From positions 364 to 64,363 of the forward strand of contig DASTYT010000130.1 of the NCBI GenBank assembly GCA_035764725.1: DNA of 64,000 bases, in the 5' to 3' direction. This DNA comes from Candidatus Methylomirabilota bacterium. GTDB taxonomy: Bacteria > Methylomirabilota > Methylomirabilia > Rokubacteriales > CSP1-6. The notes under the pieces are model-generated. The model was not told the DNA's origin. It saw only the letters and a list, made by a program, of their open reading frames with translations, and did not search any database. The translations under genes and the position numbers were made by a program. Within the stretch, counting starts at the first letter, position 1; the number at the start of each line of letters is the position of its first letter. Below, piece after piece: positions 1 to 64,000 of this stretch.

Positions 1-302
1 TCCACGTCGTTGAACTGGCGTCCGCGCGCCGCCGGCAGATCGGCGTGGAGATAGGCGGCCCCCTTGAGGAGCACGACGGGCAGCGGGGCGAGGACGCGGC
101 GGAGCCGCGTGACCTCCCAGCGGATCAGGCGATGGTGCAGCTCGACATCGGTGCGCGCCGCTTCCAGCCGCGTGCGCACGCGTAACGGAGCTCCCGCCAG
201 CACGCCGGCGTCGCGCGCGAGGGCCTCGAGCCGGGCCAGGAGACTGGCGTGGCGCGCCTGACGCAGGAGCACATCCCACTCCGCGGGGACGAGGCGCGCC
301 AT
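1..302 (-). CDS. nucleotidyltransferase-family protein ('uncharacterised nucleotidyltransferase' type), N-terminal ~100 aa only; gene runs off the window start
   Basis: Reverse translation from ATG (302-300) gives MARLVPAEWDVLLRQARHASLLARLEALARDAGVL...PVVLLKGAAYLHADLP. This is the N-terminal pattern I associate with the nucleotidyltransferase family that accompanies HprK-like kinase/PqqD pairs. An in-frame GTG at 350 is an alternative start. It is absent from the ORF track because it is truncated by the window edge. Confidence 0.5.
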   Translation of the reverse strand, partial: MARLVPAEWDVLLRQARHASLLARLEALARDAGVLAGAPLRVRTRLEAARTDVELHHRLIRWEVTRLRRVLAPLPVVLLKGAAYLHADLPAARGRQFNDV

Positions 303-393
303 CGACGTGGGCTCGCGTAGCAGGCGCGCCAGGGAGGCGGCGTCCGTCACGGGAGCGGACGGGCTCGCGACCGGCTACGGCGACGCGGAAAGG

Positions 394-1323
394 TCAGGCG
401 GTGGGCGTCGGAGGCGGCAGCGCGCCGAGGAGGCCCAGGGCATCGTCCAGGCTGGAGTACCTGAACTCGTAGGCGTCGCACTCGTCAATCATACGCGACA
501 GCGCGCGGAAGCCCCGAATCCCCAGCGACGGGTAGTTGAACGAGCAGTCGGCGAGCCGAAAGAACGCGCGGGCCTTCGGGACGCGGGTGAGCGACGGCGC
601 CGCCCCGGGGGCGAACACGGGGAACACGAGCCAGGCCGGCATCGCGGCCTCGTGCGCCTGCCGCACACTGTCCGCGGGCGGGCGGAGATGAGCCACCGTC
701 CCTTTGTTGGTGTTCGGGACCGGCGTGCTCATGTGGGCATCGGGCGCCCATCGGCGTATCAGCTCGATGGAGGTGTTCTTCAGGCTGATCGGCCGGGGCC
801 AGGGATCCAACGCGCCATCCCCGGGGCGGATCAGCGCGAACTCGTCCGAGAGGAGGCGCCACCCGCGCAGCGCCAGCCCCGCGCAGAGCGTGCTCTTCCC
901 CGCGCCGGAGACACCGGGCAGCACGAGGGCACGGCCGTCCCGCTCCAGCACCGCGGCATGGATCATCACGTACTGGTTCGCGCGCGTCGCCGCACACCAG
1001 TTGATGCTCCACTCGAGCATCGGCACCGCCATGTCGAGGGGCAAGGGCTCGAAGGGGCGATCCTCGTCGAGGATCACCGTGGCCTGCCGGCGCCACCAGC
1101 GCCGCATCCCGAGCGGACCGGAAGGACTCAGCACCACCACGTGGAAGTCCGCCAGCCCGCCCCCTTCGTCCAGGGGATAGTCGCGGTACAGGCCGTGCAC
1201 CTCGTCGACCAGGGCTGGGATGGGTGTCTCGATGCGCACGACGAAGGGGCCGGTGTCGAGGTCGAGCCCGCGACGCTCGAGGCGGGCGGCGAGGTCGCGG
1301 CGGTCGAGCTCCCCCAGCCTCAC
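394..1323 (-). CDS. HprK-related kinase (HPr kinase/phosphorylase-like P-loop protein, 'HprK-related kinase A' type)
   Basis: 309-aa ORF. Its GTG start overlaps the upstream stop (GTGA at 1320-1323). It has the P-loop LPGVSGAGKSTLCAGL in an HPr-kinase C-terminal-domain-like context. It is directly coupled to a PqqD-like ORF. Confidence 0.8.
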   Translation of the reverse strand: MRLGELDRRDLAARLERRGLDLDTGPFVVRIETPIPALVDEVHGLYRDYPLDEGGGLADFHVVVLSPSGPLGMRRWWRRQATVILDEDRPFEPLPLDMAVPMLEWSINWCAATRANQYVMIHAAVLERDGRALVLPGVSGAGKSTLCAGLALRGWRLLSDEFALIRPGDGALDPWPRPISLKNTSIELIRRWAPDAHMSTPVPNTNKGTVAHLRPPADSVRQAHEAAMPAWLVFPVFAPGAAPSLTRVPKARAFFRLADCSFNYPSLGIRGFRALSRMIDECDAYEFRYSSLDDALGLLGALPPPTPTA

Positions 1324-1637
1324 GCGGGAACCTCCTCGATCAGGCCGATCTCGCGGAATCGCTCGATCACCGCGCGCACATGCCCTTCGATTTCGGGGGC
1401 GGGGTCGGGCCCCAGGCGCGAGCCCACCCGTGCGACCAGGGAGGGCACGTCGGCGGGAAACTCCTCGAGCGCCTTCAGGATCTCGGCGGACAGGGCGTCG
1501 AGCAGATGCGTGTCGCCCGAGCCTTCATCGAAGACGACGAACTCATCGTCCCAGGACTTCCAGTGAAGGCGGGAGCCCTCGGAGAGCTCCCAGCGGACGG
1601 AGGCGGCGAGCGGCTCGGCTACGGCCCCTGGCTCCCG
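1320..1637 (-). CDS. PqqD-family peptide chaperone (RRE-like); start codon unresolved
   Basis: Open frame of 105 codons ending in TGA at 1320-1322: ..RWELSEGSRLHWKSWDDEFVVFDEGSGDTHLLDALSAEILKALEEFPADVPSLVARVGSRLG..VRAVIERFREIGLIEEVPA. This is the PqqD signature (W..WD.E.VVFD..SG.TH.L). There is no ATG/GTG/TTG upstream of the conserved part. The 5' limit of the frame is an in-frame TAA at 1638-1640. Confidence 0.6.
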   Translation of the reverse strand, partial: REPGAVAEPLAASVRWELSEGSRLHWKSWDDEFVVFDEGSGDTHLLDALSAEILKALEEFPADVPSLVARVGSRLGPDPAPEIEGHVRAVIERFREIGLIEEVPA

Positions 1638-1856
1638 TTACTTTGTCCGGGCGGCAGCGGGCTGCTGCGACATGTTGTGGGACAGCGAGCTACTGTTGGT
1701 CTCGGGACCTGCGAAGGCGGCCCGCGCCTTGATCGACATGATGATGGGGGCGGCGGCAGCGGCTGCCTTCAGGACACGTCGCCGACTGGGCGACTGCGCG
1801 ACGTCTTCCGCGCCTTTGCCCTGCGTCTCGTCCGGTCCTGGCTTGTTCTCGCTCAT
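1638..1856 (-). CDS. 72-aa peptide with twin-arginine (Tat-like) N-terminal region and a short Ser-rich C-terminal part; candidate substrate peptide
   Basis: ATG at 1856-1854 is preceded by GAGGAG about 8 nt upstream. Translation: MSENKPGPDETQGKGAEDVAQSPSRRRVLKAAAAAAPIIMSIKARAAFA/GPETNSSSLSHNMSQQPAAARTK. It has an SRRRVLK motif, a hydrophobic stretch and an AFA site. It ends with TAA, a stop codon I expect to be uncommon at this GC content. The 112-aa ORF-track version (to 1976) is probably a 5' over-extension. Confidence 0.45.
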   Translation of the reverse strand: MSENKPGPDETQGKGAEDVAQSPSRRRVLKAAAAAAPIIMSIKARAAFAGPETNSSSLSHNMSQQPAAARTK

Positions 1857-2175
1857 CGGTCGGGCTCCTCGGTCCTCATTGGGGATCGACCCCGGGATCG
1901 TGCCAGTTACACTACTCCCGCGGCATCCGGGATAAGTGCACGTTCCGTGCTCAGATTGGCTTTTGTTACTTTTCAACTACTTAAGGCCATGCACCGGCTG
2001 CACGCCCTACGAAAAGTCAAGCTTCCCGACACTTCCGCGTGGCAAATCTTCCCTAACGGCAGCGGGCCGGGGTAGGTCCTCAGGAGGCGCCAGCGAAGCT
2101 CTTCCCTTGCCCTCCCGATATCTGCTATTCCATACTCCTACTGCCCGGGTCAACTCCGCAGGGCTGGAGGACACC

Positions 2176-3168
2176 ATGAACCGCCGCTGCACCATCGCAC
2201 TGCTTGTTGCCCTTGTCCTGATCCTCACCGGGGTTGGCGTCGCGCGCGCGGCCGGCGAGCTCGGTCTGGCGACGGGAGGCGAGCGCGGCACGTACTACCA
2301 GTTCGGGCTCAATCTCCAGAAACTCGTCAAGGACAAGGGGATCGATCTCTCCGTCTACACGTCCAAGGGGTCGATCGAGAACGTCTACGCGGTCTACCAG
2401 AAGCCGAACACCCAGATGGGGATCGTGCAATCCGACGTCCTGGCCTTCGTGGCCCGCGTGCAGTCCGACCCAGTGCTCAAGCGGATCGCGAAGAAGACCA
2501 AGATGGTCTTCCCCCTCTACAACGAAGAAATCCACCTGCTCGGCCGGAAGGGGATCACGGACTTCGACGACCTGACGGACCGCCGGGTCGCTATCGGCCG
2601 CGAGGGTAGTGGCACCTATCTTACCGCGCGGCTGCTCTTCAAGGTGTCCGAGGTGCAGCCCAAGGAGATGGTGCTGATCGACACGGACGAGGCGCTCACC
2701 GCGCTCAAGGAAGGGCGCGTCGACGCGATGTTCTACGTGGCGGGCTACCCCGTGAAGCTGTTCAGCGAGGGCGTCAGCCAGGCCGACAACCTCGCGCTGG
2801 TCCCCATCACGAACAAGAGCATCACCGAGTTCTATCCGCGGTCCGAGATACCCGCCGGCACCTATCCCTGGCAGCCGCAGGCGCTCTCGACGGTCGCGGT
2901 CAAGGCGGTGCTCATCTCCTTCGACTTCCGCCGCCGCGACTGTGATCTGGTGGGGCAGTTCGCCCAGACGGTGTCCGCCAACCTGCCGTGGCTCGTGAAG
3001 AACGGCCATCCGAAGTGGAAGTCGGTGGATCTCGACGCGCCGCTGCGCGGCTGGGAGCAGTACGACTGCGTCGCGAAGTACCTCCGCAAGCCCGGGCAGC
3101 CCGCCGCCGCGAAGGCGACCGGCGGGAATCCGGTCATGGACGCCATCAAGGAGATGCTCAACGAGTGA
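2176..3168 (+). CDS. TAXI-family TRAP transporter solute-binding protein (orphan; no TRAP permease adjacent)
   Basis: ATG at 2176 follows GGAGG. Signal peptide MNRRCTIALLVALVLILTGVGVARA. Mature part GGERGTYYQFG..SKGSIENV..GIVQSDV.. is typical of TAXI/NMT1-like receptors. The ORF-track start at 1936 is rejected as a 5' extension. Confidence 0.8.
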   Translation: MNRRCTIALLVALVLILTGVGVARAAGELGLATGGERGTYYQFGLNLQKLVKDKGIDLSVYTSKGSIENVYAVYQKPNTQMGIVQSDVLAFVARVQSDPVLKRIAKKTKMVFPLYNEEIHLLGRKGITDFDDLTDRRVAIGREGSGTYLTARLLFKVSEVQPKEMVLIDTDEALTALKEGRVDAMFYVAGYPVKLFSEGVSQADNLALVPITNKSITEFYPRSEIPAGTYPWQPQALSTVAVKAVLISFDFRRRDCDLVGQFAQTVSANLPWLVKNGHPKWKSVDLDAPLRGWEQYDCVAKYLRKPGQPAAAKATGGNPVMDAIKEMLNE

Positions 3169-3277
3169 CAATGGCGACCTGACGCCGCGCCGGATCCGAC
3201 TCGCGGATCTACGGTCGGCGGGCGCGCTCGGCCCCTTCCGGGCCGTCGCGACCCTGAACGCCTGGGGCACAGATTCA

Positions 3278-4762
3278 TTGTTCCTGGCTGAGCGTATGAC
3301 CGGGGGTGACCGCGTGGCCGTGCGCATGCTGGAAGGCGGCGGGAACGGCCGCGACGATTCCCTGCTCGAGTCGCTCCGCGAGCACGTGGTGCGGGTCGGC
3401 GCGCTGAGCGCGCGGTGCCCGGCGATCGCGTCCCTCCACGAATGTGGCCGCGCCGAGGGCGGCGGCATCTACCTGGCGCTCGAGCATCCCGAGGCGCCGA
3501 CGCTGGCCGAGGTGCTCCAGCGCGAGGGGCAGCTCGATCCCAATCGTGCGGTGCGGCTCACTGTGCGCGTCGCCGAGGCGCTCGAGTCCGCGCACATGCT
3601 GGGGATCGCGCACGGCGGGCTCATGCCCCGGAACATCGTCCTGGGCGAGAACGAGTCGGTGAAGCTCACCGAGTTCGGCGTGGACTGGCTGCGTACGCGC
3701 GCCCGCGGCGCCGACGTCAACGGTGCGGGGGCCTCCCCTTATCTCGCCCCCGAGCAGCGGGCTTCGGGCGAGGCCTCCCCGCAGGCCGACGTCTACGCCG
3801 TCGGCGCCATCCTCTACGAGACCCTCGCCGGCCGGCCGCCGGAGCTGCAGTCGCCGTCGCGGCGCCGGGCCTCGATCCAGCCGCTCCGCAAGCTGCGTCC
3901 GGACGTCTCGCCCTCGCTCGAGCACGTCGTCACGCGCGCGCTCGAGCCCGATCCCGAACGCCGCTACCGAGACATGACCGATCTCTTCAACGAGCTCTGG
4001 AGCGAGATCAGCCCGTTCTCGGGCTCGAAGCCGGCCGGGCACGGTGCGCGAGTGCGTCGCGCGGACGGGAAGCGGACGCGTCTGATCGCGGTGGGAATCG
4101 TGGTCGGCGCCATCGCGGCCATCGCGCTCCTCAGCCGGCTGCTCGTGGCCGGGCCGCCCGCGCTCGTGTCGCCCGCGCGTCAGCCGGCGCCGCTGCCCGA
4201 GGTCGCCTCGCCCGCGCCGACGGCGCCGGCGCCTTCGATCGTGAGCGAGCCCGAACGTGTAGCCCCCGAGGCGCCGCCGCCCGCCGTGGCTACAACACCG
4301 CCCGCCATGGTCACGCCGCCGCCGCCCGTGGTCACGCCGCCGCCCGTGGTCACGCCGCCGCCCACCGTGGTCACGCCACCCCCCGTGGTCACGCCACCCC
4401 CCGTGGTCACGCCGCCGTCGCGCGTGGCTGCGCCAACGCCCGCGGTCACGCCGCCGCCCCCAGTGGTCGCGGCGCCGCGGCCCGAGGCGGTCCCGCCACC
4501 CCCGTCTTCACGCCCCGTGGCCCCGCGACCCACGCCGCCGGTGGCCCGCTCGGTCGTCGAGGCACCACGGCCGGCACCGCCTGCCTCTCAACAGGAGAAG
4601 CCGATCCGACCCGCGCCGCGCCCCGCGGAGACGCCGTCGCCCCCCGTCCCCGCCCCTGCCGTAGCGCTTCCCACCGCGCCTGCGGGTGCGCGTAACGCCG
4701 GCGAGGACGGTGGCGCCATCATCGACTGGCTCCTGAAGGAAAGCTCGAGCACGCGGCGCTAG
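3278..4762 (+). CDS. membrane-anchored Ser/Thr-kinase-like pseudokinase with a Pro-rich extracytoplasmic tail
   Basis: Hanks-type kinase fold signatures are retained (SPYLAPEQ, DVYAVGAILYETLAGRPP, DPERRY). Catalytic residues are replaced: VAIK->VAVR (R16), HRDLKPxN->HGGLMPRN (112-119), DFG->EFG (132-134). No Gly-rich loop is present. One TM segment (LIAVGIVVGAIAAIALLSRLLVAG) is followed by about 200 aa of Pro/Ala/Val-rich sequence. The start is TTG. Confidence 0.75.
   Translation: MFLAERMTGGDRVAVRMLEGGGNGRDDSLLESLREHVVRVGALSARCPAIASLHECGRAEGGGIYLALEHPEAPTLAEVLQREGQLDPNRAVRLTVRVAEALESAHMLGIAHGGLMPRNIVLGENESVKLTEFGVDWLRTRARGADVNGAGASPYLAPEQRASGEASPQADVYAVGAILYETLAGRPPELQSPSRRRASIQPLRKLRPDVSPSLEHVVTRALEPDPERRYRDMTDLFNELWSEISPFSGSKPAGHGARVRRADGKRTRLIAVGIVVGAIAAIALLSRLLVAGPPALVSPARQPAPLPEVASPAPTAPAPSIVSEPERVAPEAPPPAVATTPPAMVTPPPPVVTPPPVVTPPPTVVTPPPVVTPPPVVTPPSRVAAPTPAVTPPPPVVAAPRPEAVPPPPSSRPVAPRPTPPVARSVVEAPRPAPPASQQEKPIRPAPRPAETPSPPVPAPAVALPTAPAGARNAGEDGGAIIDWLLKESSSTRR
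4307..4475 (+). repeat. in-frame tandem repeat (18-21 nt units, GTGGTCACGCCGCCGCCC-like) encoding (V)VTPPP(P) units
   Basis: Read directly from the sequence: atggtcacgccgccgccgcccgtg gtcacgccgccgcccgtg gtcacgccgccgcccaccgtg gtcacgccaccccccgtg gtcacgccaccccccgtg gtcacgccgccg... It translates to MVTPPPPVVTPPPVVTPPPTVVTPPPVVTPPPVVTPP. Confidence 0.9.
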
Positions 4763-4780
4763 CGCCCGCGCCCGCCGCGG

Positions 4781-5845
4781 TCAGCGCGCGCGGGTGTCCG
4801 CCTCGCGGATGAAGCGCTCGAAGGGGCCGGACACCCGCACCACCTCGTTCACCGGCCAGGCCCCGCGCGTCACCGTTACCATCAGCAGGTCGCCGGCGAT
4901 GCCGGCGCGACGCGTCTCCGGGGTCACGGGAACGAAGGCGAGCGAGCGCGGAGCGTCGCCTTCGGCGAAGCGAGCGAAGTCGGCCTGCTGCCCGTCGGGC
5001 CCCAGCGCGAAGACGCGGCCGCCCTGGCGGTCGGCCACGAAGAGCCAGTCGCCGGGCCCGATGGTCATCCCGGCCGCCACCGGCCCCCGCAGGACCAGCA
5101 CGCTCTGCCCGTCGGGCCGCATGCGCCAGAACTCACCCGGCCCTCGCTGCCACGGCGCTTCCGCCGAGCCGTCCGCCGCAATCCAGATGTCCTCGGCGCC
5201 TGCCGCGAGCAGTCGTGGGCGCGCCACCTGCACGACGCTCGTGTCGAGCACCGCGCCCTGGGCGTCGAGGCGCACCACCGTTCCCTGGACGCGATCGGCG
5301 ACGAGAAGCGCCCCTCGCGCGTCCACCGCCACACCTTCCGGTTGCTTGAAGAGCGGCGCGGTGCCGCGTGGCGGGGTCCCCCCGGCCAGGAGCTCCGCGC
5401 GTCCGTCGACCAGGCGGTAGAGCACGCCCACCGCGCGATCGCGGTCGAACGTTGTCAGGAGGAGCTCGCGGCCCTCGCGGACGACACCGACCTGCGGGTT
5501 GGGAAGCGGAGGCCCGATCTGAAAGCGCGCCTCGCTCTGCGGCGTGAGGCGGGCGCCGCCGGGAGGAATGCGATACAGCCGCGTGAGGTCGTCGGTCTCG
5601 CCGCCGGAATACCGGCGGCCGCTGCGCGCCAGGTAGAGCACGCCATCCGCGTCGACCGTCAGCGTGGTGGTCGACGGAATGCCGGGCAACCCGCGCCACG
5701 TGTCGGTGGAGAAGCCCTCGCCGGTCACGTAGGTCTGCGCCGAAAAGCCGGGCGGCAGCGTGAACTCCGCGGCGGCGGCGGGAGCGACGAGCGCGAGCGC
5801 CGCGAGCAGGACGGACGTCAGAGCCGCGCGTGTGGGCGCTCGCAT
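4781..5845 (-). CDS. secreted beta-propeller protein (NHL / SMP-30-gluconolactonase-like repeats)
   Basis: Internal ATG at 5845 gives the signal peptide MRAPTRAALTSVLLAALALVAPAAAAE. Repeated blades are visible: ..GVLYLARSG.., ..GALLVADRVQGTVVRLD.., ..DWLFVADRQGGRVFALG... The 5' part of the 514-aa ORF-track entry is antisense to the yqeY-like gene and is rejected. Confidence 0.6.
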   Translation of the reverse strand: MRAPTRAALTSVLLAALALVAPAAAAEFTLPPGFSAQTYVTGEGFSTDTWRGLPGIPSTTTLTVDADGVLYLARSGRRYSGGETDDLTRLYRIPPGGARLTPQSEARFQIGPPLPNPQVGVVREGRELLLTTFDRDRAVGVLYRLVDGRAELLAGGTPPRGTAPLFKQPEGVAVDARGALLVADRVQGTVVRLDAQGAVLDTSVVQVARPRLLAAGAEDIWIAADGSAEAPWQRGPGEFWRMRPDGQSVLVLRGPVAAGMTIGPGDWLFVADRQGGRVFALGPDGQQADFARFAEGDAPRSLAFVPVTPETRRAGIAGDLLMVTVTRGAWPVNEVVRVSGPFERFIREADTRAR

Positions 5846-5926
5846 GGACGGATGAGACCATGTGGTCGCGGAGCACGCAAGACCCCGCCGCTCGGCGGGC
5901 CGGCGCAGGATGATAGGATGTCGCGC

Positions 5927-6391
5927 ATGGGACTCGAGCAGCAGCTCACCGACACGCTGACCAAGGCCATCAAGGACAAGGACCTGCGCACCGCGGACGC
6001 CGTACGGATGCTCAAGACCAAGCTGCAGGAGCGGCGGACGGCCAAGGGCTTCTCGGGCACGGTGGACGACGCGCTCGTCCTGGACGTGATCGGGGCCTAC
6101 CGCAAGCAGCTCCAGAAGGCGGTCGCGGAATACGACAAGCTCGGCGAGCGCGGAGCCGCCCAGGCCGCGCAGCTCCGCTTCGAGATCGAGCTCTGCGAGC
6201 GCTATCTGCCCCGCGGGATGGACGAAGGAGCCCTGCGCGCGCTGGTGGGGGAGCGCATCGCCGCCCTCGGCATCACCGATCCGAAGCAGGCGGGCCGCCT
6301 CGTCGGCGACGTGATGAAGAGCCACAAGGGCCAGGTCGAGGCCGGCGACGTGAAGCGGATCGCCGAGGAGCTCCTTGGAGGAGGCGCGTGA
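5927..6391 (+). CDS. GatB/YqeY domain-containing protein
   Basis: MGLEQQLTDTLTKAIKDKDLRTADAVRMLKTKLQERR...ELCERYLP..LVGDVMKSHKGQVEAGDVKRIAEELL matches the YqeY family pattern. ATG at 5918 is an alternative start. The stop overlaps the next start (TGATG). Confidence 0.8.
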   Translation: MGLEQQLTDTLTKAIKDKDLRTADAVRMLKTKLQERRTAKGFSGTVDDALVLDVIGAYRKQLQKAVAEYDKLGERGAAQAAQLRFEIELCERYLPRGMDEGALRALVGERIAALGITDPKQAGRLVGDVMKSHKGQVEAGDVKRIAEELLGGGA

Positions 6392-7680
6392 TGAACGGAG
6401 TGACGCTGCCGACCGAGACCGTGTTCGTGATGGAGATGTCGCCGATCAAGTTCGGCCTGGGGGCGATGGACGAGATCGGTTTCGATGCCGCGCGCCTCGG
6501 ACTCAGGAAGGCACTGGTCTTCACCGACCGCAACCTGGCCGCCGCGGGGCTCCCCGACCGCGTGCGCGCGCTCCTCGAGGAGCAGGGCATCAAAGCCGAC
6601 GTCTACGACGGCGTCGAGGTGGAGCCGAGCGACCGGTCCATGGAGGACGCGGCGGAGTACGCGCGGACCAAGGAGTTCGACGGCCTCGTGGCGGTGGGCG
6701 GCGGTAGCACCATCGATACGTGCAAGGCCGCCAACCTCCTCACCTGCTACCCCGCGCCGCTGCTCGACTACATCAACAAGCCGGTCGGCAAGGGCGTGGC
6801 GGTGCCCGGCCCGCTCAAGCCGCTCATCGCGGTGCCGACCACCGCGGGCACGGGCAGCGAGACCACGGCGGTCGCGGTCACTCACGTCATCGACCAGAAC
6901 GTGAAGGCGGGGGTGTCGCACCGGCTGCTCCGGCCCGCGCTGGGCGTGGTCGACCCCCTCAACACCGTGACCGCGCCCCCGGAGGTCACCGCGGCGGCGG
7001 GCGCGGACATCCTCACCCACGCCATCGAGTCCTACACGACGCGCCCGTACAACGCGCGCGCCAAGCATCATCCGCCCGACCGGCCCGCCTACATCGGCGC
7101 CAACCCGGCCAGCGACGTCTGGTGCGAGAAGGCGATCGATTACGTCGCCCGCTACCTGCGGCGCGCCGTGCTGAACGGGCTCGACCTGGAGGCGCGCGTC
7201 AACCTGGCGCTCGCCGCCAACTACGCGGGAATCGGCTTCGGGAACGCGGGCGTCCACATCCCGCACGCCCTCGCCTACCCGATCGCCGGGCTCGTGCGCG
7301 ACTACGTGCCACCGGGCTATCGCACGCGTCACGCGATGGTGCCGCACGGTATGGCGGTGATCCTCACCGCGCCGTCCGCCTTCCGCTTCACGTACACGAG
7401 CGCGACGGAGCGCCATCTCCGCGCCGCCGAGCTGATGGGCGTGCCCGTGAGCGGGCTCTCCGAGGCCGAGCGGCGGGAGGCGCTGCCCCGGGCCCTGATC
7501 TCGCTCATGCGCGACACCGGCATCCCGAACGGGCTGAACGCGGTGGGCTACACCGAGCGCGACATCCCCGCGCTGGTGGAGGGCACGCTGAAGCAGCCGC
7601 GCCTGCTCGCGGGCGCGCCGCGCTCGGTAGGCTCGGCCGATCTGGAATGGATCCTGCGGGACTCGATGCGGCTCTGGTAG
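6391..7680 (+). CDS. iron-containing alcohol dehydrogenase, hydroxyacid-oxoacid transhydrogenase (ADHFE1)-like
   Basis: [33 protein letters not shown] and [11 protein letters not shown] motifs of group III Fe-ADHs. The long insertion around [19 protein letters not shown] is as in the HOT subfamily. Confidence 0.8.
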
Positions 7681-7727
7681 GGGAGAACGACCCCGGGCCG
7701 GCGCTGAGCGCCGACCCGGGACTGGCC

Positions 7728-7910
7728 CTAGCGGCCGAACTGGAGCTCGATCCAGCGCGGCGTCCGCGCCGGCTGGCTCGTCTTCGTGGCGCGCTCGTGC
7801 TCCGGCTCCGCCGTCGCCGCCTCGATCGCCGCGAGCCGCGCGGCCTCCGCGCGCCGCTCGCCCAGCCAGACCTCCACCAGTTTCTCGAGCACGTACGTGT
7901 TCACGTACAT
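7728..7910 (-). CDS. hypothetical small protein (60 aa)
   Basis: ATG at 7910 is preceded by GAGGAGAG. It lies 13 nt downstream of the preceding ORF, so the two are probably co-transcribed. No family recognised. Confidence 0.5.
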   Translation of the reverse strand: MYVNTYVLEKLVEVWLGERRAEAARLAAIEAATAEPEHERATKTSQPARTPRWIELQFGR

Positions 7911-7923
7911 GGTCTCTCCTCGC

Positions 7924-8304
7924 TCAGCGCGCCGCCGCAGTGAGCGGCGTCACGAGCCGCGAACCGCGCGCCGACGTCGGCGCCGGCATGGGCGGCAGCA
8001 GGACGATCTCGAACGGCCGTGGACTCGCGTGCTCCATGGTGCGCTCCACGATCTGCACCAGCGGGCCAATCAGCGCCGGGCGTCCCGGCAACCGCAACCG
8101 CACGCACCAGCCTCCGCCCGGCCGGGCGGCGACCTCGGGCGCGGCCACCGCGCCCAGCTCGCGGTGGACGGCATCGGTCACCTGGATCTGCAGGGCCACG
8201 CGCCGCGCGCGGGCTCCGGCCCTCAGCTCCGCGAGCCACAGCAGCCCCACCACGAACCAGATCGGGCTCGTCGCGATCAACACCATCAACACCGTGGTCA
8301 TCAT
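7924..8304 (-). CDS. hypothetical membrane protein (one N-terminal TM helix, 126 aa)
   Basis: MMTTVLMVLIATSPIWFVVGLLWLAEL.. gives an N-terminal TM segment. The start is preceded by GGAAAGGGGGG. No family recognised. Confidence 0.5.
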   Translation of the reverse strand: MMTTVLMVLIATSPIWFVVGLLWLAELRAGARARRVALQIQVTDAVHRELGAVAAPEVAARPGGGWCVRLRLPGRPALIGPLVQIVERTMEHASPRPFEIVLLPPMPAPTSARGSRLVTPLTAAAR

Positions 8305-8406
8305 GGCGCCCCCCTTTCCTCATTGGTGAGACACCGGGGGCCGCCAGGTGTGAAAGCGACGCGAATACGCGGGGCGGCTGCGGCGGGCGGCGACGGCGAA
8401 GAACGG

Positions 8407-9369
8407 TCAGGCGGGAAGCGGATGCAGATCCGGCCGGCACGACGTGCACGGGGCCAGGCCGGCGCCTTCCGCGCGGGCGCGGGAGGCGTACACGGTGAAG
8501 TTGCTGAGCGACTGCTGGCTGATCGTACCGCAGGTCGGGATGCAGTACTCGGTGTCGTCGAGGTGGCAGTAGTACACCGCGTCCCGATCCACGTGCGGAC
8601 TCCGGCCGCCGCCCTTCAGGTGAATCCCCTCGAGCGAGAGGAGCTGCTGCTTGAGGCCGATCCGGTTTCCGGCATAGCCCACGAGGTCGCCGTCGCTTCC
8701 GACCACGCGATGGCAGGGCACCACGATGGGCAATGGATTGTGTCGCAACGCCTGGGCCACCGCCCGGCTCGCCTGCGGCGCGCCGAGCTCGTGCGCAATG
8801 CGCGCATATGACGCCACCGATCCAAACGGCAGGCGAAGCGTCACCTCGAGCACGCGACGCTGGAACTCGCTGCCGGCGAGGCGGAGATCCAGCGGCCAGT
8901 CGAGCCGCGTCCGCCGTCCCTGGAGATACTCCGTGAGGTCGCGGAACAGCCCCTCCGTGCGGGCGACATCCTCCACCGCCTCCGCGCCTCGCCGCGCGAG
9001 CTTGTTCCCCGCGCCACCGCGGCCCGAGATGTACTCGACCACCGACACGCCCTGCTCGGTGGCGCCGATGAGGATGGGACCCAGCGCCGACTCGAACACG
9101 CCGTAGCGCACGAGACGGGTCCGGAGATCGGCCAGTCGATGCTCCAGCTCCGCGCGCGCCAGTGTCGGCCCGGCTCCGGGCGCCGGCTCGCTGCGCAGCC
9201 CCGTCACCGCGCCCTCGATCTCCTGATAGCGCCCGAGCTCCTGCCGGCACTCCGAGCAGCCGGCGAGATGCGTGTCCACGCGCCGCGCCGCGGCGGGGCT
9301 CGCCTCCTCCATCGCCACCGCGATCAGGTCCGGCTCGACCTCACGGCACGTCAGGGTTTCGCGGCTCAT
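8407..9369 (-). CDS. ZAS-type anti-sigma domain fused to methylated-DNA-protein-cysteine methyltransferase (MGMT) and a C-terminal Ada-type Zn(Cys)4 domain
   Basis: The N-terminus has C8 and H34-x3-C38-x2-C41 (the HxxxCxxC ZAS motif). The middle part is an MGMT domain: ..FQRRVLEVTLRLPFGSVASYARIA..NPLPIVVPCHRVVGSDG with acceptor Cys219 (codon 8713-8715). The C-terminus YCIPTCGTISQQSLSNFTVYASRARAEGAGLAPCTSCRP aligns with E. coli N-Ada FCRPSC...NVSFYAN...AAGFRPCKRCQP, with the same C-x3-C-x26-C-x2-C spacing. There is an ATGA overlap with the sigma gene. Confidence 0.8.
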   Translation of the reverse strand: MSRETLTCREVEPDLIAVAMEEASPAAARRVDTHLAGCSECRQELGRYQEIEGAVTGLRSEPAPGAGPTLARAELEHRLADLRTRLVRYGVFESALGPILIGATEQGVSVVEYISGRGGAGNKLARRGAEAVEDVARTEGLFRDLTEYLQGRRTRLDWPLDLRLAGSEFQRRVLEVTLRLPFGSVASYARIAHELGAPQASRAVAQALRHNPLPIVVPCHRVVGSDGDLVGYAGNRIGLKQQLLSLEGIHLKGGGRSPHVDRDAVYYCHLDDTEYCIPTCGTISQQSLSNFTVYASRARAEGAGLAPCTSCRPDLHPLPA

Positions 9370-9914
9370 GCGCTTGGCTCCCCTCTTCCCACCTGGGCGA
9401 TGGCGAGGTCACCGAGCGCCCGGCGGACCTTGCGCAGCGCCTGGAACACGTGGGCGCGGGCACTCTCCGCGGAGCAATCGAGGCTCTGCCCGATCGCATC
9501 GTAGTCCAGCTCGTGGATCTTTCGCATGGTGAACGCCAGGCGCTGCTTCAATGGCAGCGCGATGACGATGGCGTCGATCTTCTTGCTTGCCTGCTCCAGC
9601 ACCGCTTCTCCTTCCGGCCCCCCGCCGTCGCGCCGCTCGTCCCGCTGCCCGATGGCCTCGTGAGCCCGTCGGCGGCGCGCCTCCGACCTCCAGTGATTCC
9701 GGCAGAGATTGGTGGCGATGGCGAACAACCACGCGCGGACGTTCGCGTCCGGCGCGAGCCTTCCGTGCGCCCGATACGCGCGGAGGAACGTCTCCTGCGA
9801 GAGATCGTCCGCATCGCTCGGACGGCGGGTCACCCGCGCGAGGTACCGGTGTATCTCTCCGTGGTGGGCGGCCACCACGGCCTCGAACGCCTGATCTGCC
9901 ATCACTCTACTCAT
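9366..9914 (-). CDS. ECF-type RNA polymerase sigma-70 family factor
   Basis: Region 2 (DADDLSQETFLRAYRAHGRL..RAWLFAIATNLCRNHWR) and region 4 (LPLKQRLAFTMRKIHELDYDAIGQSLDCSAESARAHVFQALRKVR) are present. An alternative ATG lies 4 codons in. Confidence 0.9.
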   Translation of the reverse strand: MSRVMADQAFEAVVAAHHGEIHRYLARVTRRPSDADDLSQETFLRAYRAHGRLAPDANVRAWLFAIATNLCRNHWRSEARRRRAHEAIGQRDERRDGGGPEGEAVLEQASKKIDAIVIALPLKQRLAFTMRKIHELDYDAIGQSLDCSAESARAHVFQALRKVRRALGDLAIAQVGRGEPSA

Positions 9915-9999
9915 GAGACCCCACGGGACCCGCGGCGTGAAATGGGCCTGCCGGGCCGTGAGCCATCGCCGTCAGATCAGCTGGTTATGTCCCGGTGGC

Positions 10000-11376
10000 T
10001 CAGAGCTGACCGGAGTCGCCCCAGGACGGCAGGAGGGCGCGGTAGGCGGGGTCCTGGTAGCGGTCCAGGTGAAACGCCTTCGCGTACGGGGGGAGCGGGC
10101 GGCCCACGATGTAGTCCGCGAGGAGGTCAGCGGCGCCGTTCGAGGCCATGAGACCGTAGCCCGAGAGGCCGCCGAGCACGTAGGCGCCGTCGAGCGCCAG
10201 GGGGCAGGCGAGGAAGCGGTTCTCCTCGGTCTTGGTGTAGTACCCACCGTCCACGAAGGTCCGGGGCAATCGGTCGGCGTAGCCCGCCATGGCCGGCAGC
10301 ATGCGGGACAGGCCCCGGATCACGATCTCGGCGTAGGCCGGATCGAACTCGATGGGGAACTGCGGCTCGAGCGGCTCGATGTCGTACGTCCAGATGCCCA
10401 GCACGATGGGGCTGTCCGCCGGCCCCTCGGGCCGGCCATGCACGCCCGGGGGCAGCTCCTCGAGCAGCCGGCGGATGTCCGGCGCTTCCCCGAGCACTTC
10501 GCGCTCCTCGGCCGACCAGGGCAGGCGCACCGGATCCGTCCAGATCAGCATCGGCGCGTGTCGCGGCACCGCGCCCAGCGAGTCGGTGAACGCGACCTTG
10601 GCGTGCCGCTCGCAGAACACCGGCAGCTCCACGCCCACGAGGCGTCCGACCTCCCTCAGGAACGGCCCCGCGGCGACGACGAAGCGCGGCGTGGCGATGC
10701 CGACGGACCCGCCCGCGCTCGCGAGGCGCACCCCGCGCACCCGGCCCCCCGCCGTTTCCACCGACTCGACGCGCCCCTCGATCAGCCGGGCCCCCTTCTC
10801 CCGCGCGCGCTCCAGCAGGTACATGCCGAGCTGCTGTCCGCTGAACCAGCCGCAGCGGCGCGCGTGCAGCAGCGCCACCGTGTCCTCGGCGAGATACGGG
10901 AAGTGGCGCCGGATCGTGCCGGCGTCGGTGACGACGTCGGCGCCCACGGGCTCGCCCTCGAAGCCCTCCGCCGGAGCCGGCCGGTACTCCGCGCCCGGCG
11001 TGGCGTGCAGGCGCGCCACCCCCGCCCCGCGTCCGGCCGCCTCGCGGGCGGCGCGGACGAAGTCGGGCACGCGCGCGGGATCGGCGGTCGCGAAGAGATA
11101 GCCGCGCCGGTTCATGCGGAACACGTTGCCGCTCTCGCGCGCCAGCTCCTCGAGGAGATCGATGCTCCGGTTCATCAGCGCGACCATGTCGTCGCCGGGG
11201 CCGGGCCACCAGTTCCGGTAGGATTCGGTGGACTTATCGCTGGTGAGTGAGAGCGGGGGACGCTCGTCCACGATCACGACATTGGCCATCCCGCGGCGAA
11301 CCGCCAGGTGATAGGCGGCCGCGATGCCCGCGATGCCGGCCCCGCAGATGACGACCTCGGCCGTGGATACGCCCAT
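10000..11376 (-). CDS. FAD-dependent oxidoreductase (DAO family)
   Basis: N-terminal dinucleotide fold VVICGAGIAGIAAAYHLA. 458 aa with DAO-like C-terminal motifs (GLSGYGLM). Confidence 0.8.
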   Translation of the reverse strand: MGVSTAEVVICGAGIAGIAAAYHLAVRRGMANVVIVDERPPLSLTSDKSTESYRNWWPGPGDDMVALMNRSIDLLEELARESGNVFRMNRRGYLFATADPARVPDFVRAAREAAGRGAGVARLHATPGAEYRPAPAEGFEGEPVGADVVTDAGTIRRHFPYLAEDTVALLHARRCGWFSGQQLGMYLLERAREKGARLIEGRVESVETAGGRVRGVRLASAGGSVGIATPRFVVAAGPFLREVGRLVGVELPVFCERHAKVAFTDSLGAVPRHAPMLIWTDPVRLPWSAEEREVLGEAPDIRRLLEELPPGVHGRPEGPADSPIVLGIWTYDIEPLEPQFPIEFDPAYAEIVIRGLSRMLPAMAGYADRLPRTFVDGGYYTKTEENRFLACPLALDGAYVLGGLSGYGLMASNGAADLLADYIVGRPLPPYAKAFHLDRYQDPAYRALLPSWGDSGQL

Positions 11377-11448
11377 GACGGACCGATCCTACCGCACCGC
11401 GCCCCGGCGCGGGCGCCAGTGTATGCTCGTCCCGAGGGAGGGCTCCCG

Positions 11449-12327
11449 ATGCGCTGGCGAGACATGCGGGGCAGCGGCAACATCGAGGACCGCGAGGGCC
11501 AGGGGCCGGCGCGCGGCGGTCTGGGCGGCGGCATGAAGCTCGGCGGCGCGGGCCTTCTCGCGGTGGTCGTCGTGAGCTTCCTGCTCGGGCTCAATCCGCT
11601 CGACGTCCTCACCGGGCTCCAGGGCGGCGGGCCGCCCCCGATGGACAGTCCCGCGCCGGGCCCGGCTCCGGGCGGCGCCCCGACGGGCGCGCCCGACCCG
11701 ACCAAGGAGTTCGTGGCGCGCGTGCTGGGCGACACCGAGGACACCTGGCGCGCCATCTTCCAGAAGCAAGGCCGCGAGTACGAGGCGCCGCGCCTCGTCC
11801 TTTTCCGCGGCGCCGTCGAGTCCGCGTGCGGCCACGCCAGCGCCGCGGTCGGCCCCTTCTACTGCTCGGGCGATCAACGTGTTTATCTCGACCGCGCGTT
11901 CTTCGAGGAGCTGTCGCAGCGCTTCGGCGCGCCGGGCGAGTTCGCGCGCGCCTACGTGATCGCCCACGAGATCGGGCATCACGTCCAGAACCTCATCGGC
12001 GTCACCGAGAAGGTGGCGTCCCAGCGCGCGCGGGGGGGCCGCGGGAACGCGCTCTCGGTGGCGATGGAGCTCCAGGCCGACTGCCTTGCCGGGGTGTGGG
12101 GGCACTACGCCAAGCGGCGAAACCTGCTGGACCCGGGCGACGTGGAGGCCGGGCTCCAGGCGGCCGCCGCCATCGGCGACGACCGCATCCAGCAGCAGTC
12201 ACGCGGCTACGTGTCCCCCGAGTCCTTCACCCACGGCAGCTCCGAGCAGCGGGTGCGCTGGTTTCGCACGGGGCTGGACTCGGGCGAGGTGCGCCAGTGC
12301 GACACCTTCGCGGCAGCCCGGCGCTGA
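11449..12327 (+). CDS. YpfJ-type neutral zinc metallopeptidase, membrane anchored
   Basis: ATG at 11449 follows GAGGGAGG. MRWRDMRGSGNIEDRR-like N-terminus, one TM segment, and HEIGHHVQN (HExxH). FYCSGDQRVYLD and ELQADCLAGVW are typical of the family. Confidence 0.85.
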   Translation: MRWRDMRGSGNIEDREGQGPARGGLGGGMKLGGAGLLAVVVVSFLLGLNPLDVLTGLQGGGPPPMDSPAPGPAPGGAPTGAPDPTKEFVARVLGDTEDTWRAIFQKQGREYEAPRLVLFRGAVESACGHASAAVGPFYCSGDQRVYLDRAFFEELSQRFGAPGEFARAYVIAHEIGHHVQNLIGVTEKVASQRARGGRGNALSVAMELQADCLAGVWGHYAKRRNLLDPGDVEAGLQAAAAIGDDRIQQQSRGYVSPESFTHGSSEQRVRWFRTGLDSGEVRQCDTFAAARR

Positions 12328-12367
12328 TGGGCGGGCGCTGGAGTATGATCCCGCCAGGGAGGAACCC

Positions 12368-13294
12368 ATGGCGATCTCCGCCGCGCCCCTGACCATCACG
12401 CCCCTGCATCCCTGCCTCGGCGCTCGCGTCGAGGGGGTAGATCTCTCGCGGCCCCTCCCCTCGGAGACGTTCCGGCGTGTCGCCGACGCCTTCGACGAGC
12501 ACTCGGTGCTGGTCTTCCACGACCAGCGGCTCACGGACGCGCAGCAGAAGGCCTTCAGCGAGCAGTGGGGACCGCTCGAGACGACGCTGGTGTCTCCGGG
12601 CAAGGAAGGCCGGCTGGATCCCAAGCTCGTGGATCTTTCCAACGTCGACCCGGACCACGGCAGCGCGCTCATGGACTGGAGCGACCGGCGGATGATGTAT
12701 CAGTCCGGCAATCAGCTCTGGCACACGGACAGCTCCTTCAAGCCAATCCCCGCGCATTCGTCCGCATTGTCCGGCCGGGAGATTCCGCCGGTGGGCGGCG
12801 AGACCGAGTTCGCGAGCATGCGTGTCGCCTACACCGCGCTCTCCCCGGTGGAGCAGGCGCGGCTCGAGGGCAAGGTGGTCGTGCATAGCATCATCTACTC
12901 GCGGAGCCTCATCGCGAAGGACCTGTTCGACCCCGAGCAGGCCCGGGCGCTGCCCGCGGTGCGCCATGCTCTGGTGCGCGCCAATCCCGCCCACGGCCGC
13001 AAGGCCTTCTACATCGGCTCGCACGCCTGGTTCATCGAGGGCATGCCGTACGCGGAGAGCCGGCGGCTCCTGGACGATCTCCTCGCGCTGACCACGGCGC
13101 CCGAGCGTGTCTATCGGCACGTGTGGCGGCAGTGGGACCTCGTCATGTGGGACAACCGCTGCGTGCTCCATCGCGGTCGCCCCTGGGACTCGGCGCGCTA
13201 CCCGCGGATCATGCGCCGCACGACCGTGGCCGGCGATGGTCCCACCGCCGACCCGCCGCTCGCCGATCCCGCGAGCCTGCCCGCCCTCGACTAG
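12368..13294 (+). CDS. TauD/TfdA-family Fe(II)/2-oxoglutarate dioxygenase
   Basis: ATG at 12368 follows GGGAGG. LWHTDSSF (HxD), ..GGETEFAS.., ..WDNRCVLHRGRPW.. motifs. Confidence 0.85.
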   Translation: MAISAAPLTITPLHPCLGARVEGVDLSRPLPSETFRRVADAFDEHSVLVFHDQRLTDAQQKAFSEQWGPLETTLVSPGKEGRLDPKLVDLSNVDPDHGSALMDWSDRRMMYQSGNQLWHTDSSFKPIPAHSSALSGREIPPVGGETEFASMRVAYTALSPVEQARLEGKVVVHSIIYSRSLIAKDLFDPEQARALPAVRHALVRANPAHGRKAFYIGSHAWFIEGMPYAESRRLLDDLLALTTAPERVYRHVWRQWDLVMWDNRCVLHRGRPWDSARYPRIMRRTTVAGDGPTADPPLADPASLPALD

Positions 13295-14472
13295 CCGTCG
13301 AGGTGGGGATCGCGGGCGCCCGCCTGCGCGCCAAAGCGCGTGATCGCAAACGCCGCCACGTCCGTCGTCACCGGCTTGCCGAGCATCTGATCGGCGACGA
13401 TGCGCCCGCAGAGCGGCCCCAGAGTGAGGCCGGTGGGGCCATGGCCGGTATTGAGGAACACGCCGCGCACGTCCGGCACCGGGCCCAGCACGGGGAGCGT
13501 GTCCACCGTGAACGGACGGAGACCCACGCGGATCTCGCGGATCTCCGCGCGCGCCAGCCCCGGCGCCACGCGCAGGGCCTCGTCGAGGACTTCTCGAACT
13601 CCCGCGGCCGTCGTCCGCGGGACGAAGCCCGACCCGCTCTCGCGCGTGGCGCCGGCCACCACCCGGCTGTCAGGCCACGGGACGAGATAGTGATGGTGGA
13701 AGGCATTGACCATCGGCCACTCCGACGTGTCGGTGCCTCCCAGGCCGAGGTGGATGATCTGGCCACGCTGCGGCGCCACGGGGATGGCGACGCCGAGCTG
13801 CCGCGCGAAGGCGTCCGACCACGCGCCGCCCGCGATGGCCACCACGCCCGCGCCGATCGTCTGCCCGCTCACCGTCACGCCCGTCACCGCGTCGCCCTCG
13901 AGCACGAGCCCCTCGACGCTGCCCTCGCGCACCGCGAGGCCGCGCGATTCCGCGGCGGCGCGGAGCGCCCGGTTGAGCAGCCGCCCGTCCACCCGCGCGG
14001 CGTCGCGCGAGTAGATCGCGCCGTGGACCGTGGCGAGCGGGGGAAAGAGCTCGCGCGCCTCCGCGGGCGAGATCTCGCGGAGCGCGTCGGGCCGCGGCCG
14101 GCCGGCCCGGCGCTGGCGCTCGAACACGATGCGCCGCGCCTGCACAAAGGTCTCGACCTCGTCGTCCGACACTGCGACCACGAGCTTGCCGCACCGTGCG
14201 TAGCCCGGATCGCCTGACTGCTCGCTTCGCAGCCGCTCCACCAGCGTCGGGTAGTACTCGACCGACTCCATGGCGAGGAAGTACCAGGCTTCGGGATCGC
14301 GGCTGTTGGTCTCTGGCGAGAGGATCCCGGCGCCCGCGTCGGTGGCGCGCCCCACGTCGGCGCGGTCCACGAGCAGCGTGCGGGCGCCTCCCGTCACCAG
14401 GTGATACGCGGTGGCCGCGCCGAGGAGCCCGCCGCCCACGACCACCGCGTCGAACGTCTCGATCACTCGCAT
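13291..14472 (-). CDS. FAD-dependent oxidoreductase (glycine/D-amino-acid oxidase family)
   Basis: DAVVVGGGLLGAATAYHL Rossmann motif and a ..NTGHGPTGLTLGP.. C-terminal motif. Its stop overlaps the convergent TauD gene by 4 nt. Confidence 0.8.
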   Translation of the reverse strand: MRVIETFDAVVVGGGLLGAATAYHLVTGGARTLLVDRADVGRATDAGAGILSPETNSRDPEAWYFLAMESVEYYPTLVERLRSEQSGDPGYARCGKLVVAVSDDEVETFVQARRIVFERQRRAGRPRPDALREISPAEARELFPPLATVHGAIYSRDAARVDGRLLNRALRAAAESRGLAVREGSVEGLVLEGDAVTGVTVSGQTIGAGVVAIAGGAWSDAFARQLGVAIPVAPQRGQIIHLGLGGTDTSEWPMVNAFHHHYLVPWPDSRVVAGATRESGSGFVPRTTAAGVREVLDEALRVAPGLARAEIREIRVGLRPFTVDTLPVLGPVPDVRGVFLNTGHGPTGLTLGPLCGRIVADQMLGKPVTTDVAAFAITRFGAQAGARDPHLDG

Positions 14473-14514
14473 GACGGCAGCGTAGGAGCGGGAGCGCTCC
14501 GCGTCAAGCCGCGC

Positions 14515-14832
14515 TCAGCGACGCATCGGCTGGTCTTCGGGAGCGCGGCGCGCGCCGTCCCGCCGCGCCTCGTCCTCGCTCGTGTAGCAGCGCGTCGGGC
14601 TCGCCTCCTCATAGAAGCGTCCGCCGGGCCGGTAGTAGACGAGCCCCGACTCTTCGGTGAGATAGCCCTTGATGGGATGCGAGGCGGGACACGCCCACGG
14701 CGTGACGGGCAGCACGCCTGCCCGCTCGTCGCTCCGCGCGGGGTCTGCCGCCAGCGCCAGGGTCATGACGGCAAGGAGGGCCGCCGCCAATCCCCTGCCC
14801 TTCCGGCCGGTCGCGCGGTATAGTCCCGGCAT
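14515..14832 (-). CDS. small secreted protein with a Cys-bracketed PIKG..YY.PG..Y...C motif
   Basis: MPGLYRATGRKGRGLAAALLAVMTLALA signal peptide, then ..WACPASHPIKGYLTEESGLVYYRPGGRFYEEASPTRCYTSEDEARRDGAR. Only the 3' 105 codons of the 525-aa ORF-track entry are credible. The rest is antisense to the amidohydrolase gene. Confidence 0.5.
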   Translation of the reverse strand: MPGLYRATGRKGRGLAAALLAVMTLALAADPARSDERAGVLPVTPWACPASHPIKGYLTEESGLVYYRPGGRFYEEASPTRCYTSEDEARRDGARRAPEDQPMRR

Positions 14833-14883
14833 GTGCAGTGCTCGCGACGTCATGCCGAGCTCGCGTGACCCTGAGGAGACCCT

Positions 14884-16026
14884 ATGAACTACACGCGTAT
14901 CTCCGCCGATTGCCACCTCGACCTCCCCTGGATGCCGCCGGACCTCTTCACCTCGAACGCCTCCGCGGCCCTCAAGGATCGCATGCCCTTCACGAAGGAT
15001 GGACCGGACGGGCCCTTCTGGACCTGCCGGAACGGCCAGTCGTTCGGATTGGTGAATGGCGTGGGCCCGGCCGGCCAGAAGTTCGTCCCCGGCATGCACC
15101 ACCGCGTGGACGTGATGGCGAAGACCGGCCTCTACGACGACGGCAAGAAGGGCATCCGGCGGGTGAGCGATCCCCAGCTCCGCATCAAGGACATGGATCG
15201 CGACGGCGTCGACGCCGAGGTGATGTACGGGATCCTGGGCGCCGCCACCCGGCTCAACGACCACGAGGCCGCCAACGAGATGTTCCGCATCTACAACGAC
15301 TGGCTCGTGGACTTCTGCCGCCACTACCCGGCGCGCGAGATCGGACTGGCCTGCCTGCCCTACGGCGACATCCCGGCCGCAGTGCAGGAGATCCACCGGG
15401 TCGCCAAGCTGGGGCTGCGGGGGCTGGAGCTCTCGTGCTCCTGGGACATGGAGCCGATGTGGCATCCCGCGTGGGAGCCCATCTGGAAGGCCGTGAATGA
15501 GGTGAACCTCCCGCTCCACTTCCACACCTTCCCCTCGCTGCCGCCGGGCAAGCTCGACTCCCAGACCGGGCTCACCCGGCGCGCGGCCTTCTTCACGGTC
15601 GTCTCGGGCTTCCAGATGAACCTGGTGAACATCCTCGCCGCCGTCATCGGCGCCGCCGTGCTCGAGCGCTATCCCAACGTGCGCATCGCCTTCGGCGAGA
15701 GCGGTATCGGCTGGATCCCCTACGCCCTCGATCGCATGGACTTCGAGTGGGAGGACCGCTTCCACGACCTCGGCCTCACGATGCGCCCCAGCGACTACTG
15801 GAAGCGCCAGTGCAAGGCGACGTTCCAGTTCGACCGCATCGGCACCAAGCTGATCGAGGACATGGGCGTCGAGACCCTCATGTGGGGCTCGGACTATCCC
15901 CACGGTGACGGCGTCTGGCCCGAGTCCACCCGCTACATCGACGAGCAGTTCGGGCACCTGCCCCCGGACGTGACGCGCAAGATCACCTGCGAGAACGCGG
16001 GGAAGTTCTACGGCCTGATCCGGTAA
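14884..16026 (+). CDS. amidohydrolase-2 family protein (ACMSD-like metal-dependent hydrolase/decarboxylase)
   Basis: ISADCHLD (HxH-type N-terminal metal motif), ..LPLHFH.., ..MWGSDYPHGDG.. C-terminal motif. Confidence 0.8.
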   Translation: MNYTRISADCHLDLPWMPPDLFTSNASAALKDRMPFTKDGPDGPFWTCRNGQSFGLVNGVGPAGQKFVPGMHHRVDVMAKTGLYDDGKKGIRRVSDPQLRIKDMDRDGVDAEVMYGILGAATRLNDHEAANEMFRIYNDWLVDFCRHYPAREIGLACLPYGDIPAAVQEIHRVAKLGLRGLELSCSWDMEPMWHPAWEPIWKAVNEVNLPLHFHTFPSLPPGKLDSQTGLTRRAAFFTVVSGFQMNLVNILAAVIGAAVLERYPNVRIAFGESGIGWIPYALDRMDFEWEDRFHDLGLTMRPSDYWKRQCKATFQFDRIGTKLIEDMGVETLMWGSDYPHGDGVWPESTRYIDEQFGHLPPDVTRKITCENAGKFYGLIR

Positions 16027-16111
16027 CCGATCCGCGCCCGGCGGGGCACGCGAACGTTTCTGGACGGGGCTCGGCGGGCTCCACGCGTTCACCTGGAGAC
16101 ACGCCCGACGC

Positions 16112-16549
16112 TCAATGACTCACGATCAGGTTCTCTCGCAGGATGTTCGCCTCCAGCTCGAGCTCGTCGAGTCGGCTCTTGACCAGGTCGCCGATGCTGA
16201 CGAGGCCGCAGAGCCGGTCGCCGTCGACCACCGGAAGATGACGCACACGGTGGCGCGTCATGCGTGCCATCACCGCGGTCACCCGATCCTCCGGCGCGCA
16301 CGTGAGTACCGGGCTCGTCATCACCCGGGACACCGGCATCGCGAGCAGGTGCTCGCCATGCTCGATCAGCCCTCTAACGATGTCGCGCTCCGAGACGATT
16401 CCGAGGATGCGCGTGCGGTCCTCGCTCAAAACCACCAAGGCTCCGATGCCCCGGCCCTTGAGGGTCCAGACGACGGAGTAGAGGGTCGTCTCGGGCGTGG
16501 TCGACTCGACATGGCTTCCCTTGGCGCTCAGGATGGCGGCGACGGTCAT
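16112..16549 (-). CDS. CBS-pair domain protein
   Basis: Internal ATG at 16549 follows GGGGAGG. There are two CBS repeats (..GIGALVVL..GIVSERDIV.. and ..VRHLPVVDGDRLCGLVSIGDLV..). Confidence 0.8.
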   Translation of the reverse strand: MTVAAILSAKGSHVESTTPETTLYSVVWTLKGRGIGALVVLSEDRTRILGIVSERDIVRGLIEHGEHLLAMPVSRVMTSPVLTCAPEDRVTAVMARMTRHRVRHLPVVDGDRLCGLVSIGDLVKSRLDELELEANILRENLIVSH

Positions 16550-16655
16550 CGCGAGCCTCCCCTTCTTGCTCTCTCTTGAACCGTAGACCCGTGTCCGGAG
16601 ATGGTCAAGGCCGAGCCGAACGGCGGCATGCGACACGAGCACGCGACGGCGCGAG

Positions 16656-17753
16656 CTAGACGCGAATTCTGACGCCAGCGCGGAGGAGCGCCCACATGAT
16701 GGCCCACCAGAGGGCCAGATAGGTGAGCGCGTAGGCGAGCGAGGCGTTCACGGGCGAGGCCCACGGCGCGAACACGTGGGTGAAGAGCCATGCCTGCAGG
16801 AGCCGCGGCGGCTCCCCCACGTGGATCAGGACGAAGAGCTTCGCCATCAGCGTCGAGAGGAAGTAGAGCGCCAGCGCGTTGACGCCGAACACCACGAAGG
16901 GCGCGCCCCAGCGTCGGACGCCCCTGACATCGATCAGCCAGTAGCAGAACGCCAGCACGACCAGCGCCCAGCCCGCGGTGAAGACCACGTAGGAGCTGGT
17001 CCACAAGGACTTGTTGATGGGGAAGACGAGACCCGAGAGCCAACCGACGGCGAGCCCGACGACACCCGCCCACGCGAGCCCCCGCGCCAGCACCGCGGGG
17101 GCGCGACCGCTGAGGAGCCACTCGCCAGTGAGCACACCCGCGAGCGCCGTCGCCGCCGCGGGCACCGTGCTGAGTATGCCTTCCGGGTCGAACACCTTCG
17201 CCACGCGCCACATGTGCGCCGAGCCGAGCACGGCGCGGTCGAGATAGGCCGCGAGGTTCCACTCCTTGCCGAGGTCGCCCGCGCCGTGGCCCGGCACCGG
17301 CACCAGCATCATGAGGGCCCAGTAGCCGAGCAGCAGCGCGGCCGCCCAGACGGCCTGGCCCCGCCACCCCGTCGCCAGATAGATGAGCGCGGCGACGAGA
17401 TAGCAGACCGCGATGCGCTGGAGCACGCCCGGGATGCGAAGCGTCGCCCACTGGAACCACGGGAAGCCGTTCAGCACGATGCCGAGGGCGAAGATCAGGA
17501 GCGCGCGGCGCAGCACGCGCGGTAGGGCGGCGTCGGCGCCACCACCGGCGCGGCCGGCCAGCGAGAACGGGATGGCCACGCCCACGATGAAGACGAAGAA
17601 CGGGAAGATCAGGTCGGTAGGTGTCCAGCCGTGCCAGTCGGCGTGGCGAAGGGGGGCGTAGATCACGCTCCAGGTGCCGGGATTGTTCACCAGCACCATC
17701 CCCGCCACGGTGATCCCGCGAAACACGTCGAGGGAGACGAGGCGCCCCGTCAC
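16656..17753 (-). CDS. heparan-alpha-glucosaminide N-acetyltransferase-like (DUF5009/DUF1624) integral membrane acyltransferase
   Basis: RLVSLDVFRGITVAGMVLVNNPG..HA.WHGWT..DLIFPFFVFIVG signature. About 10 predicted TM segments. Confidence 0.75.
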   Translation of the reverse strand: MTGRLVSLDVFRGITVAGMVLVNNPGTWSVIYAPLRHADWHGWTPTDLIFPFFVFIVGVAIPFSLAGRAGGGADAALPRVLRRALLIFALGIVLNGFPWFQWATLRIPGVLQRIAVCYLVAALIYLATGWRGQAVWAAALLLGYWALMMLVPVPGHGAGDLGKEWNLAAYLDRAVLGSAHMWRVAKVFDPEGILSTVPAAATALAGVLTGEWLLSGRAPAVLARGLAWAGVVGLAVGWLSGLVFPINKSLWTSSYVVFTAGWALVVLAFCYWLIDVRGVRRWGAPFVVFGVNALALYFLSTLMAKLFVLIHVGEPPRLLQAWLFTHVFAPWASPVNASLAYALTYLALWWAIMWALLRAGVRIRV

Positions 17754-17762
17754 CCTCCTACG

Positions 17763-18782
17763 TTAACTCATGGCCAGCACAATCTTGCCGAACTGTCCCG
17801 CCTCCTCCATCCGGCGGTGGGCCTGGGGCGCCTCCGCGAGGGGGAACACGCGGTCGACCACCGGCCGGAGCCCTCCGGCGTCGTAGAGGCGCAGCATGGC
17901 CTCGAACTCGCGCGGGCTCCCCATGGTGGTGCCCAGCACCGTGATCTGCTTCCAGAACACCGCGCGCGGGGCGAAGTCCTTCACCACCCCGGCGGTGGCG
18001 CCATAGGTCGCGATGCGACCTCCCGGCTTCAGGATGTCGAGGGCCCGCGCGAAGGTCTCCCCGCCCACGCTATCGATGACGACATCGGGGCCCTGGCCGC
18101 CCGCCAGCGCCACGATCTCGCGGGCCCAGTCCTGCGTGCGGTAGTTGGCGCCGCCCGCCGCGCCCAGCTCGCGCGCGCGGGCGAGCTTGGCGTCGCTGCC
18201 CGACGTGACGAGCACCCGCGCCTTGAGCTGCGCGGCGATCTGGAGCGCGAAGGTCGACACCCCGCCGCCGATTCCCGTCACGAGCACGGTCTCGCCGGCC
18301 CGCACGCGCGCCCGGCTCACCACCGCGCGGTATGCGGTGAGCGCGGCGAGCGGAATCGCCGCCGCCTCATCGAACGAGAGCCGCGCGGGCTTGGCGAAGA
18401 CGTTGGTGGCGGGAATGCGAATGGCCTCCGCGTAGGTTCCGTCGTCAGGCAGGCCGAGGATGCGGAAGCTCGGGCCCGGCGCCTCCTCGCCTTCGCCCCA
18501 GTCGAGGCTCGGATTGATGACGACCGCGCGCCCGATCAGGCCCCGGTCCAGCCCGCGCCCCACCGCCGTCACCTCGCCCGCGCCGTCCGAGCCCAGGATG
18601 ACGGGCTTGGCGAAACCCCCCGCATAGGCGCCGGTACCGCTGCGGATCCACACGTCTCGGTGGTTCAGCGCGGCCGCCTTGAGGCGCACGATCACCTCAC
18701 CGGCCCCCGGGGTGGGATCGGGCACGTCTTCGAGCTTCAGGCGGTCGGCGGATCCGGGCTCACGCAGGACAACGGCGCGCAT
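17763..18782 (-). CDS. MDR-family NAD(P)H:quinone oxidoreductase-like dehydrogenase
   Basis: MRAVVL..GEVIVRLKAAALNHRDVW.., GETVLVTGIGGGVSTFALQIA nucleotide-binding motif. Confidence 0.8.
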   Translation of the reverse strand: MRAVVLREPGSADRLKLEDVPDPTPGAGEVIVRLKAAALNHRDVWIRSGTGAYAGGFAKPVILGSDGAGEVTAVGRGLDRGLIGRAVVINPSLDWGEGEEAPGPSFRILGLPDDGTYAEAIRIPATNVFAKPARLSFDEAAAIPLAALTAYRAVVSRARVRAGETVLVTGIGGGVSTFALQIAAQLKARVLVTSGSDAKLARARELGAAGGANYRTQDWAREIVALAGGQGPDVVIDSVGGETFARALDILKPGGRIATYGATAGVVKDFAPRAVFWKQITVLGTTMGSPREFEAMLRLYDAGGLRPVVDRVFPLAEAPQAHRRMEEAGQFGKIVLAMS

Positions 18783-18806
18783 GGCAGGCCTCCTCGCGTC
18801 CGGCGC

Positions 18807-20126
18807 TCAGGCGAGGAGCCGACGGCCCGGCCGCACCATCATCCGGGTCATGGCTCCGCCCATCCAGGAGACGCCGGGCGGCAGCACGATCGACGTCGAG
18901 CGGACGAGATAGGCCTCGGCGTCCCGTCCCGGCGCGGGAGCGTCGCGCTCGCGAAGCGCGCGGGCGGCGGTCATCAGGCGCTTGCGCACCTCAATGATCG
19001 CGGTGTCGCTGGTGCCGAGGCGCTCGCGCGAGCGGTCGACGATCGCCCCCTGGCTCTCCTGGATGGCCTGATCCTGCACGCCGAAGCCCGGGATGCCGCA
19101 GTACATGCGCGTGCGATGCGACTCCCAGTCCATGTGATAGTCATTGGCGCGGTTGGCCGCCGTGCGCACGTCGCCGTAGGGCTCGGACGTCGCCGGGGCG
19201 TAGTCGCACACGTGCGCGCCGCCTCCGGAGGCGTGTACGGCGATCTCCTCGGCGGTGAGCGGGCGCTCGGTGTGCCAGGTCACCATCCAGTTCACCACGC
19301 GCGTGTCGTCCATCGGCACCCAGATGTGCGACTGCACGATGGGGTCGTCGATGTCGGCGGGCGGCATGGTGTGGAACGGAAGAAGGTACTGGGTGATGCG
19401 CCAGTACCAGCCCTGGGGATGCGCGCGGCGCGCCCCGATCACCACCCCATAGTCGGTGTCGGCCACCTCGAAGCGCGGGGCGCGATCGCCCGTCTCCACC
19501 GCCGCGCCCACGCCGAAGCTCGCGCGATCCATCGCCTGCGTCACCGCCGCGTCGTCGTGGCGAACGGGGGCATGAAGAAAAGAGATGTGGCTGGAGTCGA
19601 TGCCGCCCTCCATGGCCTGGAACCAGTTGCACTCCTGAACCCGCTTGGAGATGAACGTGTGGCTCTGCGGGAGAAGCGTCCACTCGAGCTCGGGCAGCGC
19701 GGGCCGCGTGTCCGCCGGCCCCATGTAGGCCCAGATCACGCCGCCCTTGTCCACGCACGGATAGGCGTCGTGGCAGACCTTGGCGGCGAAGGCCGACTCC
19801 GGCGGCTCGCTGGGCATGTCCACGCACTGGCCGTCGAGGCCGAACTTCCAGCCGTGGTAGGGGCAGCGCATGCCGCCCGGCTCGTTCCGGCCGAAGTAGA
19901 GTGAGGCGCCGCGGTGGGGACAGAACTCGCCGACCAGGCCGGGCATGCCCTCGGGAGTGCGGTGGACGATGAGGCGCTCCCCGAGGAGGGCCACCCGTTT
20001 CACCCGACCGCCCGCCTCGACCTCGTCGGACCGCACCACGGGAATCCAGTAGCGCCGGAGCAGCGCTCCCATCGCGGTGCCCGGCCCGACCCGCGTCAGC
20101 AGCTCGTTGTCTTCCCGGCTCAGCAT
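18807..20126 (-). CDS. Rieske [2Fe-2S] non-heme iron oxygenase alpha subunit (phthalate-family type)
   Basis: ATG at 20126 follows GGAGGAG. CPHRGASL..x..CPYHGWKF Rieske motif. NWFQAMEGGIDSSHISFLH mononuclear iron motif. No reductase or ferredoxin is adjacent. Confidence 0.85.
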   Translation of the reverse strand: MLSREDNELLTRVGPGTAMGALLRRYWIPVVRSDEVEAGGRVKRVALLGERLIVHRTPEGMPGLVGEFCPHRGASLYFGRNEPGGMRCPYHGWKFGLDGQCVDMPSEPPESAFAAKVCHDAYPCVDKGGVIWAYMGPADTRPALPELEWTLLPQSHTFISKRVQECNWFQAMEGGIDSSHISFLHAPVRHDDAAVTQAMDRASFGVGAAVETGDRAPRFEVADTDYGVVIGARRAHPQGWYWRITQYLLPFHTMPPADIDDPIVQSHIWVPMDDTRVVNWMVTWHTERPLTAEEIAVHASGGGAHVCDYAPATSEPYGDVRTAANRANDYHMDWESHRTRMYCGIPGFGVQDQAIQESQGAIVDRSRERLGTSDTAIIEVRKRLMTAARALRERDAPAPGRDAEAYLVRSTSIVLPPGVSWMGGAMTRMMVRPGRRLLA

Positions 20127-20218
20127 GGTGGTCTCCTCCGGCGGGGCAAGGGTAGCACGCGCCTGCGGCGTCGGTTTCACTCCCGTGGTCGCGCCGAACT
20201 CCTGTATACTACGCTCAC

Positions 20219-20440
20219 GTGCACCGGTCACCCTCGAAGCCGTTCCGCTGTGACGTCGTGTCTGAGGACGTGACGGTATCGCTCCGCCGCCGCCGGTCGC
20301 TCCTCGGCAAGGGCGACCTCTACGTGCAGTGCAGCGAGGTGGACTGCCAGTACGTCGACACCAACGAGCCGCCATGCCCGCTGAAGCTCGATCTCTTCGC
20401 TGCCGAGATCGCCGCGCGGGAGCGCGAGCGCCAGGAGTAG
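20219..20440 (+). CDS. hypothetical small Cys-containing protein (73 aa)
   Basis: GTG start, high third-position GC, four Cys (C11, C38, C43, C53: ..RCDVV..VQCSEVDCQYVDTNEPPCPL..). It is divergent from the Rieske gene. No family recognised. Confidence 0.4.
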   Translation: MHRSPSKPFRCDVVSEDVTVSLRRRRSLLGKGDLYVQCSEVDCQYVDTNEPPCPLKLDLFAAEIAARERERQE

Positions 20441-20492
20441 AGCGGGACGACGCGCCCCGCGGGGGCCACCCCGCGGACGGTCACCTGGGCCC

Positions 20493-21305
20493 TCAGTCGA
20501 GCGTCACCGCCCCGGCGGCGGCTGCCGCTTCCCAAGGCAGACGCGGGATCTGGGTGGCAAGCTTTCCGCCGCTCACGTCGATGAGGGTGCCGGTGATGTA
20601 GCCGGCCAGATCCGAGGCGAGGAAGCATACCAGGGTCGCCACCTCGCGCGCCTCCCCCCAGCGCCGGATCGTCAGCGTATCGAGGAGCCGCCGCTGATGC
20701 GCAGGAGGCGCCTCCGCGAAGTGATTCATCTCGGTGGGGATCATGCCCGGCGCGTAGCAGTTCACGGTGATGTTCCACGGCCCGAGCTCGCCCGCGAGCA
20801 CCCGGGTGAAGTAGTGCACGCCCGCCTTGGACGCGGCGTAGGCGGCGCCGCCGGCGATGGGCAGGATGGCGGCGAACGACGCGGCATTGATGATGCGGCC
20901 GCTCCGCTGCCGCTTCATCACCGGGATGACGGCACGGCACGTGAGGAACGTGCCCTTGCAGTTGACGTCCTGGTTGAGATCCCAGGTCTCCTCGCTGAGC
21001 TCCTCGACCAACCCGCCCGGCGCCACGCCGGCATTGTTCACCAGCACGTCGAGGCGACCCTCCTCGGCGACCACCGCCGCCACCACCTCCGCGATCCGCG
21101 CGGCGTCGCGCACATCGCACCGATGCGCGCGACCGCGCCAGCCCGCCGCCATCCAGTCCGCGTCGACCGCCTCCAGATAGTCCGGGCGCAGGTCGGTGAC
21201 ATGCGTGATGGCGCCCTCGGCGGCGAGGGTGCCGGCGATCTCGCGACCGATGCCACGGCCCGCGCCGGTGACGAGGGCGACCTTGCCTCGAAGATCGATC
21301 TGCAC
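20493..21305 (-). CDS. SDR-family oxidoreductase
   Basis: GTG at 21305 follows GGGGGAGG. TGAGRGIG, NNAG and YAASKAG motifs. The 5' part of the 368-aa ORF-track entry is rejected. Confidence 0.85.
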   Translation of the reverse strand: MQIDLRGKVALVTGAGRGIGREIAGTLAAEGAITHVTDLRPDYLEAVDADWMAAGWRGRAHRCDVRDAARIAEVVAAVVAEEGRLDVLVNNAGVAPGGLVEELSEETWDLNQDVNCKGTFLTCRAVIPVMKRQRSGRIINAASFAAILPIAGGAAYAASKAGVHYFTRVLAGELGPWNITVNCYAPGMIPTEMNHFAEAPPAHQRRLLDTLTIRRWGEAREVATLVCFLASDLAGYITGTLIDVSGGKLATQIPRLPWEAAAAAGAVTLD

Positions 21306-21429
21306 GATGGAGTCCTCCCCCGCCGGCGATCCGGCGGCCCAGGCATGAGCTGCGGCGTCGCGCGCGGCGCGCCGCCCGCATCGTAGCATCCGGCGTCGCG
21401 ACGGCTCGCCGGTGTAGAATGCCGCCGCC

Positions 21430-22398
21430 ATGCCGCCCACCCTTCTGGTGCTCCCGCCCGTCTCGCCGACCGCGCGGGGCTGGGCCACGCGCCTCGCCGC
21501 CGCCCTGCCCGCCCTCCGCGTAGTGGTCGCGGAGGACGAGGCCGCCGCCGCCGCGGCCATGGGCGACGCCGAGGCGGCCTTCGGTACGATCTCTCCCACG
21601 CTCCTCCGCCGGGCCGCGCGGCTGCGCTGGCTGCAGGCGCCTCAGGCCGCGCCGCCTGCCGGCTACTACTTCGGCGAGCTCATCGCCCACCCGGTGGTCG
21701 TCACCAATTTCCGGGAGATCTACAACGATCACATCGCGGCGCACATCATGGCCTTCGTGCTCGCGTTCGCCCGCGGCCTCCATCACTATCTACCTCAGCA
21801 GCTGCGCCGCGAGTGGCGGCCTCACCCCCTCGACTCGGGCGTCGTGCACCTGCCCGAGGCCACCGCGCTCATCGTGGGCGTGGGCGGCATCGGGGCGGAG
21901 ACGGCCCGGCTCGCCGCGGAATTCGGCATGCAGGTGATGGGGGTGGACGCGCGCCGCCGGGACGCCCCGCCGGGCGTGCGGAAGCTCGACGGCCCGGACG
22001 CGCTCGACTCGCTCCTGCCCCTCGCCGACTTCGTGATCCTGACCGTCCCGCACACGCCGGAGACCGAGGGGTTCATGCACCGCGCGCGCTTTCAGCGCAT
22101 GAAGCGCAGCGGCTTCTTCATCAACATCGGGCGGGGCCTGACCACCCGGCTCGACGATCTGGTGGCGGCGCTCCGCGCGGGCGAGATCGCGGGGGCGGCG
22201 CTGGACGTGTTCGAGCAGGAGCCCCTGCCCGCCGATCACCCGCTGTGGACCATGCCGGGAGTGCTGATGACGCCGCACACCGCGGGCTACGGCCCCTATC
22301 TCGACGACCGGCGCTTCGAGATCCTGCTCGACAACAGCCGGCGATTCCTCGCCGGCCAGCCGCTCCGCAACGTCGTCGACAAGACGCGCTGGTTCTAG
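21430..22398 (+). CDS. D-isomer-specific 2-hydroxyacid dehydrogenase family protein
   Basis: GVGGIGAETARLA NAD motif, ..FINIGRG.., ..AALDVFEQEPLP..MTPHTAG... Confidence 0.85.
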   Translation: MPPTLLVLPPVSPTARGWATRLAAALPALRVVVAEDEAAAAAAMGDAEAAFGTISPTLLRRAARLRWLQAPQAAPPAGYYFGELIAHPVVVTNFREIYNDHIAAHIMAFVLAFARGLHHYLPQQLRREWRPHPLDSGVVHLPEATALIVGVGGIGAETARLAAEFGMQVMGVDARRRDAPPGVRKLDGPDALDSLLPLADFVILTVPHTPETEGFMHRARFQRMKRSGFFINIGRGLTTRLDDLVAALRAGEIAGAALDVFEQEPLPADHPLWTMPGVLMTPHTAGYGPYLDDRRFEILLDNSRRFLAGQPLRNVVDKTRWF

Positions 22399-24212
22399 TG
22401 CCGGCTCCGGCGCGCCTCCGCGCGCTCGGGCGAGACCGGCGGGGCCGGCGCCTCCACGATGGCCGCGGTGCCGTCGGCACGGGGCTGCACCACGAGGCGG
22501 CGCGCGTGGAAGGCCCCCAGCGTTCCCCGGTGGCCGACGCTGAACATCATGGTGCCCGGCAGCCGCTCGCGCATCAGGGCGTAGAGGCGCGCCTCGTTGG
22601 CCTCGTCGAGCGCCGAGGTCGCCTCGTCGAGGAAGAGCCACTCCGGCCGCTGCACCAGCGCCCGCGCGAACGCGATGCGCTGCTGCTCACCGGGCGAGAG
22701 CTGCTGCGCCCAGTGCCCCTCCTCGTCGAGGCGGCTGGCGAGCCCGGGAAGCCCCACCGCCTCCAGCGCCTCGCGCAGGATCTTGTCGTCCATGCCGCCG
22801 CCCGCCCCCGGGTACGCGATCACCTCACGGAGCGACCCGATGGGGAGATAGGGCCGCTGGGGCAGGAACAGCACGCGCGCGTCCGGCGCAATTCGGATCT
22901 CCCCGTGGCCAAACGGCCAGATCCCGGCGATGGCGCGGATCAGCGTGCTCTTGCCCGACCCCGACGCGCCGCTCAGAAGCACCGACTCGCCCCGCGCGAG
23001 CGACAGGTTGATGTGCTCGATGAGGGGATGGCCGTCGGGCCGGTCGATCTTCACGCCCTCCACGGTCAGGCGCGCGGGGCGCCCTTCGGTGACGCGCACG
23101 CCGGTGTCGCCCGCGTGCCAGCGCACCGCCTCGAGCGTGCGGTCGAAGCCGGCGAGCCGCTCCACCACCGCGCACCAGGCCGCGATCTCCTTGTACGACT
23201 GCACGAAGAAGCTGAGCGCGTCCTGCACCTGCTGGAAGGCCTGGCTGGTCTGCATGAGCCCGCCCAGCCCCAGCTCCCCGCGGAAGTAGCGCGGGGCCGC
23301 CACGATCGACGGCACGATCCACGCGCCGAGGCCGTAGCCGGACGTGAAGTACGTCATGCGCTTTTGCCGCCGCATGATCCCCCACCAGTTCGACACCACG
23401 TCCTCGAAGCGCTGGCGGAAGGTCCGGAGCTCGTCCGACTCGCCGCGATAGAGGGCGACGCCCTCCGTGTTCTCGCGGAAGCGGACCAGGCTGAACCGGA
23501 AATTGGCCTCGTAGCGCTGCCGGTCGTAGTTCAGGCGGACGAGGGGACGGCCGAGCAGGTCGGTGAACCACGTGCCGCCAACCGCGTAGAGCACCGCGAC
23601 CCACACCATGTAACCGGGCACGTGAATCGTGGACCCGCCCACGGACATGGCGAAGGTGCCGGAAAGGCCCCACAGGATCGCCACGAATGTCACCAGGGTC
23701 ACGACGGCGCGCAGGCCGCCGGTGAAGAGCCCGAGGGTGTGGGCGGCGAGCAGCCCCACGTCCTCGGCGATCCGCTGATCGGGATTGTCGGTCCCGCGCG
23801 CCATGAGCTGCATCCGGTAGTAGGCGCGGTCGGCGAGATAGGCGTTCAAGTAGCGATTGGTCAGCCACCGGCGCCACCGGATCTCGAGCATCTGGTTCAG
23901 GTACGTCTGGTAGACGGCGAGGAAGATGAAGATGCAGATCAGCCAGGTGACCCGGAAGAGCTGGGCGCGGAACGCGACGATGTTCTTGTCCTGGAGCGCG
24001 CTGTAGAAGGCGTTGTTCCACTGGTTGAGCAGAACGGCGAGGTACACCATGCCGAGCGTCAGCAGGACGACGGCGAGGAGCAGGCCCCAGGCGGCCCAGC
24101 GGTCGTCGGAGAACCAGTACGGGCGGATCAAGGCCCACGCGCGGGGGAGGGTCCGGCGGAGGCTGACGCGCTGGGGCGGCGGGTCCGGGACGGGATTAGC
24201 CACGAAAGGCAT
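22395..24212 (-). CDS. SbmA/BacA-like (ABC_membrane_2) fused ABC transporter permease/ATPase
   Basis: N-terminal TMD ..LIRPYWFSDDRWAAWGLL..LNQWNNAFYSALQ.. is typical of the YddA/SbmA-like family. Walker A GASGSGKST, signature LSPGEQQR, Walker B LFLDEATSALD. ATG at 24212 has GGAGGG upstream. ATG at 24242 is an alternative. Confidence 0.8.
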   Translation of the reverse strand: MPFVANPVPDPPPQRVSLRRTLPRAWALIRPYWFSDDRWAAWGLLLAVVLLTLGMVYLAVLLNQWNNAFYSALQDKNIVAFRAQLFRVTWLICIFIFLAVYQTYLNQMLEIRWRRWLTNRYLNAYLADRAYYRMQLMARGTDNPDQRIAEDVGLLAAHTLGLFTGGLRAVVTLVTFVAILWGLSGTFAMSVGGSTIHVPGYMVWVAVLYAVGGTWFTDLLGRPLVRLNYDRQRYEANFRFSLVRFRENTEGVALYRGESDELRTFRQRFEDVVSNWWGIMRRQKRMTYFTSGYGLGAWIVPSIVAAPRYFRGELGLGGLMQTSQAFQQVQDALSFFVQSYKEIAAWCAVVERLAGFDRTLEAVRWHAGDTGVRVTEGRPARLTVEGVKIDRPDGHPLIEHINLSLARGESVLLSGASGSGKSTLIRAIAGIWPFGHGEIRIAPDARVLFLPQRPYLPIGSLREVIAYPGAGGGMDDKILREALEAVGLPGLASRLDEEGHWAQQLSPGEQQRIAFARALVQRPEWLFLDEATSALDEANEARLYALMRERLPGTMMFSVGHRGTLGAFHARRLVVQPRADGTAAIVEAPAPPVSPERAEARRSRH

Positions 24213-24373
24213 GCGCTTGAAACCCTCCGTGGCAAGATCCATAGTGAGATGTCACGATGTGATCTTACAGGACTCGGCTCCGACAACGGCGATCGGACCG
24301 TCGCGGGGGCCGATTTCGCGGGGGACTTGTGGCATACCTATCGTTGCTGCGGATCCAGCGACGGAGGCTAGCG

Positions 24374-25174
24374 ATGCGCACGCATAGCGTTCCCCTCCTG
24401 GCCCTCTTGCTCATGGTCGCCGGGTGCGCACCGTCGCTGATGCCGCCTTCCCAGGCGGCGGCGGTCAGGCATCGTGACCGCGCGCTCGCCGCCCGCGCCG
24501 ACGCCATCCACGCGACCATCAAGGACTCGGGGCGGACGGGCGCGCTCGCCTACCTCGACGGCGGCGACGGACAGCTGGTCGTGCTGCCCGGAGACAGTCC
24601 CACCGACGCGTGGGCTCGCTTCACCGCCTCGCCCGATAGCGCGAAGTCCCGGGGCACGATGCCGGCCGTCCTCACCTACGTGCACCGGGCGGACATTCCT
24701 GCTCCGCCCGAGGCGATCAGCCTGAGCGCGCTCGAGCAACAGCAGGCGCTGCGGGTCTCGGTGGCCTCGCTGCAGACCGAGCTGGCGGGCACCCACCGGA
24801 ACATCGAGGACCGCCTGGGCGCGGTGGGGCGCGAGCTGCGCGAGACCATCGAGACGAGCCGGCGCGAGGCCGACGCCGCCCAGGCCGCCGCGCGGGCCGA
24901 CGTGCAGCGCGCCCTCGGCGCCTTCGCCGACGACCTGAACAGCGTGCGCCGGCTCCTGCTCCAGACCGCCCAGCTCGGGTGGCTCAATCACGAGCTCGCG
25001 GTGGAAAACGCCGGCGGCGTTCGCAAGGTGGCCACGGCCAGCCAGGAGCTCGCGGCGAGCTCGGCGCGGCTCGAGGACACGATGCGCCAGCTCTCGGACA
25101 CCCTGGCCGGCCAGCTCAAGGAGCTGGCGGCCCGCCTCGACAACATCCAGGGCAAGGTCACGAGCCTGAAGTGA
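24374..25174 (+). CDS. lipoprotein with a long coiled-coil region, function unknown
   Basis: ATG at 24374 follows GGAGG. Lipobox LLMVAGC. The C-terminal two thirds are heptad-like, Ala/Leu/Glu/Arg-rich. Confidence 0.6.
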   Translation: MRTHSVPLLALLLMVAGCAPSLMPPSQAAAVRHRDRALAARADAIHATIKDSGRTGALAYLDGGDGQLVVLPGDSPTDAWARFTASPDSAKSRGTMPAVLTYVHRADIPAPPEAISLSALEQQQALRVSVASLQTELAGTHRNIEDRLGAVGRELRETIETSRREADAAQAAARADVQRALGAFADDLNSVRRLLLQTAQLGWLNHELAVENAGGVRKVATASQELAASSARLEDTMRQLSDTLAGQLKELAARLDNIQGKVTSLK

Positions 25175-25788
25175 GGCGTCTGTCCCTCGCGTTCGCGCTG
25201 CTCCCCCTGCTTGCGGCCCGTCCCGCCCCCGCCGGCGAGTGGGAGACCCTGCGCGACAACTACGACGGGGCGCTGAAGACGTATGCCCGGCGGATCGCGG
25301 AGATCGAGGCGCGGGAGCGCGCGATCCAGGATCCCACCAAGCGGGCCGACAAGCTCACGCGCGACCGGATCGCGAGCCTCGACCCCTCGCTGAAGAGCGG
25401 TCCCCGTCCCCGCAGCCTCGCCGAGGCGACCGACCGGGCCGCGGCGGACCCGAGGGCCCTGCCCGAGGTCTCCCGCCTCCTCGGCGAATATCTCGACGGC
25501 GCGGGCGCGGAGTGGCAGGCCGACGGCGCGGAGCGGCGCAAGATGCGGGATGCCCTCGCGGCCCTGCAGAAGAGCCTTGACCGCGCGGGCGCCAGCCTCG
25601 ACCGGGTCACCGAGGTCGCGGCCGCCACCAAGCGGCGCGTGCCCCAATCGGGAGTGCCCGCGAAGATCGCGCACATGGAGGCGGAGGCGAAGGCCCGGGC
25701 GACGTGGCAGCAGGAGCAAGCCACGCGCGATCGCGAGCGCAAGGAGCGGGAGCGTCAGGCGGGGGAGCGCGAGCGGGGCGTGCGCTGA
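25171..25788 (+). CDS. secreted coiled-coil protein with an Arg/Glu-rich tail, function unknown
   Basis: GTG start overlaps the upstream stop (GTGA). Signal peptide VRRLSLAFALLPLLAARPAPA. The C-terminus is QQEQATRDRERKERERQAGERERGVR. Confidence 0.5.
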   Translation: MRRLSLAFALLPLLAARPAPAGEWETLRDNYDGALKTYARRIAEIEARERAIQDPTKRADKLTRDRIASLDPSLKSGPRPRSLAEATDRAAADPRALPEVSRLLGEYLDGAGAEWQADGAERRKMRDALAALQKSLDRAGASLDRVTEVAAATKRRVPQSGVPAKIAHMEAEAKARATWQQEQATRDRERKERERQAGERERGVR

Positions 25789-25790
25789 TC

Positions 25791-25809
25791 GCGCGCTCGC
25801 CGAGCGCGC
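25791..25809. terminator. perfect 19-nt palindrome filling the 22-nt gap between two convergent stop codons
   Basis: gcgcgctcg-c-cgagcgcgc lies between TGA (25786-25788, + strand gene) and TAA (25811-25813, - strand gene). No U tract, so terminator function is only inferred. Confidence 0.3.
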
Positions 25810-25810
25810 C

Positions 25811-27739
25811 TTAGAGCTGCAGCTGGCCGCCGACGACCCGGGCGTAGTAACCCTGCTGCGCGAGCAGGTCGTCGGGCGATCCCATCTCGGTCAGCCGGCC
25901 GCCATCCACGACGAGCACCTTGTCCACCCGGCGAATCGTCGTCAGGCGGTGCGCCACCATCAGGGTGGTGCGACCCCGCATCAGCGCGAACAGGCTCGCC
26001 ACCACCTGCGCCTCGCTCTCCACGTCGAGCGCGCTCGTGGGCTCGTCCATCAGGAGGATGGGGGCGTCCTTGAGGAAGGCGCGCGCGAGGTTGATGCGCT
26101 GCTTCTCGCCGACGGAGAGGCGCGCGCCGCCGTCCCCGACGACCGTCTGGTACTGCTGCGGGAGCTTTTCGATCATCACGTCGGCGCGGGCGGCGTGCGC
26201 GGCGGCCTCGATCTCCGTCATCGTCGCGTTCGGCTTCCCGTAGGAGATGTTCTCCGCCACCGTCGTGGGAAGGATGATCGGCTCCTGGAGCACCAGGGCG
26301 ATCTGGGCGCGGAGGTCTTCCAGGCGGAGGTCGCGGAGATCCACGCCCTCGAGCTGCACGGCGCCGCCCACGGGATCGAAGAACCGCGGCAGCAGGTTCA
26401 GCAGGGTGGTCTTGCCCGCGCCGCTCGGACCGATGATGGCGACGGACGTGCCCGCCAGCAGCTTGAAACTCACGTGCTGCAGCACCGGCCGCTTGCTGTC
26501 GTAGGAGAACGACACGTCGTCGTAGGTGACGTTGCCGTACACGGGCAGCGGCCGGCGAAGCCCGCCCGCGGACGCGCCCCCGTCGGCGTGGAACGAGTGC
26601 TCCGTGAACATGTGCTCCGCGGACGGGGGCATCTCGTCGGCCCCGTCGGCGTCCCGCCCCAGCACCACCGGCCGCGCGTCCGCGCGGCTCTTCACTTCCT
26701 CCGGGGTGTCCAGGATCTCGAAGACCCGCCGCGTGCTCGCGCGCGCGCTCGACAGCGTGGCCCCCATCTGGGAGAGCTGATGGAGGGGCTCGAAGAGCTG
26801 CGCGACGTAGGCCAGGAAGACGAGCAGCTCGCCGACGGTCAACGACGAGCTCAGGACCTGCCGGGCCCCCACCCAGGTCACGCCCAGCGTGCACGCGCTC
26901 AGGATCACGGAGATCGAGCCCCAGTAGACGACCTCCAGGCCCTGCTGCGCCATCTTGTGCTGGCGCGCTTCCTCGGTCTGGGCGGTGAAGCGCTCGTGCT
27001 CGTGGTGCTCACGCGCATGGCTCTGGATGAGCGGCAGCGCGGTGATGCCCTGATGGATCAGCGAGTACACCTTGCCCTCCGCCTGCTGGGCGGCGGTGCC
27101 GCGCATCCGCATGGCGCGACCGAATACCTTGATGGAGAGGATCAACACGGGCACCGCGACCAGCGCCACCGCGGTGAGCTGCAGGTTCAGCCTTGCCATC
27201 GCCACCGCCATGAAGACGAGTGTGCCGGTGGCGCTGACGAAGATCAGCAGGCCCTGGAGGAACAGGGTCTGGAAGGCGCAGGTGTCCGTGCCCGCGCGGA
27301 AAATGATGTCGCCGGCCTCGGTGCCATGATGGTAGCGCAGGGACAGCCGCTGCAGCCAGCCGAAGACGTCGTCGCGCACGCGACGCAGCCCGCGGAGGCC
27401 CACGTTGATGGAGAGGTACACGTGGCCGGCGCACGCGGCGGCGTGCACCAGGTGCAGCCCCAGCGCCAGGCCGACCAGCGCGGTGATGAGGGCCGGCGCG
27501 CTCCAGTCGTGCATCGTCGAAGGCAGCCATGCCGGATAGGGCTTGCTGCCCAGGACGCTGTCGACCAGGATGGCGAGAGGCCAAGGCTTGAGCAGGTTGA
27601 GACCGATGCTCAGCAGCAGCAGGCCCAGCGTCAGGCCGACGCGGCCGGCATCGGGCCGGAAGTAGCCGAGCGCCCGGAGCAGTTGCCGGAAGCGCCCCGA
27701 TGCGGTGGTTACGTCGCGGGATTGCCCTGGAGTGTCCAT
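25811..27739 (-). CDS. MsbA-like type I ABC exporter (fused TMD-NBD)
   Basis: ATG at 27739 (MDTPGQSRD..). Six-TM ABC_membrane domain. Walker A GPSGAGKTT, signature LSVGEKQR, Walker B LLMDEPTSALD, H-loop MVAHRL. An unusual ~50-aa linker insertion (..RDADGADEMPPSAEHMFTEHSFHADGGASAGG..) lies between the TMD and NBD. Confidence 0.85.
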   Translation of the reverse strand: MDTPGQSRDVTTASGRFRQLLRALGYFRPDAGRVGLTLGLLLLSIGLNLLKPWPLAILVDSVLGSKPYPAWLPSTMHDWSAPALITALVGLALGLHLVHAAACAGHVYLSINVGLRGLRRVRDDVFGWLQRLSLRYHHGTEAGDIIFRAGTDTCAFQTLFLQGLLIFVSATGTLVFMAVAMARLNLQLTAVALVAVPVLILSIKVFGRAMRMRGTAAQQAEGKVYSLIHQGITALPLIQSHAREHHEHERFTAQTEEARQHKMAQQGLEVVYWGSISVILSACTLGVTWVGARQVLSSSLTVGELLVFLAYVAQLFEPLHQLSQMGATLSSARASTRRVFEILDTPEEVKSRADARPVVLGRDADGADEMPPSAEHMFTEHSFHADGGASAGGLRRPLPVYGNVTYDDVSFSYDSKRPVLQHVSFKLLAGTSVAIIGPSGAGKTTLLNLLPRFFDPVGGAVQLEGVDLRDLRLEDLRAQIALVLQEPIILPTTVAENISYGKPNATMTEIEAAAHAARADVMIEKLPQQYQTVVGDGGARLSVGEKQRINLARAFLKDAPILLMDEPTSALDVESEAQVVASLFALMRGRTTLMVAHRLTTIRRVDKVLVVDGGRLTEMGSPDDLLAQQGYYARVVGGQLQL

Positions 27740-27764
27740 GTTCCTGAAATGCCCCAGGCAGCAA

Positions 27765-27844
27765 GGCACGTGCCATGGGGTCGACGGGAAGACAGGTCGG
27801 CCGGAATGCACCCGGAGCAACGGATTTCCGGGATCTGAAATCCG
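27765..27844. promoter_or_regulatory. two palindromes upstream of the ABC exporter start (possible operator sites)
   Basis: GGCACGTGCC (27765-27774, perfect 10-bp palindrome about 26 nt upstream of the ATG). CGGATTTC-N8-GAAATCCG (27821-27828 / 27837-27844). Both were read directly. Function is inferred only. Confidence 0.25.
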
Positions 27845-27944
27845 GCAGGGTCCGGTCGGGAGGGTCTCATCGAGTAAATCCTACACGAACCGGTATGTAG
27901 GGCCGCCGAAGATCCAAGACGGCTCTCCGCCCGACCTATCGAGC

Positions 27945-29558
27945 CTATTCCGCGTGCAGTGGCGCCGGCGCATCGTCCTCCCGGGGGCCTCCCTTCGGCG
28001 CGTCGATCCGCACGCGCCGAAGGAGCGGCAACAGCCCCAGCGTTCCGCAGAAGAGGAGGAAGAGCAACCAGAAATCGTCGGCGAAGGCCAGGAGCTCCGC
28101 CTGCCGTGTGACTTCCCGATAGAGGGTGCCCAGCGCCTGCCGCTCCGCCGTGAAGGCATCCGCGCCGCGGTCGGAGAAGTGGCGGGCCCAGGCGCGAAGG
28201 CGATCGGCGGTCTCGGGATCCCAGACGTTGACGTGGCCCACCAGGGTGGCTTGATGCTCCTGGCTTCGCCGGGCGAGGAGCGCGGTCATCACGGACACCC
28301 CGATGGCGCCCCCCAGGTTCCGCACCACGTTCAGCGCCGCAGTGGCGTTGCCCATTTTCTCGCGCGCGATGGTGGCGAGCGCGATGGTGTTGAGCGGCAC
28401 GAAGATGAAGCCGACGCCCGCGCCCTGGACGAACCGCGGCCAGGCGAGCGCCCAGTAATCCATGCTGAGCGTCACCTCGGACATCACGTACACCGCGTAG
28501 GCGTTGAGCACGCAGCCGAGCGCGAGGAGCCAGCGCTGGTCTATTCTCGTGATCAAGCGGCCGGCGACGAGCAGCGAGACGAGGTTGCCGACGCCGCCGG
28601 GGGCAAGGACGAGGCCGGACGTCCACGCATCGTAGCCCAGCACCCGCTGCGTGAACAGGGCGAGCATCACCATGCTGGAGAAAAAGCCCATCATAACGAC
28701 CAACATGATCAGACTCGACGCCGCGAAGTTGCGGTCGGCGTAGACGGTGAGGTCGAGGATGGGCTCGTCGGCGATCAGCTCGCGGATGAGGAAGCCGATC
28801 AGGGTGGCCGTGGCCAGCAGCGCGAGGAAGATGATCACCGACGACTCGAACCACTCGTTGCGCTCACCCTGGTCGAGGAAGAGCTGCAGGGACAGGAAGC
28901 CCACTGCCATCAGCACGAGCCCCCAGATGTCGATGCGGCCGGGCCGCCGGAGATAGGGCGGATCGAAGAGCACCGCGCTGGCGGCGAGGAAGCCCACGAG
29001 CCCGATGGGCACGTTGATGTAGAAGATCCAGCGCCAGGACCAGTTGTCGGAGATCCACCCGCCGAGCGTCGGCCCGAAGATCGGCGCCATCATGATCCCC
29101 ACGCCCCACGCAGCCATGGCGGTGCCGCGCTGCCGGAGCGGGAAGATCTCCCACATGATGGCCTGCGACAGCGGCATGAGCGGGCCGCCGCCGATGCCCT
29201 GGATCATACGGGCGACCAGCAGCACCCAGATGTTGGGCGCAAGGCCGCACAGCACCGACGCCAGGGTGAAGGTGACCGTGCACGCGAGGAAGAAGCGCTT
29301 CCGCCCGATGACCCCGGCGAGCCATCCGGTGGCGGGCAGGATCACGGCGTTGGCGGCGAGGTACGAGGTGAGCACCCACGACACCTCGTCGACCCCCGCG
29401 GACAGCGAGCCCTGGATGTGCGGGAGGGCTACGTTCGTGACGGTGACGTCGAGCACCTGCATGACCGTCACCAGCATGACCGAGCCGGTGATGGCCCACT
29501 TCCGCGCCGAGCCGACGCCCGACTCGCCGATCGGCAGCGCGGCGGCGGCGGTGCTCAC
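27945..29558 (-). CDS. DHA2-family (EmrB/QacA-type, 14-TMS) MFS efflux transporter
   Basis: GTG at 29558 overlaps the upstream stop (GTGA). ..MQVLDVTVTNVALPHIQGSL..WVLTSYL..GRKRFF..MIQGIGGG.. motifs are typical of DHA2. Confidence 0.85.
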   Translation of the reverse strand: MSTAAAALPIGESGVGSARKWAITGSVMLVTVMQVLDVTVTNVALPHIQGSLSAGVDEVSWVLTSYLAANAVILPATGWLAGVIGRKRFFLACTVTFTLASVLCGLAPNIWVLLVARMIQGIGGGPLMPLSQAIMWEIFPLRQRGTAMAAWGVGIMMAPIFGPTLGGWISDNWSWRWIFYINVPIGLVGFLAASAVLFDPPYLRRPGRIDIWGLVLMAVGFLSLQLFLDQGERNEWFESSVIIFLALLATATLIGFLIRELIADEPILDLTVYADRNFAASSLIMLVVMMGFFSSMVMLALFTQRVLGYDAWTSGLVLAPGGVGNLVSLLVAGRLITRIDQRWLLALGCVLNAYAVYVMSEVTLSMDYWALAWPRFVQGAGVGFIFVPLNTIALATIAREKMGNATAALNVVRNLGGAIGVSVMTALLARRSQEHQATLVGHVNVWDPETADRLRAWARHFSDRGADAFTAERQALGTLYREVTRQAELLAFADDFWLLFLLFCGTLGLLPLLRRVRIDAPKGGPREDDAPAPLHAE

Positions 29559-30679
29559 ACGCGCTCGAGAATGTGCAGGCCCCGCCCCCGGTCGATGAGG
29601 TAGATCAGCCCGCGCTCGTCCACGCACACGTCGTTGCTCGATACCCGCGTAGAGCCCTCCGGGACCGGCGGGAGGAAGTGCGCCACCTCGCGGGGGGCGT
29701 GCGGGCGCGCGATGTCCACGATGCGCAGCCCGTGGGCGAACCACGCCACCGGGATCTCGGTGCCCGTCACGCGCTCGCTGGGCTGATGGCACCCGGTGAA
29801 CTCGGGCTGCGGCTCACCGTCCACGCCCTCGACCTGGAAGCTCGCGAACGGCGTGGGACGCCGCTCGTCGGTGATGTCCACGAGCCAGAGGAACGACGGC
29901 GGGCCCGGCTCGAGCTTGGCCACATCCTCGTCGGCCACCACGAGCACGCGGCGGCCCTGGAGGGGAAAGGGCACCGGCAGGGCGGTGTGCGTCGGGGTGA
30001 TGAAGGGCGGGCTCCAGTCGAGGCCGGAGACGAACCGCGGCTTCGCCATGTCCGCGATGTCGAGGATCACGAAGCCCCCGTGCCAGTAGCTCACGTACAG
30101 CCGATCGTCGAGGCGGATCGGATGATGGCAGCGGTGCTGGCGTCCCGACCACGTGGGCGTCTCGCCGCCGCCGGTCCACTGCCCCGGCATCCACCATCGC
30201 CCGACCTCCTGGGGTCGCCTCGGATCGGCGAGGTCGAGGATCATCACGATGTTCCCGACGTAACCCTCCAGCTCCGGGGAGATGTAGGCGTAGCGGCCGT
30301 CGAAGGTGAAGCGATGCACGCCGAGCCCGCCGCAGCGCCAGAACGCGAGCTCGCGCGGGCGCGCGGGATCGGAGAGGTCGAAGACGAGGAGGCCGCCCGC
30401 CTCCTTGCGCGCGTCGCCGCCGTGGCCCTCGCGATTCACCAGCATGAGGCGGTTCGCGGCGCGAACCTTGTGCGAATGCGTGCCCGGCGGCACCTCGAGG
30501 CTGGCGAGGAGGCGCGGCGAGGCCGGATCGCGCACGTCTACCACGGAGGTCCCATGGGGCGCTTTCATGTGCGCGATGCACGCGACGGCGCCGTCCACCA
30601 CCACCTGCCCGCCGCCCGGGCAGTCGAAGTACGCGACCTGCCGCAGCCCCCGGGCGCTCGCGCCGCTCACGCCCGGCAT
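29555..30679 (-). CDS. LVIVD-repeat beta-propeller protein
   Basis: ATG at 30679. Repeated ..LLVFDLSDPARP.., ..IVMILDLADPRRP.., ..GFVILDIADMAKP.., ..LRIVDIARPHAP.. units match the LVIVD repeat pattern. No signal peptide is evident. Confidence 0.75.
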   Translation of the reverse strand: MPGVSGASARGLRQVAYFDCPGGGQVVVDGAVACIAHMKAPHGTSVVDVRDPASPRLLASLEVPPGTHSHKVRAANRLMLVNREGHGGDARKEAGGLLVFDLSDPARPRELAFWRCGGLGVHRFTFDGRYAYISPELEGYVGNIVMILDLADPRRPQEVGRWWMPGQWTGGGETPTWSGRQHRCHHPIRLDDRLYVSYWHGGFVILDIADMAKPRFVSGLDWSPPFITPTHTALPVPFPLQGRRVLVVADEDVAKLEPGPPSFLWLVDITDERRPTPFASFQVEGVDGEPQPEFTGCHQPSERVTGTEIPVAWFAHGLRIVDIARPHAPREVAHFLPPVPEGSTRVSSNDVCVDERGLIYLIDRGRGLHILERV

Positions 30680-30697
30680 TATATACGCGCCGCCACC

Positions 30698-30726
30698 TTG
30701 ACACCCGCGCGTCGCGGTGCTGAAGT
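30698..30726 (+). promoter_or_regulatory. weak sigma-70-like promoter candidate for the ligB-like gene
   Basis: TTGACA (30698-30703), a 17-nt spacer, then TGAAGT (30721-30726, only 3/6 match to TATAAT). It would give a nearly leaderless transcript for the ATG at 30738. Confidence 0.2.
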
Positions 30727-30737
30727 CGGACCCACGC

Positions 30738-31571
30738 ATGGCCGAGATCGTCGCCGCCGCGCTCACCGCCCACGCGCCCCTGATCACCGGCCGCCCCGAC
30801 GTGTCTCGGCCCGAGCAGCGCGACCGCCTCTACGCCGGCTTCCACGAGCTGCGCCGCCGCCTCGCCGCGGCCCGGCCCGAGCTGCTGGTCCTCTTTGTGA
30901 ACGATCACCTGCAGAACTTCGCCTACAACAACCTCCCCGCCTTCTGTGTCGGGCTGGCCGAGCGATACGAGGCGCCGAGCCCGGGCGGGGCGGCCCTCAT
31001 GCGCCTCACCCCGCGCACCTTGCGGGGCCGGCCCGACTGGGCGATGGCGCTGCTGGAAGCCGGCCTCGCCTCGGGGATCGATTTCGCATATTCGTACGAT
31101 ATCGAGAGCTGGGACGAGATGTCGGTGCCGCTGCACTTCCTCCTGCCCGACGGCGAGACGCCCGTGGTGACCATATATACGAACTGTGCGGCGCCGCCGC
31201 TGCCCGCGCCGCGGCGCTGCCGCGAGGTCGGCGCCTTCGTGGGCGACTTCATCCGCGCGCGGCCCGGCCGCGAGCGCATCGCGCTCATCGGCACCGGCGG
31301 GCTCTCGCACTGGGTGGGCACGCCCGAGACGGGACGGATCAATCCCGAGTGGGATCACTGGGTGCTGGACCAGATCACGCGCGGCGACCTCGATCCCCTG
31401 GCCCGCCTGACCTGGGACGGGATTGAACGTGACGGGGGCAACGGCGGCCAGGAGGTCCGCAACTGGATCGGGCTGCTCGGCGCCGTCCCCGGCTGGAAGG
31501 GCGAGGTCCTCGCCTACGAGCCGGTGGCCGAGTGGATCACCGGCTGCGCCACCGTCTGGGTCCACCCGTGA
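30738..31571 (+). CDS. ligB: class III extradiol ring-cleavage dioxygenase, catalytic (LigB-type) subunit
   Basis: MAEIVAAALTAHAPLI.., ..VNDHLQNF.., ..GTGGLSHW.. motifs of the protocatechuate 4,5-/gallate dioxygenase family. The symbol is family level only. Confidence 0.75.
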   Translation: MAEIVAAALTAHAPLITGRPDVSRPEQRDRLYAGFHELRRRLAAARPELLVLFVNDHLQNFAYNNLPAFCVGLAERYEAPSPGGAALMRLTPRTLRGRPDWAMALLEAGLASGIDFAYSYDIESWDEMSVPLHFLLPDGETPVVTIYTNCAAPPLPAPRRCREVGAFVGDFIRARPGRERIALIGTGGLSHWVGTPETGRINPEWDHWVLDQITRGDLDPLARLTWDGIERDGGNGGQEVRNWIGLLGAVPGWKGEVLAYEPVAEWITGCATVWVHP

Positions 31572-31783
31572 TCAAGGTCTCGTACCCGCTCAACCGGCTC
31601 CTCACCGCGGTCGCCCGCCAGCACCAGATGAAGGAGAGCCTCACCGACGAGGAGATGGCCGGCCACGATCTTTCCGCCGACGAGCGCGCTGCCCTCCGGA
31701 CCGGCGACATCCGGGCGCTCTACGAGCTGGGCGCCAACCCGTATCTCATCCGGCGCGTGTTCCGCCGCCGCTTCACCATCTGA
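31568..31783 (+). CDS. ligA: LigA-type small subunit of extradiol dioxygenase
   Basis: GTG overlaps the ligB-like stop (GTGA). ..LTDEEMAGHDLSADERAALRTGDIRALYELGANPYLIRRV.. is the LigA-domain pattern. The gene order is B then A, the reverse of what I recall for Sphingobium ligAB. Confidence 0.65.
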   Translation: MIKVSYPLNRLLTAVARQHQMKESLTDEEMAGHDLSADERAALRTGDIRALYELGANPYLIRRVFRRRFTI

Positions 31784-31786
31784 CCC

Positions 31787-33409
31787 ATGACCCGATCCCG
31801 CTCCGCAGTGGCTGCCGTCACCGTGTGCCTGACCCTCGTCACCGCCGCCGTCCTCGGGAGCCTCCTCGCCGCCGAGGGCCAGACCCCCAAGCGGGGCGGC
31901 GTGCTCCAGTCCGTGCTGATCGAGGATCCGCCGGGGCTGCTCGTGCACGAGTCGGCCACCGTGTCCAATGTCTGGCCCATGTCGCCGTGCTACTCGAACC
32001 TGGTCTTCTTCCACCCGCAGAAGCCCCTCGAGAGTGCGGACACCGTGATCCCCGAGCTGGCGGAGAAGTGGTCCTGGCAGGACAATTACCGGAACCTCGT
32101 CTTCTTCCTCCGCAAGAACGTGCGCTGGCACGACGGCAAGCCCTTCACCTCGCGCGACGTCAAGTACACGTTCGACGTGGCGCGGGAGGCGCCGGACGCG
32201 CCCGCAAAGTTTCGCCTCAGCGCCAGGAAAGACTGGTGGGCCAACGTCGAGGCCGTCGAGGCCCCTGAGCCGCATACCGTGGTCTTCCGGCTCAAGCGGC
32301 CGCAGCCCTCGCTGCTGCTCATGCTGGCCTCCGGCTACTCGCCGGTGTATCCCGCTCACGTTCCGCTGGGCGAGCTCCGCCAGAAGTGCGTGGGCACGGG
32401 CCCGTTCAAGTTCAAGGAGTGGCAGCGCGGCCAGTCGGTGGAGCTCGAGCGGAACCCCGACTACTTCATTCCCGAGCGCCCCTATCTCGACGGCATCAAG
32501 TACACCGTCATCTCCGAGCGCGGGACGCGGCTCGCCGCGCTCCAGGCCGGGCGGCTCGATGCCTTCGTCCCCCTCGAGATGACCAAGGCCATGGCGGACG
32601 CCGCGAAGAAGAGCGCGCCCAATCTCGTGATCAGCGAGGTGGGGCAGAACGGCAGCGACAACGTGATCCTCAACGTCAAGCGCGCGCCCTTCGACAATCC
32701 GGCGGTCCGGCGCGCCGTCAGCCTCGCCATGGACCGGCAGGGCTACGTGCAGAGCGTGCGGCACGGGGGGGCGGTGGTCGGCGTGGGGCTCATGCCGAAG
32801 CCGCTGGGGATCTGGGGGCTCAGCGACCCCGAGCTGCGCACGCTGCCGGGCTATCGCGGCAGCGCGGTGGACAAGGTCGAGGCGAAGCGCTTGCTCGCCT
32901 CCGCGGGCTTCGGCCCCGGCGGCAAGCCGGTGAAGGTGGAGCTCTCCACGCGCACGCTCTCCATCTATCTGGACGTCGCGTCGTTCGTGGCCGATCAGCT
33001 CCATCAGATCGGGATCGAAGCCACCGTGAAGCAGATGGACTCCGCGGCGTGGTTCCCCGCCCTGGCCCGGCGCGACTATCAGATCGGCGGCAACCTCACC
33101 GCGGGCGGCTTCGACGATCCCGACGCGTACTTCTTCGAAAACTACAAGTGCGGGTCGTCGCGCAACTACAGCGACTACTGCAACGAGGAGGTCGATCGCC
33201 TGATCGACCAACAGTCGCAGGAGCTGGACCGGGCCAAGCGGCTCAAGCTCGTGCTGGAGATCCAGCGCCGCCTCGAGGCCGACGTCGCCCGCCCCATGCT
33301 CGGCTGGCGCAAGGAGTACTTCGCGCACTATCCCCACGTGAAGAACCTCGTCCCGCACAACGCCCTCTACAACTACGGGCGGATGCAGGACGTGTGGCTG
33401 GACCGGTGA
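31787..33409 (+). CDS. family-5 (peptide/nickel type) ABC substrate-binding protein, orphan
   Basis: Signal peptide, then PKRGGVL.., ..KWHDGKPFTSRDVKYTF.., GTGPFKFKEW.. SBP_bac_5 motifs. No permease or ATPase genes are adjacent. Confidence 0.85.
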   Translation: MTRSRSAVAAVTVCLTLVTAAVLGSLLAAEGQTPKRGGVLQSVLIEDPPGLLVHESATVSNVWPMSPCYSNLVFFHPQKPLESADTVIPELAEKWSWQDNYRNLVFFLRKNVRWHDGKPFTSRDVKYTFDVAREAPDAPAKFRLSARKDWWANVEAVEAPEPHTVVFRLKRPQPSLLLMLASGYSPVYPAHVPLGELRQKCVGTGPFKFKEWQRGQSVELERNPDYFIPERPYLDGIKYTVISERGTRLAALQAGRLDAFVPLEMTKAMADAAKKSAPNLVISEVGQNGSDNVILNVKRAPFDNPAVRRAVSLAMDRQGYVQSVRHGGAVVGVGLMPKPLGIWGLSDPELRTLPGYRGSAVDKVEAKRLLASAGFGPGGKPVKVELSTRTLSIYLDVASFVADQLHQIGIEATVKQMDSAAWFPALARRDYQIGGNLTAGGFDDPDAYFFENYKCGSSRNYSDYCNEEVDRLIDQQSQELDRAKRLKLVLEIQRRLEADVARPMLGWRKEYFAHYPHVKNLVPHNALYNYGRMQDVWLDR

Positions 33410-33443
33410 GCGCGCTGAGTCCGGGCGCCGCGAGCGGGGCGCC

Positions 33444-34412
33444 GTGAAGCGCCGACACTTTCTCGTCGGCGCGGGGGCGGCGGTGGGGTGGCCGGCGGGG
33501 GCCGCGGCGCAATCGGCGCCCCCGCGGCCGCATGTCGGCGTGCTCGTCGCGGAGTCGGCGCCCCACCCCTTCACCGAGGCGTTCCGGGCAGGCATGCGCG
33601 AGCTCGGCTACGTGGAGGGGCGCACCGTGACCATCACGTGGCGATACGCCGACGGCCTGCTCGAGCGGGCCGTCGAGCAGGCGGCCGAGCTCGTGCGGCT
33701 CAAGGTCCGCGTGATCGCCGCGCACCACACGCCGGCGGTCAAGGCGTCGATGAGCGTCGGCGGCGGGGTCCCGATCGTGATGGCGCCGGCGGGAGCCCCC
33801 GTTCAAGCGGGTCTCGTGAAGAGCCTCGCTCAGCCCGGCGGCAACGTGACGGGGCTGTCGTCCATGGAAGCGGAGCTCGGGACCAAGCGTCTGCAGCTGC
33901 TCGTCGAGATCATTCCCGGCCTCAAGCGCGTGGCGCTGCTCGGCGCCCGCACCGACCCCTTCACGAAGCCTTTCGTCGGTGATTTCCGGGACGCGGCCAA
34001 CCGCATGGGGCTTCAGCTCCAGCCCGTCCTGATCGACGGCGTCTCCGACTTCGACAACGCGTTCGCCGAGATGGCCAAGGCGGGCGCGCAGGCGGTGGTG
34101 ATCCAGCCCTTGTTCCAGCCGCACAGCGCGCACGTCCTGGAGCTCGCCGGGCGGCACCGCCTCGCGGTGATGTCGAGCTACCGCGACATCACACAGGCCG
34201 GGGGCTTGCTTTCTTACTCCGCCGATCATGCCGCTTACTTCCGCCGAGCGGCCAACTTCGTCGACAAGATCCTCAAGGGCGCGAAGCCTGCGGACCTTCC
34301 CGTCGAGCAACCGGACAAGTTCGAGCTCGTGGTCAACCTCAAAGCCGCCAAGGTCCTCGGGCTGAACGTGCCTCCGTCCGTGCTCGCGGGGGCCGACGAG
34401 ATCATTCAGTGA
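33444..34412 (+). CDS. ABC_sub_bind-family substrate-binding protein with a Tat-type signal, orphan
   Basis: VKRRHFLVGAGAAVGWPAGAAA, then ..GYVEGRTVTITWRYADG..NVTGLS..KRLQLLVEIIPGLKRVALL..KILKGAKPADLPVEQPDKFELVVNLKAAKVLGLNVP.. is canonical for this family. Confidence 0.85.
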   Translation: MKRRHFLVGAGAAVGWPAGAAAQSAPPRPHVGVLVAESAPHPFTEAFRAGMRELGYVEGRTVTITWRYADGLLERAVEQAAELVRLKVRVIAAHHTPAVKASMSVGGGVPIVMAPAGAPVQAGLVKSLAQPGGNVTGLSSMEAELGTKRLQLLVEIIPGLKRVALLGARTDPFTKPFVGDFRDAANRMGLQLQPVLIDGVSDFDNAFAEMAKAGAQAVVIQPLFQPHSAHVLELAGRHRLAVMSSYRDITQAGGLLSYSADHAAYFRRAANFVDKILKGAKPADLPVEQPDKFELVVNLKAAKVLGLNVPPSVLAGADEIIQ

Positions 34413-35410
34413 AGCTGGCGACGTGGCGCGGCGGCAGTCGCTTCACGCTGGACGAGGCGCCGGACCCGGTGGCCGGGCCGGGCGAGGTGCTGGTAGACGT
34501 GCAGGCCGCGGGTATCTGCGGCACCGACATCCACGCCACCCAGGGGCTCTTCCCGTGGCAGCCGCCCCTGGTGATGGGCCACGAGTACTCCGGGGTGATC
34601 CGCGCCGTGGGGCGCGGGGTGAGCGCGCGGCTGATCGGACGTCCCGTGGCCTGCGAGCCCTCGCAGGGTTGTGGCGCGTGCCCAGCCTGCGCGGCCGGCC
34701 GCGTCTCCCAGTGCCCGCGCGCCCGGCGCATCGGCGGCTTCGCGGAGCGGGTGGCGCTGCCCGTGATCTGCGTGCACCCACTGCCCCGCGGCCTCGATCC
34801 CGTCACCGCCGCGCTCACCGAGCCGGCGGCCTGCTGCCTGGCCGGGCTCGAGATGTTCCGGATGCCGCGAGGCGCCACCGTGGTCGTGATCGGCGGCGGC
34901 ATCATGGGACTTCTCACGATGGCGCTCGCAAAGCGCCGCGGCGCCAGGCGTTTGATCCTCTCCGACCCGATCGAGGAGCGGCGAGCCATCGCACGCCGCC
35001 TGGGCGCGGGGATCGTCGTGGATCCGACTAGGGAGCGCCTCGCCGACCGCGTGAAAGCGGTCACCAAGGGCGTGGGCGCCGATGTCGTCTGCGAGGCGGT
35101 GGGCAAGCCCGAGCTGGTGGCCGAGGCCCTCACCCTGGTCAAGACCACCGGCATCCTCCAGCTGGTCGGCGTCAACCCGAAGGGCGCCAAGCTTCCCATC
35201 GACCTCTATGACGTCCACTACCGGGAAGTTCGTATCCACGGAGCCTACGGCCGCGGCACCGCCTTTCGCCGCGCGCTGGCCGCGCTGCCGCGGCTGCGCG
35301 CCCGCAGCCTGATCACCGCGCGCTTCCCGCTCGCTCGCATCGAGGAGGCGTTCGCCCATGCGGCGGCCGGGCGCGGCGCCAAGACCGTCATCACGCCGGG
35401 CGCGGGCTAG
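34409..35410 (+). CDS. zinc-dependent MDR alcohol/polyol dehydrogenase
   Basis: GICGTDIH, GHEYSG, structural Zn Cys cluster C..GCGACPAC..C, GGGIMGLL NAD motif. ATGA-type overlap with the upstream gene. Confidence 0.85.
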   Translation: MKLATWRGGSRFTLDEAPDPVAGPGEVLVDVQAAGICGTDIHATQGLFPWQPPLVMGHEYSGVIRAVGRGVSARLIGRPVACEPSQGCGACPACAAGRVSQCPRARRIGGFAERVALPVICVHPLPRGLDPVTAALTEPAACCLAGLEMFRMPRGATVVVIGGGIMGLLTMALAKRRGARRLILSDPIEERRAIARRLGAGIVVDPTRERLADRVKAVTKGVGADVVCEAVGKPELVAEALTLVKTTGILQLVGVNPKGAKLPIDLYDVHYREVRIHGAYGRGTAFRRALAALPRLRARSLITARFPLARIEEAFAHAAAGRGAKTVITPGAG

Positions 35411-35439
35411 CGTCCGGACATCATCCAGGAGGGCTCGTC

Positions 35440-36222
35440 ATGGAGCAGGAGCTGGCCTCTCGTGTCGCCATCGTCACCGGCGCGGGCCGCGGCATCGGCC
35501 GCGCGACCGCGCTCGAGCTGGCCCGCCTCGGGGCCGACATCGCCGTGGCGGAGCTGGACCGCGTCACGGCCGATCGCACTGCGAGCGAGTTGAAGGGGCT
35601 CGGCCGCCGCGCCCTCGTCCTGCCCACCGACGTGACCTCGCCTGCCGCGCTGGCCGGCATGGTCGAGCGCACCAAGGGCGAGCTGGGCCGCATCGACATC
35701 CTCGTCAACAACGCCGGCATCTACCGGGCGGCGGCCACGCTCGAGGTCACCGAGGAGCACTGGGACTCGGTGCTCGACATCAACGCCAAGGCGGTGTTCT
35801 TCGCGAGCCAGGCCGTGCTCCCAGTGATGATCGCGCAGAAGCGCGGCGTCATCGTGAACCTGGCCTCGCTGGCGGGCAAGATCGGGAGCAAGACCAATTT
35901 GCCCTACAACGCGAGCAAGGCCGCGGTGGTGAGCATGACCAAGAGCCTCGCCCTGGCGCACGCCGCCGACGGCATCCGGGTGAACTGTGTGTGCCCGGGC
36001 TTCGTCGAGACCGACATGTGGGCCAAGGTCGCCAAGGAGCAGGGCGCGCTCCTCGGGATGAGCGCCGAGGAGTTCACGCGCCAGCGCGCGGCGTCCGTGC
36101 CGCTGGGACGGATGGAGAAGCCCGAGGACGTGGCGAGCGTCATCGGCTTCCTCTGCTCCGACCGATCGGGCTACATGACCGGTCAGGCCCTCAACGTCAC
36201 CGGCGGCGTCATCATGCACTGA
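35440..36222 (+). CDS. SDR-family oxidoreductase (FabG-like)
   Basis: TGAGRGIG, NNAGI, YNASKAAV motifs. Confidence 0.9.
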   Translation: MEQELASRVAIVTGAGRGIGRATALELARLGADIAVAELDRVTADRTASELKGLGRRALVLPTDVTSPAALAGMVERTKGELGRIDILVNNAGIYRAAATLEVTEEHWDSVLDINAKAVFFASQAVLPVMIAQKRGVIVNLASLAGKIGSKTNLPYNASKAAVVSMTKSLALAHAADGIRVNCVCPGFVETDMWAKVAKEQGALLGMSAEEFTRQRAASVPLGRMEKPEDVASVIGFLCSDRSGYMTGQALNVTGGVIMH

Positions 36223-36236
36223 GCCCCGGCGCGCGC

Positions 36237-37742
36237 TCACGCGCGCGAGGGCACGACGTAGCCGTAGCGGAGATTCGAGCGCCCTTCGCCGCGCGCCTCG
36301 TATTCGGCCTTGAGGCCGGTCAGGCGGTCGCGGGGGCCGCCAAGCTCGGCCGCCTTGTTGAAGCCGTAAAGCCGCGCCGCGTTCTCCCCGAGGATGGCCC
36401 GCTTCACGGGGCCGTCGGCGGGCCCCAGCGGCGCCCAGCCGTAGCGCGTCTGCATGTCCTCGGGAATCTCGAGCCGCCGCAACCCCTCGATCTGCCACTG
36501 CGGCGCGCCCGTCCACACCGCGTCGGTGCCCCAGATCACATGGTCCGCGCCCATGCCGCGCACGAGCATGCCCATGAGGGCCGCGGTGACGCGCGGCTGG
36601 GCCACGGTGGTCTGCGCGAAGAGCTGGCCGAGATCCGCGTAGACGTTCTTGACGCCGTACTTCGCCGGGATCTCCGCAAGGTCGGTGACCCAGTCCACGC
36701 GCCCCTCCCGCTCGAACTGGGCGAGTGCGTCCGCGGGATTGCCCCCGCCGGGAAAGCGGTAGCCGCCGTGATAGATGATGAAGTTGAGCCCCGGCCAGTC
36801 GCGCGCCGCCTTGCCCACGTCGCGCACGTCGCAGTAGGGCCGGAGATGGGGGAAGCGCATCTCCACCGACGGCGGGAACAGCCCCTTGTGCACGCACACG
36901 TTCACGAGCCCGGCCTTCTGCATCTTCTCGTAAGCCGGGTACACGAGCTTCTCGTCGTCCATGCGCCAAGGGTGCCTGCTGAGATCCTTGTTGGTGTTGT
37001 CGCCGATGGTATAGCCCTTGAAGGAGTCGGGCTTGAGGTCGGCGATGGCGCGGTCCATCTCCTCGAGCCAGCCCGGATAGCCCGGCGTGAAGATGGCGTG
37101 GCTCATCATCCGCCGCGCGCCGAGCCGGGCGTTGACCTTGTCGCGCGCGGCCGCCGCCATGTCATTGGTGAGGAACCAGTCCTGGGGCACTTCCGACGGC
37201 GCGCCCGAGAGCAGCGCGACCTTGGTGTCAGAGTCCAGGAAGATCTCCTTGAAGTAGTTGTCGGCCTTCAGATCCTCGAGCGTCTGGGGCTTGCCCGCGA
37301 GGGCCGGGTTCCACCCCGCGCGGCCCACCGCTTCCCGCTGGCGCACGAAGCCCTCGAGCCGCGTGTCGTCGCGGAGGAAGTGCGTGTGCGTGTCCATGAC
37401 GAACTGACCGGCGAGCGCCTTCGCGCGGGCCACGGCGGCGTCCGAGTCGGCGGCCTCGGCACGGCTCGCGTCGAAGAGCCGCCCGTACACCTCGTTCATC
37501 GCGACGAACGCGGCAGCCATGCCGCTCGCCGTCTGGAAGAAGCGCCGCCGCGTGATCCCGCGTCGCCGCGCCTCGGTGTCGGCAATCTCCACGACGCGCG
37601 CCTCGACCTGCCGCTGCGCGGGGCTCTGCGGCGAGGGATAGTACTCGTCGCTCGAGACGACCTGGGTGGGCACGGGGCCGGGGAAGGCCGCGGTCTCGGC
37701 AGGGTGAAGGGACGCCAGCTCCTCGTCGCTCAGCAGTCGCAT
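36237..37742 (-). CDS. amidohydrolase-family metal hydrolase with an RR-containing N-terminal region
   Basis: MDTHTHF metal motif, ..CVHKG.., ..IIYHGG.., ..WGTDAVW... RRGITRRRFFQTASGMAAAFVAMN looks like a Tat signal but sits about 55 aa from the ATG at 37742. An internal GTG at 37592 (GAGG 8 nt upstream) would give a canonical Tat signal. Confidence 0.75.
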   Translation of the reverse strand: MRLLSDEELASLHPAETAAFPGPVPTQVVSSDEYYPSPQSPAQRQVEARVVEIADTEARRRGITRRRFFQTASGMAAAFVAMNEVYGRLFDASRAEAADSDAAVARAKALAGQFVMDTHTHFLRDDTRLEGFVRQREAVGRAGWNPALAGKPQTLEDLKADNYFKEIFLDSDTKVALLSGAPSEVPQDWFLTNDMAAAARDKVNARLGARRMMSHAIFTPGYPGWLEEMDRAIADLKPDSFKGYTIGDNTNKDLSRHPWRMDDEKLVYPAYEKMQKAGLVNVCVHKGLFPPSVEMRFPHLRPYCDVRDVGKAARDWPGLNFIIYHGGYRFPGGGNPADALAQFEREGRVDWVTDLAEIPAKYGVKNVYADLGQLFAQTTVAQPRVTAALMGMLVRGMGADHVIWGTDAVWTGAPQWQIEGLRRLEIPEDMQTRYGWAPLGPADGPVKRAILGENAARLYGFNKAAELGGPRDRLTGLKAEYEARGEGRSNLRYGYVVPSRA

Positions 37743-37822
37743 GGGCTCGTCCTCCTCCTCGCGCGCTGGCGAGTCTAGCACGGCGTCTTGAACTCATCCT
37801 CCCGGCCCGCTACTCTGCCTCC

Positions 37823-38635
37823 ATGAATCCACTGCGGCCCGCCGATCGCTACGTCGTCGCCAACGGCCTCCGCCTCCACTGCCTCGACTGGGGCGGCGAC
37901 GGCCCCCCGCTCCTCCTGCTCCACGGCTTCACGGGCCACGCGCATGCCTGGGACACGCTGTCGATCGCGCTCCAGCCGCACTTCCACGTGTATGCCCTCG
38001 ATCAGCGGGGCCACGGGGAGAGCGACCCCGCGGAGGTGTACAACCCGGTCGTCGCCTTCGACGACATCAACGGCGTCCTCGCCGAGCTCGGCCTCACCAC
38101 GCTCACCGTGATCGGCCTCTCCATGGGCGGGCGCAACGCGATGTACTTCGCCTCGAAGCGCCCGGAGGCGGTGCGGCGCCTCGTGATCGTGGACATCGGC
38201 CCCGAGATCAGCAAGAAGATGTCGCAGGCGCCGCCCGGACCGCCCGAGCCCGAGACCTGGGACTCGATCGAGCAGGCCGCGCAGCATCTCCTCCGCGGCA
38301 ATGCCTATCCCGGCATCCACTACTACCGCTGGGTCGCCTCCCACAGTCTCAAGGCCCGGCCGGACGGGCGCCTGGTGTGGCAGTGGCATCCGAGCATCAA
38401 GGAGCGCCGCACCCAATCGGACATCGACTGGTGGGCCCTGCTCAAAACGATCTCGGCGCCCACCCTCGTGCTGCGCGGCGCCGAGAGCCCGATCCTGGAC
38501 CGCGACGTGGCCGAGCGCATGGCCGCCACGCTGCCCGACGGCCGCTTCGCGGAGATTCCGCGTGCCGTCCACACGCTGCACGAGGACAATCCGGACGCCG
38601 TGCTCGCCGCCCTGCGCGCGTTCCTCGCGTTCTGA
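37823..38635 (+). CDS. alpha/beta-fold hydrolase
   Basis: LLLLHGFTGHAHAW, nucleophile elbow GLSMGG, C-terminal ..AVHTLHEDNP... Confidence 0.85.
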   Translation: MNPLRPADRYVVANGLRLHCLDWGGDGPPLLLLHGFTGHAHAWDTLSIALQPHFHVYALDQRGHGESDPAEVYNPVVAFDDINGVLAELGLTTLTVIGLSMGGRNAMYFASKRPEAVRRLVIVDIGPEISKKMSQAPPGPPEPETWDSIEQAAQHLLRGNAYPGIHYYRWVASHSLKARPDGRLVWQWHPSIKERRTQSDIDWWALLKTISAPTLVLRGAESPILDRDVAERMAATLPDGRFAEIPRAVHTLHEDNPDAVLAALRAFLAF

Positions 38636-38646
38636 GCGCGCCCTCC

Positions 38647-39534
38647 GTGCACGCCGCGCGCGCGCCGGGCCCGACGTCGCACACGTATTTCTCCCAGCGG
38701 CTGCGCCTGCACTACGTGAACTGGGGCAATCCCGGCGGGCGGCCGCTGCTCCTCGTCCACGGCGGGCGCGATCACTGCCGGAACTGGGACTGGACCGCCG
38801 CGGCCTTCCGCGACGAGTGGCACGTGATCGCGCCCGATCTCCGCGGGCACGGCGATAGCCAGTGGTCGCCCGACGGCAGCTACACCATGGCCGGCTACGT
38901 CTACGATCTCGCCCAGCTCATCCATCAGCAGCGCCTGGCCCCCGTGACGATCATCGCCCACTCCCTCGGCGGCGCCATCGCGCTCCGCTACGCGGGCATC
39001 TATCCGGAGACGGTGGCGCGGCTGGTGGCCATCGAGGGCCTCGGGCCGCCGCCCGGCGCCATCGCCGCGCTGCGCGACGTGCCCATCGAGACGCGCATGG
39101 ACAAGTGGATTCAGGAGCAGCGCGGCCTGGCCGGCCGCCTGCCCCGCCGCTATCCGTCCATCGAGGACGCCTTCCGCCGCATGCAGGAGGAGAACCCGCA
39201 CCTCACCGCCGCGCAGGCGCGTCATCTCACCGAGCACGGCGTGAACCAGAACGAGGACGGGACCTATAGCTGGAAGTTCGACAACTACGTGCGCGCGTGG
39301 TTCCCCTACGACATGCGCGGCCAGGACATCCAGCGTCTGTGGAGCCGCATCACCTGCCCCACTCTGCTCCTCTACGGCAAGGAGAGCCGCTCCGGTGATC
39401 CGGCCGCGGACGGCCGCGCGCGCCACTTTCCCCACGCGCGGGTGGTCGGCATCGACGGCGCGGGCCACTGGCTCCATCACGACCGACTGGACGTCTTCCT
39501 CCAGACGGTGCGCGACTTCCTGAGCGAGCGCTGA
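38647..39534 (+). CDS. alpha/beta-fold hydrolase (paralogue of the preceding gene)
   Basis: GTG at 38647. LLLVHGGRDHCRNW, AHSLGG, ..GAGHWLHHD... The 5' part of the 385-aa ORF-track entry overlaps the previous gene and is rejected. Confidence 0.8.
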   Translation: MHAARAPGPTSHTYFSQRLRLHYVNWGNPGGRPLLLVHGGRDHCRNWDWTAAAFRDEWHVIAPDLRGHGDSQWSPDGSYTMAGYVYDLAQLIHQQRLAPVTIIAHSLGGAIALRYAGIYPETVARLVAIEGLGPPPGAIAALRDVPIETRMDKWIQEQRGLAGRLPRRYPSIEDAFRRMQEENPHLTAAQARHLTEHGVNQNEDGTYSWKFDNYVRAWFPYDMRGQDIQRLWSRITCPTLLLYGKESRSGDPAADGRARHFPHARVVGIDGAGHWLHHDRLDVFLQTVRDFLSER

Positions 39535-39653
39535 CGCGAGCCCCGACCGGGCGCGGCGGGCCCTCCCCTTCGCCCGCGACCTGCGGTATGCTGGGCGACG
39601 GTTTCCGGAGCCCTTCACTCAACCCCTCACCTCCGACTCAAGGAGATCCGGTC

Positions 39654-40265
39654 ATGGCACAGCTCACTGTTCCCCTCGATGCCGCCCGCTTCGGGAAGGG
39701 TCTTCCCTGGAAGGACTACATGGCCCAGATGGGCGACACGCGGGCCCGCACCGAGGACAACTACGCGAAGGCGACGCTCACCGACGAGGAGCGCTCGTTC
39801 TTCAAGAACCCGGCGCTCGGCAAGGTGAAGTACGCCCTCATGCTCGCCGAGAACTGGTGCGGCGACGTGCACCGCAACTCGCCCCTTCTCGCTCACATCT
39901 GCGAGGCCATGCCGAACTGCGAGATGCGGGTGTTCTTCCGCGATCAGAACCTCGACATCACCGACCTCTACCTCAACAACGGCTACCGCTCGATCCCGGT
40001 CATCGTCTTCTTCGATCAGAACTGGAACGAGATCGGCCACTGGATCGAGCGTGCGAGCGCGGCCACCCAGAAGATGATGGCGCTCCGCGCCAAGACGGTG
40101 GACGTGGCGCCGGCCGATCAGCAGGAGGCGGCGACGGCGGAGTTCCGGAAGCAGTACCAGGCGTTGCACGAAGGTCCCAACAGCCCCTGGCGCGAGGCGG
40201 TGAAGGAAGTGCGCCAGGTGCTGGCGACCCGGCTCGGGCTCCTGCCCCCGGACGCCAAGAAGTAG
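39654..40265 (+). CDS. thioredoxin-fold family protein (single-Cys WCGDV motif)
   Basis: ATG at 39654 follows AAGGAG. ..LMLAENWCGDVHRNSP..YRSIPVIVFFD.. thioredoxin-like pattern. Confidence 0.65.
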   Translation: MAQLTVPLDAARFGKGLPWKDYMAQMGDTRARTEDNYAKATLTDEERSFFKNPALGKVKYALMLAENWCGDVHRNSPLLAHICEAMPNCEMRVFFRDQNLDITDLYLNNGYRSIPVIVFFDQNWNEIGHWIERASAATQKMMALRAKTVDVAPADQQEAATAEFRKQYQALHEGPNSPWREAVKEVRQVLATRLGLLPPDAKK

Positions 40266-40275
40266 GTCGCGCACG

Positions 40276-41340
40276 ATGCGGGCGACGGCCGAGACACTGC
40301 GCCGGCTCACCAGCGCGATGCTGCGCGCCGGCGGCAGCGGCGGCGAGGAAGCGGAGCTGGTGGCGGATCATCTCGTGCAGGCCAATCTCGCCGGGCACGA
40401 CAGCCACGGGGTCGGCATGATGCCGACCTACGTCCGCAACCTCAAGGCCGGTCTGGTCGTCCCGAACACGCGGGCCAAGGTCGTGAAGGACGACGGGCCC
40501 ATCGTCATGCTGGATGGAGGACGCGGCTACGGGCGATGCGTGGGCGGGGAGCTGATGACCGCCGCCATCGCCCGGTGCCGTCAGACGGGCGTCGCGGTGG
40601 GGACGCTCGCCAACGCGCATCACGTGGGACGGGTCGGCGCCTACGGCGAGCTCGCCGTCGGCGCCGGCCTCGTCTCGCTGCACTTCGTCAACGTCAGTGA
40701 CCACCGCGCCCTCGTGGCCCCGTTCCGGGGCAGCGACGGGCGCTTCTCGACCAATCCCATCTGCATCGCCCTCCCCGCCACCGAGCGGCAGCCCCCAGTG
40801 CTCCTCGACATGGCGACCAGCGAGATCGCGATGGGGAAGGTACGCGTCGCGAAGAACGAGGGAAAGCTCGTCGCCGAGGGCGCCCTCATCGACGCCGCCG
40901 GCCGCCCCACCCGCGACCCTAACGTCATGTACGGGGAGCCGTCGGGATCGCTCCGCCCCTTCGGCGAGCACAAGGGCTATGCGCTCGCCGTCGTCACCGA
41001 GCTCCTCGCCACCGCGCTCACCGGCGGGCCCAGTATCCAGCCCGACAACGCGCGGCTGGGCGGCATCGTCAACAACATGCTCTGCGTGCTTCTCGATCCG
41101 GCGCGCCTCGCGGGCCTCGAGTGGTTCCGCCGCGAGCTCGACGGCTTCGTGAGCTACGTGAAGGCGTCCCCGCCCGCGGCCGCCGCCGCCGTGCTCGTGC
41201 CCGGCGATCCCGAGCGCCAAGCCCGGGCCGAGCGCGGCCGCGACGGGATTGACGTCGACGCGACGACGTGGGAGGAGATCCTTGCCGCGGGCGAGGCGGT
41301 GGGCCTGCCCCGCGCGCAGGCCGAGGCGCTCGTCGCCTGA
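40276..41340 (+). CDS. Ldh_2-family (malate/L-lactate/ureidoglycolate dehydrogenase type 2) oxidoreductase
   Basis: ..ANLAGHDSHGV.., ..NAHHVGRVG.., ..STNPICIA..MATSEIAMGKV.., ..FGEHKGYALA.. motifs. Confidence 0.85.
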   Translation: MRATAETLRRLTSAMLRAGGSGGEEAELVADHLVQANLAGHDSHGVGMMPTYVRNLKAGLVVPNTRAKVVKDDGPIVMLDGGRGYGRCVGGELMTAAIARCRQTGVAVGTLANAHHVGRVGAYGELAVGAGLVSLHFVNVSDHRALVAPFRGSDGRFSTNPICIALPATERQPPVLLDMATSEIAMGKVRVAKNEGKLVAEGALIDAAGRPTRDPNVMYGEPSGSLRPFGEHKGYALAVVTELLATALTGGPSIQPDNARLGGIVNNMLCVLLDPARLAGLEWFRRELDGFVSYVKASPPAAAAAVLVPGDPERQARAERGRDGIDVDATTWEEILAAGEAVGLPRAQAEALVA

Positions 41341-41341
41341 G

Positions 41342-42568
41342 GTGAGCGCCCCGCCCCGCCCGGCCGACGAGCTGCCCCTCACCGGCTACACCGTCCTCGA
41401 CCTCACGCGCGTGCTCGCCGGGCCTTACTGCACGCGCATCCTCGCCGACATGGGCGCGCGGGTCATCAAGATCGAGCGGCCGGTCGAGGGCGACGACATG
41501 CGGCGCAACTACATGCAGCTCGAGCCCGGGCGCACCGACCAGTCGAGCTACTTCACGCGCGTCAACGCCGGGAAGGAGAGCGTGGCCGTGGACATGGCCA
41601 AGCCCGAGGGCCGGGCGGTGATCCACGACCTCGCGCGGCGCGCCGATGTCTTCGTGGAGAACTTCATGCCGGGCGTGTCGGCCAAGCTCGGCTGCGACGA
41701 GCCGACGCTGCGCGCGCTCCGGCCCGACCTCGTGTACTGCTCGATCTCCGGCTTCGGCCAGACCGGACCGTGGCGCGCGCGCCCGGCCTTCGCCCACATC
41801 ATCAACGCCGCCTCGGGCCTCATGCACCTCGAGCAGGGCGACGAGCCAGCGCCCCGCGCCTCGAACCTCCAGGCGGCTGACGTGCTCGCCGGCACCCACG
41901 CGGTCGGCGCCATCGTGGGCGCGCTGCTCCGTCGCGGCCGCACCGGTCGGGGCGCCCACCTCGACGTCTCGATGCTGGAGGCGCTGATCAGCGCCGACAG
42001 CGTCACCTACGCGGCCGTGCTCAACGGGGGCGAGGAGGCGGGCAATCCACGGCCGGGCATGGTGGTGGCGCCCATCGGCGCGCGCTGCCTCGCCATGCAG
42101 TTCGTGGGGTCGGGCGAGCTCTGGCCGCGGCTGCTCGCGCTCATGGGGCGCCCCGAGCTGGGCAAGGATCCGCGCTTCGACACGGCGGACCAGCGCCGCG
42201 CCAACTGGCGGGTACTCCGCGAGATCGTGGTGACCTGGCTGCAAGCGACCTACCCGAGCGTGGAGGCGGCCCTGGCCGCGCTGGCGGATGCGCGCATTCC
42301 TTGCGCGCCGGTGCTCCGGCCCGCCGACCTCGTGGCGGAGCCGCACCTGGCCGAGCGGGGCTTCTTCCCCTCCGTCCCGCATCCCGCCCGCGGATCCGTG
42401 CGCATCACCTCGACCCCCTACCATCTCGATCATCGGCCCATGGAGCCGCGCGGGGGGGCCGCGTACCGCGTGGGCGAGCACACCCGTGACGTGCTGGTGC
42501 GCGACCTCGGCTATAGCGCCGCGCGCATCGAGGCGCTGCGGCAGGCGCGCATCGTCGACATTCCCTGA
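41342..42568 (+). CDS. family III CoA-transferase (CaiB/BaiF type)
   Basis: GTG at 41342. LTGYTVLDLTRVLAGPYCTRILADMGARVIKIE, ..VENFMPG.. motifs. Confidence 0.85.
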   Translation: MSAPPRPADELPLTGYTVLDLTRVLAGPYCTRILADMGARVIKIERPVEGDDMRRNYMQLEPGRTDQSSYFTRVNAGKESVAVDMAKPEGRAVIHDLARRADVFVENFMPGVSAKLGCDEPTLRALRPDLVYCSISGFGQTGPWRARPAFAHIINAASGLMHLEQGDEPAPRASNLQAADVLAGTHAVGAIVGALLRRGRTGRGAHLDVSMLEALISADSVTYAAVLNGGEEAGNPRPGMVVAPIGARCLAMQFVGSGELWPRLLALMGRPELGKDPRFDTADQRRANWRVLREIVVTWLQATYPSVEAALAALADARIPCAPVLRPADLVAEPHLAERGFFPSVPHPARGSVRITSTPYHLDHRPMEPRGGAAYRVGEHTRDVLVRDLGYSAARIEALRQARIVDIP

Positions 42569-42596
42569 TTCCTCCCCGACATTTCCCCGTCATTTC

Positions 42597-42616
42597 CCGC
42601 GCCCAAAGCGCGGTTT
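42597..42616 (+). terminator. short GC hairpin followed by TTT after the CoA-transferase gene
   Basis: ccgcgc-ccaaa-gcgcgg (6-bp perfect stem, 42597-42613) followed by ttt. It separates the upstream operon from the 42670 operon. The structure is short, so confidence is low. Confidence 0.35.
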
Positions 42617-42669
42617 AACTCGACCTATGGGATAGACTGAGCGGGCGGAGGTTCCTGTCCGCAGACCCC

Positions 42670-43416
42670 ATGGGAGGCCACGTGGACAAGCAGGCGGACG
42701 GCACGATGTTGGCCGCCGACCTGCGCACCCTCGCCGAGGCCGATGCGCGCCGCACTCCCATGGATGCGCTGCTCGAGGCGGCGGGCCGGGGCGAGTGGGA
42801 CGACGACCGCGGCTTCCGGCTGCTCGGCCGGCTCTGGACGCTCAAGCGCGCGATGTACTACGTCTACGGGGCCTGGGCGATGGGCCTCAACGTCAACGAG
42901 TTCCCGCCCGCGGTGGCCTACCTCTTCGGCAAGCAAATCTACGACGACTCCACGCACGAGATGCAGTACGTGGACGAGATCCTGCGCCGCGGCTGGGCGC
43001 CCACCCAGCGCGTCGCGTTCGCCCATCCCTACTGCGCCTTTGTCCCCGCCACGCGGCTCGCCTACTTCGTCTTCGCCCTCCGCGCGCTCACGAACTACCG
43101 GCAGAACATCCGCATCGCCGCCTTCAACCTCGGCGCCAAGGTGATCGAGCTCACCTGGCTCGAGCGGCTCGGCCGCGACTGGCCGGATCCCACCCTGCGC
43201 GCGCTCTTCGCCGGCCAGGTCGCGGAGACGCGCAGTCACGTGCTGATGGGCCGCTTGATCGTCGAGCGCTGTGTGGGGAGCGCGGTGGACGAGGGGCTCG
43301 CCCGCATCGATCACGGCGTGGTGCGCCAGAACTATCTCTTCGCCCTCGACGAGATCGCCGCCGTCACCCTGGGCCTGGCCGAGGTCAAGGGTGAAGTCTC
43401 GGTGCCCAAGGACTAG
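42670..43416 (+). CDS. ferritin-like four-helix-bundle protein with a degenerate diiron site (putative non-catalytic partner subunit)
   Basis: 248 aa, predicted all-helical. Only partial carboxylate/His motifs are present: D93-x2-H96 (YDDSTHEMQY) and E186-x3-H190 (VAETRSHV). N153 and a non-acidic residue near position 60 sit where the bridging Glu would be expected. It is the first gene of a translationally coupled operon. The family assignment is inference. Confidence 0.5.
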   Translation: MGGHVDKQADGTMLAADLRTLAEADARRTPMDALLEAAGRGEWDDDRGFRLLGRLWTLKRAMYYVYGAWAMGLNVNEFPPAVAYLFGKQIYDDSTHEMQYVDEILRRGWAPTQRVAFAHPYCAFVPATRLAYFVFALRALTNYRQNIRIAAFNLGAKVIELTWLERLGRDWPDPTLRALFAGQVAETRSHVLMGRLIVERCVGSAVDEGLARIDHGVVRQNYLFALDEIAAVTLGLAEVKGEVSVPKD

Positions 43417-43419
43417 GGC

Positions 43420-43710
43420 GTGCCCCCCGCGAGCATCCCCATCCGGGTCGACCACGAGGCGTGCACCGAGTGCCGCATGTGCTACGTGGTTTGCCGCGAG
43501 ATCGACCTGAACGCGGTGTACGTGGCGCCCGAGCCGCGCCATCGTTTCGAGATCGACCCCGCCCGCTGCCTCTACCCCGGCTGCACCGCGTGCCTCATGT
43601 ACTGTCCCGCACCCGGCTCCATCGTGGAAGCGGCGAGCGGACGCTCGCTGGTGCCCCCGCCGCCCGACGTGTGGACGTCCGACCGGCGCGTGCCGCGGGG
43701 GATCGCGTGA
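43420..43710 (+). CDS. 2x[4Fe-4S]-type ferredoxin (atypical spacing)
   Basis: 96 aa, GTG start 4 nt after the upstream stop. C15-x2-C18-x2-C21-x3-C25 and C50-x4-C55-x2-C58-x3-C62-P. It is paralogous to the 44471 ferredoxin (shared ..HRFE(I/V).. linker). Confidence 0.75.
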   Translation: MPPASIPIRVDHEACTECRMCYVVCREIDLNAVYVAPEPRHRFEIDPARCLYPGCTACLMYCPAPGSIVEAASGRSLVPPPPDVWTSDRRVPRGIA

Positions 43711-44474
43711 TGCCGCGGCCCAATCACCCGCTCGTGCAGCAGTTCATGGACGCGTGGGTCACGCCCACCGGCTTCGCCGGTCCCGGCGTCGAGTTCCGCA
43801 TGCGGATGACCGCGCGCTGCCTGCCGATCTGGAACGGCGCGACGGCGCGGGCGGTGAAGGGCGGCGAGGCCGACCGCCACCTGACTGGCGACGACTGGAA
43901 GATGGAGCGCGCGCTCGCCGGTTACGCGCTGGAAGGGCCGCAGATGTCCATCAAGCAGATGTCCACCCAGCTCCTCTCCGTGCCCATGGATCAGCAGGCG
44001 CGCTACATCGATCTCCAGCGCATGCGCGCGCGCCAGATCTGGGACGAGGTCAAGCACGGCCAGCTCAACGCCGACGTGCTCCTCCGCGGCGGCCGCATCA
44101 AGAGGGAAGACGAGCTGATGGCGAGCGTGGAGGCCAACGCGCAGGACAACCTCGCCTACTTCGGCCTCACCTCCATGTTCGCGCATCTCCATCCCCTCGC
44201 CCGCGCCGCCCAGAACTACTTCGTGGAGGCCATCGCCTGCCTCGGCATCACCGCCACGCTCGCGGCCGTCGACGATCCGCTCATCCGCCACCAGATGAAG
44301 AGCCAGCAGGCGGAGGAGCTCATGCACTTCATGGAGGGCAAGTACCAGCTCGACGCCTACTGCCTCACCGCCGAGGAGCAGCGCCCGGTGGAGGAGGCCT
44401 TCGACTTCCTCCTCAAGCCCTGGGCCACCACCATGAACCCGGCCTTCGGGGCGCGGCGCGAGGGCGGCGCGTGA
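43710..44474 (+). CDS. ferritin-like diiron-carboxylate protein (putative oxygenase catalytic subunit)
   Basis: 254 aa. Its ATG overlaps the upstream TGA. There are two ExxH motifs 90 residues apart: E113-V-K-H116 (44046-44057) and E203-L-M-H206 (44316-44327). E173 lies 30 residues before the second motif. E75 is a possible first ligand. This is the E..ExxH x2 layout of small ferritin-like oxygenases (PaaA, AurF/CmlI, MiaE, ADO). Confidence 0.6.
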   Translation: MPRPNHPLVQQFMDAWVTPTGFAGPGVEFRMRMTARCLPIWNGATARAVKGGEADRHLTGDDWKMERALAGYALEGPQMSIKQMSTQLLSVPMDQQARYIDLQRMRARQIWDEVKHGQLNADVLLRGGRIKREDELMASVEANAQDNLAYFGLTSMFAHLHPLARAAQNYFVEAIACLGITATLAAVDDPLIRHQMKSQQAEELMHFMEGKYQLDAYCLTAEEQRPVEEAFDFLLKPWATTMNPAFGARREGGA

Positions 44475-44674
44475 AGGTCCGCATCGACGACGACCACTGC
44501 ATCGCCTGCGGGCTCTGCCGCGAGGCCTGTCCCGAGGGTGCGGTGCATCCGCGCATGCAGGATATCCACCACCGGTTCGAAGTGTTGTCGCACGAGTGCA
44601 CAGGCTGCGCGGTGTGCCTCCCGTACTGCCCGGTGCCTCCCGCGCTCGTGCAGTACGACATCGCCACCCCCTGA
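44471..44674 (+). CDS. 2x[4Fe-4S] dicluster ferredoxin
   Basis: 67 aa, GTGA overlap with the upstream gene. Canonical CIACGLCREACP and CTGCAVCLPYCP motifs. Confidence 0.85.
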   Translation: MKVRIDDDHCIACGLCREACPEGAVHPRMQDIHHRFEVLSHECTGCAVCLPYCPVPPALVQYDIATP

Positions 44675-44682
44675 GCGGGATC

Positions 44683-47364
44683 ATGGCCGGCGCGTTTTCC
44701 GCCTCCGAGGTCGAGGGATCCGTCCCCGCCCGGTTTGCGCGCGTCGCCGCCGCGCGTGGCGATGCCCTCGCCATCGTGGGTGATGACCGGCGCCTCACGT
44801 ATCGCGAGTTGGACCGGCGCTCGGACGCGGTGGCCAGGGCCATCCTGGGAGCGGGCGGCGCGGACGACCTCCCGATAGCGGTGCACGCCGACGTGCCCGC
44901 CGCGACCATCCTCGCCATGCTCGCCACCTGGAAGGCAGGCCGCTTCTGCGTGCCTCTCGATCCGACCCTGCCGCCGGCGCGACTCGAGGCGATCCTGCGC
45001 GACGCGGAAGCATCGCTCGTCGTCACCGACGGGGCGCCGTCCTTCGACGTCGGCGCGCGGCCCGTGATCCGGCTGGAGGCCCTCGACCTCGATGCCGGGG
45101 TCCCGCCGCTCCGCCCCGAGGTCGGCGCCGACGCGCTCGCGTGCCTTCTCTACACGTCCGGCTCCACCGGCGAGCCCAAGGGCGTCGTGCGCACCCATCG
45201 CAACCTGCTCCACCGCGCGCGCTGCGCGGTGGGTTCCCTCGGCATCGGCCCCGACGATCGCGTGAGCGCGCTGCATTCCCCGGCCTTTGGCGCGGGGCTC
45301 CGCGACGTGCTCGCCGCGCTCCTGGGCGGCGCGACCCTTCTGCCATTCGACGTGCGGCGGGCGGGCATGGCCGCGCTCGCCGAGTGGATCGAGCGCGAGG
45401 CCATCACCGTGCTCTGCGCCGTGGTCACCACGCTCCGCCACTTCCTGGGCAGCCTGGACACCCAGCGACGCTTTCCTTCGATCCGAATCGTTCGCCTGGG
45501 CAGCGAGGCGCTGTTCCGCGAGGACGTTGAGCGGCTCCGGGCGCGCCTCGCCCCCGGCTGTGTGCTGGTGGCGGGCTACGGCGCCAGCGAGGCCAGCGGC
45601 ATCGTCGAATACCGCATCGGTCCCGACACCGCGCTCGCGCCGGGCCGCGTGCCGGCGGGCTATCCGCTCGAGGGCGTGGAGATCCTCATCCTCGGCGAGG
45701 ACGGAGCTCCGCGGGCCGCCGGGGAGAGCGGGGAGATCGCCGTGCGCAGCCGCTATCTCTCGCCGGGCTACTGGCGGCGTCCCGACCGCACGCGCGCCAC
45801 GTTCTCGGGCGATGCGACGGGCAACGCCCCACGCGTCTACCGCACCGGCGACCTCGGGCGGCTCGCCCCCGACGGCTGCCTCGAGCTGATCGGCCGTCTC
45901 GATCACCAGGTGAAAGTCCGCGGTTATCTCGTGCACCCCGACGAGATCGAGCGGCACCTGCTCGAGCACGAGGAGATCCGCCAGGCGGCGGTGGCGGGGC
46001 AAGAGGACGCCTCCGGCAACACGCGGATTGTCGCCTATGTGGTGCCGGCGGGAGACAGCGCGCCCACACCCGCGGCCCTCCGGGCATTCCTCGGCGCGCG
46101 CCTGCCAGAGTACATGATGCCCGCAATGTTCGTACACCTGGCGACCCTACCCGTCACCCCTAGTGGCAAGGTCGATCGCGCCGCCCTGCCTCCCGCGGAG
46201 GCCGCCGGCCGGCCCGGATTCGTCCACCTCCGCAATCCCCTTGAGCATCAGATCGCGAGCATCTGGGAGGCTCTGCTCGGCGTTCGTCCCATCGGCGCGA
46301 CCGATGACTTCTTCGAGCTCGGCGGCAGCTCGCTCCACGCCGCCGCCTTCGTCGCTTCGCTCGAGCGCGTCTGCGGCCGGGTCATCCCACCGTCGGCGCT
46401 GCTGGAGGCGAGCACCGTCGGTGCCCTGGCAGCCGCTCTCCTCGCGAACCGCGCTTGGCTGCGCAAGCCGCTCCTCACTCTGCGCGCGCGGGGGAAGCGG
46501 CTCCCGTTCTTCTACCTTCACGGCGACTACAACGGCGGGGGCCTCTACTGTCACGCCCTCGCGCGTGGCCTGGATCCCGAGCGTCCGTTCTACGTGCTCC
46601 ATCCCCACGGAATCGATGGGCGTGCCGTGCCCTCGACTATCGAGGAGATGGCGGTGGACCGGCTCGCGATTCTCCGCGCCGCCCGGCCCCATGGGCCGTA
46701 TCTGCTGGGCGGCTACTGCAACGGCGCCTTCGTCGCGCTCGAGATGGCGCGGCGGCTTCGCGCCGAGGGCGAGTGGGTCGGAGTCACCATCCTCGTCGAG
46801 TCGCAGGCGCCGACCGGCGCGCAGGTTGCACTCCAGCGCGTCGTGGATCGCGTCGGCACGCTGCGCGGCTTCTCGGACGGGTCGCGCAGGCGGATCGCCG
46901 CGCGCGTCGATCACCTGTCGGACCGGATCACGCGGTGGAGCCAGTACTACGGAGGTCGGGTGCGCGAGCTCCGGGTGTCGTCATGGACCCAGAAGGCCGC
47001 CCTCGCCCGGCGTGCGCTCGCCAGTTGGGCGCGCGGCATCGTGCGACGGCTGGGCCTCGTCCGCGCGTCCGAACGTCCACCAGCCCCGGCGCAGCCAACC
47101 CTCGGCCGCCGCCATGTCTACCGCGCCACGCTGCGGCGCTACGCACCCCCGCCGTTCGACGGGCGCACCGTGTTACTGCGTGCGGAGGGTGAGCCCGCGC
47201 ACCGGCACGATCTCGGCTGGTCGCGCCTGATCCCGAAGGTCGAGGTCGGCGTCATTCCCGGAGAGCACCTGACCTGTATCACCCGACACGTGGACGCATT
47301 CGCCGTGCGCCTCGAGGCGATCCTCAAGACCGCGGACACCGCATCGCAAGGAGAGAAGCCATGA
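44683..47364 (+). CDS. stand-alone NRPS-like synthetase, domain order A-T-TE (no condensation domain)
   Basis: 893 aa from the ATG at 44683. A-domain cores: LYTSGSTGEPKGV (A3), YRTGDLG (A7), GRLDHQVKVRGYLVHPDEIE (A8), PSGKVDRAAL (A10). Carrier motif FFELGGSSL (Ser550, 46330-46332). TE: FFYLHGDYNGGG, GGYCNGAFVALEMA (Cys679, 46717-46719), IPGEHLTCI. The A4 motif reads AFGAG instead of FDxS (Gly203 in place of the Asp235-equivalent). Confidence 0.9.
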   Translation: MAGAFSASEVEGSVPARFARVAAARGDALAIVGDDRRLTYRELDRRSDAVARAILGAGGADDLPIAVHADVPAATILAMLATWKAGRFCVPLDPTLPPARLEAILRDAEASLVVTDGAPSFDVGARPVIRLEALDLDAGVPPLRPEVGADALACLLYTSGSTGEPKGVVRTHRNLLHRARCAVGSLGIGPDDRVSALHSPAFGAGLRDVLAALLGGATLLPFDVRRAGMAALAEWIEREAITVLCAVVTTLRHFLGSLDTQRRFPSIRIVRLGSEALFREDVERLRARLAPGCVLVAGYGASEASGIVEYRIGPDTALAPGRVPAGYPLEGVEILILGEDGAPRAAGESGEIAVRSRYLSPGYWRRPDRTRATFSGDATGNAPRVYRTGDLGRLAPDGCLELIGRLDHQVKVRGYLVHPDEIERHLLEHEEIRQAAVAGQEDASGNTRIVAYVVPAGDSAPTPAALRAFLGARLPEYMMPAMFVHLATLPVTPSGKVDRAALPPAEAAGRPGFVHLRNPLEHQIASIWEALLGVRPIGATDDFFELGGSSLHAAAFVASLERVCGRVIPPSALLEASTVGALAAALLANRAWLRKPLLTLRARGKRLPFFYLHGDYNGGGLYCHALARGLDPERPFYVLHPHGIDGRAVPSTIEEMAVDRLAILRAARPHGPYLLGGYCNGAFVALEMARRLRAEGEWVGVTILVESQAPTGAQVALQRVVDRVGTLRGFSDGSRRRIAARVDHLSDRITRWSQYYGGRVRELRVSSWTQKAALARRALASWARGIVRRLGLVRASERPPAPAQPTLGRRHVYRATLRRYAPPPFDGRTVLLRAEGEPAHRHDLGWSRLIPKVEVGVIPGEHLTCITRHVDAFAVRLEAILKTADTASQGEKP

Positions 47365-48953
47365 CGTCGTCTATCACGATCGACGGCGGGTCCCTCACCG
47401 TGGAGGCCGTCGAGGCGGTCGCACGCCACGGCGCCCGCGTGGACCTCCACGGCGGCCGCGACGTCAACGATCGCATCGCGCGCTCCTACCTGCTCAATCA
47501 GCAGCTGATGGGGCGCGGCATGCCGATTTACGGCGTGACGACCGGGCTCGGCGACTCCGTCGACCGCCACATCGGCCTCGACCGGGCGGCGCGCCTCCAG
47601 GGCAATCTCATCGCGTACCTCGGCTGCGGCGTGGGCGAGTACATGCCGGTCGAGGAGTGCCGCGCCATGCTGCTGGCCCGCGTGAACTGCCTCGCCAAGG
47701 GCTATTCCGCCGTGCGCCCCGCCTTGATCGATCGCCTGATCGATCTGCTCAACCGCGACGTCATCCCGTGCATCCCGGCCATGGGCTCGGTGGGCGCGAG
47801 CGGCGATCTCATCCCGGCCTCCTACATCGCTGCGGTCGTGATGGGCAAGCGAGATGTCTATCACGGCGGGCGCGTGCGCCCGACCGCGGAGGTCTACGCG
47901 GAAGCCGGGCTCGCGCCGATGACGCTCGAGCCCAAGGAAGGCCTCGCGATGGTCAACGGCACCAACTTCATGACCGCGGTGGGCGCGCTCGCGCTGCAGG
48001 ACGCGCACCGCCTCGCCGTGATCGCGGACGCCTGCACCGCCCTGGCCACCGAGGCCCTCACCGGCATCACGGGGCCCTTCGACCCGTTCCTCCACGACAC
48101 CGCCAAGCCGCATCCCGGGCAGGTCGCCTCCGCCGCGCGCACCCTGCGCCTCCTTCGCGGCAGCCGACTCGCGCGCGACTACACGGAGCTGGTGCACGAG
48201 CTGGGCACGCTGGACAAGGGCTATCGCCGGCTGGAGGCCAAGATCCAGGACAAGTACTCGATCCGCTGCGCCCCGCAGTGCGTGGGGGCCCTCCACGACG
48301 TCGTGACCTGGACGCGGCAGATCCTCTCCATCGAGCTCAACTCGAGCAATGACAACCCGCTCTACGACCTCGAGGCGGGCACGGTGCGGAGCGGCGGCAA
48401 CTTCTCGGGCTTCCACGTCGCTCTCGCGATGGACACGCTGAAGACGGCGGTGGCGAGCGTGGCCGATCTGCTCGACCGGCAGTTCGAGCTGCTGAACGAC
48501 GAGAAGTACAACATGGGGCTGGGGATGTGCTGCACCAACCCGCTCCCCGACGATCATCCCGAGGCGGGCACACATCACGGCTTCAAGGGTATGCAGCTCG
48601 CCATCTCCGCGCTGACCGCGGAGGCCCTCAACGCCTGCACGCCGATGACCGTGTTCAGCCGCTCCACCGCGTGTCACAACCAGGACAAGGTCTCGATGGG
48701 CGCGACGGCGGCGCGGCAGGCGCGGGAGGTGGTGGACCTCACGCAGCGCGTGGCGGCGATCCACCTCCTGATCCTCTGTCAGGCCGCGGATCTCCGCGGG
48801 GCGGACCGCCTCGGCGAGGGCACTCGCCGTGTCTACGAGGCGGTGCGCAAGGTCTCCCCCTTCGTGGACTTCGACCGGGAGCTGCGGCCGGACATCGGGC
48901 GCGTCGTCGAGCTGATGTGCTCGGGCGTCCTGGTCGACGCCATCGAGGCCTAG
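47361..48953 (+). CDS. MIO-dependent aromatic amino acid ammonia-lyase / 2,3-aminomutase (HAL/PAL/TAL/TAM family)
   Basis: 530 aa, ATGA overlap with the synthetase gene. MIO-forming triad in GSVGASGDLIPAS (A146-S147-G148, 47796-47804). YGVTTGLGDS, NSSNDNPL and QDKVSMG family motifs. The substrate-selectivity position reads ..LQGNLIAYLGCGVG.. (Tyr-Leu). Confidence 0.9.
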   Translation: MTSSITIDGGSLTVEAVEAVARHGARVDLHGGRDVNDRIARSYLLNQQLMGRGMPIYGVTTGLGDSVDRHIGLDRAARLQGNLIAYLGCGVGEYMPVEECRAMLLARVNCLAKGYSAVRPALIDRLIDLLNRDVIPCIPAMGSVGASGDLIPASYIAAVVMGKRDVYHGGRVRPTAEVYAEAGLAPMTLEPKEGLAMVNGTNFMTAVGALALQDAHRLAVIADACTALATEALTGITGPFDPFLHDTAKPHPGQVASAARTLRLLRGSRLARDYTELVHELGTLDKGYRRLEAKIQDKYSIRCAPQCVGALHDVVTWTRQILSIELNSSNDNPLYDLEAGTVRSGGNFSGFHVALAMDTLKTAVASVADLLDRQFELLNDEKYNMGLGMCCTNPLPDDHPEAGTHHGFKGMQLAISALTAEALNACTPMTVFSRSTACHNQDKVSMGATAARQAREVVDLTQRVAAIHLLILCQAADLRGADRLGEGTRRVYEAVRKVSPFVDFDRELRPDIGRVVELMCSGVLVDAIEA

Positions 48954-49882
48954 CCGGTCTTCGAATACTTCCCGCTGAGCTGGGGCGTGGTCCCTTCCTC
49001 GCCCTTGTTCTGCCGGTCGAGCCGCGTCTCGCGGGACCACGTGCGCTTGAGATCGTCGCGCACGCCGAAGCGCAGGCGGCCCAGCCCCTCGGTCTCCAGC
49101 TCGATGCGGTCTCCGTCCTGGAAGCCCGAAAGCCCCCGGTGATTGGTGCCGGTGGCGAGGAGGTCGCCGGGCTCCAGGGCGTGAATGGAGGTCACCCACT
49201 CCACGCAGCGCGGGATCGTGTGGGCCATGTCGCTCGTGTTGAAGTTCTGCATGAGCGTGCCGTTGACCCAGAGCCGCACCTGGAGCTTGTGCGGGTCGGC
49301 GATCTCGTCCGCGGTCACGATGTAGGGGCCGATGGGCGCGAAGGTGTCCCGGCTCTTCATCTGGTAGAACGTGTTCCCGGCCGGGGGCAGGCCGCGCGCG
49401 GAGCCGTCGATGAAGTTCACGTAGCCGAACACATGGCGCATGGCGTCCGCCGCGCGCACCTTGGACGCGCGCGCCCCCATCACCAGCGCCACCTCGGCTT
49501 CGCCTTCGAAGATCGTGGCGGGCACGTCGGGCAAGATCATGGTGTCGCCGACCCCGATGATCGCCCCGGGGGATTTCAAGAAGGCGTTGATGGGCGCGGG
49601 CTCGCTGCGCGTGCCGTCCTCCATGTAGTTCACCGCCATGCAGGCGATGGTGCCGGGGCTCGGCAGCGGCGGCCGGAGGCGCACCTGGCCGAGGGGCACG
49701 CCCTTGCCCGCGTCGGCGGCGGCCTGGAGCCGGCCGCGATACTCGTCGAAGCGCGTGATGAGGCCGCGGATCAGGTCCTGGGCCTGAAGGCGCGGGATGT
49801 CGCGCGTGAGGTCGGTCACATCCACCACGATGTCGCCCTTGAGCACGCCCAGCCGCCACTCGTCGAAGAAGAGGATCTTCAC
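48950..49882 (-). CDS. fumarylacetoacetate hydrolase (FAH) family protein
   Basis: ..GEAEVALVMG.., ..FGYVNFIDGSAR.., ..GDLLATGTNHRG.. FAH-fold motifs. It is convergent with the MIO gene and overlaps it by 4 nt. Confidence 0.85.
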   Translation of the reverse strand: MKILFFDEWRLGVLKGDIVVDVTDLTRDIPRLQAQDLIRGLITRFDEYRGRLQAAADAGKGVPLGQVRLRPPLPSPGTIACMAVNYMEDGTRSEPAPINAFLKSPGAIIGVGDTMILPDVPATIFEGEAEVALVMGARASKVRAADAMRHVFGYVNFIDGSARGLPPAGNTFYQMKSRDTFAPIGPYIVTADEIADPHKLQVRLWVNGTLMQNFNTSDMAHTIPRCVEWVTSIHALEPGDLLATGTNHRGLSGFQDGDRIELETEGLGRLRFGVRDDLKRTWSRETRLDRQNKGEEGTTPQLSGKYSKTG

Positions 49883-49975
49883 GCGGGCCTCCTTTGGAAT
49901 GCTGCCTGGGTTGAGGCCCCCCGACTATACACCCCGGGCCGTCCCCCGTTGACAGGGGCGGCGCCATCGGGAACC

Positions 49976-50329
49976 ATGGCCAGCATGAGCCCCAAAGCGA
50001 TGGTCCTCGAGTTCGGGATGGGTGTGGACGTGCATGGCAACGATGTGACCAAGGCCGCGTGCCGCGGCGTCTCGGACGCCATCCGGCACTCGAGCCTTCC
50101 CCTGTTCCAGGACGTGCGCGCCCGCGGGGGCCGGATGCTCGTGGACGTCACGGTGGGTGTGCCCGATCCGGACAAGGTGGACGTCGAGCGGGTGCGTCGC
50201 GAGCTTCCGCACGGCGAGGTCACCGTGCACCCGGTGGCGGGCGGCCTCCGCGTACCCGGCGCCGACACCCTCATCGCGTGCGTCGCCATCACGGTGAGCG
50301 TGGACGACGGGAAGGGAGTCATGCCGTGA
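49976..50329 (+). CDS. Lin0512-family small conserved protein
   Basis: ..VLEFGMGVDVHGNDVTKAACRGVSDAIRHSSLP.. matches my recollection of the Lin0512 family (G.D.HG.D.TKAA.RA..DAI). Only the 3' end of the 600-aa ORF-track entry is credible. Confidence 0.55.
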   Translation: MASMSPKAMVLEFGMGVDVHGNDVTKAACRGVSDAIRHSSLPLFQDVRARGGRMLVDVTVGVPDPDKVDVERVRRELPHGEVTVHPVAGGLRVPGADTLIACVAITVSVDDGKGVMP

Positions 50330-50796
50330 CGACCACCGCCGTCGGCATCGGACTCAAGCGTCTTCAGCACCTCGTGCTCTGGGTGTCGAACGTCGAGCGC
50401 AGCGTCCGCTTCTACTGCGACCTCCTCGGCTTCGAGGTCAAGCATCGTCGTCCCCACGCCGCGTTCCTGAAGATTCCCGGCACCCCCGACGACCATCACC
50501 TGGGCCTGTTCGAGCAGCCGGGCGTGGCGCCGCCCCACGAGGGCGTCGCGCGGATGTACCACGCCGCCTGGGAGGTGGGCGCGCTCACCGACCTCGTCAC
50601 CGCGCAGCGGCGACTGGTCGAGGCGGGCGCGCTGGTGGGATCGTCGGATCACGGCGTGAGCCTCTCGCTCTACGCCAAGGACCCGGATGGGCTCGAGTTC
50701 GAGATCTTCTGGACACGCCCGGACGGCGTGCCCACGCCGACGCGCGCGCTCGACCTGGCCGGAGAGCTGGCGCGCCGGGGCCTCAAGGCGCCCTGA
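50326..50796 (+). CDS. VOC (glyoxalase/bleomycin-resistance/extradiol dioxygenase) family protein
   Basis: GTGA overlap with the upstream gene. ..LQHLVLWVSNVERSVRFYCDLLGFEV..HHLGLF..YHAAWEV..SLYAKDPDGLEFEIFW... Confidence 0.8.
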   Translation: MTTTAVGIGLKRLQHLVLWVSNVERSVRFYCDLLGFEVKHRRPHAAFLKIPGTPDDHHLGLFEQPGVAPPHEGVARMYHAAWEVGALTDLVTAQRRLVEAGALVGSSDHGVSLSLYAKDPDGLEFEIFWTRPDGVPTPTRALDLAGELARRGLKAP

Positions 50797-50848
50797 GCGC
50801 GCATCCTCTGCTATCATCGGCGACGGAGCCTCGACAAAGGAGACCGCC

Positions 50849-51409
50849 ATGGCCGTGAGCACGACCTACTCCCTCGAGCAGTTCCTCGCCGACACGCGCG
50901 CGACCATCCGGGCCAAGGGTGTCCCCTCCGGCCTCGCCGAGATCCGGGGCCATCTCGAGAAGCTCCTGCACAACCCGGAACTCCTCACGACCCATCTCGG
51001 GAACCCGGTCCCCTACACCGAGCGCGCCACCATCGCCCACGACCCCGAGACCGACATCCACGTGCTCGTGCACGGACGGGAGAAGGCCGGCAAGTCCTCG
51101 GTACACGACCACGGGCCGTGCTGGGTGATCTACGGGAACTACCGGAACCCCACGCGCATGCGCCGGTGGCGCCGGCTGGACGACGGTAGCCGGCCCGGCC
51201 ACGCGCGGGTGGAGCTCCAGCGGGAGTTCCTCAACGAGCCCGGGCACGCCGCGGTGTTCGCGGTGGGCGACATCCACTCCATCGAGTTCGGCGACGACAC
51301 CATCTTCATCCGCGTCACCGGCGGCGACGTCGAGACCAAGGAGACCCTGCGCTTCGACCCCGACAAGCAGACCGTCGAGGTCGCGAACCGCGCGCTCGGG
51401 CAGCGCTAG
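50849..51409 (+). CDS. cupin-fold protein, cysteine-dioxygenase-type-I-like
   Basis: ATG at 50849 follows AAGGAG. ..KSSVHDHGPCWVIYG.. and ..GDIHSIE.. are cupin metal motifs. Confidence 0.6.
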   Translation: MAVSTTYSLEQFLADTRATIRAKGVPSGLAEIRGHLEKLLHNPELLTTHLGNPVPYTERATIAHDPETDIHVLVHGREKAGKSSVHDHGPCWVIYGNYRNPTRMRRWRRLDDGSRPGHARVELQREFLNEPGHAAVFAVGDIHSIEFGDDTIFIRVTGGDVETKETLRFDPDKQTVEVANRALGQR

Positions 51410-51412
51410 GCC

Positions 51413-51730
51413 CTAGACCTTGCCCCAGTAGGCGCGCGCCGACGGGAAGACCGTCGCGCAGCGCGTGGGCTCGGTGGGCCCGTCGAGGGTGTCCGCGGCG
51501 GCACGCCACGTCGCGTAGTGCGGCATGGTCCGGTGCGCCTCCAGCGCGGCCTGGTCCTTGTAGACCTCGAGGAAGTAGTAGACGTTCGGATCCTTCTCGT
51601 CCTGCAGCACATTGAAGCGCAGACATCCCGGCTCGTCCCGCTCCGAGCCCAGCGCGTCCACCTCGATGGCGTCGAGGAACTTCTTCCGCTGATCCGGCTT
51701 GATTCGCACCTTCACCCACATCGCGAGCAT
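51413..51730 (-). CDS. antibiotic-biosynthesis-monooxygenase (ABM) fold protein / putative quinol monooxygenase
   Basis: ATG follows AAGGAG. ..VKVRIKPDQRKKFLDAIE..EPGCLRFNVLQDEKDPNVYYFLEVYKDQAALEAH.. is the ABM pattern. Confidence 0.8.
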   Translation of the reverse strand: MLAMWVKVRIKPDQRKKFLDAIEVDALGSERDEPGCLRFNVLQDEKDPNVYYFLEVYKDQAALEAHRTMPHYATWRAAADTLDGPTEPTRCATVFPSARAYWGKV

Positions 51731-51767
51731 GGCGGCTCCTTGTCGGTCGGGTCGACTGCCGCGGGGT

Positions 51768-53303
51768 CTATTTCCTGAGGCGCACCTCTTCGAGGGGCGC
51801 CGACCACGGGTACGGGTTGATCAGCATCAGCGCGGGCTCGGCCACCCGCGTGCTCATGGCGCTGGGCCAGATGTACTCGTAGATCGGCGCGAAACGCACG
51901 CGCTCGGCCAGCTCGCGCTGGATCCGGTGGAGCAGCGCCTCGCGCTTCTTCCGGTCGGTCTCGCGCGCCTGCTGGGCGTAGAGGGCCTCGATGTCCGGCC
52001 ACGCCCCGTAGGTATACGACCCCTCCGCCGGCACCGTCTCGGAGAGCCGCGACGCCGCGTTCCCGTAGACCGCGTTGATGCACACGCACACCCCCTTGAG
52101 CTTCTTGGAGGCGAGCGCGGTGTAGAAGGCGGCCCGCTCCATGGTGCGCACGCGGGTCTTGATGCCGATCGCGGCGAGGTAGTTGGTCACCGTCTCCCCG
52201 AGGGAGGTGTAGGGGGGCCAGGGATAGAGGTCGCCCGCGTCGAAGCCGTTCGGGTAGCCGGCCTCGGCAAGGAGCTGCTTGGCCCGCTGGACGTTGTAGG
52301 GCGGCGCCTCAAGGGGCAGGGCGAAGTCGAAGCCCTTGGGCACCACATTGCCGGTGGGGGTGGAGGCGCCCACCGTCTCCACGTCGCTGAGCCCGCGGCG
52401 GTCGATGGCGAGGCTGGCGGCCTGCCGGACGCGCTTGTCGGCCCAGGGCGACTTCGGGTCCCACATGTCGAAGAAGTCGAGGTAGACGGTCCCGATGCCG
52501 CCGGAGAAGACCAGCTTCAGATTGGGGTCGCGCTTCACCTCGTCGGCCACGGGCGTGTCGATGAGATAGGCGAGGTCGACCTCGCCCCGCTTCAACATCG
52601 CCATGCGCGTGGTCGCGTCGGGCACACTCTTGTAGACGAGGCGCTTTACCGCCGGCATCTTCCGCCAGTAGCCCTCGTAGGCCTCCATCACCAGATCGAC
52701 GCCCGGCGTGAAGCTCACGAACTTGTAGGGCCCGAGCCCGACCGGCGCTTTCTTGAAGCCGTCCGGCCCCACCTGCTCCATGTACTTCTTCGGCACCACC
52801 CAGCCGGCGCCGGAGGCGAACGTGCCGTAGAACGTCATGAAGTCGGGCCAGGGCTCCACGAGCACGAAGCGGATCCGGTGGGGATCCACGATCACCACGT
52901 CCTTGACCTTCTCATGGAGCAGCTTGCCCTTGGCCCGGTGGAAGGAGAACTTCACGTCCTCCGCGGTGAAGGGATCGCCATTGTGGAACTTCACGCCCTG
53001 GCGGAGCTTGAACTCGTAGGTCTTCTGGTCCCCGCTCACCGTCCACGATTCGGCCAGGCTCGGGGCGAACTGATTGCCCGGCATGGGCTTCACGAGCGCG
53101 TCGTGGAGCGCATAGAGGATCCAGAAGGGCGTGATCACGCCCACCACCTCGCCGGGGTCGAACCACATCGGCGACACGTTCACGTAGAGCGCCCAGCGCA
53201 TCTCGCCCTCCGGCTTGCCCTGCGCGCCCGCCCCCGCCGGCCAGCCCGCGAGGCCGACCGCGAGCGCGGCGGCGAGCGCGACCGCCCGCGCCGCGCGCCT
53301 CAT
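51768..53303 (-). CDS. family-5 ABC substrate-binding protein, orphan
   Basis: ATG at 53303 (MRRAARAVALAAALAVGLAG..). ..KFHNGDPFTAEDVKFSF.., GLGPYKFVSF.. SBP_bac_5 motifs. 4-nt overlap with the upstream TauD gene. Confidence 0.85.
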   Translation of the reverse strand: MRRAARAVALAAALAVGLAGWPAGAGAQGKPEGEMRWALYVNVSPMWFDPGEVVGVITPFWILYALHDALVKPMPGNQFAPSLAESWTVSGDQKTYEFKLRQGVKFHNGDPFTAEDVKFSFHRAKGKLLHEKVKDVVIVDPHRIRFVLVEPWPDFMTFYGTFASGAGWVVPKKYMEQVGPDGFKKAPVGLGPYKFVSFTPGVDLVMEAYEGYWRKMPAVKRLVYKSVPDATTRMAMLKRGEVDLAYLIDTPVADEVKRDPNLKLVFSGGIGTVYLDFFDMWDPKSPWADKRVRQAASLAIDRRGLSDVETVGASTPTGNVVPKGFDFALPLEAPPYNVQRAKQLLAEAGYPNGFDAGDLYPWPPYTSLGETVTNYLAAIGIKTRVRTMERAAFYTALASKKLKGVCVCINAVYGNAASRLSETVPAEGSYTYGAWPDIEALYAQQARETDRKKREALLHRIQRELAERVRFAPIYEYIWPSAMSTRVAEPALMLINPYPWSAPLEEVRLRK

Positions 53304-54361
53304 ACCTGGTCGATCCCGCCGCGCAGCGCGCCGGCCTCGATGCGGCCCCACAGCACCTCGAAGCCGGGCGGCAACGCCCGGCTGTTCGGCATCGAGAGCC
53401 AGAGCCGATAGAGCAGACGGTCCTGGCGCGAGGCCGGGTCGTCCTCATAGGCGGTGCGGGCGTGATAGGTCACGTGGCTGTTGAGGAGCTGTAGATCGCC
53501 GGGGATCAGCGTCATCTCGTAGCAGAGCTCCTCGGCCAGCTCGGCCAGGAGGTCGAGCGCCTCGTCCTGCGCGGCGGTGAGCTTCGGGACGCCGGGCAGC
53601 CGCTGCGCGGCCTCGACGAACGTGCGCGAGTACTGGCTGGTGAAGCGCCCGTCGCGGATGCCCCAGACGGGCAGCGCGTAGGTGCGGCGCTCGCCGCCCG
53701 CCTCCTCGCCCTCGCGGCTGCGGTGATAGTCCTGGAGCAGCAGGGCGACGAGCTCGGGTCGCCGGGCCAGCATCGCGTCGTGGATCGCCACCGAGCTGAC
53801 CACCTTGCTCTTGCCGCCCGTCCGGGCCTGGCGCACGCAGAGCAGCGCCACCACGTCGGTGCGATCCGTGTGGAAGCGCAGCGGACCAGACGACCGCGCC
53901 TTATATCTTGAAGTGGGCGGCGCGTCCGCGGTGCGCCCCGGCATGGCCGGCTGGGCGACGTTTCCGTACACGCGCAGCTCGTCGCGCACCTCGCCGATCA
54001 GCTCGCCACGCGAGTTCTGGTACCGCGCGCTGCCCAGATGCGCGCCGAGTCCGAAGTAGAGCGCGCGCAGCCCCTCTTCGTCGTAGCGCTCGACCGGGAG
54101 GCCGCGGAGCAGCGCCACGCCCCGGCCGTCCTCCAGCTCGCGCTGCACCGCCGCGAGCATGCGGCCGAAGCCCGGCAGCGGGAAGTCGCCACGGGTGATG
54201 TCGCGCCAAACGAGGCCGCGGCGCCTGACGCCCTCGACCGCCGCGTGCAGCTCCGCCACCGCCTCGGCGGGGACAGGCCAGATCCAGTCGGTGCTGCGGC
54301 TCAGCTCTTCGCCCTTCCAGGCGGCGGGACCGCCGAGGGGCCGCGCGATGGTGATGGCCAT
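53300..54361 (-). CDS. TauD/TfdA (clavaminate-synthase-like) Fe(II)/2OG dioxygenase
   Basis: ATG at 54361. ..LRFHTDRTD (HxD).., ..GDLQLLNSHVTYHART.. motifs. Confidence 0.8.
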   Translation of the reverse strand: MAITIARPLGGPAAWKGEELSRSTDWIWPVPAEAVAELHAAVEGVRRRGLVWRDITRGDFPLPGFGRMLAAVQRELEDGRGVALLRGLPVERYDEEGLRALYFGLGAHLGSARYQNSRGELIGEVRDELRVYGNVAQPAMPGRTADAPPTSRYKARSSGPLRFHTDRTDVVALLCVRQARTGGKSKVVSSVAIHDAMLARRPELVALLLQDYHRSREGEEAGGERRTYALPVWGIRDGRFTSQYSRTFVEAAQRLPGVPKLTAAQDEALDLLAELAEELCYEMTLIPGDLQLLNSHVTYHARTAYEDDPASRQDRLLYRLWLSMPNSRALPPGFEVLWGRIEAGALRGGIDQV

Positions 54362-54461
54362 GGGACGAGACCTCCGCTGTGGGATCCGGATGGAGACGGG
54401 CGCGGCCAGCCGCTGCCAGGGCGCAGGATGGCACCGTTGGCAGGGCGTCGTCAATGGATGG

Positions 54462-54716
54462 TCAGGCGGAGGACGAAGCGGCGAGGGCGGCCCGGGCGGC
54501 GGTGATCTCGTCGCCGACCGCCTCGGCCCCGGGGAAGTCGCGGTGCGCCTTCCCGTACCAGTAGCGCGCGTTGTCCAGGTCACCCTCGAGGGTGTGCACG
54601 ATGCCGTGCAACCACGCCGCGAGCGTGGATTCGTGCTTCTGGACGATCGTGTGCGCCTGCTGCCAGTCCCCCGCGGCGAGATGGTCCACCACGCGCGCGA
54701 GCGCCGCATCCGCCAT
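54462..54716 (-). CDS. hypothetical small helical protein (84 aa)
   Basis: ..WQQAHTIVQKHESTLAAWLHGIVHTLEGDLDNARYWYGKA... A conserved-looking motif, but I cannot name the family. Confidence 0.5.
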   Translation of the reverse strand: MADAALARVVDHLAAGDWQQAHTIVQKHESTLAAWLHGIVHTLEGDLDNARYWYGKAHRDFPGAEAVGDEITAARAALAASSSA

Positions 54717-54809
54717 GGGCCGATTCTACCGCGACGCGGCCGGGCGCGCCGCGTTTGCCATTGCCGGATGAATGGGCGAAGATCGCCTCGTCATGAAAGG
54801 AGACCGCCG

Positions 54810-56012
54810 GTGACCGACTCTCGTCCTGCTCCGGGTGTGCTCGCGGGCGTGCGCGTCCTCGACTTCGGCCGTTACATCGCGGGGCCCTACTGTGCGGCGC
54901 TGCTCGCCGACCTGGGCGCCGATGTCATCCGCATCGAGCGTCTCGACGGCGGCGAGGACCGCTGGGTGGCGCCGGTGGGCGAGGACGGCGTAGGCGCGAT
55001 GTACGTGGTGATGAATCGGAACAAGCGCGGCATGACGCTCGATCCCAGCTCACCCGAGGGTCGGCAGATCGTGCAGCGGCTGGTCGCCACCGCGGACGTC
55101 GTGGTCGCGAACCTCCCGCCCGAGGTGCTGCGCTCCCTGGCCCTGGACCTCGAGAGCCTGCGTCGCGTGAAGCCCGACATCATCCTCACCACCGTCACCG
55201 CCTTCGGCGCGGGCGGGCCCTGGAGCCACCGCCACGGCTTCGACGGCATCGGCCAGGTCATGTGCGGCTCGGCCTATCTGACCGGCACGCCCGAGCAGCC
55301 GTACCGCGCCGCGGTGGCGTGGGTGGATTGCGGCACCGCCTCCCTCGCCGCCTTCGGGACGCTGGCCGCGCTCATGGAGCGTCAGAAGACGGGGCACGGC
55401 CAGAAAGTGGAGGGTGCGCTCCTGCGCACGGCGGTCGCCTTCAACAATCCCACTCTGGTCGAGCAAGGGGTGGTGCGCCCGAATCGCATCGCCACCGTGA
55501 ACCGGGGGCAGACCTCGGCGCCCTCCGATCTCTTCCGCACCAAGGACGGGTGGATCATCGCTTACGCCATCGGCAACCCGATGTTCACGCGGTGGGCGCG
55601 CCTCATGGGCGAGGAGCACTGGCTCACCGATCCGCGCTTCGCGGACGACCTCGCGCGCGGGGACCACGGCGAGATCATCTCCAAGCGCATGAACGAGTGG
55701 ACGGGCGAGCGCACCACCGCGGAAGCGCTGGCCGATCTCGAGGCCGCGAAGATTCCCGCGGGCCCGCTCTACTCCCCGCAGCAGGCGCTCGAGGACGCGC
55801 ATATCCGCGCCGCCGGCCTCCTCGCCGACACGGAATACCCCGGGCTGCCGCGCCCCGCGCCACTGGCGCCGATGCCCGTCGATCTCTCGAAGACGCCCGG
55901 CCGCTTCCGCCACCGCGCGCCCACCCTCGGCGAGCACACCGATGTCATCCTCGGCGAGCTGGGCTACAACGCCGAGGCCATCGCGGGCTTCCGCGAGAGA
56001 AAGGTGATCTGA
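54810..56012 (+). CDS. family III CoA-transferase (CaiB/BaiF type)
   Basis: GTG at 54810 follows AAGGAG. LAGVRVLDFGRYIAGPYCAALLADLGADVIRIE. Confidence 0.85.
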   Translation: MTDSRPAPGVLAGVRVLDFGRYIAGPYCAALLADLGADVIRIERLDGGEDRWVAPVGEDGVGAMYVVMNRNKRGMTLDPSSPEGRQIVQRLVATADVVVANLPPEVLRSLALDLESLRRVKPDIILTTVTAFGAGGPWSHRHGFDGIGQVMCGSAYLTGTPEQPYRAAVAWVDCGTASLAAFGTLAALMERQKTGHGQKVEGALLRTAVAFNNPTLVEQGVVRPNRIATVNRGQTSAPSDLFRTKDGWIIAYAIGNPMFTRWARLMGEEHWLTDPRFADDLARGDHGEIISKRMNEWTGERTTAEALADLEAAKIPAGPLYSPQQALEDAHIRAAGLLADTEYPGLPRPAPLAPMPVDLSKTPGRFRHRAPTLGEHTDVILGELGYNAEAIAGFRERKVI

Positions 56013-56015
56013 GCC

Positions 56016-57140
56016 ATGAAGGGACGGGTCGCGGTGCTCCCGGCCTACGGCGGCGACTTCGAGCTGCGCGAGTATCCGGTGCCCGATCCCGAGGCGGGGG
56101 CGGTGCTGATCCGGCTGACCCGCGCGGGCGTGTGCGGCTCCGACCTGCACATCTGGCGCGGCGAGATGAAGGAGGTGTACGGCTCGCCCCCCAAGGACCT
56201 GACGTTCGGCCACGAGATGTGCGGGCGCGTGGAGCGGCTGGGCGCGGGCGTGGCGACGGACTCGGCGGGCGCGCCGCTGCGGGAAGGCGACCGCGTCGCG
56301 TTCCTCTACTTCTTCCCCTGCGGCCGCTGCCCGGTCTGCACCCGCGACGAGATGGGCTCCTGCCCGCGCAAGGGCCGCGCAAACCGCGTCGCGGGGACCC
56401 CGCCCTACTTCAACAACGCCTACGGCGACTACTACTACCTGCGGCCGGGCGGCTGGGTCTACCGCATCCCCGACGAGGTGTCCGACGACATGGCCACGCC
56501 GGCCAACTGCGCGCTCGCCCAGGTGCTGTACGGTCTCACGCGTGCCGGCGTGCGCATGGGAGACGCGGTGGTGATCCAGGGGGCGGGCGGCCTCGGCCTC
56601 AATGCCATCGCGGTCGCCCGCGACATGGGGGCCGGCACCATCATCGTGGTGGACCGCGTGCCCGCGCGTCTGGCCCTGGCCCGCGAGTTCGGGGCCGATC
56701 ACACCCTGAGCCTCGAGGACCTCCCCACCTCCGAGCGGCGCATCGCCGCCGTGCAGGACCTCACCGAGGGGTTCGGGGCCGACGTGGTGGCGGACTTCGT
56801 GGGCTACCCGGACGTGGTGCCGGAGGGCCTCAGGATGCTGCGAAGCGGCGGCTGCTACCTGGAAGTCGGGTCCATCGCGCCCGGCAACATGTTCAGCTTC
56901 GACGCGACCGCCCTCGTGCGCGGCAACATCCGTCTCGTCGGGACCTCGAACTACTCCCCGTGGGCGCTCGCCCAGTCCCTCGCCTTCCTGCGTCGGGGGC
57001 AGGCGCGCTTCCCCTTCGCGCGCCTCGTCTCCCACGTCTATCCACTCGAGAAGATCTCCGATGCGTTCCAGCAAGCGGACTGGATGCAGCGGGGCGGCGA
57101 TGGCCTGCGCCTGTCGCGGGCCGCGCTGTCGATGGCGTGA
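56016..57140 (+). CDS. zinc-dependent MDR dehydrogenase
   Basis: GVCGSDLH, GHEMCG, CGRCPVC structural zinc motif, GAGGLGL. Confidence 0.85.
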   Translation: MKGRVAVLPAYGGDFELREYPVPDPEAGAVLIRLTRAGVCGSDLHIWRGEMKEVYGSPPKDLTFGHEMCGRVERLGAGVATDSAGAPLREGDRVAFLYFFPCGRCPVCTRDEMGSCPRKGRANRVAGTPPYFNNAYGDYYYLRPGGWVYRIPDEVSDDMATPANCALAQVLYGLTRAGVRMGDAVVIQGAGGLGLNAIAVARDMGAGTIIVVDRVPARLALAREFGADHTLSLEDLPTSERRIAAVQDLTEGFGADVVADFVGYPDVVPEGLRMLRSGGCYLEVGSIAPGNMFSFDATALVRGNIRLVGTSNYSPWALAQSLAFLRRGQARFPFARLVSHVYPLEKISDAFQQADWMQRGGDGLRLSRAALSMA

Positions 57141-57523
57141 GGCGGCTCCGCGGGGTGCGGCTCGGAGGGGATCAGCGCGGGCTCGGCCTGATCGAGATCG
57201 CGCTGGTGCTGGTGATCGTGGCGATCGTGGGCACCCTGCTCTACCGCTACGTCGGCTCGACGGCGAAGACCGTGGAGAAGTTCAAGGAGGACCGGCCGCT
57301 CGCCCATACGCGGCTGGCCGCGGATCAGGCCACGCTGGCCGCGATGCAGGGGGCGCTCCAGACCTACCGCGCCACGAACGAGGGCAAGCTCCCGCCCGAC
57401 AAGGCCGGCGTCGCCGCCCTGATGGCCGGCCCGCCGAAGTTCCAGTGCGAGGGCGGCGACTTCGACTACGATCCGGCGACCGGCACGCTCCGCCTGATCG
57501 TCACCGACGTCACCCGCTGTTGA
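57137..57523 (+). CDS. prepilin-type N-terminal cleavage/methylation domain protein (small type IV pilin/pseudopilin-like), orphan
   Basis: GTGA overlap with the dehydrogenase stop. ..QRG/LGLIEIALVLVIVAIVGTLLY has Glu at +5 after the predicted cleavage Gly. There is a C-terminal Cys pair (..KFQCEGGDFDYDPATGTLRLIVTDVTRC). Confidence 0.6.
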   Translation: MRRLRGVRLGGDQRGLGLIEIALVLVIVAIVGTLLYRYVGSTAKTVEKFKEDRPLAHTRLAADQATLAAMQGALQTYRATNEGKLPPDKAGVAALMAGPPKFQCEGGDFDYDPATGTLRLIVTDVTRC

Positions 57524-57649
57524 TCGGGCGGCGAGAAGGGTCCAGCGGCGAGGCGACGTACGAGAGCCGGGCGCGAGGCGTACTTACCGTACGTTGAGCG
57601 CTCGGCCGAGGGCGTCAACGAAGCCGATGGGCCCTTATCGCCGCCCGAT
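57523..57649. repeat. long imperfect inverted repeat spanning the whole convergent intergenic spacer
   Basis: ATCGGGCGGCGA (57523-57534) and TCGCCGCCCGAT (57638-57649) are perfect 12-nt complements. Complementarity extends to 24 of 27 positions. A nested ACGTACG/CGTACGT pair lies inside. The outer arms overlap both stop codons. Confidence 0.7.
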
Positions 57650-58995
57650 TAGCCGCCGACGCTCTTCGCGAGCGCCCTGACGCTGTCGACGACGACGCTC
57701 ACCAGCTGATCGGTCTCTTCGTTGGTGATGCAGAGCGGCGGCGCGAGGCGGAGCACGCTGCCCCGCGCGTAGACGATGGCCCCGCGGCTCCAGGCCTCGC
57801 GATCGAGGTCGGCCACGATCTTGCCGTCGAGCGGCTTGCCCGAGCCGTCCGGGTCGACGAGGTCCACGCAGACGAGGAGCCCGCGGCCCCGCACCTCCCC
57901 GACGATCTTGGTGCCGGCCAGCCCGCCGCGGAGCCCCTCCAGGAGGCGTGTCCCCTGGGCGGCCGAATTCTCGATCAGGCGGTCCTGCTCCATGATCTTG
58001 AGGTTCGCGAGCGCGGCCGCGCAGGCCACCGGGTGGGCGGCGTAGGTATTCGGGTGCACGTTCTCCTGGGTGGTGTCGTCGGGGAACGCCGCGGCCAGAT
58101 GCGGCCGCGCGATGCTGGCCGACAGCGGGATGTAGCCGGAGGTGATGCCCTTGGCCACCGACATGAGGTCCGGCACCACGCCCTCGTGATCGCAGGCGAA
58201 CCACCGTCCGGTGCGGCCGAAGCCAGTGATGACCTCGTCCGCGATCATGAGCACGTCCAGCTCGTCGCAGACCGCGCGCACCGCCTTGAGCCAGCCGAGC
58301 GGCGGAATGATGAAGCCCGCCGAGGAGAGGATCGGCTCCAGGATCACCGCGGACACGGTGCCGGGGTTCTCGCGCTCGATGATCTCGCGCAGCTCGCGCG
58401 CGCGCCGCTCCACCAGCTCGGCGTCGGTGCCTGTCCCGCGGTCGCGGAAGGGATGCGGGGGCGCAGCCTTGGCGAAGCCCGCCGGCTGCAGCGGCGCGTA
58501 CGCGGCGGTCATGTGCGGCAGGCCGCAGATCGCGTAGGTGCCCATGGTGGCGCCGTGATAGCCGCCCTGGAGCGCGATGACCTTGTACTTGTTCGAGCGG
58601 CCGCGGGCCAGCCAGTACTGCCGCGCGATCTGCATCGAGCGCTCGTTGGCCTCCGAGCCGGACACCGCGAACATCGTGTAGCGCAGGTCTCCGGGGGTGA
58701 GCGTGGCGAGCTTGGCCGCGAGCTCGGCGGCGGGCCGGTTCGAGAACTGGCGCGTGGTCGGGTAGTAGGCCAGCTTGACGGTCTGCTCGGCGATCGCCTC
58801 GGCGATCTCGCGCCGGCCGTGGCCGACGTTCACCACCGCAAGGCCGGCGAAGCCGTCCATCAGCTTCTTCCCCTGCTCCGTCCAGACCCACACCCCTTCG
58901 GCGCGGTCGATGACCAGCTCGTCATCCTTGAGAAAGGGGTGGTCCTGTGTCTTGTGCGTCCAGAGATGGCGGATGTCGTCGACATGAGTGCTCAT
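57649..58995 (-). CDS. class III pyridoxal-phosphate aminotransferase (omega-transaminase type)
   Basis: ATG at 58995. ..AVSGSEANE.., ..ADEVITGFGRTG.., ..VAKGITSGY.. (PLP Lys) motifs. Confidence 0.9.
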   Translation of the reverse strand: MSTHVDDIRHLWTHKTQDHPFLKDDELVIDRAEGVWVWTEQGKKLMDGFAGLAVVNVGHGRREIAEAIAEQTVKLAYYPTTRQFSNRPAAELAAKLATLTPGDLRYTMFAVSGSEANERSMQIARQYWLARGRSNKYKVIALQGGYHGATMGTYAICGLPHMTAAYAPLQPAGFAKAAPPHPFRDRGTGTDAELVERRARELREIIERENPGTVSAVILEPILSSAGFIIPPLGWLKAVRAVCDELDVLMIADEVITGFGRTGRWFACDHEGVVPDLMSVAKGITSGYIPLSASIARPHLAAAFPDDTTQENVHPNTYAAHPVACAAALANLKIMEQDRLIENSAAQGTRLLEGLRGGLAGTKIVGEVRGRGLLVCVDLVDPDGSGKPLDGKIVADLDREAWSRGAIVYARGSVLRLAPPLCITNEETDQLVSVVVDSVRALAKSVGG

Positions 58996-59060
58996 GGGCC
59001 ACAGGGTAGGCAATGCGGCGAGGCGGGGCAAGCAAAGATTTCGGCTAACATGATGACACC

Positions 59061-61376
59061 ATGCCGGGGTCGGCTCCGCTCGCCGAGGCGCTCCGCGGCC
59101 GGACTGTGCTCGTCGTCGAGCGCGATCCCGCCGCGCGCGGATCGCTCGCCGCTCAGCTCGCCGCGCTCGGCGTGGCGACCGACAACGCGGCGTCCGGTCC
59201 CGAGGCGCTCGTGCGGCTCGCGCGTGGGGGCGAGCAGGGCGGTGTCGGCCTGATCGTGCTCGCCGCCGACCTGCCGGGGATGGGGGCGGCCGGGCTGACG
59301 CGCGCGCTGCGGGCGCGGCCCGAGACGCGAGCGGTGCCGCTGGTGACGGTGGCGGACGCGACGCTCGATCCTGCCGCGCTGCTGCGGGCGCTCGACGAGG
59401 ATGCGGCCGCGCCCGCCGAGCTCGATCTCGCCGCGGCGAGCGCGCGGCTGGGGCTGGCCCCCGCGGAGCTCGCGGACCTCCTCCGCGCGTTCGCTCCACA
59501 GGCAGCGGATCACCTCACGGCGCTCGCGCGGGCGGTGGGGGCCGGGGACGCCGAGGAAGCCCGGCGCGAGGCGCACGCCCTGGCGGGCGCCGCGGGCAAT
59601 CTCGGCGCCAGCGCCCTGCACCACGCCGCCCGCAGCCTCGAGCATGCGGCGCGGGGGGGCGCCGGTGGGCTCGCCACGCCGCTGGCCGAGGTCGCGCGCG
59701 CCGGCCGCGCGCTGCTCGGCGCCATCGCGGGTCTCCGACCGGCGGCCGCCGGGGCCCCCGCTCCTGCCGCGTCGGCGCCACCCGCGGCCCGGGGCGAGCT
59801 CGCCGACCGCCTCGTGCTCATCGTCGACGACGTCCGCACCAACGTCGAATTGCTCGTGCGTGCCCTGAAGGACGACTACCGGCTGGCCGTGGCCCAGGAC
59901 GGCGAGAGCGCCCTGCGCAGCGTGGCGGTCGCGCCGCCCGATCTCGTGCTGCTCGACATCATGATGCCGGGGCTCGACGGCTACGAGGTGTGCCGCCGGC
60001 TCAAGCGCGATCCGCGCACGCGCGACATCCCGGTGGTGTTCCTGACGTCACTCGACGAGGTGCAGGACAAGGCGCGGGGCTTCGAGGCCGGCGCCGCCGA
60101 CTACGTCACGAAGCCGTTCGAGATCCTCGAGGTGAAGGCGCGCGTGGGCGCGCTCCTGCGCGCCAAGGCCTATCAGGACGCGGTCCGCGAGCTGCTCGAG
60201 AGCGAGCTGCGCGTGGCCCGCGAGATCCAGCGCGGCCTGGTCCCCCGGAACTTCGCCGCGCTCGGCGGAGTCGCCGCGGAGTGCTTCGCGTGCCTCGAGC
60301 CTGCGCGCGCGGTGGGCGGCGACCTCTACGACGTCTTCCGCATCGACGACCGACACCTGTGCCTCGTCGTCGGCGACGTCTCCGGCAAGGGTATCCCGGC
60401 CGCGCTCTTCATGGTGATGACGATTACCCTGATCCGCAGCCTCGCGCGGCTGAGCGGCCGCCCGGACGAGATCCTGGCCCGCGTCAACGACGCCCTCGCC
60501 GCGGACAATCCCTCGAGCATGTTCGTCACGCTGTTCTGCGCCGTCCTCGACGTGGAGGCGGGCCGGCTGACCTGCGCGAGCGGAGGCCACCTCTCGCCAA
60601 TGCTGGTGCGCCCGGGCGGAGAGCCGCGGTCGATCGTCGCCTCCGAGGGCACGCTGGTGGGCGTGCAGCCGGGGCTCGCGTTCCCCGCCACCGACGTGCA
60701 GCTCGCGCCCGACGATCTCCTGGTCGCGTTCACCGACGGCGTCACCGAGGCGATGTCGCCCGACGGCGCGCTCTTCGGCGAGGGTCGGCTTCGAGCGCTC
60801 CTGGGAGGACTGGGCAACATCTCCGCCGCCGCCGCGGTCAACGCGGTCCTGACCGGCGTCCGCGCGTTCGCGGAATCGGCCGAGCAGGCCGACGACATCG
60901 CCATCCTCGCGCTCCGCTACGCGGGACCGGGCGGACGCCCGGCGGCGGCGGCCGATCTCGTCCTCGACCTCCGCGCGACCTTCGAGGAGGTGGTGCGCGC
61001 GGCCACCGCGGTGCGGGAGCTCTGCGAGGCCCGCGGCGTCCCGCGCGAGCCCACCGACGACCTGATCCTGGGCCTCGACGAGATGCTCGCCAACATCGTC
61101 ACGTACGGCTACCCGGGCAACCCGGCGGGCGCCATCGCCGTACGCGTGGCGATCACCGAGGAGGCGCTCCGGCTCGACATCAGCGACCGCGCCCCCGCTT
61201 TCAATCCCCTGGAGGCCGCCGCCCCCGACCTGGACGCCCCCCTGGACACGCGGCCGGTGGGGGGCCTCGGCGTGCACCTGGCCCGCTCGGTCATGGACAC
61301 GATGGAGTACGCGCGGGAGGACGGAGAGAACCGTCTGCGTCTGGTCCGCCGACTCCGCCGGGGCGAGGTGCTATAG
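59061..61376 (+). CDS. multidomain partner-switching regulator: REC(degenerate)-HPt-REC-PP2C(SpoIIE)-HATPase (RsbW-like kinase)
   Basis: REC1 at about aa 15-110 (D70, no conserved Lys). HPt at about aa 121-215 (EAH172ALAGAAGNLGA). REC2 at about aa 250-360 (DD256-257, D299, T329, K351). PP2C/SpoIIE (..GGDLYDV..VVGDVSGKG..FTDGVTEA..DDIAILALR). C-terminal GHKL ATPase (..EMLANIVTYG..RPVGGLGVHLA..). Confidence 0.85.
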   Translation: MPGSAPLAEALRGRTVLVVERDPAARGSLAAQLAALGVATDNAASGPEALVRLARGGEQGGVGLIVLAADLPGMGAAGLTRALRARPETRAVPLVTVADATLDPAALLRALDEDAAAPAELDLAAASARLGLAPAELADLLRAFAPQAADHLTALARAVGAGDAEEARREAHALAGAAGNLGASALHHAARSLEHAARGGAGGLATPLAEVARAGRALLGAIAGLRPAAAGAPAPAASAPPAARGELADRLVLIVDDVRTNVELLVRALKDDYRLAVAQDGESALRSVAVAPPDLVLLDIMMPGLDGYEVCRRLKRDPRTRDIPVVFLTSLDEVQDKARGFEAGAADYVTKPFEILEVKARVGALLRAKAYQDAVRELLESELRVAREIQRGLVPRNFAALGGVAAECFACLEPARAVGGDLYDVFRIDDRHLCLVVGDVSGKGIPAALFMVMTITLIRSLARLSGRPDEILARVNDALAADNPSSMFVTLFCAVLDVEAGRLTCASGGHLSPMLVRPGGEPRSIVASEGTLVGVQPGLAFPATDVQLAPDDLLVAFTDGVTEAMSPDGALFGEGRLRALLGGLGNISAAAAVNAVLTGVRAFAESAEQADDIAILALRYAGPGGRPAAAADLVLDLRATFEEVVRAATAVRELCEARGVPREPTDDLILGLDEMLANIVTYGYPGNPAGAIAVRVAITEEALRLDISDRAPAFNPLEAAAPDLDAPLDTRPVGGLGVHLARSVMDTMEYAREDGENRLRLVRRLRRGEVL

Positions 61377-61410
61377 TGACGCGGGCGCTTCCCCGAGAGA
61401 GGAGAACGAC

Positions 61411-61791
61411 ATGCCGCTGACCGTCCGAGTGAGCCGTGACGCCGCCGCCACCGTGCGCGTCCAGCCCTCCGGCAGCCTGGACAGCGCGACCGCGGGCATC
61501 CTCGAGCGCGAGCTCGCTCCGATTCTCGGGAGCGCGGCGAAGGTGCTCGTCCTCGACTTCACCGAGGTCACCTTCGTGTCCAGCGCGGGCATCCGCGTCG
61601 TCCTCGCCGCGCGCAAGCAGCTGGCCGACCGCGGCGGCTCGCTGCTCATGGCGAATCTCCAGCCGCCGGTGGCCAAGGCCTTCGAGATCGTCCGGGCCAT
61701 CCCCGACGTGACCATCTTCAAGAGCGTCGCGGAGCTCGACGCCTACCTCGCGGCCATGCAGCGCAAGGCGGGCGGCGGCCCCCCGCGCTAG
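61411..61791 (+). CDS. STAS-domain anti-sigma-factor antagonist
   Basis: ..LVLDFTEVTFVSSAGIRVVL.. carries the conserved phosphorylatable Ser. 126 aa. Confidence 0.85.
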   Translation: MPLTVRVSRDAAATVRVQPSGSLDSATAGILERELAPILGSAAKVLVLDFTEVTFVSSAGIRVVLAARKQLADRGGSLLMANLQPPVAKAFEIVRAIPDVTIFKSVAELDAYLAAMQRKAGGGPPR

Positions 61792-61888
61792 CCCGCTCTC
61801 CTCGCTGGGTCCGTCCGCTCGTCCCCAGGCGTCCGCGCGGCGGTGGCGGCCATCGCGCCGGTGGCTGATCGTCGCCGCCCTGTTCGCG

Positions 61889-63064
61889 GTGACCTACGGC
61901 ATCTCCACCCCGCTCGCCGCCTACGGCGTCTTCCTGCCCATCCTCGCGGAGAGCTTCGGCTGGAGCCGCGGCGCCGTCAGCGCGGCCCTGTCGGTCAATC
62001 TCCTCGTCGGCGGCCTCGCCGGCTTCGTCATCGGAGGGCTGGCCGATCGCCACGGCCCGCGCATCCTGCTGATGGCGACGGTGGTTATGGCGGGCGCCGC
62101 CTTCGCGCTCGTGGGCGCCGTGCACGCGCTCTGGCAGCTCTATCTGTTCGTGGGGCTGCTGGGCGGCATCGGCATGTCGAGCTTCTACCTGCTCGGGGCC
62201 GCCACCGTGACTCATTGGTTCGTGACCCAGCGCGGCCTCGCCCTCGCCCTCGTGCTCGTTGGCTTCAACCTGGGCTACGTCACCGGCGGGCCGCTCGCCG
62301 CCTGGCTGATCGGCGCGTACGGCTGGCGCGCCGCTTACGCCATGCTCGGAAGCGGCTGCGGCCTCCTGACCCTGGGCGCCGCCCTCACCATCCGGCTCCC
62401 CCGAGGCGGCGAGGTCGGGCCGCGGCCCGCAACGATCGCGATCGGCCACCCGGCGGCCATGGAGGCGACGCTGCGGGACGCGCTTCACGACCCGCGCCAG
62501 TGGCTGCTCAACGCCTCCTGGCTCTGCATGGGCGGCCTCGCCCTCATGGTCAACGTGCACATCGTGCCGTTCGCGCGCGATGCCGGTATCGGGCTGGCCG
62601 GCGCTTCGCTGGCCCTCACCGCGTACGGAATCGGCGCCGCCGGCGGCCGGCTCCTCGGCGGCGTGGTGTCCGACCGCCTCGGCTCCGTCACCACCCAGCG
62701 GCTCGCGTTCCTGATCACCGCGCTATCGCTGGTGGCGCTCTACTGGGCGCCGTCGCACCCCGCCCTCCTCGGCGCGATGGCGGCCTTCGGCGCGGGCTTC
62801 GCCGCCACCGATACCCTCGTGGTGAAGATCATCCCCGATCTCTTCGGCGTGCGCGCGATCGGCGCCATCATGGGCGTGCTCGCGCTCGGTTGGCGCTCGG
62901 GCGCCGCGCTCGGGCCGGCGGCCGCCGGCTTCCTGTACGACGCGACGGGCTCCTATGCGTGGCCCTTCGGCCTCGCGCCCGCGGTGGCGCTGACGAGCTG
63001 GGCGTGCTTCGCCCTGGCCCTCCGGTGGCCGGTCAGTACCCGAGGGCGCGGTCGACCAGGTTGA
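61889..63064 (+). CDS. MFS transporter (oxalate/formate-antiporter-like); true start probably upstream of the first canonical start codon
   Basis: 12-TM MFS pattern (..GGLADRHGPR..). The in-frame sequence upstream of GTG 61889 (..RRWLIVAALFA-VTYG..) looks like the missing half of TM1 but contains no ATG/GTG/TTG. The only in-frame alternative is CTG at 61805. Confidence 0.75.
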   Translation: MTYGISTPLAAYGVFLPILAESFGWSRGAVSAALSVNLLVGGLAGFVIGGLADRHGPRILLMATVVMAGAAFALVGAVHALWQLYLFVGLLGGIGMSSFYLLGAATVTHWFVTQRGLALALVLVGFNLGYVTGGPLAAWLIGAYGWRAAYAMLGSGCGLLTLGAALTIRLPRGGEVGPRPATIAIGHPAAMEATLRDALHDPRQWLLNASWLCMGGLALMVNVHIVPFARDAGIGLAGASLALTAYGIGAAGGRLLGGVVSDRLGSVTTQRLAFLITALSLVALYWAPSHPALLGAMAAFGAGFAATDTLVVKIIPDLFGVRAIGAIMGVLALGWRSGAALGPAAAGFLYDATGSYAWPFGLAPAVALTSWACFALALRWPVSTRGRGRPG

Positions 63065-64000
63065 GGAGCCGCTCCTTCGCGAGGAAGCGGCGCAGGTTCT
63101 CCGCGAAGAGCTCCACGCACTTGTCGTCGTAGCTGGGGAGAAAGCCCGACACGTGGGGCGAGACGATGACATGGTCGAGCCCGTAAAGGGGATGCCCCCG
63201 CGGCGGCGGCTCCTCCGCGAACACATCCACCGCGGCGCCGCCCAAGCGCCCCTCGCGCAGCGCCGCCGCGAGGGCCGCCTCGTCCACGCTGGCGCCGCGG
63301 CCCACGTTGATGAAGAACGCCCCCGGCTTCATCGCCGCCAGCTCGCGGGCGCCGATCATCCCCCGCGTGGCCGGCGTGAGGGGGGCACAGTTCACCACCA
63401 CGTCGGCGCGCGCGAGGAGCGCGTGGAGGTCGCCCGGGCCGTACCAGGCGGCGGGAATCGCTCCCGACGGGTCGCCGGCGCCGGGCAACGCGTAGCCCGG
63501 GTCCGCGCGCCGGCTGGGGTCGCGCTTGCAGGCCAGCACCGTCATGCCGAAGGCCGCGCTCGCCATGCGGGCCAGCTCGCGCCCGATGCTGCCGTAGCCG
63601 ATGATGCCCAGGGTGGCGCCCCGCACCTCCACCGGCACGAAGAGCGGCCAGCGCTCGCGATCCTCGGGCCAGCCGCCCCGGGCCCGCCACTCCACCATGC
63701 GGGGCACGCGGTGAGCGAGGGCCAGCATCACGGTCACCGCATATTCCGCGATGGCGGCGGCGTGCACGCCGCTGGTGGTCGTGAGCGGGATCGCGCTCCC
63801 GGAATAAAGGGGATGATCATCGAGCGCGTTCACCCCCGCCATGTGGAGCTGCACCCATTGGAGGCGCGGGGCCCGCGCGAGATCCCGCGGCGGAGCCCCG
63901 GCGTAGAGCACGTCCACGCCGGAGTAGTCCGCCGCCGCGGGATCCGCGCCCGTGACGCGCAAGGCGGGCGAGACCGCGCATACGCGGTCGAGCTGCGCCT
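63033..64000 (-). CDS. D-isomer-specific 2-hydroxyacid dehydrogenase family protein; 5' end probably beyond the window
   Basis: GIIGYGSIGRELARMA NAD motif, ..FINVGRG.., ..AAVDVFAEEPPP..VSPHVSG... The frame stays open to position 64000 upstream of the TTG at 63962. Confidence 0.8.
   Translation of the reverse strand, partial: AQLDRVCAVSPALRVTGADPAAADYSGVDVLYAGAPPRDLARAPRLQWVQLHMAGVNALDDHPLYSGSAIPLTTTSGVHAAAIAEYAVTVMLALAHRVPRMVEWRARGGWPEDRERWPLFVPVEVRGATLGIIGYGSIGRELARMASAAFGMTVLACKRDPSRRADPGYALPGAGDPSGAIPAAWYGPGDLHALLARADVVVNCAPLTPATRGMIGARELAAMKPGAFFINVGRGASVDEAALAAALREGRLGGAAVDVFAEEPPPRGHPLYGLDHVIVSPHVSGFLPSYDDKCVELFAENLRRFLAKERLLNLVDRALGY

What the first reader, a model, noticed from the sequence alone, without database searches (positions are those of the whole stretch)
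1..1856. HprK-related kinase, PqqD-like chaperone and nucleotidyltransferase with a candidate substrate peptide encoded directly upstream
Seen in sequence: on the minus strand the order is a 72-aa peptide gene (1856-1638), a PqqD-like ORF (1637-1320), a P-loop HprK-like kinase (1323-394, GTGA-coupled), and a nucleotidyltransferase-family gene (302 to the window edge).

Established knowledge:
- PqqD-type domains are the RiPP recognition elements that bind precursor peptides.
- HPr-kinase homologues in lasso-peptide clusters (for example the paeninodin kinase) phosphorylate precursor Ser residues.
- The pair is named in public annotation as 'HprK-related kinase A' and 'HPr-rel-A system PqqD family peptide chaperone'. 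To my knowledge it has no assigned substrate.

Inference: the small ORF is a plausible substrate. It has a good SD and an SRRRVLK twin-arginine-like leader, and its predicted 23-aa remainder GPETNSSSLSHNMSQQPAAARTK contains six Ser and one Thr.

No lasso cyclase or leader protease is visible in the window. The cluster continues beyond position 1.
Basis: partly seen in the sequence, partly recalled or inferred. Interest (0 to 1): 0.65.

Follow-up and report, generated by a model that had tools for sequence, protein, structure and literature searches.

The report
Candidate substrate peptide of HPr-rel-A system
A 72-residue gene beside an uncharacterised kinase/chaperone/nucleotidyltransferase trio is a short member of a large unannotated protein family that sits in front of that trio wherever I looked, so it is probably the trio's missing substrate.

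Summary
The gene order is real: small ORF 1856-1638, PqqD-like region 1637-1320, HprK-related kinase A 1323-394, NTP_transf_5 fragment 302-1, all on the minus strand. The source is probably a Rokubacteria MAG.

- The small ORF is present in all 27 related soil or sediment loci that hold upstream DNA.
- Its leader is under strong purifying selection (dN/dS 0.03-0.23).
- A profile built only from proteobacterial proteins encoded just upstream of PqqD finds such a gene in 76 of 80 genomes. It also hits the window's ORF (27 bits, E 2e-6).
- Shared features are an invariant RR, a hydrophobic stretch with S-R-P, a small-x-small site, then two invariant Ser (S55, S59).

The cassette therefore has four parts: RR-leader protein, PqqD, kinase and nucleotidyltransferase. 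Relatives show no lasso cyclase or protease.

I propose that the chaperone presents the leader, the kinase phosphorylates S55/S59, the nucleotidyltransferase elaborates the phosphate, and the product leaves by Tat. None of this is shown biochemically.

Corrections:
- The PqqD ORF has no ATG/GTG/TTG ahead of its domain and lies in frame behind the small ORF's TAA. Its initiation is unexplained.
- The tail has 5 Ser and 2 Thr.
- Tat profile scores are below threshold.

The parts
1638..1856 (-). Small ORF of 72 aa, the candidate precursor or substrate. It is identical to an NCBI nr protein (P0243).
   Evidence: It is conserved in 27 related loci, with whole-ORF dN/dS 0.19-0.54. It scores 27.2 bits (E 1.9e-6) against a profile built only from proteobacterial proteins.
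1710..1793 (-). Leader, residues S22-A49: SPSRRRVLKAAAAAAPIIMSIKARAAFA. It holds the twin arginine, a hydrophobic stretch and an A-x-A site.
   Evidence: dN/dS is 0.03-0.23, far lower than in the tail. RR is invariant in 98 of 98 distinct family members, and the -3/-1 positions are small. Tat profiles are sub-threshold.
1668..1694 (-). Motif S55-S-S-L-S59-H-N-M-S63, the proposed modification sites.
   Evidence: The aligned Ser residues are invariant or nearly so: 93 of 93 and 91 of 92. The third position is Ser in 63 of 92.
1593..1637 (-). 45-nt spacer between the small ORF's TAA and the first conserved PqqD codon (W). GGGAG lies at 1636-1632 and a GCC-GTA element, conserved across the group-A loci (GTC in L091/L092), has its GTA at 1622-1620. 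No initiation codon is present in any frame.
   Evidence: Metatranscriptome contigs show the same sequence.
1320..1592 (-). PqqD-family (RRE-type) domain, the HPr-rel-A system peptide chaperone, from W to the TGA stop.
   Evidence: TIGR04353 scores 69.5 bits and Pfam PqqD 32.7 bits. dN/dS of the start-less N-terminal 47 codons is 0.03-0.19. The best natural PDB relative is the lasso RRE TfuB1 (E 0.074).
394..1323 (-). HprK-related kinase A, 309 aa. The P-loop is GVSGAGKST (about 915-889). H122, K143, D160 and E161 are invariant.
   Evidence: TIGR04352 scores 375.1 bits. The AF2 model has pLDDT 91.4 and matches the PEPCK and HprK/P folds. PDB profile hits are HprK.
1..302 (-). N-terminal part of the NTP_transf_5 nucleotidyltransferase, cut by the window edge. 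It is 340-358 aa in relatives. An alternative GTG start lies at 350.
   Evidence: Pfam PF14907 scores 54.6 bits. The gene follows the kinase in 109 of the loci fetched up to that call.
1938..1950 (-). Palindrome GCACGgaaCGTGC, 82 nt upstream of the small ORF's ATG. It could be an operator, a promoter element or a 5'-UTR hairpin.
   Evidence: It is invariant in 4 loci whose kinases are 80-93% identical to the window's, while the flanks vary. Function was not tested.
1570..1592 (-). Possible 8-bp RNA hairpin UGGGAGCU...GGCUCCCG at the 5' end of the PqqD coding region.
   Evidence: There is one compensatory change (GAG/TCC to CAG/TGT) between sub-lineages. It could equally reflect protein-level co-variation.

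Best explanation
The window holds the 5' four-fifths of a five-gene operon of a probable Rokubacteria genome: small ORF, PqqD-like chaperone, HprK-related kinase A, NTP_transf_5 nucleotidyltransferase, and (beyond position 1) a predicted lipoprotein.

The first four genes are a minimal version of a widespread, uncharacterised four-gene cassette. Its first gene always encodes a protein with three parts: a conserved RR/hydrophobic leader, a small-x-small site, and a motif with two invariant serines four residues apart.

Proposed mechanism (every step inferred):
1. The cytoplasmic PqqD-type RRE binds the conserved leader.
2. It presents the adjacent S55-x3-S59(-x3-S63) segment to the P-loop kinase, which phosphorylates one or more of these Ser.
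3. The nucleotidyltransferase-fold enzyme elaborates the phosphoserine with a nucleotidyl or hexosyl group, as PsmK and PsmN do on a lasso precursor.
4. The modified product is exported by the Tat pathway, which carries substrates that are already folded or finished in the cytoplasm.
5. Signal peptidase cuts after A-F-A49 and releases a 23-residue decorated peptide.

In most other bacteria the same module heads a 150-280 aa secreted protein, so the chemistry is a protein or peptide Ser modification and not a lasso pathway.
For: Shown by tools:
- Family assignments of PqqD, kinase and nucleotidyltransferase.
- Syntenic relatives show the operon ends with a lipoprotein gene and has no Asn-synthase-like or transglutaminase-like gene within 10 kb.
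- The small ORF is conserved in all 27 lineage loci with upstream DNA. Leader dN/dS is 0.03-0.23 against 0.3-1.6 for the tail.
- A proteobacteria-only profile hits an ORF directly upstream of PqqD in 76 of 80 GTDB loci. It hits the window ORF over leader plus Ser motif at 27.2 bits, E 1.9e-6 in 15,215 ORFs.
- RR is invariant in 98 of 98 members. The two Ser are conserved in 93 of 93 and 91 of 92.
- Three sampled RR-protein hits are each followed by a PqqD-size ORF, a ScmC-family kinase and NTP_transf_5, in unrelated genomic contexts.
- NTP_transf_5 follows the kinase in 109 loci.
- In the long-form model the leader and Ser motif are disordered, and a confident domain follows.
- The kinase keeps the invariant H, P-loop K and D-E and has a PEPCK/HprK-like fold.
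- A 5,085-nt metatranscriptome contig spans the operon and ends in the upstream intergenic region.

From the literature:
- HprK homologues PadeK, ThcoK and SyanK phosphorylate Ser of linear lasso precursors.
- PsmK together with the uncharacterised nucleotidyltransferase PsmN gives phospho-hexosyl Ser (PMC9266682, PMC6993621).
Against: - No biochemical datum exists for any member. A full-text search for the system's names returned no paper.
- Tat profile models are below threshold for the window peptide. They match only 4 of 18 at E<=0.01 and 0 of 54 long forms. Tat export rests on inspection: invariant RR, a hydrophobic stretch and an AxA-like site.
- The conserved Ser are internal, whereas known lasso kinases act on a C-terminal Ser.
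- That PsmN belongs to Pfam NTP_transf_5 was not verified here.
- The PqqD-like gene has no recognisable start codon in the window and many relatives, so how much chaperone is made, and in what form, is unknown.
- Adjacency does not prove an enzyme-substrate relation.
Confidence: 0.55

Rival explanations
1. The small ORF and the PqqD-like region are one gene. Either the TAA is read through, giving a leader-core-RRE fusion that presents its own N-terminal peptide in cis, or the locus is a gene broken by a nonsense mutation.
For: - The two regions are in the same frame, separated by a single stop, in the window and 12 other distinct start-less loci.
- There is no canonical or single-mismatch start codon between the stop and the conserved domain in the window.
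- JGI names two 74-aa homologues 'PqqD family protein of HPr-rel-A system'.
Against: - The stop is conserved as TAA or TAG across loci whose kinases are 63-97% identical to the window's, and in four independent sequencing runs including two RNA runs. It is therefore neither an error nor a recent lesion.
- In L095/L098, L100, L101-103/L111, L104/105 and L056 the two ORFs are in different frames.
- L104 and L107 have an ordinary ATG for PqqD, and L094/95 have GTG.
- In Proteobacteria the two are plainly separate genes.
- UAA is the least leaky bacterial stop codon (established knowledge).
Confidence: 0.12
2. The RR-leader protein is a secreted protein or peptide that is merely co-regulated with the trio, or acts as a partner or regulator of it. 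The kinase and nucleotidyltransferase then modify something else, for example a polysaccharide intermediate or another protein of the PEP-CTERM/EPS loci where the cassette often sits.
For: - In Herbaspirillum and related loci the cassette lies among Wzz, Poly_export and PEP-CTERM (PepA) genes.
- The nucleotidyltransferase fold is common in sugar and antibiotic modification.
- No direct enzyme-substrate evidence exists.
Against: - The four genes travel together into unrelated contexts: next to TAXI and a Ser/Thr kinase, next to hemA/prfA/prmC, and next to cyanophycin synthetase.
- A PqqD-type RRE is a peptide-binding domain.
- The most conserved parts of the first gene are a disordered leader and two Ser, not its folded domain. 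The window's lineage lacks that domain entirely.
Confidence: 0.2
3. The locus is a fragment of a phosphorylated lasso-peptide gene cluster whose cyclase and protease lie beyond the window.
For: A PqqD-like RRE, an HprK-like kinase and an uncharacterised nucleotidyltransferase next to a small Ser-rich ORF resemble the paeninodin and pseudomycoidin clusters. The best natural PDB relative of the PqqD profile is the lasso RRE TfuB1.
Against: - Relatives that extend 10 kb either side show no Asn_synthase or transglutaminase-like gene and no ABC exporter.
- The precursor does not end in Ser.
- The homologous first gene is usually a 150-280 aa protein.
Confidence: 0.02
4. The small ORF is a decaying remnant of the long-form gene and has no function.
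For: It aligns only to the first 65 or so positions of the long-form family.
Against: - Its length and start are conserved in the distinct lineage loci examined and in dozens of 71-81 aa database homologues.
- The leader is under strong purifying selection.
- There is no remnant of the C-terminal domain, because only 45 nt separate it from PqqD.
- A second, unrelated short form exists in L056.
Confidence: 0.03

Closest known systems
HPr-rel-A system of NCBIfam/TIGRFAMs (TIGR04352 HprK-related kinase A with TIGR04353 PqqD family peptide chaperone)
   Same: The window's kinase and PqqD score far above both curated cut-offs. They are adjacent and followed by NTP_transf_5, as in about 100 other loci.
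   Different: The named system has no described substrate, and no paper in the searched library mentions it. The RR-leader gene found here upstream of it is unannotated ('hypothetical protein', no Pfam). The window's lineage carries a 72-89 aa short form and an extra lipoprotein gene.
Tailoring set of phosphorylated lasso peptides: PadeK/ThcoK/SyanK kinases, the B1 RRE and the PsmN nucleotidyltransferase (paeninodin, pseudomycoidin)
   Same: Both pair an HprK-like P-loop kinase with a PqqD-like RRE and an uncharacterised nucleotidyltransferase beside a small precursor gene. The lasso kinases act on the linear precursor's Ser (PMC9266682, PMC6993621).
   Different: This locus has no lasso cyclase, B2 protease or ABC exporter. 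The conserved Ser are internal (S-x3-S), not C-terminal. The leader is RR/hydrophobic and signal-peptide-like. The substrate is often a whole protein.
SynChlorMet cassette protein ScmC (TIGR04249; Pfam PF27840)
   Same: The precomputed Pfam hit of all kinase homologues is PF27840. There is a weak TIGR04249 match (29 bits).
   Different: The score is far below the ScmC cut-off of 125. No radical-SAM/SPASM partners are present.
HPr kinase/phosphorylase (HprK/P)
   Same: Both have the P-loop, the preceding His and the following acidic pair. Both have a PEPCK-like fold.
   Different: TIGR00679 scores 16.4 bits against a cut-off of 240. The N-terminal domain differs, and there is no HPr or PTS context.
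Tat signal-peptide-binding chaperones (TorD, DmsD, NapD)
   Same: This is a functional analogy only. Those are small cytoplasmic proteins that hold a twin-arginine leader until the substrate is finished.
   Different: The fold is unrelated. Binding of the leader by the PqqD-like protein, and Tat export itself, are both untested.

Membership tests
HPr-rel-A system (NCBIfam) | Kinase scores above the TIGR04352 cut-off | tested here: met
   375.1 bits against a cut-off of 200, covering profile positions 2-278 of 280.
HPr-rel-A system (NCBIfam) | PqqD-family protein scores above the TIGR04353 cut-off and is adjacent to the kinase | tested here: met
   69.5 bits against a cut-off of 35, over the full 74-position profile. 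Its stop overlaps the kinase start as GTGA. Caveat: no canonical start codon lies upstream of the domain.
HPr-rel-A system (NCBIfam) | NTP_transf_5 gene directly downstream of the kinase (observed here as a regular companion) | tested here: met
   Pfam PF14907 scores 54.6 bits in the window. tblastn finds it after the kinase in 109 loci.
RR-leader protein family (defined here; unannotated) | Invariant RR, a hydrophobic stretch with S-R-P, a small-x-small site, then S-x3-S, encoded directly upstream of PqqD | tested here: met
   The window ORF scores 27.2 bits (E 1.9e-6) against a profile built without its lineage, aligned over leader plus Ser motif. R25, R26, S55 and S59 are invariant.
Lasso peptide gene cluster | Asn-synthetase-like macrolactam synthetase (C protein) | tested here: not met
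   No such Pfam family is recorded among called genes within 10 kb on either side in the syntenic loci L002 and L005, or in L001.
Lasso peptide gene cluster | Transglutaminase-like leader protease (B2) | tested here: not met
   Absent from the same gene lists.
Lasso peptide gene cluster (phosphorylated class) | Precursor ends in the Ser that is phosphorylated | tested here: not met
   The window peptide ends ...ARTK. Relatives end in K, G, Q, T or A.
RiPP (general) | Short ribosomal precursor with a conserved leader and a more variable core, next to an RRE-containing protein | tested here: met
   Leader dN/dS is 0.03-0.23 against 0.3-1.6 for the tail. The PqqD domain lies 45 nt downstream.
RiPP (general) | Demonstrated post-translational modification and leader removal | not testable with these tools
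   This needs expression and mass spectrometry.
Tat (twin-arginine) substrates | S/T-R-R-x-F-L-K-type motif, moderately hydrophobic h-region, A-x-A cleavage site | tested here: met
   By inspection: S24-R-R-R-V-L-K30, A31-I42, A47-F-A49. RR is found in 98 of 98 members and the -3/-1 positions are small.
Tat (twin-arginine) substrates | Score above the curated thresholds of the Tat signal profiles | tested here: not met
   TIGR01409 gives 15.9 against 16.7 and Pfam PF10518 gives 18.4 against 22.7. Only 4 of 18 members match at E<=0.01, and 0 of 54 long forms match at E<=0.1.
Tat (twin-arginine) substrates | Tat-dependent export | not testable with these tools
   No signal-peptide predictor or experiment was available.
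HPr kinase/phosphorylase proper | Score above the TIGR00679 cut-off | tested here: not met
   16.4 bits against 240. Only the P-loop region aligns to PDB HprK chains (E 0.005).

The most novel reading that the evidence does not exclude
The HPr-rel-A cassette is a new, very widespread class of leader-guided Ser modification. About 3,000 substrate clusters at 50% identity match the family profile.

In this reading a PqqD-type RRE recognises a twin-arginine export leader, and an HprK-like kinase plus a nucleotidyltransferase decorate two invariant Ser before Tat export. The Rokubacteria version would yield a free 23-residue decorated peptide, making it a 'Tat-leader RiPP'.

In the window's lineage the chaperone would in addition be made without any canonical start codon. 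This could happen by read-through of the precursor's stop, giving a precursor-RRE fusion, or by another non-standard initiation route.
Probability: 0.25. Interest if true: 0.85.

Novelty: new variant of a known kind. Interest (0 to 1): 0.7.

Why it matters
The kinase and PqqD families have carried names in public annotation for years. They occur in thousands of genomes, often inside exopolysaccharide and floc-formation loci, yet have no known substrate or product.

This work gives the system a concrete, conserved candidate substrate with two invariant serines. In this lineage the substrate is only 72 residues long and lacks the extra domain. That turns an orphan annotation into a four-gene experiment: co-express the genes and look for the mass shift.

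If the leader is a true Tat signal read by an RRE, it would link RiPP-style leader recognition to Tat export, a combination I do not know to have been described.

The start-less but strongly constrained PqqD gene is a separate puzzle about translation initiation or read-through.

Tried and rejected
1. An exact look-up of the window's kinase found no contig. The exact small-ORF look-up found only contigs of about 1.2 kb or less. The window's own contig could therefore not be extended, and relatives with 93-97% kinase identity were used instead.
2. The GTDB scan returned no close relative of the window's lineage; the best kinase identity was 55%.
3. Literature searches for the system names and for PF14907 gave nothing useful. 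That PsmN belongs to NTP_transf_5 remains unverified.
4. Pfam and NCBIfam scans of the long-form RR proteins and of the downstream lipoprotein found no family.
5. A Foldseek search of the confident long-form C-terminal domain found no PDB match; the best E-value was 4.2.
6. The Rfam scan and the promoter/terminator scan of 1-2400 gave only chance-level hits.
7. I searched for a PqqD start codon among canonical codons, single-mismatch codons, other frames and RNA-level variants. None explains all loci.
8. An RNA structure downstream of the stop was sought. Only a hairpin inside the coding region appeared, with one possibly compensatory change. This is not enough to claim function.
9. I did not try folding a precursor-PqqD fusion or complex.
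Full report
**What is in the sequence**

The minus strand of window 1-1856 carries four elements.
- An ATG-initiated 72-codon ORF lies at 1856-1638. GAGGAG sits 8 nt upstream, and the stop is TAA at 1640-1638.
- An open stretch at 1637-1320 encodes a PqqD-family domain.
- A 309-codon ORF lies at 1323-394. Its GTG overlaps the preceding TGA.
- The first 100-116 codons of a further gene run off position 1.

Curated profiles confirm three family assignments.
- The PqqD region scores 69.5 bits against TIGR04353, 'HPr-rel-A system PqqD family peptide chaperone' (cut-off 35).
- The kinase scores 375.1 bits against TIGR04352, 'HprK-related kinase A' (cut-off 200).
- The cut gene scores 54.6 bits against Pfam NTP_transf_5.

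The kinase alignment keeps an invariant His, the P-loop Lys and an Asp-Glu pair. Its AlphaFold model has pLDDT 91.4. The model matches ATP-dependent PEP carboxykinases best and HprK/P next. PDB profile hits are HprK chains. A CoA-transferase elsewhere in the window is 86-87% identical to proteins of Candidatus Rokubacteria/Rokuibacteriota MAGs, so that is the probable source.

**Corrections to the observation**

The 'PqqD ORF 1637-1320' has no initiation codon.
- It begins at CGG directly after the small ORF's TAA and is in the same frame.
- The first ATG, GTG or TTG is the GTG at 1448, which would delete 35 residues of the 74-position domain.
- The spacer has no start codon in any frame, and no in-frame single-mismatch codon either.
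- The 47 codons upstream of that GTG nevertheless have dN/dS of 0.03-0.19 against ten relatives, so they are translated.

Two smaller points also need correcting. The tail has 5 Ser and 2 Thr. The twin-arginine profile scores are just below threshold.

**Extending past position 1**

The window's own contig (71,219 bp) could not be retrieved. Loci whose kinases are 63-97% identical to the window's were retrieved instead.

All show the same order. A TAXI-type solute receptor gene is divergent. Then follow the small ORF, PqqD, the kinase, NTP_transf_5 (340-358 aa) and a gene for a 281-349 aa protein with a lipoprotein-like signal. That last gene overlaps the nucleotidyltransferase stop by 4 nt in L001 and L005, and it is present in 21 lineage loci but in no proteobacterial locus.

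No asparagine-synthetase-like cyclase, transglutaminase-like protease or ABC exporter is recorded within 10 kb. This is not a lasso cluster.

A 5,085-nt contig from a sediment metatranscriptome covers window 1-2071 and 3 kb beyond position 1. It ends in the divergent intergenic region, which is consistent with one operon mRNA, although DNA carry-over cannot be excluded.

Within the lineage, every locus with upstream DNA has the small ORF.
- Its consensus is M-x-E-x-K-P, then a variable acidic stretch, then SPSRRR[AV]LKAALAAxPIIMSIK[AS]RPAFA.
- A 20-30 residue tail follows, containing [ST]-x-x-L-S-x-N-[LM]-S.
- Substitutions are mainly at third codon positions.
- dN/dS is 0.03-0.23 in the leader and 0.3-1.6 in the tail. 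A conserved leader with a variable core is the usual pattern of RiPP precursors and the opposite of ordinary signal peptides.

Outside the lineage, I collected 80 loci from GTDB genomes, mostly Betaproteobacteria and Gammaproteobacteria, plus a Malonomonas, a Stellaceae and MAGs labelled Planctomycetaceae and Terriglobales.
- The ORF directly upstream of PqqD there is usually a 150-280 aa protein. Its typical opening is '...SRRRFTKSGLAASGVLLTLASRPVLG..C.SPSG.LSGN.S.HG...'.
- A profile built from 24 of these proteins hits an ORF in that position in 76 of the 80 loci. One of the four misses has no upstream DNA. Another has an RR-containing ORF that the profile does not reach.
- The same profile hits all lineage small ORFs at 22-40 bits.
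- The window's ORF scores 27.2 bits, E 1.9e-6 among 15,215 ORFs. The alignment runs from the acidic N-region through RR and the hydrophobic stretch to S55-S63.
- Across 98 distinct members RR is invariant. The two Ser are 93 of 93 and 91 of 92, and the third is Ser in 63 of 92. The positions that would be -3 and -1 of a signal-peptidase site are A/V/G and A/G.

The reverse association also holds. Three RR-family proteins sampled from the hits of a family-profile search are each followed by a PqqD-size ORF, a ScmC-family kinase and NTP_transf_5. One lies beside hemA/prfA/prmC and another beside cyanophycin synthetase genes.

The family is large. It has 3,036 representative clusters at 50% identity with E<=0.001. 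Every source name shown for a long form is 'hypothetical protein', and none of the listed hits has a Pfam domain; two 74-aa short forms carry a probably mistaken JGI name, 'PqqD family protein of HPr-rel-A system'.

In an AlphaFold model of a long form, the first 67 residues (leader and Ser motif) are disordered. The C-terminal 120 residues fold confidently (pLDDT above 90) into a domain with no PDB match. The window's lineage has lost or never had that domain. A second short form of 67 aa occurs in locus L056.

**Mechanism**

Shown here: a four-gene cassette that moves as a unit, and a first gene whose most constrained parts are a disordered leader and two Ser.

From the literature:
- PqqD-type domains bind precursor leaders.
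- HprK homologues PadeK, ThcoK and SyanK phosphorylate Ser of linear lasso precursors.
- PsmK plus the uncharacterised nucleotidyltransferase PsmN produce a phospho-hexosyl Ser.

The PqqD profile's best natural PDB relative is the lasso RRE TfuB1, at E 0.074.

Inferred:
1. The chaperone binds the leader.
2. The kinase phosphorylates S55 and/or S59, and perhaps S63.
3. The nucleotidyltransferase extends the phosphate.

The invariant RR, the hydrophobic segment, the small-x-small site and the conserved Cys pair of the long forms together suggest Tat export and cleavage after A49, which would release a 23-residue decorated peptide. I put this export step at about 0.6, because the Tat profiles do not reach threshold.

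**The unexplained start of PqqD**

Relatives L104 and L107 have an ATG eight codons before the conserved Trp, and L094/95 have a GTG thirteen codons before it. Proteobacterial PqqD proteins start 0-9 residues before that Trp.

The start-less loci are these:
- The window and ten other distinct loci have GCC-GT(A/C)-CCC behind an SD-like GGAG/GAGG.
- L097/99 have GTT, produced by a 3-nt deletion within GTG-ATT.
- L100 has ATT.
- L101-103/111 have nothing.
- The unrelated short-form locus L056 also has nothing.

In 13 distinct start-less loci the two ORFs share a frame with one stop between them. A read-through fusion is therefore conceivable. It cannot be general, because in L100, L101-103/L111 and L056 the two ORFs lie in different frames.

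RNA-derived contigs show no variant at the stop or in the spacer. A possible 8-bp hairpin at the first PqqD codons shows one compensatory change. It could equally reflect co-variation within a beta-hairpin of the protein. I leave this open.

**Comparison and verdict**

The locus is a member of the annotated but uncharacterised HPr-rel-A system. It resembles the tailoring set of phosphorylated lasso peptides but fails the defining lasso features.

New findings:
- A conserved fourth component, which is the probable substrate.
- The window's lineage carries a minimal, peptide-sized version of it.

It remains a genomic inference until a mass shift is seen.

Noticed in passing
window 1320-1637 (minus); also L001, L002, L005, L086, L087, L091-L093, L097, L099-L103, L106, L109, L111, L056: The PqqD-like coding region has no canonical start codon upstream of its domain in many independent assemblies, yet it is under strong purifying selection. 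In the window it lies in frame behind the small ORF's TAA.
   Followed up: partly
window 1938-1950 (minus strand): A perfect palindrome GCACGgaaCGTGC lies 82 nt upstream of the small ORF's ATG. It contains GGAAC and is invariant in four loci whose flanks vary. It could be an operator, an ECF-type -35 element or a 5'-UTR hairpin.
   Followed up: no
window 1570-1592 (minus): The first PqqD codons (TGG GAG CTC ... GGC TCC CG) can form an 8-bp hairpin. A sub-lineage has CAG...TGT, which keeps the pairing through two amino-acid changes (E to Q, S to C).
   Followed up: partly
window 1-2071 and about 3 kb beyond position 1 (run X8): A 5,085-nt contig from a sediment metatranscriptome covers the whole operon and ends at 2071 in the divergent intergenic region. 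This suggests a polycistronic transcript with a 5' UTR of about 215 nt.
   Followed up: partly
L001 5239-6288; L002 about 12107-13075; L005 12038-13072: A 281-349 aa protein with a lipoprotein-type signal (..VAGAC) and no Pfam or NCBIfam match is translationally coupled to the nucleotidyltransferase gene. It occurs only in the window's lineage, in 21 loci.
   Followed up: partly
P0164 and 53 homologues (alignment A4), e.g. L112 7089-7715: The C-terminal ~120 residues of the long-form RR proteins give a confident AlphaFold model (pLDDT above 90). The model has no Foldseek match in the PDB, and the sequence has no Pfam family, so this may be an undescribed domain. One representative (P0388, 808 aa) carries six stretches matching it.
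   Followed up: partly
P0130 and P0241 (74-aa homologues of the small ORF): JGI names these peptides 'PqqD family protein of HPr-rel-A system' although they contain no PqqD domain. The name was probably transferred from a gene model that spanned the in-frame stop.
   Followed up: no
L112 and L113 (Herbaspirillum sp. SJZ107 and a related metagenome contig): In these Betaproteobacteria the cassette lies inside a PEP-CTERM/exopolysaccharide locus with Wzz, Poly_export and the flocculation protein PepA. ThiF-like, nitroreductase-like and FeeM-like genes lie on the opposite strand.
   Followed up: partly
L056 5493-5696 (MAG labelled Planctomycetaceae): A second, unrelated short form of 67 aa (RHRRRIIKRAALLGVPIILTLHGTAFA..TTSGALSGSVS) precedes a PqqD region that also lacks a canonical start and lies in a different frame.
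   Followed up: partly
window 3278-4762 (plus): A Ser/Thr protein kinase gene with a long proline-rich (PPVVTPP-type) repeat tail lies next to the divergent TAXI gene. The pair is syntenic in L002 and L005.
   Followed up: no

Follow-up and report, generated by a model that had tools for sequence, protein, structure and literature searches.

Among alternative sigma factors no family is larger than the ECF family, and for many ECF groups we know of no input. The locus described here raises the question of whether a DNA-repair protein may itself provide such an input, by acting as the anti-sigma factor of the sigma factor encoded beside it. In the window (the whole 64-kb stretch of DNA that was analysed) an ECF sigma gene is followed by a gene whose product joins an N-terminal zinc anti-sigma (ZAS) domain to an O6-alkylguanine-DNA alkyltransferase (MGMT) and to a zinc module resembling that of Ada. 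Details of the locus are given in Table 1.

Table 1. Genes, protein domains and predicted promoters of the sigma–alkyltransferase locus (window positions).
Feature	Position	Strand	Details
ECF (group IV) sigma factor gene	9366..9914	-	182 aa; Sigma70_r2 + Sigma70_r4_2
Fusion partner gene	8407-9369	-	320 aa; cytoplasmic; four Pfam domains above gathering score
ZAS domain of partner, residues 1-85	9115..9369	-	ligands C8, H34, C38, C41
Complete O6-alkylguanine-DNA alkyltransferase (MGMT/Ogt), residues 86-249	8623..9114	-	P218-C219-H220-R221
N-Ada-like Zn(Cys)4 module, residues 264-314	8428..8580	-	C276, C280, C308, C311
Predicted promoter P1, ECF type	9916..9942	-	TTTCAC-N15-GGGGTCT; ends 1 nt before annotated sigma ATG
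Predicted promoter P2	8329..8355	-	TTTCAC-N15-GGTGTCT; followed by GGAAAGGGGGG ribosome-binding site and ATG at 8304
Single-pass membrane protein gene	7924..8304	-	126 aa; conserved predicted P2 target
Last gene of conserved cluster	7728..7910	-	60 aa; homologues in related contigs

The sigma factor has the composition expected of the ECF family: it contains only regions sigma2 and sigma4 (Pfam Sigma70_r2, 63 bits; Sigma70_r4_2, 38 bits), its length falls within the range of about 170-200 aa, and it scores 82.5 bits against the NCBIfam model TIGR02937 (sigma70-ECF; cut-off 42.9). The closest solved structures are AlgU, RpoE and Mtb SigH/SigE. Translation probably begins at M5 (position 9902) rather than at the annotated ATG; the shorter start is the one called on several homologous contigs. 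An earlier note on this DNA had described the sigma gene as overlapping the partner gene by ATGA, and this is the case: the sigma stop and the partner start share the sequence GCATGAGC, an overlap from which the two genes are predicted to be translationally coupled. The order sigma-then-partner is kept at all related loci, and in most of the 32 sigma–MGMT loci described below the two genes overlap or nearly abut.

What kind of protein is the partner? Its N-terminus, which the same note had read as a ZAS-type domain with C8 and an HxxxCxxC motif, matches zf-HC2 over residues 8-42 at 28.1 bits (gathering score 22.2), so that the reading stands. The motif H34-x3-C38-x2-C41, together with C8, lies in a helical domain of about 80 aa, modelled by AF2 as four helices (residues 8-19, 25-35, 39-60 and 68-85). 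A profile of this domain searched against the PDB ranks the anti-sigma factor DdvA first (E = 0.008), with ChrR, RslA and RsiW after it; the position of the gene, adjoining and overlapping by ATGA that of an ECF sigma factor, is likewise that of a class I (ZAS) anti-sigma factor.

Among soluble class I anti-sigma domains zinc motifs are enriched and redox sensing is frequent (PMC7406223), which favours a reading in which the ZAS domain does the sensing. The weak match of the partner to the RsrA model TIGR03988 (NCBIfam, E = 7e-4) and the invariance of the zinc ligands among relatives both speak for it. So does the spacing of C8, H34, C38 and C41 (C-x25-H-x3-C-x2-C), identical to that of the RsrA ligands C11, H37, C41 and C44; given this spacing the ZAS domain could on its own be the sensor. 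Oxidants or soft electrophiles would then hit the zinc-bound thiols of C8, C38 and C41 directly, zinc would be lost and sigma freed, and the MGMT and Ada-like modules would be a fused repair output without regulatory role. We regard this as unlikely: the partner does not belong to the RsrA equivalog, for which it scores 19.6 bits where 62.5 are required, zinc binding is purely structural in many ZAS domains, and, as shown below, most partners of the lineage do not carry the ZAS motif at all.

The core of the partner, said in the earlier note to be an MGMT domain with PCHR around Cys219, is recognised by Pfam as Methyltransf_1N (residues 87-162, 28.6 bits against 21) and DNA_binding_1 (residues 168-249, 101.4 bits against 27). 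A profile search of the PDB matches it to Mtb OGT with E = 7.5e-32, and Foldseek superimposes it on Ada-C (1sfe) with a TM score of 0.83. Along with the two-domain fold come PCHR, the Asn hinge, the Arg finger and the Tyr and Glu residues that belong to the catalytic network; the MGMT catalytic set (Y188, R202, N211, C219, H220, R221, Y232 and E247) is invariant. Judged by this predicted active site, the domain is catalytically intact.

The C-terminal module matches Ada_Zn_binding over residues 264-314 (26.2 bits against 23), covering positions 16-65 of the 65 in the Pfam profile. When a profile built on the last 65 residues of the partner was searched against all of the PDB, significant E-values were returned for N-Ada only (1adn, E = 1.9e-4), with the four cysteines in register and C276 at the position of Ada C38. 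The mismatch in profile searches that had been named as grounds for giving up the assignment to the Ada zinc domain therefore did not occur. The individual residues listed beforehand are correct for C8, H34, C38, C41, C219, C276 and C280; the final pair of cysteines is C308 and C311 rather than C307 and C310, and the spacer that precedes this pair is x27, not x26. The resulting arrangement, C276-x3-C280-x27-C308-x2-C311, is one residue longer than that of Ada. The module is modelled with high confidence (AF2, pLDDT 91-95). A chance cysteine-rich tail can be ruled out, since the cysteines are invariant and the match is specific to the Ada profile; a further cysteine, C268, is not conserved. The domain is nevertheless not a complete N-Ada domain with its N-terminal helix: the first ∼15 profile positions are missing, and given this C276 is possibly, but only putatively, a methyl acceptor. 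An equally shortened module (positions 18-64) is found in the Acidimicrobiia partner at locus L055.

Conservation of the fusion was assessed in 120 full-length relatives (56-93% identity). C8, H34, C38, C41, C219, H220, R221, C276, C280 and C308 are invariant in this set, and C311 is kept in 119 (99%). Judging from the conservation of these reactive residues in all three parts, the domain composition of the fusion is not due to chance. The three-part protein is found in Methylomirabilota (Rokubacteria) and in Binatia.

The three-part protein is one form of a more widespread module. Of 80 genome loci, 32 have an ECF sigma gene immediately upstream of an MGMT with an N-terminal extension; they are distributed over Methylomirabilota, Binatia, Chloroflexota, Actinomycetota and Acidobacteriota. 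The survey of ZAS–MGMT fusions beside ECF genes that the earlier note had called for recovers the pairing with MGMT, but the ZAS motif is present in just 9 of the 32 partners; the Ada module is found in 8, and 7 partners combine the two. The architectures seen are ZAS plus MGMT, MGMT plus the Ada-type zinc module, all three, and a short extension only. What stays constant beside this sigma lineage is an MGMT with an N-extension; neither the ZAS domain nor the Ada module is universal. These MGMTs are a group apart. A tree built on MGMT cores gives 30 of the 32 a sigma-linked nearest neighbour; their N-extension has a median length of 42 aa, compared with no more than 10.5 aa for MGMTs without a linked sigma gene; and the catalytic residues are retained in every one (32/32). 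The partnership between this sigma factor and MGMT is old and specific. A scan of metagenome contigs with a single-protein query recovered one 1.5-kb locus.

Most partners lack the ZAS motif and nonetheless preserve the pairing, the promoter type and the N-extension, which also argues against the ZAS domain as the sensor. In 23 of the 32 the extension (15-70 aa) carries no ZAS motif and has too little length to hold a complete anti-sigma domain; when the short extensions of Anaerolineae were aligned to the window protein with hhalign, only the loop and helix 4 aligned, with a probability of 7%. That these short-form partners bind sigma is an assumption on our part. No separate ZAS gene was found near the short-form loci.

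It is conceivable that nothing couples repair to the sigma factor: an unremarkable operon of sigma, anti-sigma and ogt genes would have undergone fusion, sigma would be under a different control, and the arrangement would only guarantee joint expression of the repair protein and the sigma regulon. The variable architectures, which suggest free gain and loss of parts, fit such a history, as does the entry for ECF122 in a review, where the group is listed as having no cognate anti-sigma factor and an unknown mechanism (PMC8999054). We think it quite unlikely nonetheless, because mere co-expression does not predict a sigma-linked MGMT subfamily with its typical N-extension. Nor is there another regulator conserved beside the pair: the flanking genes vary among contigs, whereas the cluster of four genes (sigma, partner and two small genes downstream) is constant, and the short-form loci have no separate ZAS gene.

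Autoregulation of the operon is predicted from its promoter. The motif TTTCAC-N15-GKGTCT has two exact matches in the 64-kb window, P1 and P2, where even a looser related pattern is expected 0.02 times. Related promoters before 9914 and 8304 had been anticipated; the two carry an identical, conserved motif, so that the same predicted ECF-type promoter precedes both the sigma operon and the downstream two-gene unit. All 15 Rokubacteria/Binatia loci carry it ahead of sigma, and 10 related loci have it at the P2 position. Across 259 kb of Rokubacteria/Binatia DNA there are 25 exact matches, all of them at the P1 or the P2 position; none lies elsewhere, so this DNA yields no further regulon members. 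Across phyla, a -35 element yTCAC and a -10 element CGTTC, GGTTA or GGTCT precede the sigma genes at most, though not all, loci.

The second transcription unit has no recognisable tie to alkylation, either through its family members or through a fold search with the 126-aa protein. Homologues of that protein come after the fusion gene in L001-L003, L005, L081-L083 and L085-L088, and the family comprises 37 clusters, all hypothetical. It has no match in Pfam or NCBIfam, and its AF2 model, of moderate quality, finds no significant fold (best E = 0.019, a generic alpha/beta structure). The 60-aa gene is homologous to genes of 54-75 aa at the equivalent position in related contigs, and its product has no Pfam match. 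None of alkA, alkB and aidB was found near the locus, or with the promoter in the 259 kb; a TauD at 12086-13294 was considered as AlkB and rejected. A scan for sigma-70 promoters and terminators between 7500 and 10200 gave no useful result, and scanning the whole window for tRNA genes and Rfam families gave no matches.

The reading that fits these observations best is that of an autoregulated ECF sigma factor held by a cytoplasmic anti-sigma factor that is at the same time a suicide DNA-alkylation repair protein, alkylation of which frees sigma. We regard the chances of this reading as evenly balanced. In the unstressed cell the N-terminal domain would hold sigma sequestered. Upon damage the partner would repair O6-alkylguanine at C219 and possibly also methylphosphotriesters at C276, the counterpart of Ada C38, methylation of which is an established switch (PMC10779285). 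Each repair event would irreversibly alkylate the partner. Alkylated alkyltransferases lose the interface between their N- and C-domains and are destabilised and degraded (PMC4605297); in the predicted structure the fourth helix of the ZAS domain (residues 68-85) leads directly into strand 1 of the MGMT N-domain, and therefore alkylation damage or proteolysis at this place would free sigma. Free sigma would transcribe its own operon, replacing the consumed repair protein, and also the downstream membrane-protein unit; fresh, unalkylated partner would then recapture sigma and reset the system. The net effect would be an Ada-like adaptive response that operates through sigma/anti-sigma titration rather than through an AraC-type activator.

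Both repair modules are DNA-binding domains (the helix-turn-helix of MGMT and the zinc domain of N-Ada), and methylation of Ada C38 raises affinity for DNA (PMC10779285). This raises the alternative of a competition, in which the partner is divided between sigma and DNA and the binding of its repair modules to damaged DNA, whether or not an alkyl group is transferred, displaces sigma sterically. With lesions few relative to protein copies, titration by binding alone would seem weak, and we consider this reading improbable.

Returning to release by alkylation, the same logic may extend to the whole sigma lineage, which spans five phyla or more: a suicide MGMT would serve as its anti-sigma factor, and irreversible consumption of this MGMT by DNA alkylation damage would free sigma, with the ZAS domain and the N-Ada-like acceptor reinforcing the Rokubacteria/Binatia form. 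This extension is more tentative, and we would sooner doubt than accept it, if only slightly. If true, a repair enzyme acting as anti-sigma factor would represent a new input logic, sensing through stoichiometric consumption, and would supply a mechanism for a catalogued yet unexplained (ECF122-type) group. Bacteria that have no Ada–AraC activator would also have arrived independently at a second form of the adaptive response to alkylation, and this would show how alkylation repair is induced in bacteria outside Proteobacteria and Firmicutes. The three-part protein of Rokubacteria offers the clearest handle, having a defined 27-bp promoter and a recognisable anti-sigma N-terminus; owing to the latter the hypothesis can be tested directly with two genes.

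How does the locus compare with known systems? The earlier note knew of no experimentally characterised example; the association has been catalogued in passing and is not entirely new. The one line that we found on the pairing is in a review (PMC8999054), which, citing the 2021 classification of Casas-Pastor et al., gives ECF122 as a group whose conserved gene neighbourhood includes 6-O-methylguanine DNA methyltransferases, under "unknown mechanism"; the main text of the ECF reclassification paper contains no description of the group. What the locus shares with that group is an MGMT next to an ECF sigma gene. Actinobacterial pairs of a sigma factor and an MGMT with a short N-extension were found, with a promoter type related to that of the window, but their sigma factors share only 28-36% identity with ours. 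The matches listed for an actinobacterial MGMT-linked sigma were of Solirubrobacteraceae type only, and Cellulomonas sp. Root930, the ECF122 example, was not among them. Unlike ECF122, described in the review's line as without a cognate anti-sigma factor, the window sigma has a partner with a ZAS domain and an Ada-like module.

With RsrA/SigR, ChrR/SigE, RslA/SigL and DdvA/DdvS the partner shares a soluble HxxxCxxC domain with an upstream Cys, the four-helix class I topology, a gene adjoining that of an ECF sigma factor and an autoregulated operon (here predicted by motif). The difference lies in what is attached: RsrA is a bare ZAS domain, ChrR has a cupin domain and others a membrane anchor, whereas here a DNA-repair enzyme takes the place of sensor or effector. 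MGMT is joined with other modules in AGT-EndoV, ATL-EndoV and C. elegans AGT-2, and in the context of the split AdaA/AdaB of B. subtilis (PMC10779285); the same 2023 review of the alkyltransferase family lists no fusion with a sigma or anti-sigma factor, and the word sigma does not appear in it.

The closest functional parallel is E. coli Ada. Both proteins have a Zn(Cys)4 module, the first Cys of which aligns with C38, and an MGMT with PCHR (C219 corresponding to Ada C321), and in both the gene is autoregulated (here as predicted from the promoter motif), so that a suicide protein is replaced after use. The partner is not an Ada orthologue: it scores 95.9 bits against NF011964 (cut-off 345), through its MGMT part only. 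It has no AraC/HTH_18 domain in Pfam, and its zinc module, without the first ∼15 profile positions, follows the MGMT, the reversed order that the earlier note had remarked upon. Finally, Ada acts by binding directly to promoters, whereas the output proposed here is the release of an ECF sigma factor.

The ECF sigma gene and the gene for its 320-aa partner (see table) are, as the earlier note had it, two reading frames that overlap by ATGA: the sigma stop and the partner start share these bases, and a ribosome-binding site (GGGGAG) is found a few bases upstream of the latter. The two genes are translationally coupled. The sigma factor matches Sigma70_r2 (63 bits) and Sigma70_r4_2 (38 bits) of Pfam and exceeds the cut-off of the ECF superfamily model TIGR02937 (82.5 bits, cut-off 42.9). 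No NCBIfam equivalog matched it; its closest solved structures are AlgU, RpoE and M. tuberculosis SigH and SigE.

Features of the sigma–alkyltransferase locus and domains of the partner protein
Feature	Position	Strand	Basis
ECF sigma, 182 aa	9366-9914	-	ORF + Pfam/NCBIfam
Partner, 320 aa, 3′ of sigma	8407-9369	-	ORF + Pfam
zf-HC2	residues 8-42 of partner		Pfam
Methyltransf_1N	residues 87-162 of partner		Pfam
DNA_binding_1 (MGMT catalytic domain)	residues 168-249 of partner		Pfam, 101 bits
Ada_Zn_binding	residues 264-314 of partner		Pfam, 26.2 bits vs 23
P1, TTTCAC-N15-GKGTCT, before sigma	9916-9942	-	exact motif match
P2, TTTCAC-N15-GKGTCT, before 126-aa gene (start 8304)	8329-8355	-	exact motif match
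126-aa single-pass membrane protein	7924-8304	-	behind P2
60-aa protein	7728-7910	-	second gene of P2 unit

All four partner domains exceed the Pfam gathering scores. The reactive residues are C8, H34, C38, C41, C219 (in PCHR) and C276-x3-C280-x27-C308-x2-C311. A homologue search with the window protein found full-length relatives in at least 120 clusters (56-93% identity), 318-333 aa in length with the exception of one truncated match of 234 aa. Among 120 relatives C8, H34, C38, C41, C219, H220, R221, C276, C280 and C308 are invariant, C311 is kept in 119, and the catalytic and DNA-binding residues of the O6-alkylguanine-DNA alkyltransferase (MGMT) are invariant (Y188, R202, N211, C219, H220, R221, Y232, E247). 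The protein has three separate conserved reactive-thiol centres.

The N terminus (C8 plus H34xxxC38xxC41) had been read as a zinc anti-sigma (ZAS) domain and the core as a complete MGMT with PCHR (Cys219). Both readings hold, the core through its two Pfam matches and invariant catalytic set, the N terminus through zf-HC2 and through a profile built on residues 1-85, whose best PDB match is the ZAS anti-sigma factor DdvA (E = 0.008), followed by ChrR, RslA and RsiW. By all sequence criteria tried the partner is a predicted ZAS-type anti-sigma factor. For the C-terminal Cys4 the earlier note was right about C276, C280 and the resemblance to N-Ada, but one residue out in the remainder (C307, C310 and x26 for C308, C311 and x27). 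The resemblance is borne out by a profile made from the final 65 residues, whose significant matches among all PDB sequences are Ada N-terminal zinc domains and nothing else (1adn, 1eyf, 1u8b, 1zgw; E = 1.9e-4; next matches E >2). All four cysteines fall in register, and C276 takes the position of the Ada methyl acceptor C38.

A confident AlphaFold2 model (from 120 sequences; pLDDT 86.4, pTM 0.71) places N-terminal helices at 8-19, 25-35, 39-60 and 68-85, the class I anti-sigma topology, with strand 1 of the MGMT N-domain following helix 4 directly. The modelled core fits Ada-C (1sfe) and Mtb OGT with a TM of 0.83-0.84; further, weak structure matches are MucA(cyto) and ChrR.

The motif common to P1 and P2 occurs exactly twice in the 64-kb window; 0.02 occurrences of a similar pattern are expected by chance. 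Upstream of sigma it is kept in every Rokubacteria and Binatia locus examined. The window and 14 related loci (259 kb, both strands) contain 25 exact matches, and none falls elsewhere than directly upstream of sigma, where 15 of 15 loci have one, or of the small downstream gene unit, where 10 do. P1 is predicted to be a conserved autoregulatory promoter of the sigma operon. Because its -10 element ends one nucleotide before the annotated ATG (9914), translation of sigma probably begins at the second ATG, M5 (9902), which leaves the mRNA almost without a leader; M5 is called as the start in some homologous contigs. A normal leader and a strong ribosome-binding site follow P2.

The recognisable regulon comprises two transcription units: sigma with its partner, and the 126-aa and 60-aa genes, which keep their position in 7 of 7 longer Rokubacteria contigs despite differing flanks. 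The 126-aa family numbers only 37 clusters; all are of hypothetical proteins, and those with a named source belong to Methylomirabilota. Neither protein had a Pfam match, and a fold search with the 126-aa protein gave no significant match. Some Rokubacteria contigs have one gene more, encoding a hydrophobic peptide of 55-60 aa (7106-7273 in L081, 6254-6436 in L083), directly after P2, between the fusion gene and that for a ~135-aa membrane protein; the window gap at 8305-8406 is too small for it.

Among contigs representing one genome per species the three-part protein is confined to Methylomirabilota/Rokubacteria (L001-L005) and Binatia (L006, L007). Synteny extends to two Rokubacteria-type contigs, L086 and L088, in which the order is, as in the window, NMT1_3, Pkinase, SGL, YqeY, Fe-ADH, cluster, DAO, Zn_peptidase, TauD. 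Some 7 kb past the sigma cluster both contigs carry a PqqD / ScmC / NTP_transf_5 cluster (L086 17346-20966, L088 17379-20966), possibly for peptide maturation; ORFs tried in the matching window region (below ~2000) gave no Pfam match. Window GC is ~0.64-0.78, dipping to 0.64 at 2001-3000, and the whole window (1-64000) has no tRNA genes and no Rfam families at gathering score.

In 32 of 80 loci with MGMT (one genome per species) an ECF sigma gene related to that of the window lies directly upstream, mostly overlapping or abutting; the further taxa are Anaerolineae, Limnocylindria, Dehalococcoidia, Solirubrobacterales and other Actinomycetota, Acidimicrobiia and Acidobacteriota. All 32 partners retain the catalytic residues. 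Nine have the ZAS motif: the seven from Rokubacteria/Binatia, and one each from Dehalococcoidia (L012) and Acidobacteria (L050), which have no Ada module. Eight have an Ada-like module: the same seven and Acidimicrobiia L055, whose partner (4528-5295) joins MGMT to a C-terminal Ada_Zn_binding (41 bits, N-terminally truncated as in the window protein) without a ZAS motif. L055 shows that presence of the Ada-like tail, whether by gain or by retention, does not depend on the zinc anti-sigma domain. The remaining partners, of 184-260 aa, have a 15-70-aa N-extension and nothing else, and no separate ZAS-type gene was found near these short-form pairs. Anaerolineae partners (L008, L009, L011, L013) share a conserved 40-70-aa N-extension (W-L/M-D ... 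ALD-x-V/L-Y-A-x-GPG ... helix) without zinc ligands, of which the last helix alone aligns with the window anti-sigma domain; this extension could be a sigma-binding element that has been reduced or is of another kind.

N-extensions have a median of 42 aa in sigma-linked proteins (n = 32) and an upper bound of 10.5 aa in 48 unlinked MGMTs. In a neighbour-joining tree of MGMT cores the sigma-linked proteins group together, the nearest neighbour being sigma-linked for 30 of 32. The partnership is specific and ancient; that the fusion involves no coupling at all we consider quite improbable. The best 150 representatives at 50% identity include 11 clusters with ZAS, MGMT and Ada-Zn, 29 with ZAS and MGMT, 8 with MGMT and Ada-Zn, and 33 other N-extended MGMTs (7 with Ada-Zn). 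From this census and the locus survey, the three-part protein is one elaborate variant of a widespread sigma–MGMT module, in which the N-extended MGMT is what stays constant. The same promoter type precedes most, not all, MGMT-linked sigma genes in other phyla (-35 yTCAC(G/A); -10 CGTTC or CGTTT in Actinomycetota and Limnocylindria, GGTTA in Anaerolineae), which argues for a single sigma lineage.

There is, we judge, an even chance that alkyl transfer inactivates the anti-sigma function of the partner, freeing sigma to re-express the operon. The N-terminal domain would hold sigma sequestered; irreversible alkyl transfer to C219, possibly also C276, would abolish this function; and free sigma would drive replacement of the single-use partner. 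We propose such release because methylation of Ada C38 triggers the E. coli adaptive response (PMC10779285) and because alkylated human, E. coli and Sulfolobus alkyltransferases lose stability and are degraded, for which loss of the N/C-domain interface has been proposed as a shared cause (PMC4605297). In the partner that interface comes immediately after anti-sigma helix 4. If the ZAS domain were instead a thiol switch of the RsrA kind and the repair modules its cargo, the identical ligand spacing would fit, but many partners are ZAS-less and we regard this as unlikely. Displacement of sigma when the partner binds damaged DNA seems very improbable. Release by alkylation would supply a mechanism, open to direct testing, both for an ECF group that lacks an explanation and for the response to alkylation in phyla that have been little studied.

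Judged from sequence, we rate the system as a putative ECF/anti-sigma pair with a repair-enzyme sensor. The earlier note had its anatomy correct and its mechanism remains plausible, but the system is set in a wider context than stated, and one a little better known. It knew of no characterised example, and literature on anti-sigma/ECF factors with alkyltransferase, methylguanine or Ada/adaptive response indeed yielded no experimental work; the sigma/MGMT neighbourhood, however, was already catalogued for ECF122. One sentence and a table row of a 2022 review (PMC8999054) name 6-O-methylguanine DNA methyltransferases as conserved neighbours of this group, which the review enters under "unknown mechanism" and places among groups "without cognate anti-sigma factors". 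This is the sole literature trace found: the main text of the ECF classification paper does not mention the association, and a 2023 alkyltransferase family review (PMC10779285) lists known fusions and never mentions sigma factors. The likeness to ECF122, compared by the review's description only, is an MGMT gene beside sigma. RsrA is ruled out as the partner's identity by the NCBIfam equivalog test. So is Ada: the equivalog scores 95.9 bits vs a cut-off of 345, the AraC HTH is absent and, as had been claimed, the domain order is reversed. Against these differences stands the likeness to Ada in chemistry and autoregulatory logic.

Follow-up and report, generated by a model that had tools for sequence, protein, structure and literature searches.

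The locus analyzed here raises two questions: what is done by an operon that joins two helical proteins, two ferredoxins, an NRPS-like enzyme and an MIO enzyme, and do its six genes belong to one functional unit or to several? The window, that is, the whole stretch of DNA that was analyzed, is 64 kb long.

The six genes form a translationally coupled operon

The operon and its borders comprise the following features.

Spacer 5' of g1: 42569-42669, 101 nt
g1: 42670-43416, + strand, 248 aa, all-helical, putative partner subunit
g2: 43420-43710, + strand, 96 aa, 8-Cys Fer4 dicluster ferredoxin
g3: 43710-44474, + strand, 254 aa, all-helical, predicted catalytic di-metal subunit
g4: 44471-44674, + strand, 67 aa, 8-Cys Fer4 dicluster ferredoxin
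g5: 44683-47364, + strand, 893 aa, NRPS-like A-T-TE enzyme
g6: 47361-48953, + strand, 530 aa, MIO enzyme (Lyase_aromatic)
FAH-family gene: 48950-49882, - strand, convergent, overlapping the g6 stop codon

Translation and third-position GC (0.86-0.95) supported six coding genes on the + strand at these coordinates, and the start codons matched the N-termini of homologs (alignments A1 and A2; gene calls in locus L004). The genes are closely packed: g1 and g2 are separated by 3 nt, g2 and g3 overlap by 1 nt in TGATG at 43710, g3 and g4 overlap by 4 nt in GTGA at 44471, g4 and g5 are separated by 8 nt ahead of 44683, and g5 runs into g6 through ATGA at 47361. A preliminary description of this DNA had proposed six coupled genes on one strand, and all of its junctions and coordinates were reproduced: g1-g6 constitute a genuine translationally coupled operon. 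Its domain content was likewise recovered with Pfam and NCBIfam (two Fer4 ferredoxins, an A-T-TE enzyme and an MIO lyase), with g1 and g3 left without a match. The window flanks encode substrate-binding proteins, CoA-transferases, dehydrogenases, hydrolases, and FAH and VOC proteins, and beyond the operon we found no other NRPS, PKS or tailoring genes in the 64-kb window. The operon's surroundings suggest a catabolic locus more than a natural-product cluster.

The spacer upstream of g1 contains a GC hairpin, CGCGCCCAAAGCGCG, and a nearly invariant core, ATGGGATAGACTGA, which has a single change in L005. Both are kept in the window, L088, L005, L004 and L007, with indels in the surrounding spacer (alignment A5). 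The hairpin had been noticed before; it is indeed present, but its folding energy is ordinary (z = -0.82). Neither a consensus promoter nor a terminator was found in the 101 nt, which also matched no Rfam family. The spacer possibly combines the end of an upstream unit with the operon's own promoter and 5' UTR.

g6 resembles tyrosine ammonia-lyases and g5 probably loads an acid without an alpha-amino group

The last two genes encode the more readily classified enzymes. g6 matched Lyase_aromatic (PF00221) over the whole profile (E = 9e-161) and carries its ASG triad at aa 146-148, within GASGDL (aa 145-150). Its best NCBIfam model was the BagA/FevW TAL (NF041222; 555.4 bits, below the curated cutoff of 1000), ahead of hutH (444.5 bits), Tyr 2,3-aminomutase (394.5 bits) and PAL (379 bits), and its best PDB match was SgTAM (320 bits). 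The substrate-selectivity pair is Y-L (LIAYLGCGVG, aa 85-92) and is kept in 10/10 orthologous loci; known TALs have H-L at this pair. By these comparisons, g6 appears most like the actinobacterial tyrosine ammonia-lyases.

All four Pfam domains of g5 (AMP-binding, AMP-binding_C, PP-binding and Thioesterase) scored above their cutoffs, and its NCBIfam and PDB matches were to generic NRPS modules only, with TIGR01733 at 311.7 bits falling slightly below the cutoff of 317.4. Positions of the specificity code were assigned on a GrsA reference sequence: on this numbering, Stachelhaus positions 235 and 239 of the A domain are Gly and Arg (FGAGLRD, aa 202-208), position 235 is G or A in 9/9 g5 orthologs and 239 is R in all, and Asp235 is retained in the distant A-T-TE of L101. 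Because Asp235 is absent, the A domain probably loads an acid that lacks an alpha-amino group. This fits the product of an MIO lyase and agrees with the earlier proposal that the A domain takes an MIO-type acid. Downstream, the carrier Ser lies within GGSSL (aa 547-551), and the TE has a Cys nucleophile in GYCNG (aa 677-681), a GxCxG motif common to g5 orthologs, and a His in PGEHLT (aa 859-864).

Two kinds of known system resemble this pair. Bacterial and fungal NRPS-like enzymes of the RalA, EchA and TdiA/AtrA type, compared by description, share the A-T-TE layout and an A domain for an aromatic non-amino acid; those enzymes receive arylpyruvates via an aminotransferase, whereas g5 adjoins an MIO lyase, and the specificity code of that type starts V-A, whereas that of g5 starts G/A-A-R. 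In the C-1027 pathway, SgcC4, SgcC1, SgcC2 and SgcC tailor a carrier-bound substrate: an MIO enzyme (SgcC4) feeds an A domain (SgcC1) and a carrier (SgcC2), and the ring is hydroxylated while tethered. SgTAM, the best PDB match of g6, adds to this likeness. The differences are that g6 favors the TAL over the aminomutase model (555 vs 394.5 bits), that g5 lacks Asp235 and has its carrier fused to a Cys-TE, and that SgcC is a flavin hydroxylase and not a di-metal cassette.

g1 and g3 are paralogs with one complete and one degenerate ligand set

No family was matched by g1 or g3 in Pfam (E <= 0.1), NCBIfam or the PDB sequences. The homologs of g1 (n = 465) are all "hypothetical" wherever the source names them, and the g3 family is rare, with only 114 representatives among 1.84 billion proteins in an exhaustive HMMER search. 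The two proteins are paralogous (BLASTP E = 0.002; hhalign probability 87%, E = 4e-6). In g3, alignment A1 revealed an invariant set of E75, E113xxH116, E173 and E203xxH206, along with the further invariant residues H159, H161, H194 and E202. These ligands fall on two successive pairs of predicted helices (62-87/93-126 and 165-186/190-217), and the g3 sequence shows the six-ligand E...ExxH...E...ExxH layout of the ferritin-like diiron-carboxylate superfamily. The carboxylate/His motif of g1 is partly degenerate (E77; D92, D93, H96, E97; E160; E186xxxH190; alignment A2), with K157 and T187 at two of the six g3-type ligand positions and only part of the set kept. The core E...[DE]ExxH...E...[DE]ExxH is retained in distant relatives at 18-26% identity. 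These alignments uphold the initial description, in which one diiron motif is full and the other degenerate; g3 is predicted to be the catalytic di-metal subunit, and g1 to join it in a heteromer in a structural or auxiliary role. We infer the metal content, the heteromer and the oxygenase chemistry of the pair.

The only sequence signals, all weak, led to ferritin-like diiron proteins: profile A4 gave weak hits to RNR R2 (E = 0.02) and to MmoX at the ExxH motif (E = 0.6), and P0342 gave weak hits to COQ7, RNR and rubrerythrin (E ~0.02).

The pair had previously been likened to PaaA and PaaC. PaaABCE (E. coli b1388, b1390) does combine a catalytic diiron subunit with a paralogous degenerate partner, both of ~250-310 aa, and PaaAC oxygenates an aromatic thioester. 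The relationship was not borne out: g1 and g3 lack PF05138, hhalign comparison of E. coli PaaA/PaaC with A1, A2 and A4 gave probabilities of 0.2-1.2%, and the 50 best Foldseek matches listed for each model included no PaaA or PaaC chain. The partner genes PaaB, PaaD and PaaE were absent from the window flanks and the related loci examined, and the electron supply would differ as well, with a [2Fe-2S]-flavin reductase in PaaABCE and two small 2x[4Fe-4S] ferredoxins here.

Structure models give non-significant matches to heme-oxygenase-like folds

AF2 models of g1 (pLDDT 86) and g3 (pLDDT 83.8) returned no Foldseek match at E <= 1e-3. The top matches, all non-significant, were TenA, BesC, AetD and PqqC for g1 (best E 6e-3) and TenA, MiaE, HrmI, CADD, AetD and ADO for g3; the best-scoring folds for the two models were TenA, PqqC and heme-oxygenase-like rather than classical ferritin-like bundles, again at non-significant scores. 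Matches to proteins of the heme-oxygenase-like seven-helix fold (TenA, BesC, AetD, CADD, PolF and UndA) had E >= 0.006, TM 0.4-0.69 and identity of 10-16%. The matches of g3 to MiaE (E = 0.09) and to aldehyde-deformylating oxygenase (E = 0.5) had E of 0.09 or worse and an rmsd of 8-10 A, and they stood amid heme-oxygenase-like matches; the identity to MiaE (18-22%) was the highest among the matches listed. MiaE, a tRNA hydroxylase, and the cyanobacterial aldehyde-deformylating oxygenase are single-domain helical proteins of ~200-250 aa with the E...ExxH...E...ExxH layout, and the latter is ferredoxin-dependent; neither, however, is heteromeric or has a dedicated or fused ferredoxin, and the g3 matches to them were non-significant, with no Pfam match.

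These models raise the alternative that g1 and g3 are heme-oxygenase-like di-metal oxidases of the UndA, BesC, AetD and SznF kind, acting on the aryl-acrylate or on a precursor of it by a chemistry other than hydroxylation; we consider this quite unlikely. Such chemistry would include oxidative decarboxylation, C-C cleavage, desaturation or N-oxygenation. Heme-oxygenase-like oxidases (UndA, BesC, AetD, CADD, HrmI, PolF) together with TenA and PqqC were the best overall matches of the models (TenA TM up to 0.55-0.69), and the closest structural matches of both models include BesC, AetD, CADD, PolF, UndA, HrmI and RohS, at TM 0.45-0.6 and with Foldseek probabilities that reached 1.0; every E-value, however, was 0.006 or worse. 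The ligands also differ. Typical heme-oxygenase-like di-metal oxidases bear their ligands on three helices, with E/H on the first, E on the second and HxxxDxxH on the third, whereas alignment A1 shows the E...ExxH repeat twice, spread over four helices; on inspection, the HxxxD/ExxH motif is absent from both A1 and A2, where the conserved pattern is two ExxH motifs. TenA and PqqC are metal-free and are not known to have a ferredoxin partner, the weak sequence signals described above all favor ferritin-like proteins, and we know of no characterized heme-oxygenase-like di-metal oxidase with dedicated ferredoxins.

Each helical protein has its own ferredoxin

The eight Cys of g2 (C15, 18, 21, 25 and C50, 55, 58, 62) form CxxCxxCxxxC followed by CxxxxCxxCxxxCP, ahead of a Pro-rich C-terminal tail, and g2 matched Fer4_6, Fer4_21 and Fer4_2 in Pfam. 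g4 is a canonical 2x[4Fe-4S] ferredoxin with CxxCxxCxxxCP twice, matching Fer4_21 at 7.5e-13 and other Fer4 families. All eight Cys are preserved in 70/72 loci for g2 and 64/72 for g4. Natural fusions join g1 to g2 (P0161) and g3 to g4 (P0072 and P0103); they substantiate the suggestion that the ferredoxins are dedicated, each helical protein being paired with its own, and on this sequence evidence g2 is cognate to g1 and g4 to g3. We saw no reductase gene beside the cassette formed by g1-g4.

Aerobic diiron oxygenases are not usually paired with low-potential 2x[4Fe-4S] ferredoxins, which typically serve reductive enzymes. We weighed a cassette that does not activate O2 at all, being either a ferredoxin-dependent reductive or other non-oxygenase system (e.g., for dehydroxylation or ring reduction) or a metal-free TenA/PqqC-like enzyme whose ferredoxins have some different use. 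The ferredoxin type, the lack of a nearby oxygenase reductase and the presence of TenA thiaminases, which are non-redox hydrolases, among the top Foldseek matches all speak for this possibility. We nevertheless regard it as decidedly improbable: the set of invariant Glu and His residues is one typically seen in di-metal O2 chemistry, the cassette's neighbors across genomes encode aerobic ring cleavage (LigB-type enzymes, NicX, Rieske oxygenases), and the host lineages consist mainly of aerobic soil bacteria.

Conservation centers on the four-gene cassette

Comparison across genomes provided our main new result: what is conserved as a unit is the cassette of four genes, g1-g2-g3-g4, and not the block of six. 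All four genes are present in 69/72 species-level loci with enough flank, and they are colinear in 68. All of these loci come from MAGs, of Binatia, Methylomirabilota, Alphaproteobacteria, Dehalococcoidia and others, and across several phyla the median identity to the window is 52% for g1, 70% for g2, 60% for g3 and 58% for g4. About 70 other species-level loci have the cassette but neither an A-T-TE nor an MIO gene, and in most of them it adjoins genes for ring cleavage and hydrolases. In Alphaproteobacteria, a LigB-type extradiol dioxygenase gene lies directly upstream of the cassette and an Amidohydro_2 gene directly downstream; in Binatia, the cassette is followed 3' by genes for an HsaD/BphD-like meta-cleavage-product hydrolase, an isochorismatase and a GST and by a LigXa-like Rieske gene; and in Dehalococcoidia it is flanked by Rieske oxygenases and MarR. 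A third branch of the superfamily consists of a single pair, ferredoxin plus helical protein (L085, L153, L154), directly upstream of genes for a NicX-family 2,5-dihydroxypyridine dioxygenase, an isochorismatase, an alpha/beta-hydrolase and a molybdenum hydroxylase. Together, these neighborhoods point to ring metabolism.

Diiron ring hydroxylases with alpha/beta paralogs and adjoining ring-cleavage genes are known: the phenol hydroxylases and HpdABCDE, the 2-hydroxypyridine 5-monooxygenase. The product of HpdABCDE, 2,5-dihydroxypyridine, is the substrate of a NicX-type dioxygenase, and its genomic context is of the same kind as that of the single-pair branch. Unlike the proteins described here, these multicomponent monooxygenases have an alpha subunit of ~500 aa with a Pfam Phenol_Hydrox domain, and they work with a coupling protein, a flavin reductase and a ferredoxin of the Rieske or [2Fe-2S] type, all of which are missing here.

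The six-gene arrangement recurs but its parts are separable

The same six genes occur in the same order in L004, L005, L007, L008, L088 and L092, and the block is partly present in L093, L096, L089 and L097. The A-T-TE and MIO genes lie 3' of the cassette in one subclade only, with two unrelated flank sets; in Dormibacterota-type loci, gene order is kept at 57-77% identity with entirely different flanks. The six-gene arrangement is not due to chance, and the neighborhood check called for in the preliminary description was answered by this recurrence in other genomes. In L091, the cassette adjoins an A-T-TE gene without an MIO gene, and in L090 and L108 an A-T-TE ortholog is found alone, without the cassette. 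Most cassettes have no carrier protein at all. The cassette, the A-T-TE gene and the MIO gene are thus separable, and their functional link in this operon rests on translational coupling and synteny.

Such separability would be expected if the cassette and the A-T-TE/MIO pair were independent units juxtaposed in one lineage, with no shared pathway. The loci with the cassette alone, which are the majority, the lone A-T-TE genes and the MIO-less L091 are in keeping with this. We find it very improbable, given the 8-nt gap between g4 and g5, the ATGA overlap of g5 and g6, the order kept in Dormibacterota-type loci despite different flanks, and the adjacency of cassette and A-T-TE in L091.

At the other extreme, the operon could be a dedicated natural-product pathway, in which the MIO product must be bound to the T domain for a PaaA/PaaC-like ferritin heterodimer to oxygenate it, before the TE frees a specialized metabolite. 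This would account for the translational coupling of all six genes, the block kept in two flank contexts, the g1/g3 pair with one full and one degenerate site, and the A domain without Asp235, and it has precedents in the carrier-bound tailoring of C-1027 and the thioester substrate of PaaAC. No characterized cluster or paper matching the six-gene operon was found, in line with the preliminary description, which knew of no such cluster. We consider a dedicated pathway unlikely, as g1 and g3 are unrelated to PaaA/PaaC, the window contains no further NRPS, PKS or tailoring genes, and the ~70 cassettes without A-T-TE or MIO genes lie in catabolic-type neighborhoods; the earlier view of an oxygenase dedicated to this pathway is at odds with these loci.

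A recruited aromatic hydroxylase is the favored reading

The reading that we favor, tentatively and at somewhat less than an even chance, is that the cassette encodes a new ferredoxin-driven diiron-type aromatic hydroxylase that has been recruited to a carrier-bound aryl-acrylate. The operon would then be a composite of two units, the g1-g4 cassette and the g5-g6 pair, the latter restricted to one lineage. As no reductase gene was seen next to g1-g4, the electrons would come from a general cellular reductase, and g2 and g4 would deliver them one at a time to the di-metal site; once reduced, this site would activate O2 for the hydroxylation of an aromatic or heteroaromatic ring. g6 would deaminate an aromatic amino acid, most likely of Tyr type, to an aryl-acrylate; the A domain of g5 would adenylate this acid and load it onto its own T domain; the cassette would oxidize the ring, either on the carrier or as the free acid; and the Cys-TE of g5 would release the product. 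The substrate and the order of steps are our proposal, and oxidation of the ring on the carrier protein is conjecture. The cassette itself represents a widespread, uncharacterized system of uncultured soil bacteria.

Anatomy of the operon

The region 42670-48953 carries six + strand open reading frames, here g1 to g6, whose third-position GC (0.86-0.95, in a window of 69-75% G+C) lies in the range expected of real genes. The junctions on which a preliminary description had based a coupled operon were all present (a 3-nt gap between g1 and g2, TGATG at 43710, GTGA at 44471, an 8-nt gap before 44683 and ATGA at 47361), as were the 101-nt spacer 5' of g1 and the FAH-family gene (48950-49882), convergent to the operon and overlapping the stop codon of g6. 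The chosen start codons agreed with the N-termini of homologues and with independent gene calls in a syntenic contig. Pfam and NCBIfam bore out the proposed domain content: g2 (96 aa) and g4 (67 aa) are eight-cysteine dicluster ferredoxins, g5 (893 aa) is an A-T-TE protein, and g6 (530 aa) is an MIO enzyme with an ASG triad. The two helical proteins, g1 (248 aa) and g3 (254 aa), had no match in either database.

When the spacer stretch 42600-42669 was aligned with that of four related loci (alignment A5: window, L088, L005, L004 and L007), the hairpin CGCGCCCAAAGCGCG and the motif ATGGGATAGACTGA were almost unchanged in an otherwise indel-rich sequence, and a second GC stem was located directly before the g1 ribosome-binding site. 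The thermodynamic stability of the hairpin is not unusual. A consensus scan for promoters and terminators found none, and Rfam and tRNA scans gave no match, leaving a conserved element without an Rfam family. The conserved spacer could serve as terminator, promoter and 5'-UTR element.

Elsewhere, the window looks like a patchwork of catabolic modules. Family III CoA-transferases (at least two) and several solute-binding proteins (two SBP_bac_5, one ABC_sub_bind) are encoded among dehydrogenases, hydrolases and a TauD-family dioxygenase, and the 64 kb showed no further NRPS or PKS gene.

41249-42568, 54840-56012, 31787-34412 and 51768-53351: CoA-transferase and solute-binding protein regions

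Between the VOC and ABM genes downstream of the operon lies a conserved 186-aa protein (50849-51409, + strand), 79-95% identical in L004 and L007 and without a Pfam or NCBIfam match. Opposite the + strand Lin0512 and VOC genes, the long - strand ORF at 49879-50862 is apparently their shadow. A 771-aa protein encoded at 59061-61791 has Hpt, receiver, SpoIIE/PP2C phosphatase and HATPase_c_2 (anti-sigma kinase-like) domains and is followed by a STAS-domain protein; as a pair they resemble a partner-switching regulatory module.

A four-gene cassette as the conserved unit

The six genes had been proposed to form a single unit. Scanning one genome per GTDB species yielded 140 loci and narrowed the conserved unit to g1-g2-g3-g4: once the window proteins were mapped onto the loci, these four genes were complete in 69 of the 72 with enough flanking sequence and colinear in 68, and g5 and g6 followed them only in the closest clade (g3 identity to the window about 77% or higher; loci L004-L008 and the metagenome contigs L088, L092, L093 and L096). 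Median identity to the window was 52% for g1, 70% for g2, 60% for g3 and 58% for g4, and all eight cysteines were kept in 70 of 72 g2-like and 64 of 72 g4-like genes. The best 80 of the 140 loci are MAGs without exception, from Binatia and 'delta' bins, Methylomirabilota/Rokubacteria, Dormibacterota, Dehalococcoidia/Chloroflexota, Stellaceae and other Alphaproteobacteria, and some Gammaproteobacteria.

Within a collection of 5.8 billion proteins, g3 had 322 homologues and g1 had 465, drawn from metagenomes and MAGs; every one that bears a source name is 'hypothetical', and their only Pfam domain is the Fer4 of ferredoxin fusions. Natural fusions join g1 to g2 (protein P0161) and g3 to g4 (P0072 and P0103), which argues that each helical protein works with its own ferredoxin. 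An exhaustive HMMER search with the g3 profile against 1.84 billion representatives gave only 114 matches, mostly fragments, and the full-length g3 orthologues fell into one single 50%-identity cluster. That so tight a cluster should yet span several phyla suggests strong constraint together with horizontal spread of the complete module; tblastn of g3 against 72,556 plasmids gave no match.

Some alphaproteobacterial MAGs carry two cassette copies on separate contigs (L044/L052 in CAVOWQ01, L053/L059 in CAVOWP01); multiple copies are common for substrate-diversified catabolic oxygenases. The record of L005 (DATJFY010000051.1) bears the title Verrucomicrobiia, although L005 has 71% G+C, is syntenic with Rokubacteria/Methylomirabilota loci and encodes proteins 93-96% identical to those of the window; a binning or labelling error probably explains the title.

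The six-gene block occurs with two unrelated flank sets: that of the window (upstream Thioredoxin_9, Ldh_2 and CoA-transferase; downstream FAH, Lin0512, VOC and ABM) and a Dormibacterota type (upstream GT2; downstream an NMT1 binding protein and an ABC permease). Locus L091 has the cassette and the A-T-TE gene without the MIO gene; in L090 and L108 the A-T-TE orthologue occurs by itself. The parts are separable, yet the block moves as a unit. Loci holding one part would be compatible with two unrelated units in mere adjacency, an explanation against which the recurrence of the whole block in both settings speaks, and which we consider very improbable. No functional clue was found near the cassette-less A-T-TE orthologues (L090, L108, L098 and L101), whose neighbours are housekeeping or unrelated genes. 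On L108, a 206-kb metagenome contig with neither cassette nor MIO gene, the orthologue (9875-12647) is apparently split into 144-aa and 724-aa ORFs by a frameshift, pseudogenization or an assembly error.

g1 and g3 are paralogues with a predicted di-metal site in g3

g1 and g3 proved to be paralogues (BLASTP E 0.002; hhalign probability 87%, E 4e-6). The invariant residues of g3 are E75, E113, H116, E173, E202, E203 and H206, plus H159, H161 and H194. The AF2 model of g3 (pLDDT 83.8, pTM 0.84) places the conserved residues on two successive helix pairs (62-87/93-126 and 165-186/190-217) linked by a 38-residue connector; modeled in this way, the layout is the E...ExxH...E...ExxH of diiron-carboxylate proteins, giving a predicted metal site. 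g1 retains E77, D/E93xxH96, E186 and H190 but has K157 opposite g3 E173 and T187 opposite g3 E203, so that its earlier description as degenerate, against two ExxH motifs in g3, was correct.

Sequence and structure searches placed neither protein in a known family, and the fold may be either ferritin-like or heme-oxygenase-like. Searching PDB sequences with g1, g3 and the family profiles A1 and A2 returned chance matches only, and Foldseek found nothing at E <= 1e-3 for either model. The best Foldseek matches of g3 were TenA (E 0.019), MiaE, HrmI, CADD, AetD, aldehyde-deformylating oxygenase and PqqC; those of g1 were TenA (E 0.006; TM 0.6/0.69), BesC, AetD, PqqC, CADD, PolF, UndA and heme oxygenase. 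A comparison of the g3 model with viral structures was uninformative. Likewise without a Pfam match, some ten distant relatives of full length (240-284 aa; 18-26% identity) retain the core E...[DE]ExxH...D...E...[DE]ExxH. A profile built from them weakly matched ferritin-like diiron proteins only, RNR R2 (E 0.02) and MmoX, with each match falling at the ExxH motifs, and one relative gave faint COQ7, RNR and rubrerythrin matches.

These results bear on two alternatives. The preliminary description had likened g1 and g3 to PaaA and PaaC and proposed a dedicated, PaaAC-like biosynthetic oxygenase. The pairing of a complete with a degenerate subunit would suit that model; the likeness itself did not hold up (hhalign probability at most 1.2% against E. 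coli PaaA and PaaC), and we regard the model as unlikely. Heme-oxygenase-like oxidase chemistry, to which the structural neighbours of both proteins lend some color and the ferritin-like profile matches none, seems to us a little less likely again.

Cassette neighbourhoods point to aromatic ring hydroxylation

Cassette neighbours vary by lineage around a common theme. In Alphaproteobacteria, a LigB-superfamily extradiol dioxygenase gene lies directly upstream and an Amidohydro_2 enzyme gene directly downstream; beyond the dioxygenase gene, genes of housekeeping type on the other strand delimit a compact six-gene island. Binatia have a BNR beta-propeller protein upstream and, downstream, an alpha/beta-hydrolase like the meta-cleavage-product hydrolases (HsaD/BphD), DUF3500, an isochorismatase-family hydrolase, NMT1-type binding proteins, GST, DUF218 and a LigXa-like Rieske oxygenase. 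In Dehalococcoidia, a divergent MarR gene and Rieske oxygenases flank the cassette.

A distant third branch of the superfamily (P0302-type, 249-255 aa) consists of a single pair, a small Fer4 ferredoxin and a helical protein, found on Binatia-type contigs:

L085, 7687-8750: P0302-type pair
L153, 6718-7750: P0302-type pair
L154, 6713-7768: P0302-type pair

Each pair lies directly upstream of genes for a NicX-family 2,5-dihydroxypyridine dioxygenase, an isochorismatase, an alpha/beta-hydrolase and a molybdenum hydroxylase, a nicotinate-type lower pathway; the setting in L086 and L152 is similar. Its position makes the pair a candidate to stand in for the ring hydroxylase in a pathway of the nicotinate or pyridone type. 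The NicX link is limited to this branch, no NicX gene having been found beside the cassette in g1-g4 loci. We also considered whether the cassette is PicB, the 'four-component 6-hydroxypicolinate monooxygenase', and rejected this: according to the published paper, PicB is a Rieske oxygenase system.

Together, these ring-cleavage-type settings suggest that an aromatic or heteroaromatic ring is hydroxylated before it is cleaved. A non-oxygenase or reductive system would be compatible with the non-significant TenA matches and sits poorly with the neighbourhoods; we consider it improbable.

g5 and g6 suggest a carrier-tethered aryl-acrylate

The g5 specificity code was read against what we take to be the GrsA reference sequence. 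Position 235 is G or A and position 239 is R in the window and all nine orthologues, whereas the distant A-T-TE of L101 retains Asp at position 235. Because G or A replaces this Asp, an alpha-amino acid would be an unlikely substrate. The carrier domain has its Ser (GGSSL). In the TE, whose His lies in PGEHLT, Cys takes the place of the nucleophilic Ser, as it does in most of the A-T-TE relatives examined, including distant ones (GTCNG in L098, GFCNG in L101). g6 scored highest against the BagA/FevW TAL model (555 bits), ahead of hutH (444.5), Phe aminomutase (398), Tyr aminomutase (394.5) and PAL (379), and its best PDB match was SgTAM. It has Y-L opposite S92-H93 of SgTAM, a position pair known to switch MIO substrate selectivity (F-L in PAL, H-L in TAL).

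46711-46725, + strand: g5 TE nucleophile motif GYCNG (Cys for Ser; aa 677-681)
47613-47636, + strand: g6 Y-L pair (aa 85-92), invariant in ten of ten orthologous loci

The best-supported reading, which we hold tentatively, extends the observed anatomy and distribution to a proposed chemistry in which a ferredoxin-driven heteromeric di-metal hydroxylase acts with g6 and g5. g6 would produce an aryl-acrylate that g5 activates and tethers; a general reductase would pass electrons to g4 and g2, and these would reduce the heteromeric di-metal oxygenase formed by g3 and g1; the cassette would then hydroxylate the ring before release by the Cys-TE.

Relation to known systems and implications

In its proposed function, the g1-g3 pair works like a two-subunit diiron hydroxylase, such as PaaAC or the alpha and beta subunits of a multicomponent monooxygenase, but the cassette fell outside both families in every membership test. 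The proposed order of MIO enzyme, A-T and tailoring on the carrier is shared with the beta-tyrosine branch of C-1027, which differs in that here the MIO enzyme is lyase-like, the A domain lacks Asp235, a Cys-TE is fused and the oxidase is of another type. Literature searches found no relevant paper on the cassette, on its combination with MIO and A-T-TE enzymes, or on diiron/ferredoxin enzymes in these phyla. What is new is the protein family, which is undescribed and has 2x[4Fe-4S] ferredoxins dedicated to it; a multicomponent di-metal oxygenase is itself of a known kind.

More speculatively still, g1-g4 may represent a new class of ferredoxin-dependent di-metal oxygenase outside curated families, with a catalytic subunit and a degenerate paralogue that each have their own 2x[4Fe-4S] ferredoxin. 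It might be a portable ring-hydroxylating module of uncultured soil phyla (Binatia, Methylomirabilota, Dormibacterota, Dehalococcoidia, Stellaceae), with a single-pair sister that takes the place of the flavin or multicomponent hydroxylase when pyridine rings are catabolised; in the window it would have been captured for an NRPS-like carrier enzyme, the first of its kind to act on a carrier-tethered aryl-acrylate. The window is a natural experiment, in which coupling of the module to a Cys-TE A-T-TE protein and a lyase with an unusual Y-L pair defines candidate substrates. If true, this would be of use in annotation, as four new family models, and possibly in biocatalysis. Should the cassette prove to be a ferredoxin-driven di-metal ring hydroxylase, aromatic and N-heteroaromatic carbon turnover in soil would gain a new enzyme family, carried by abundant, still uncultured phyla in which every member is at present annotated as 'hypothetical'.
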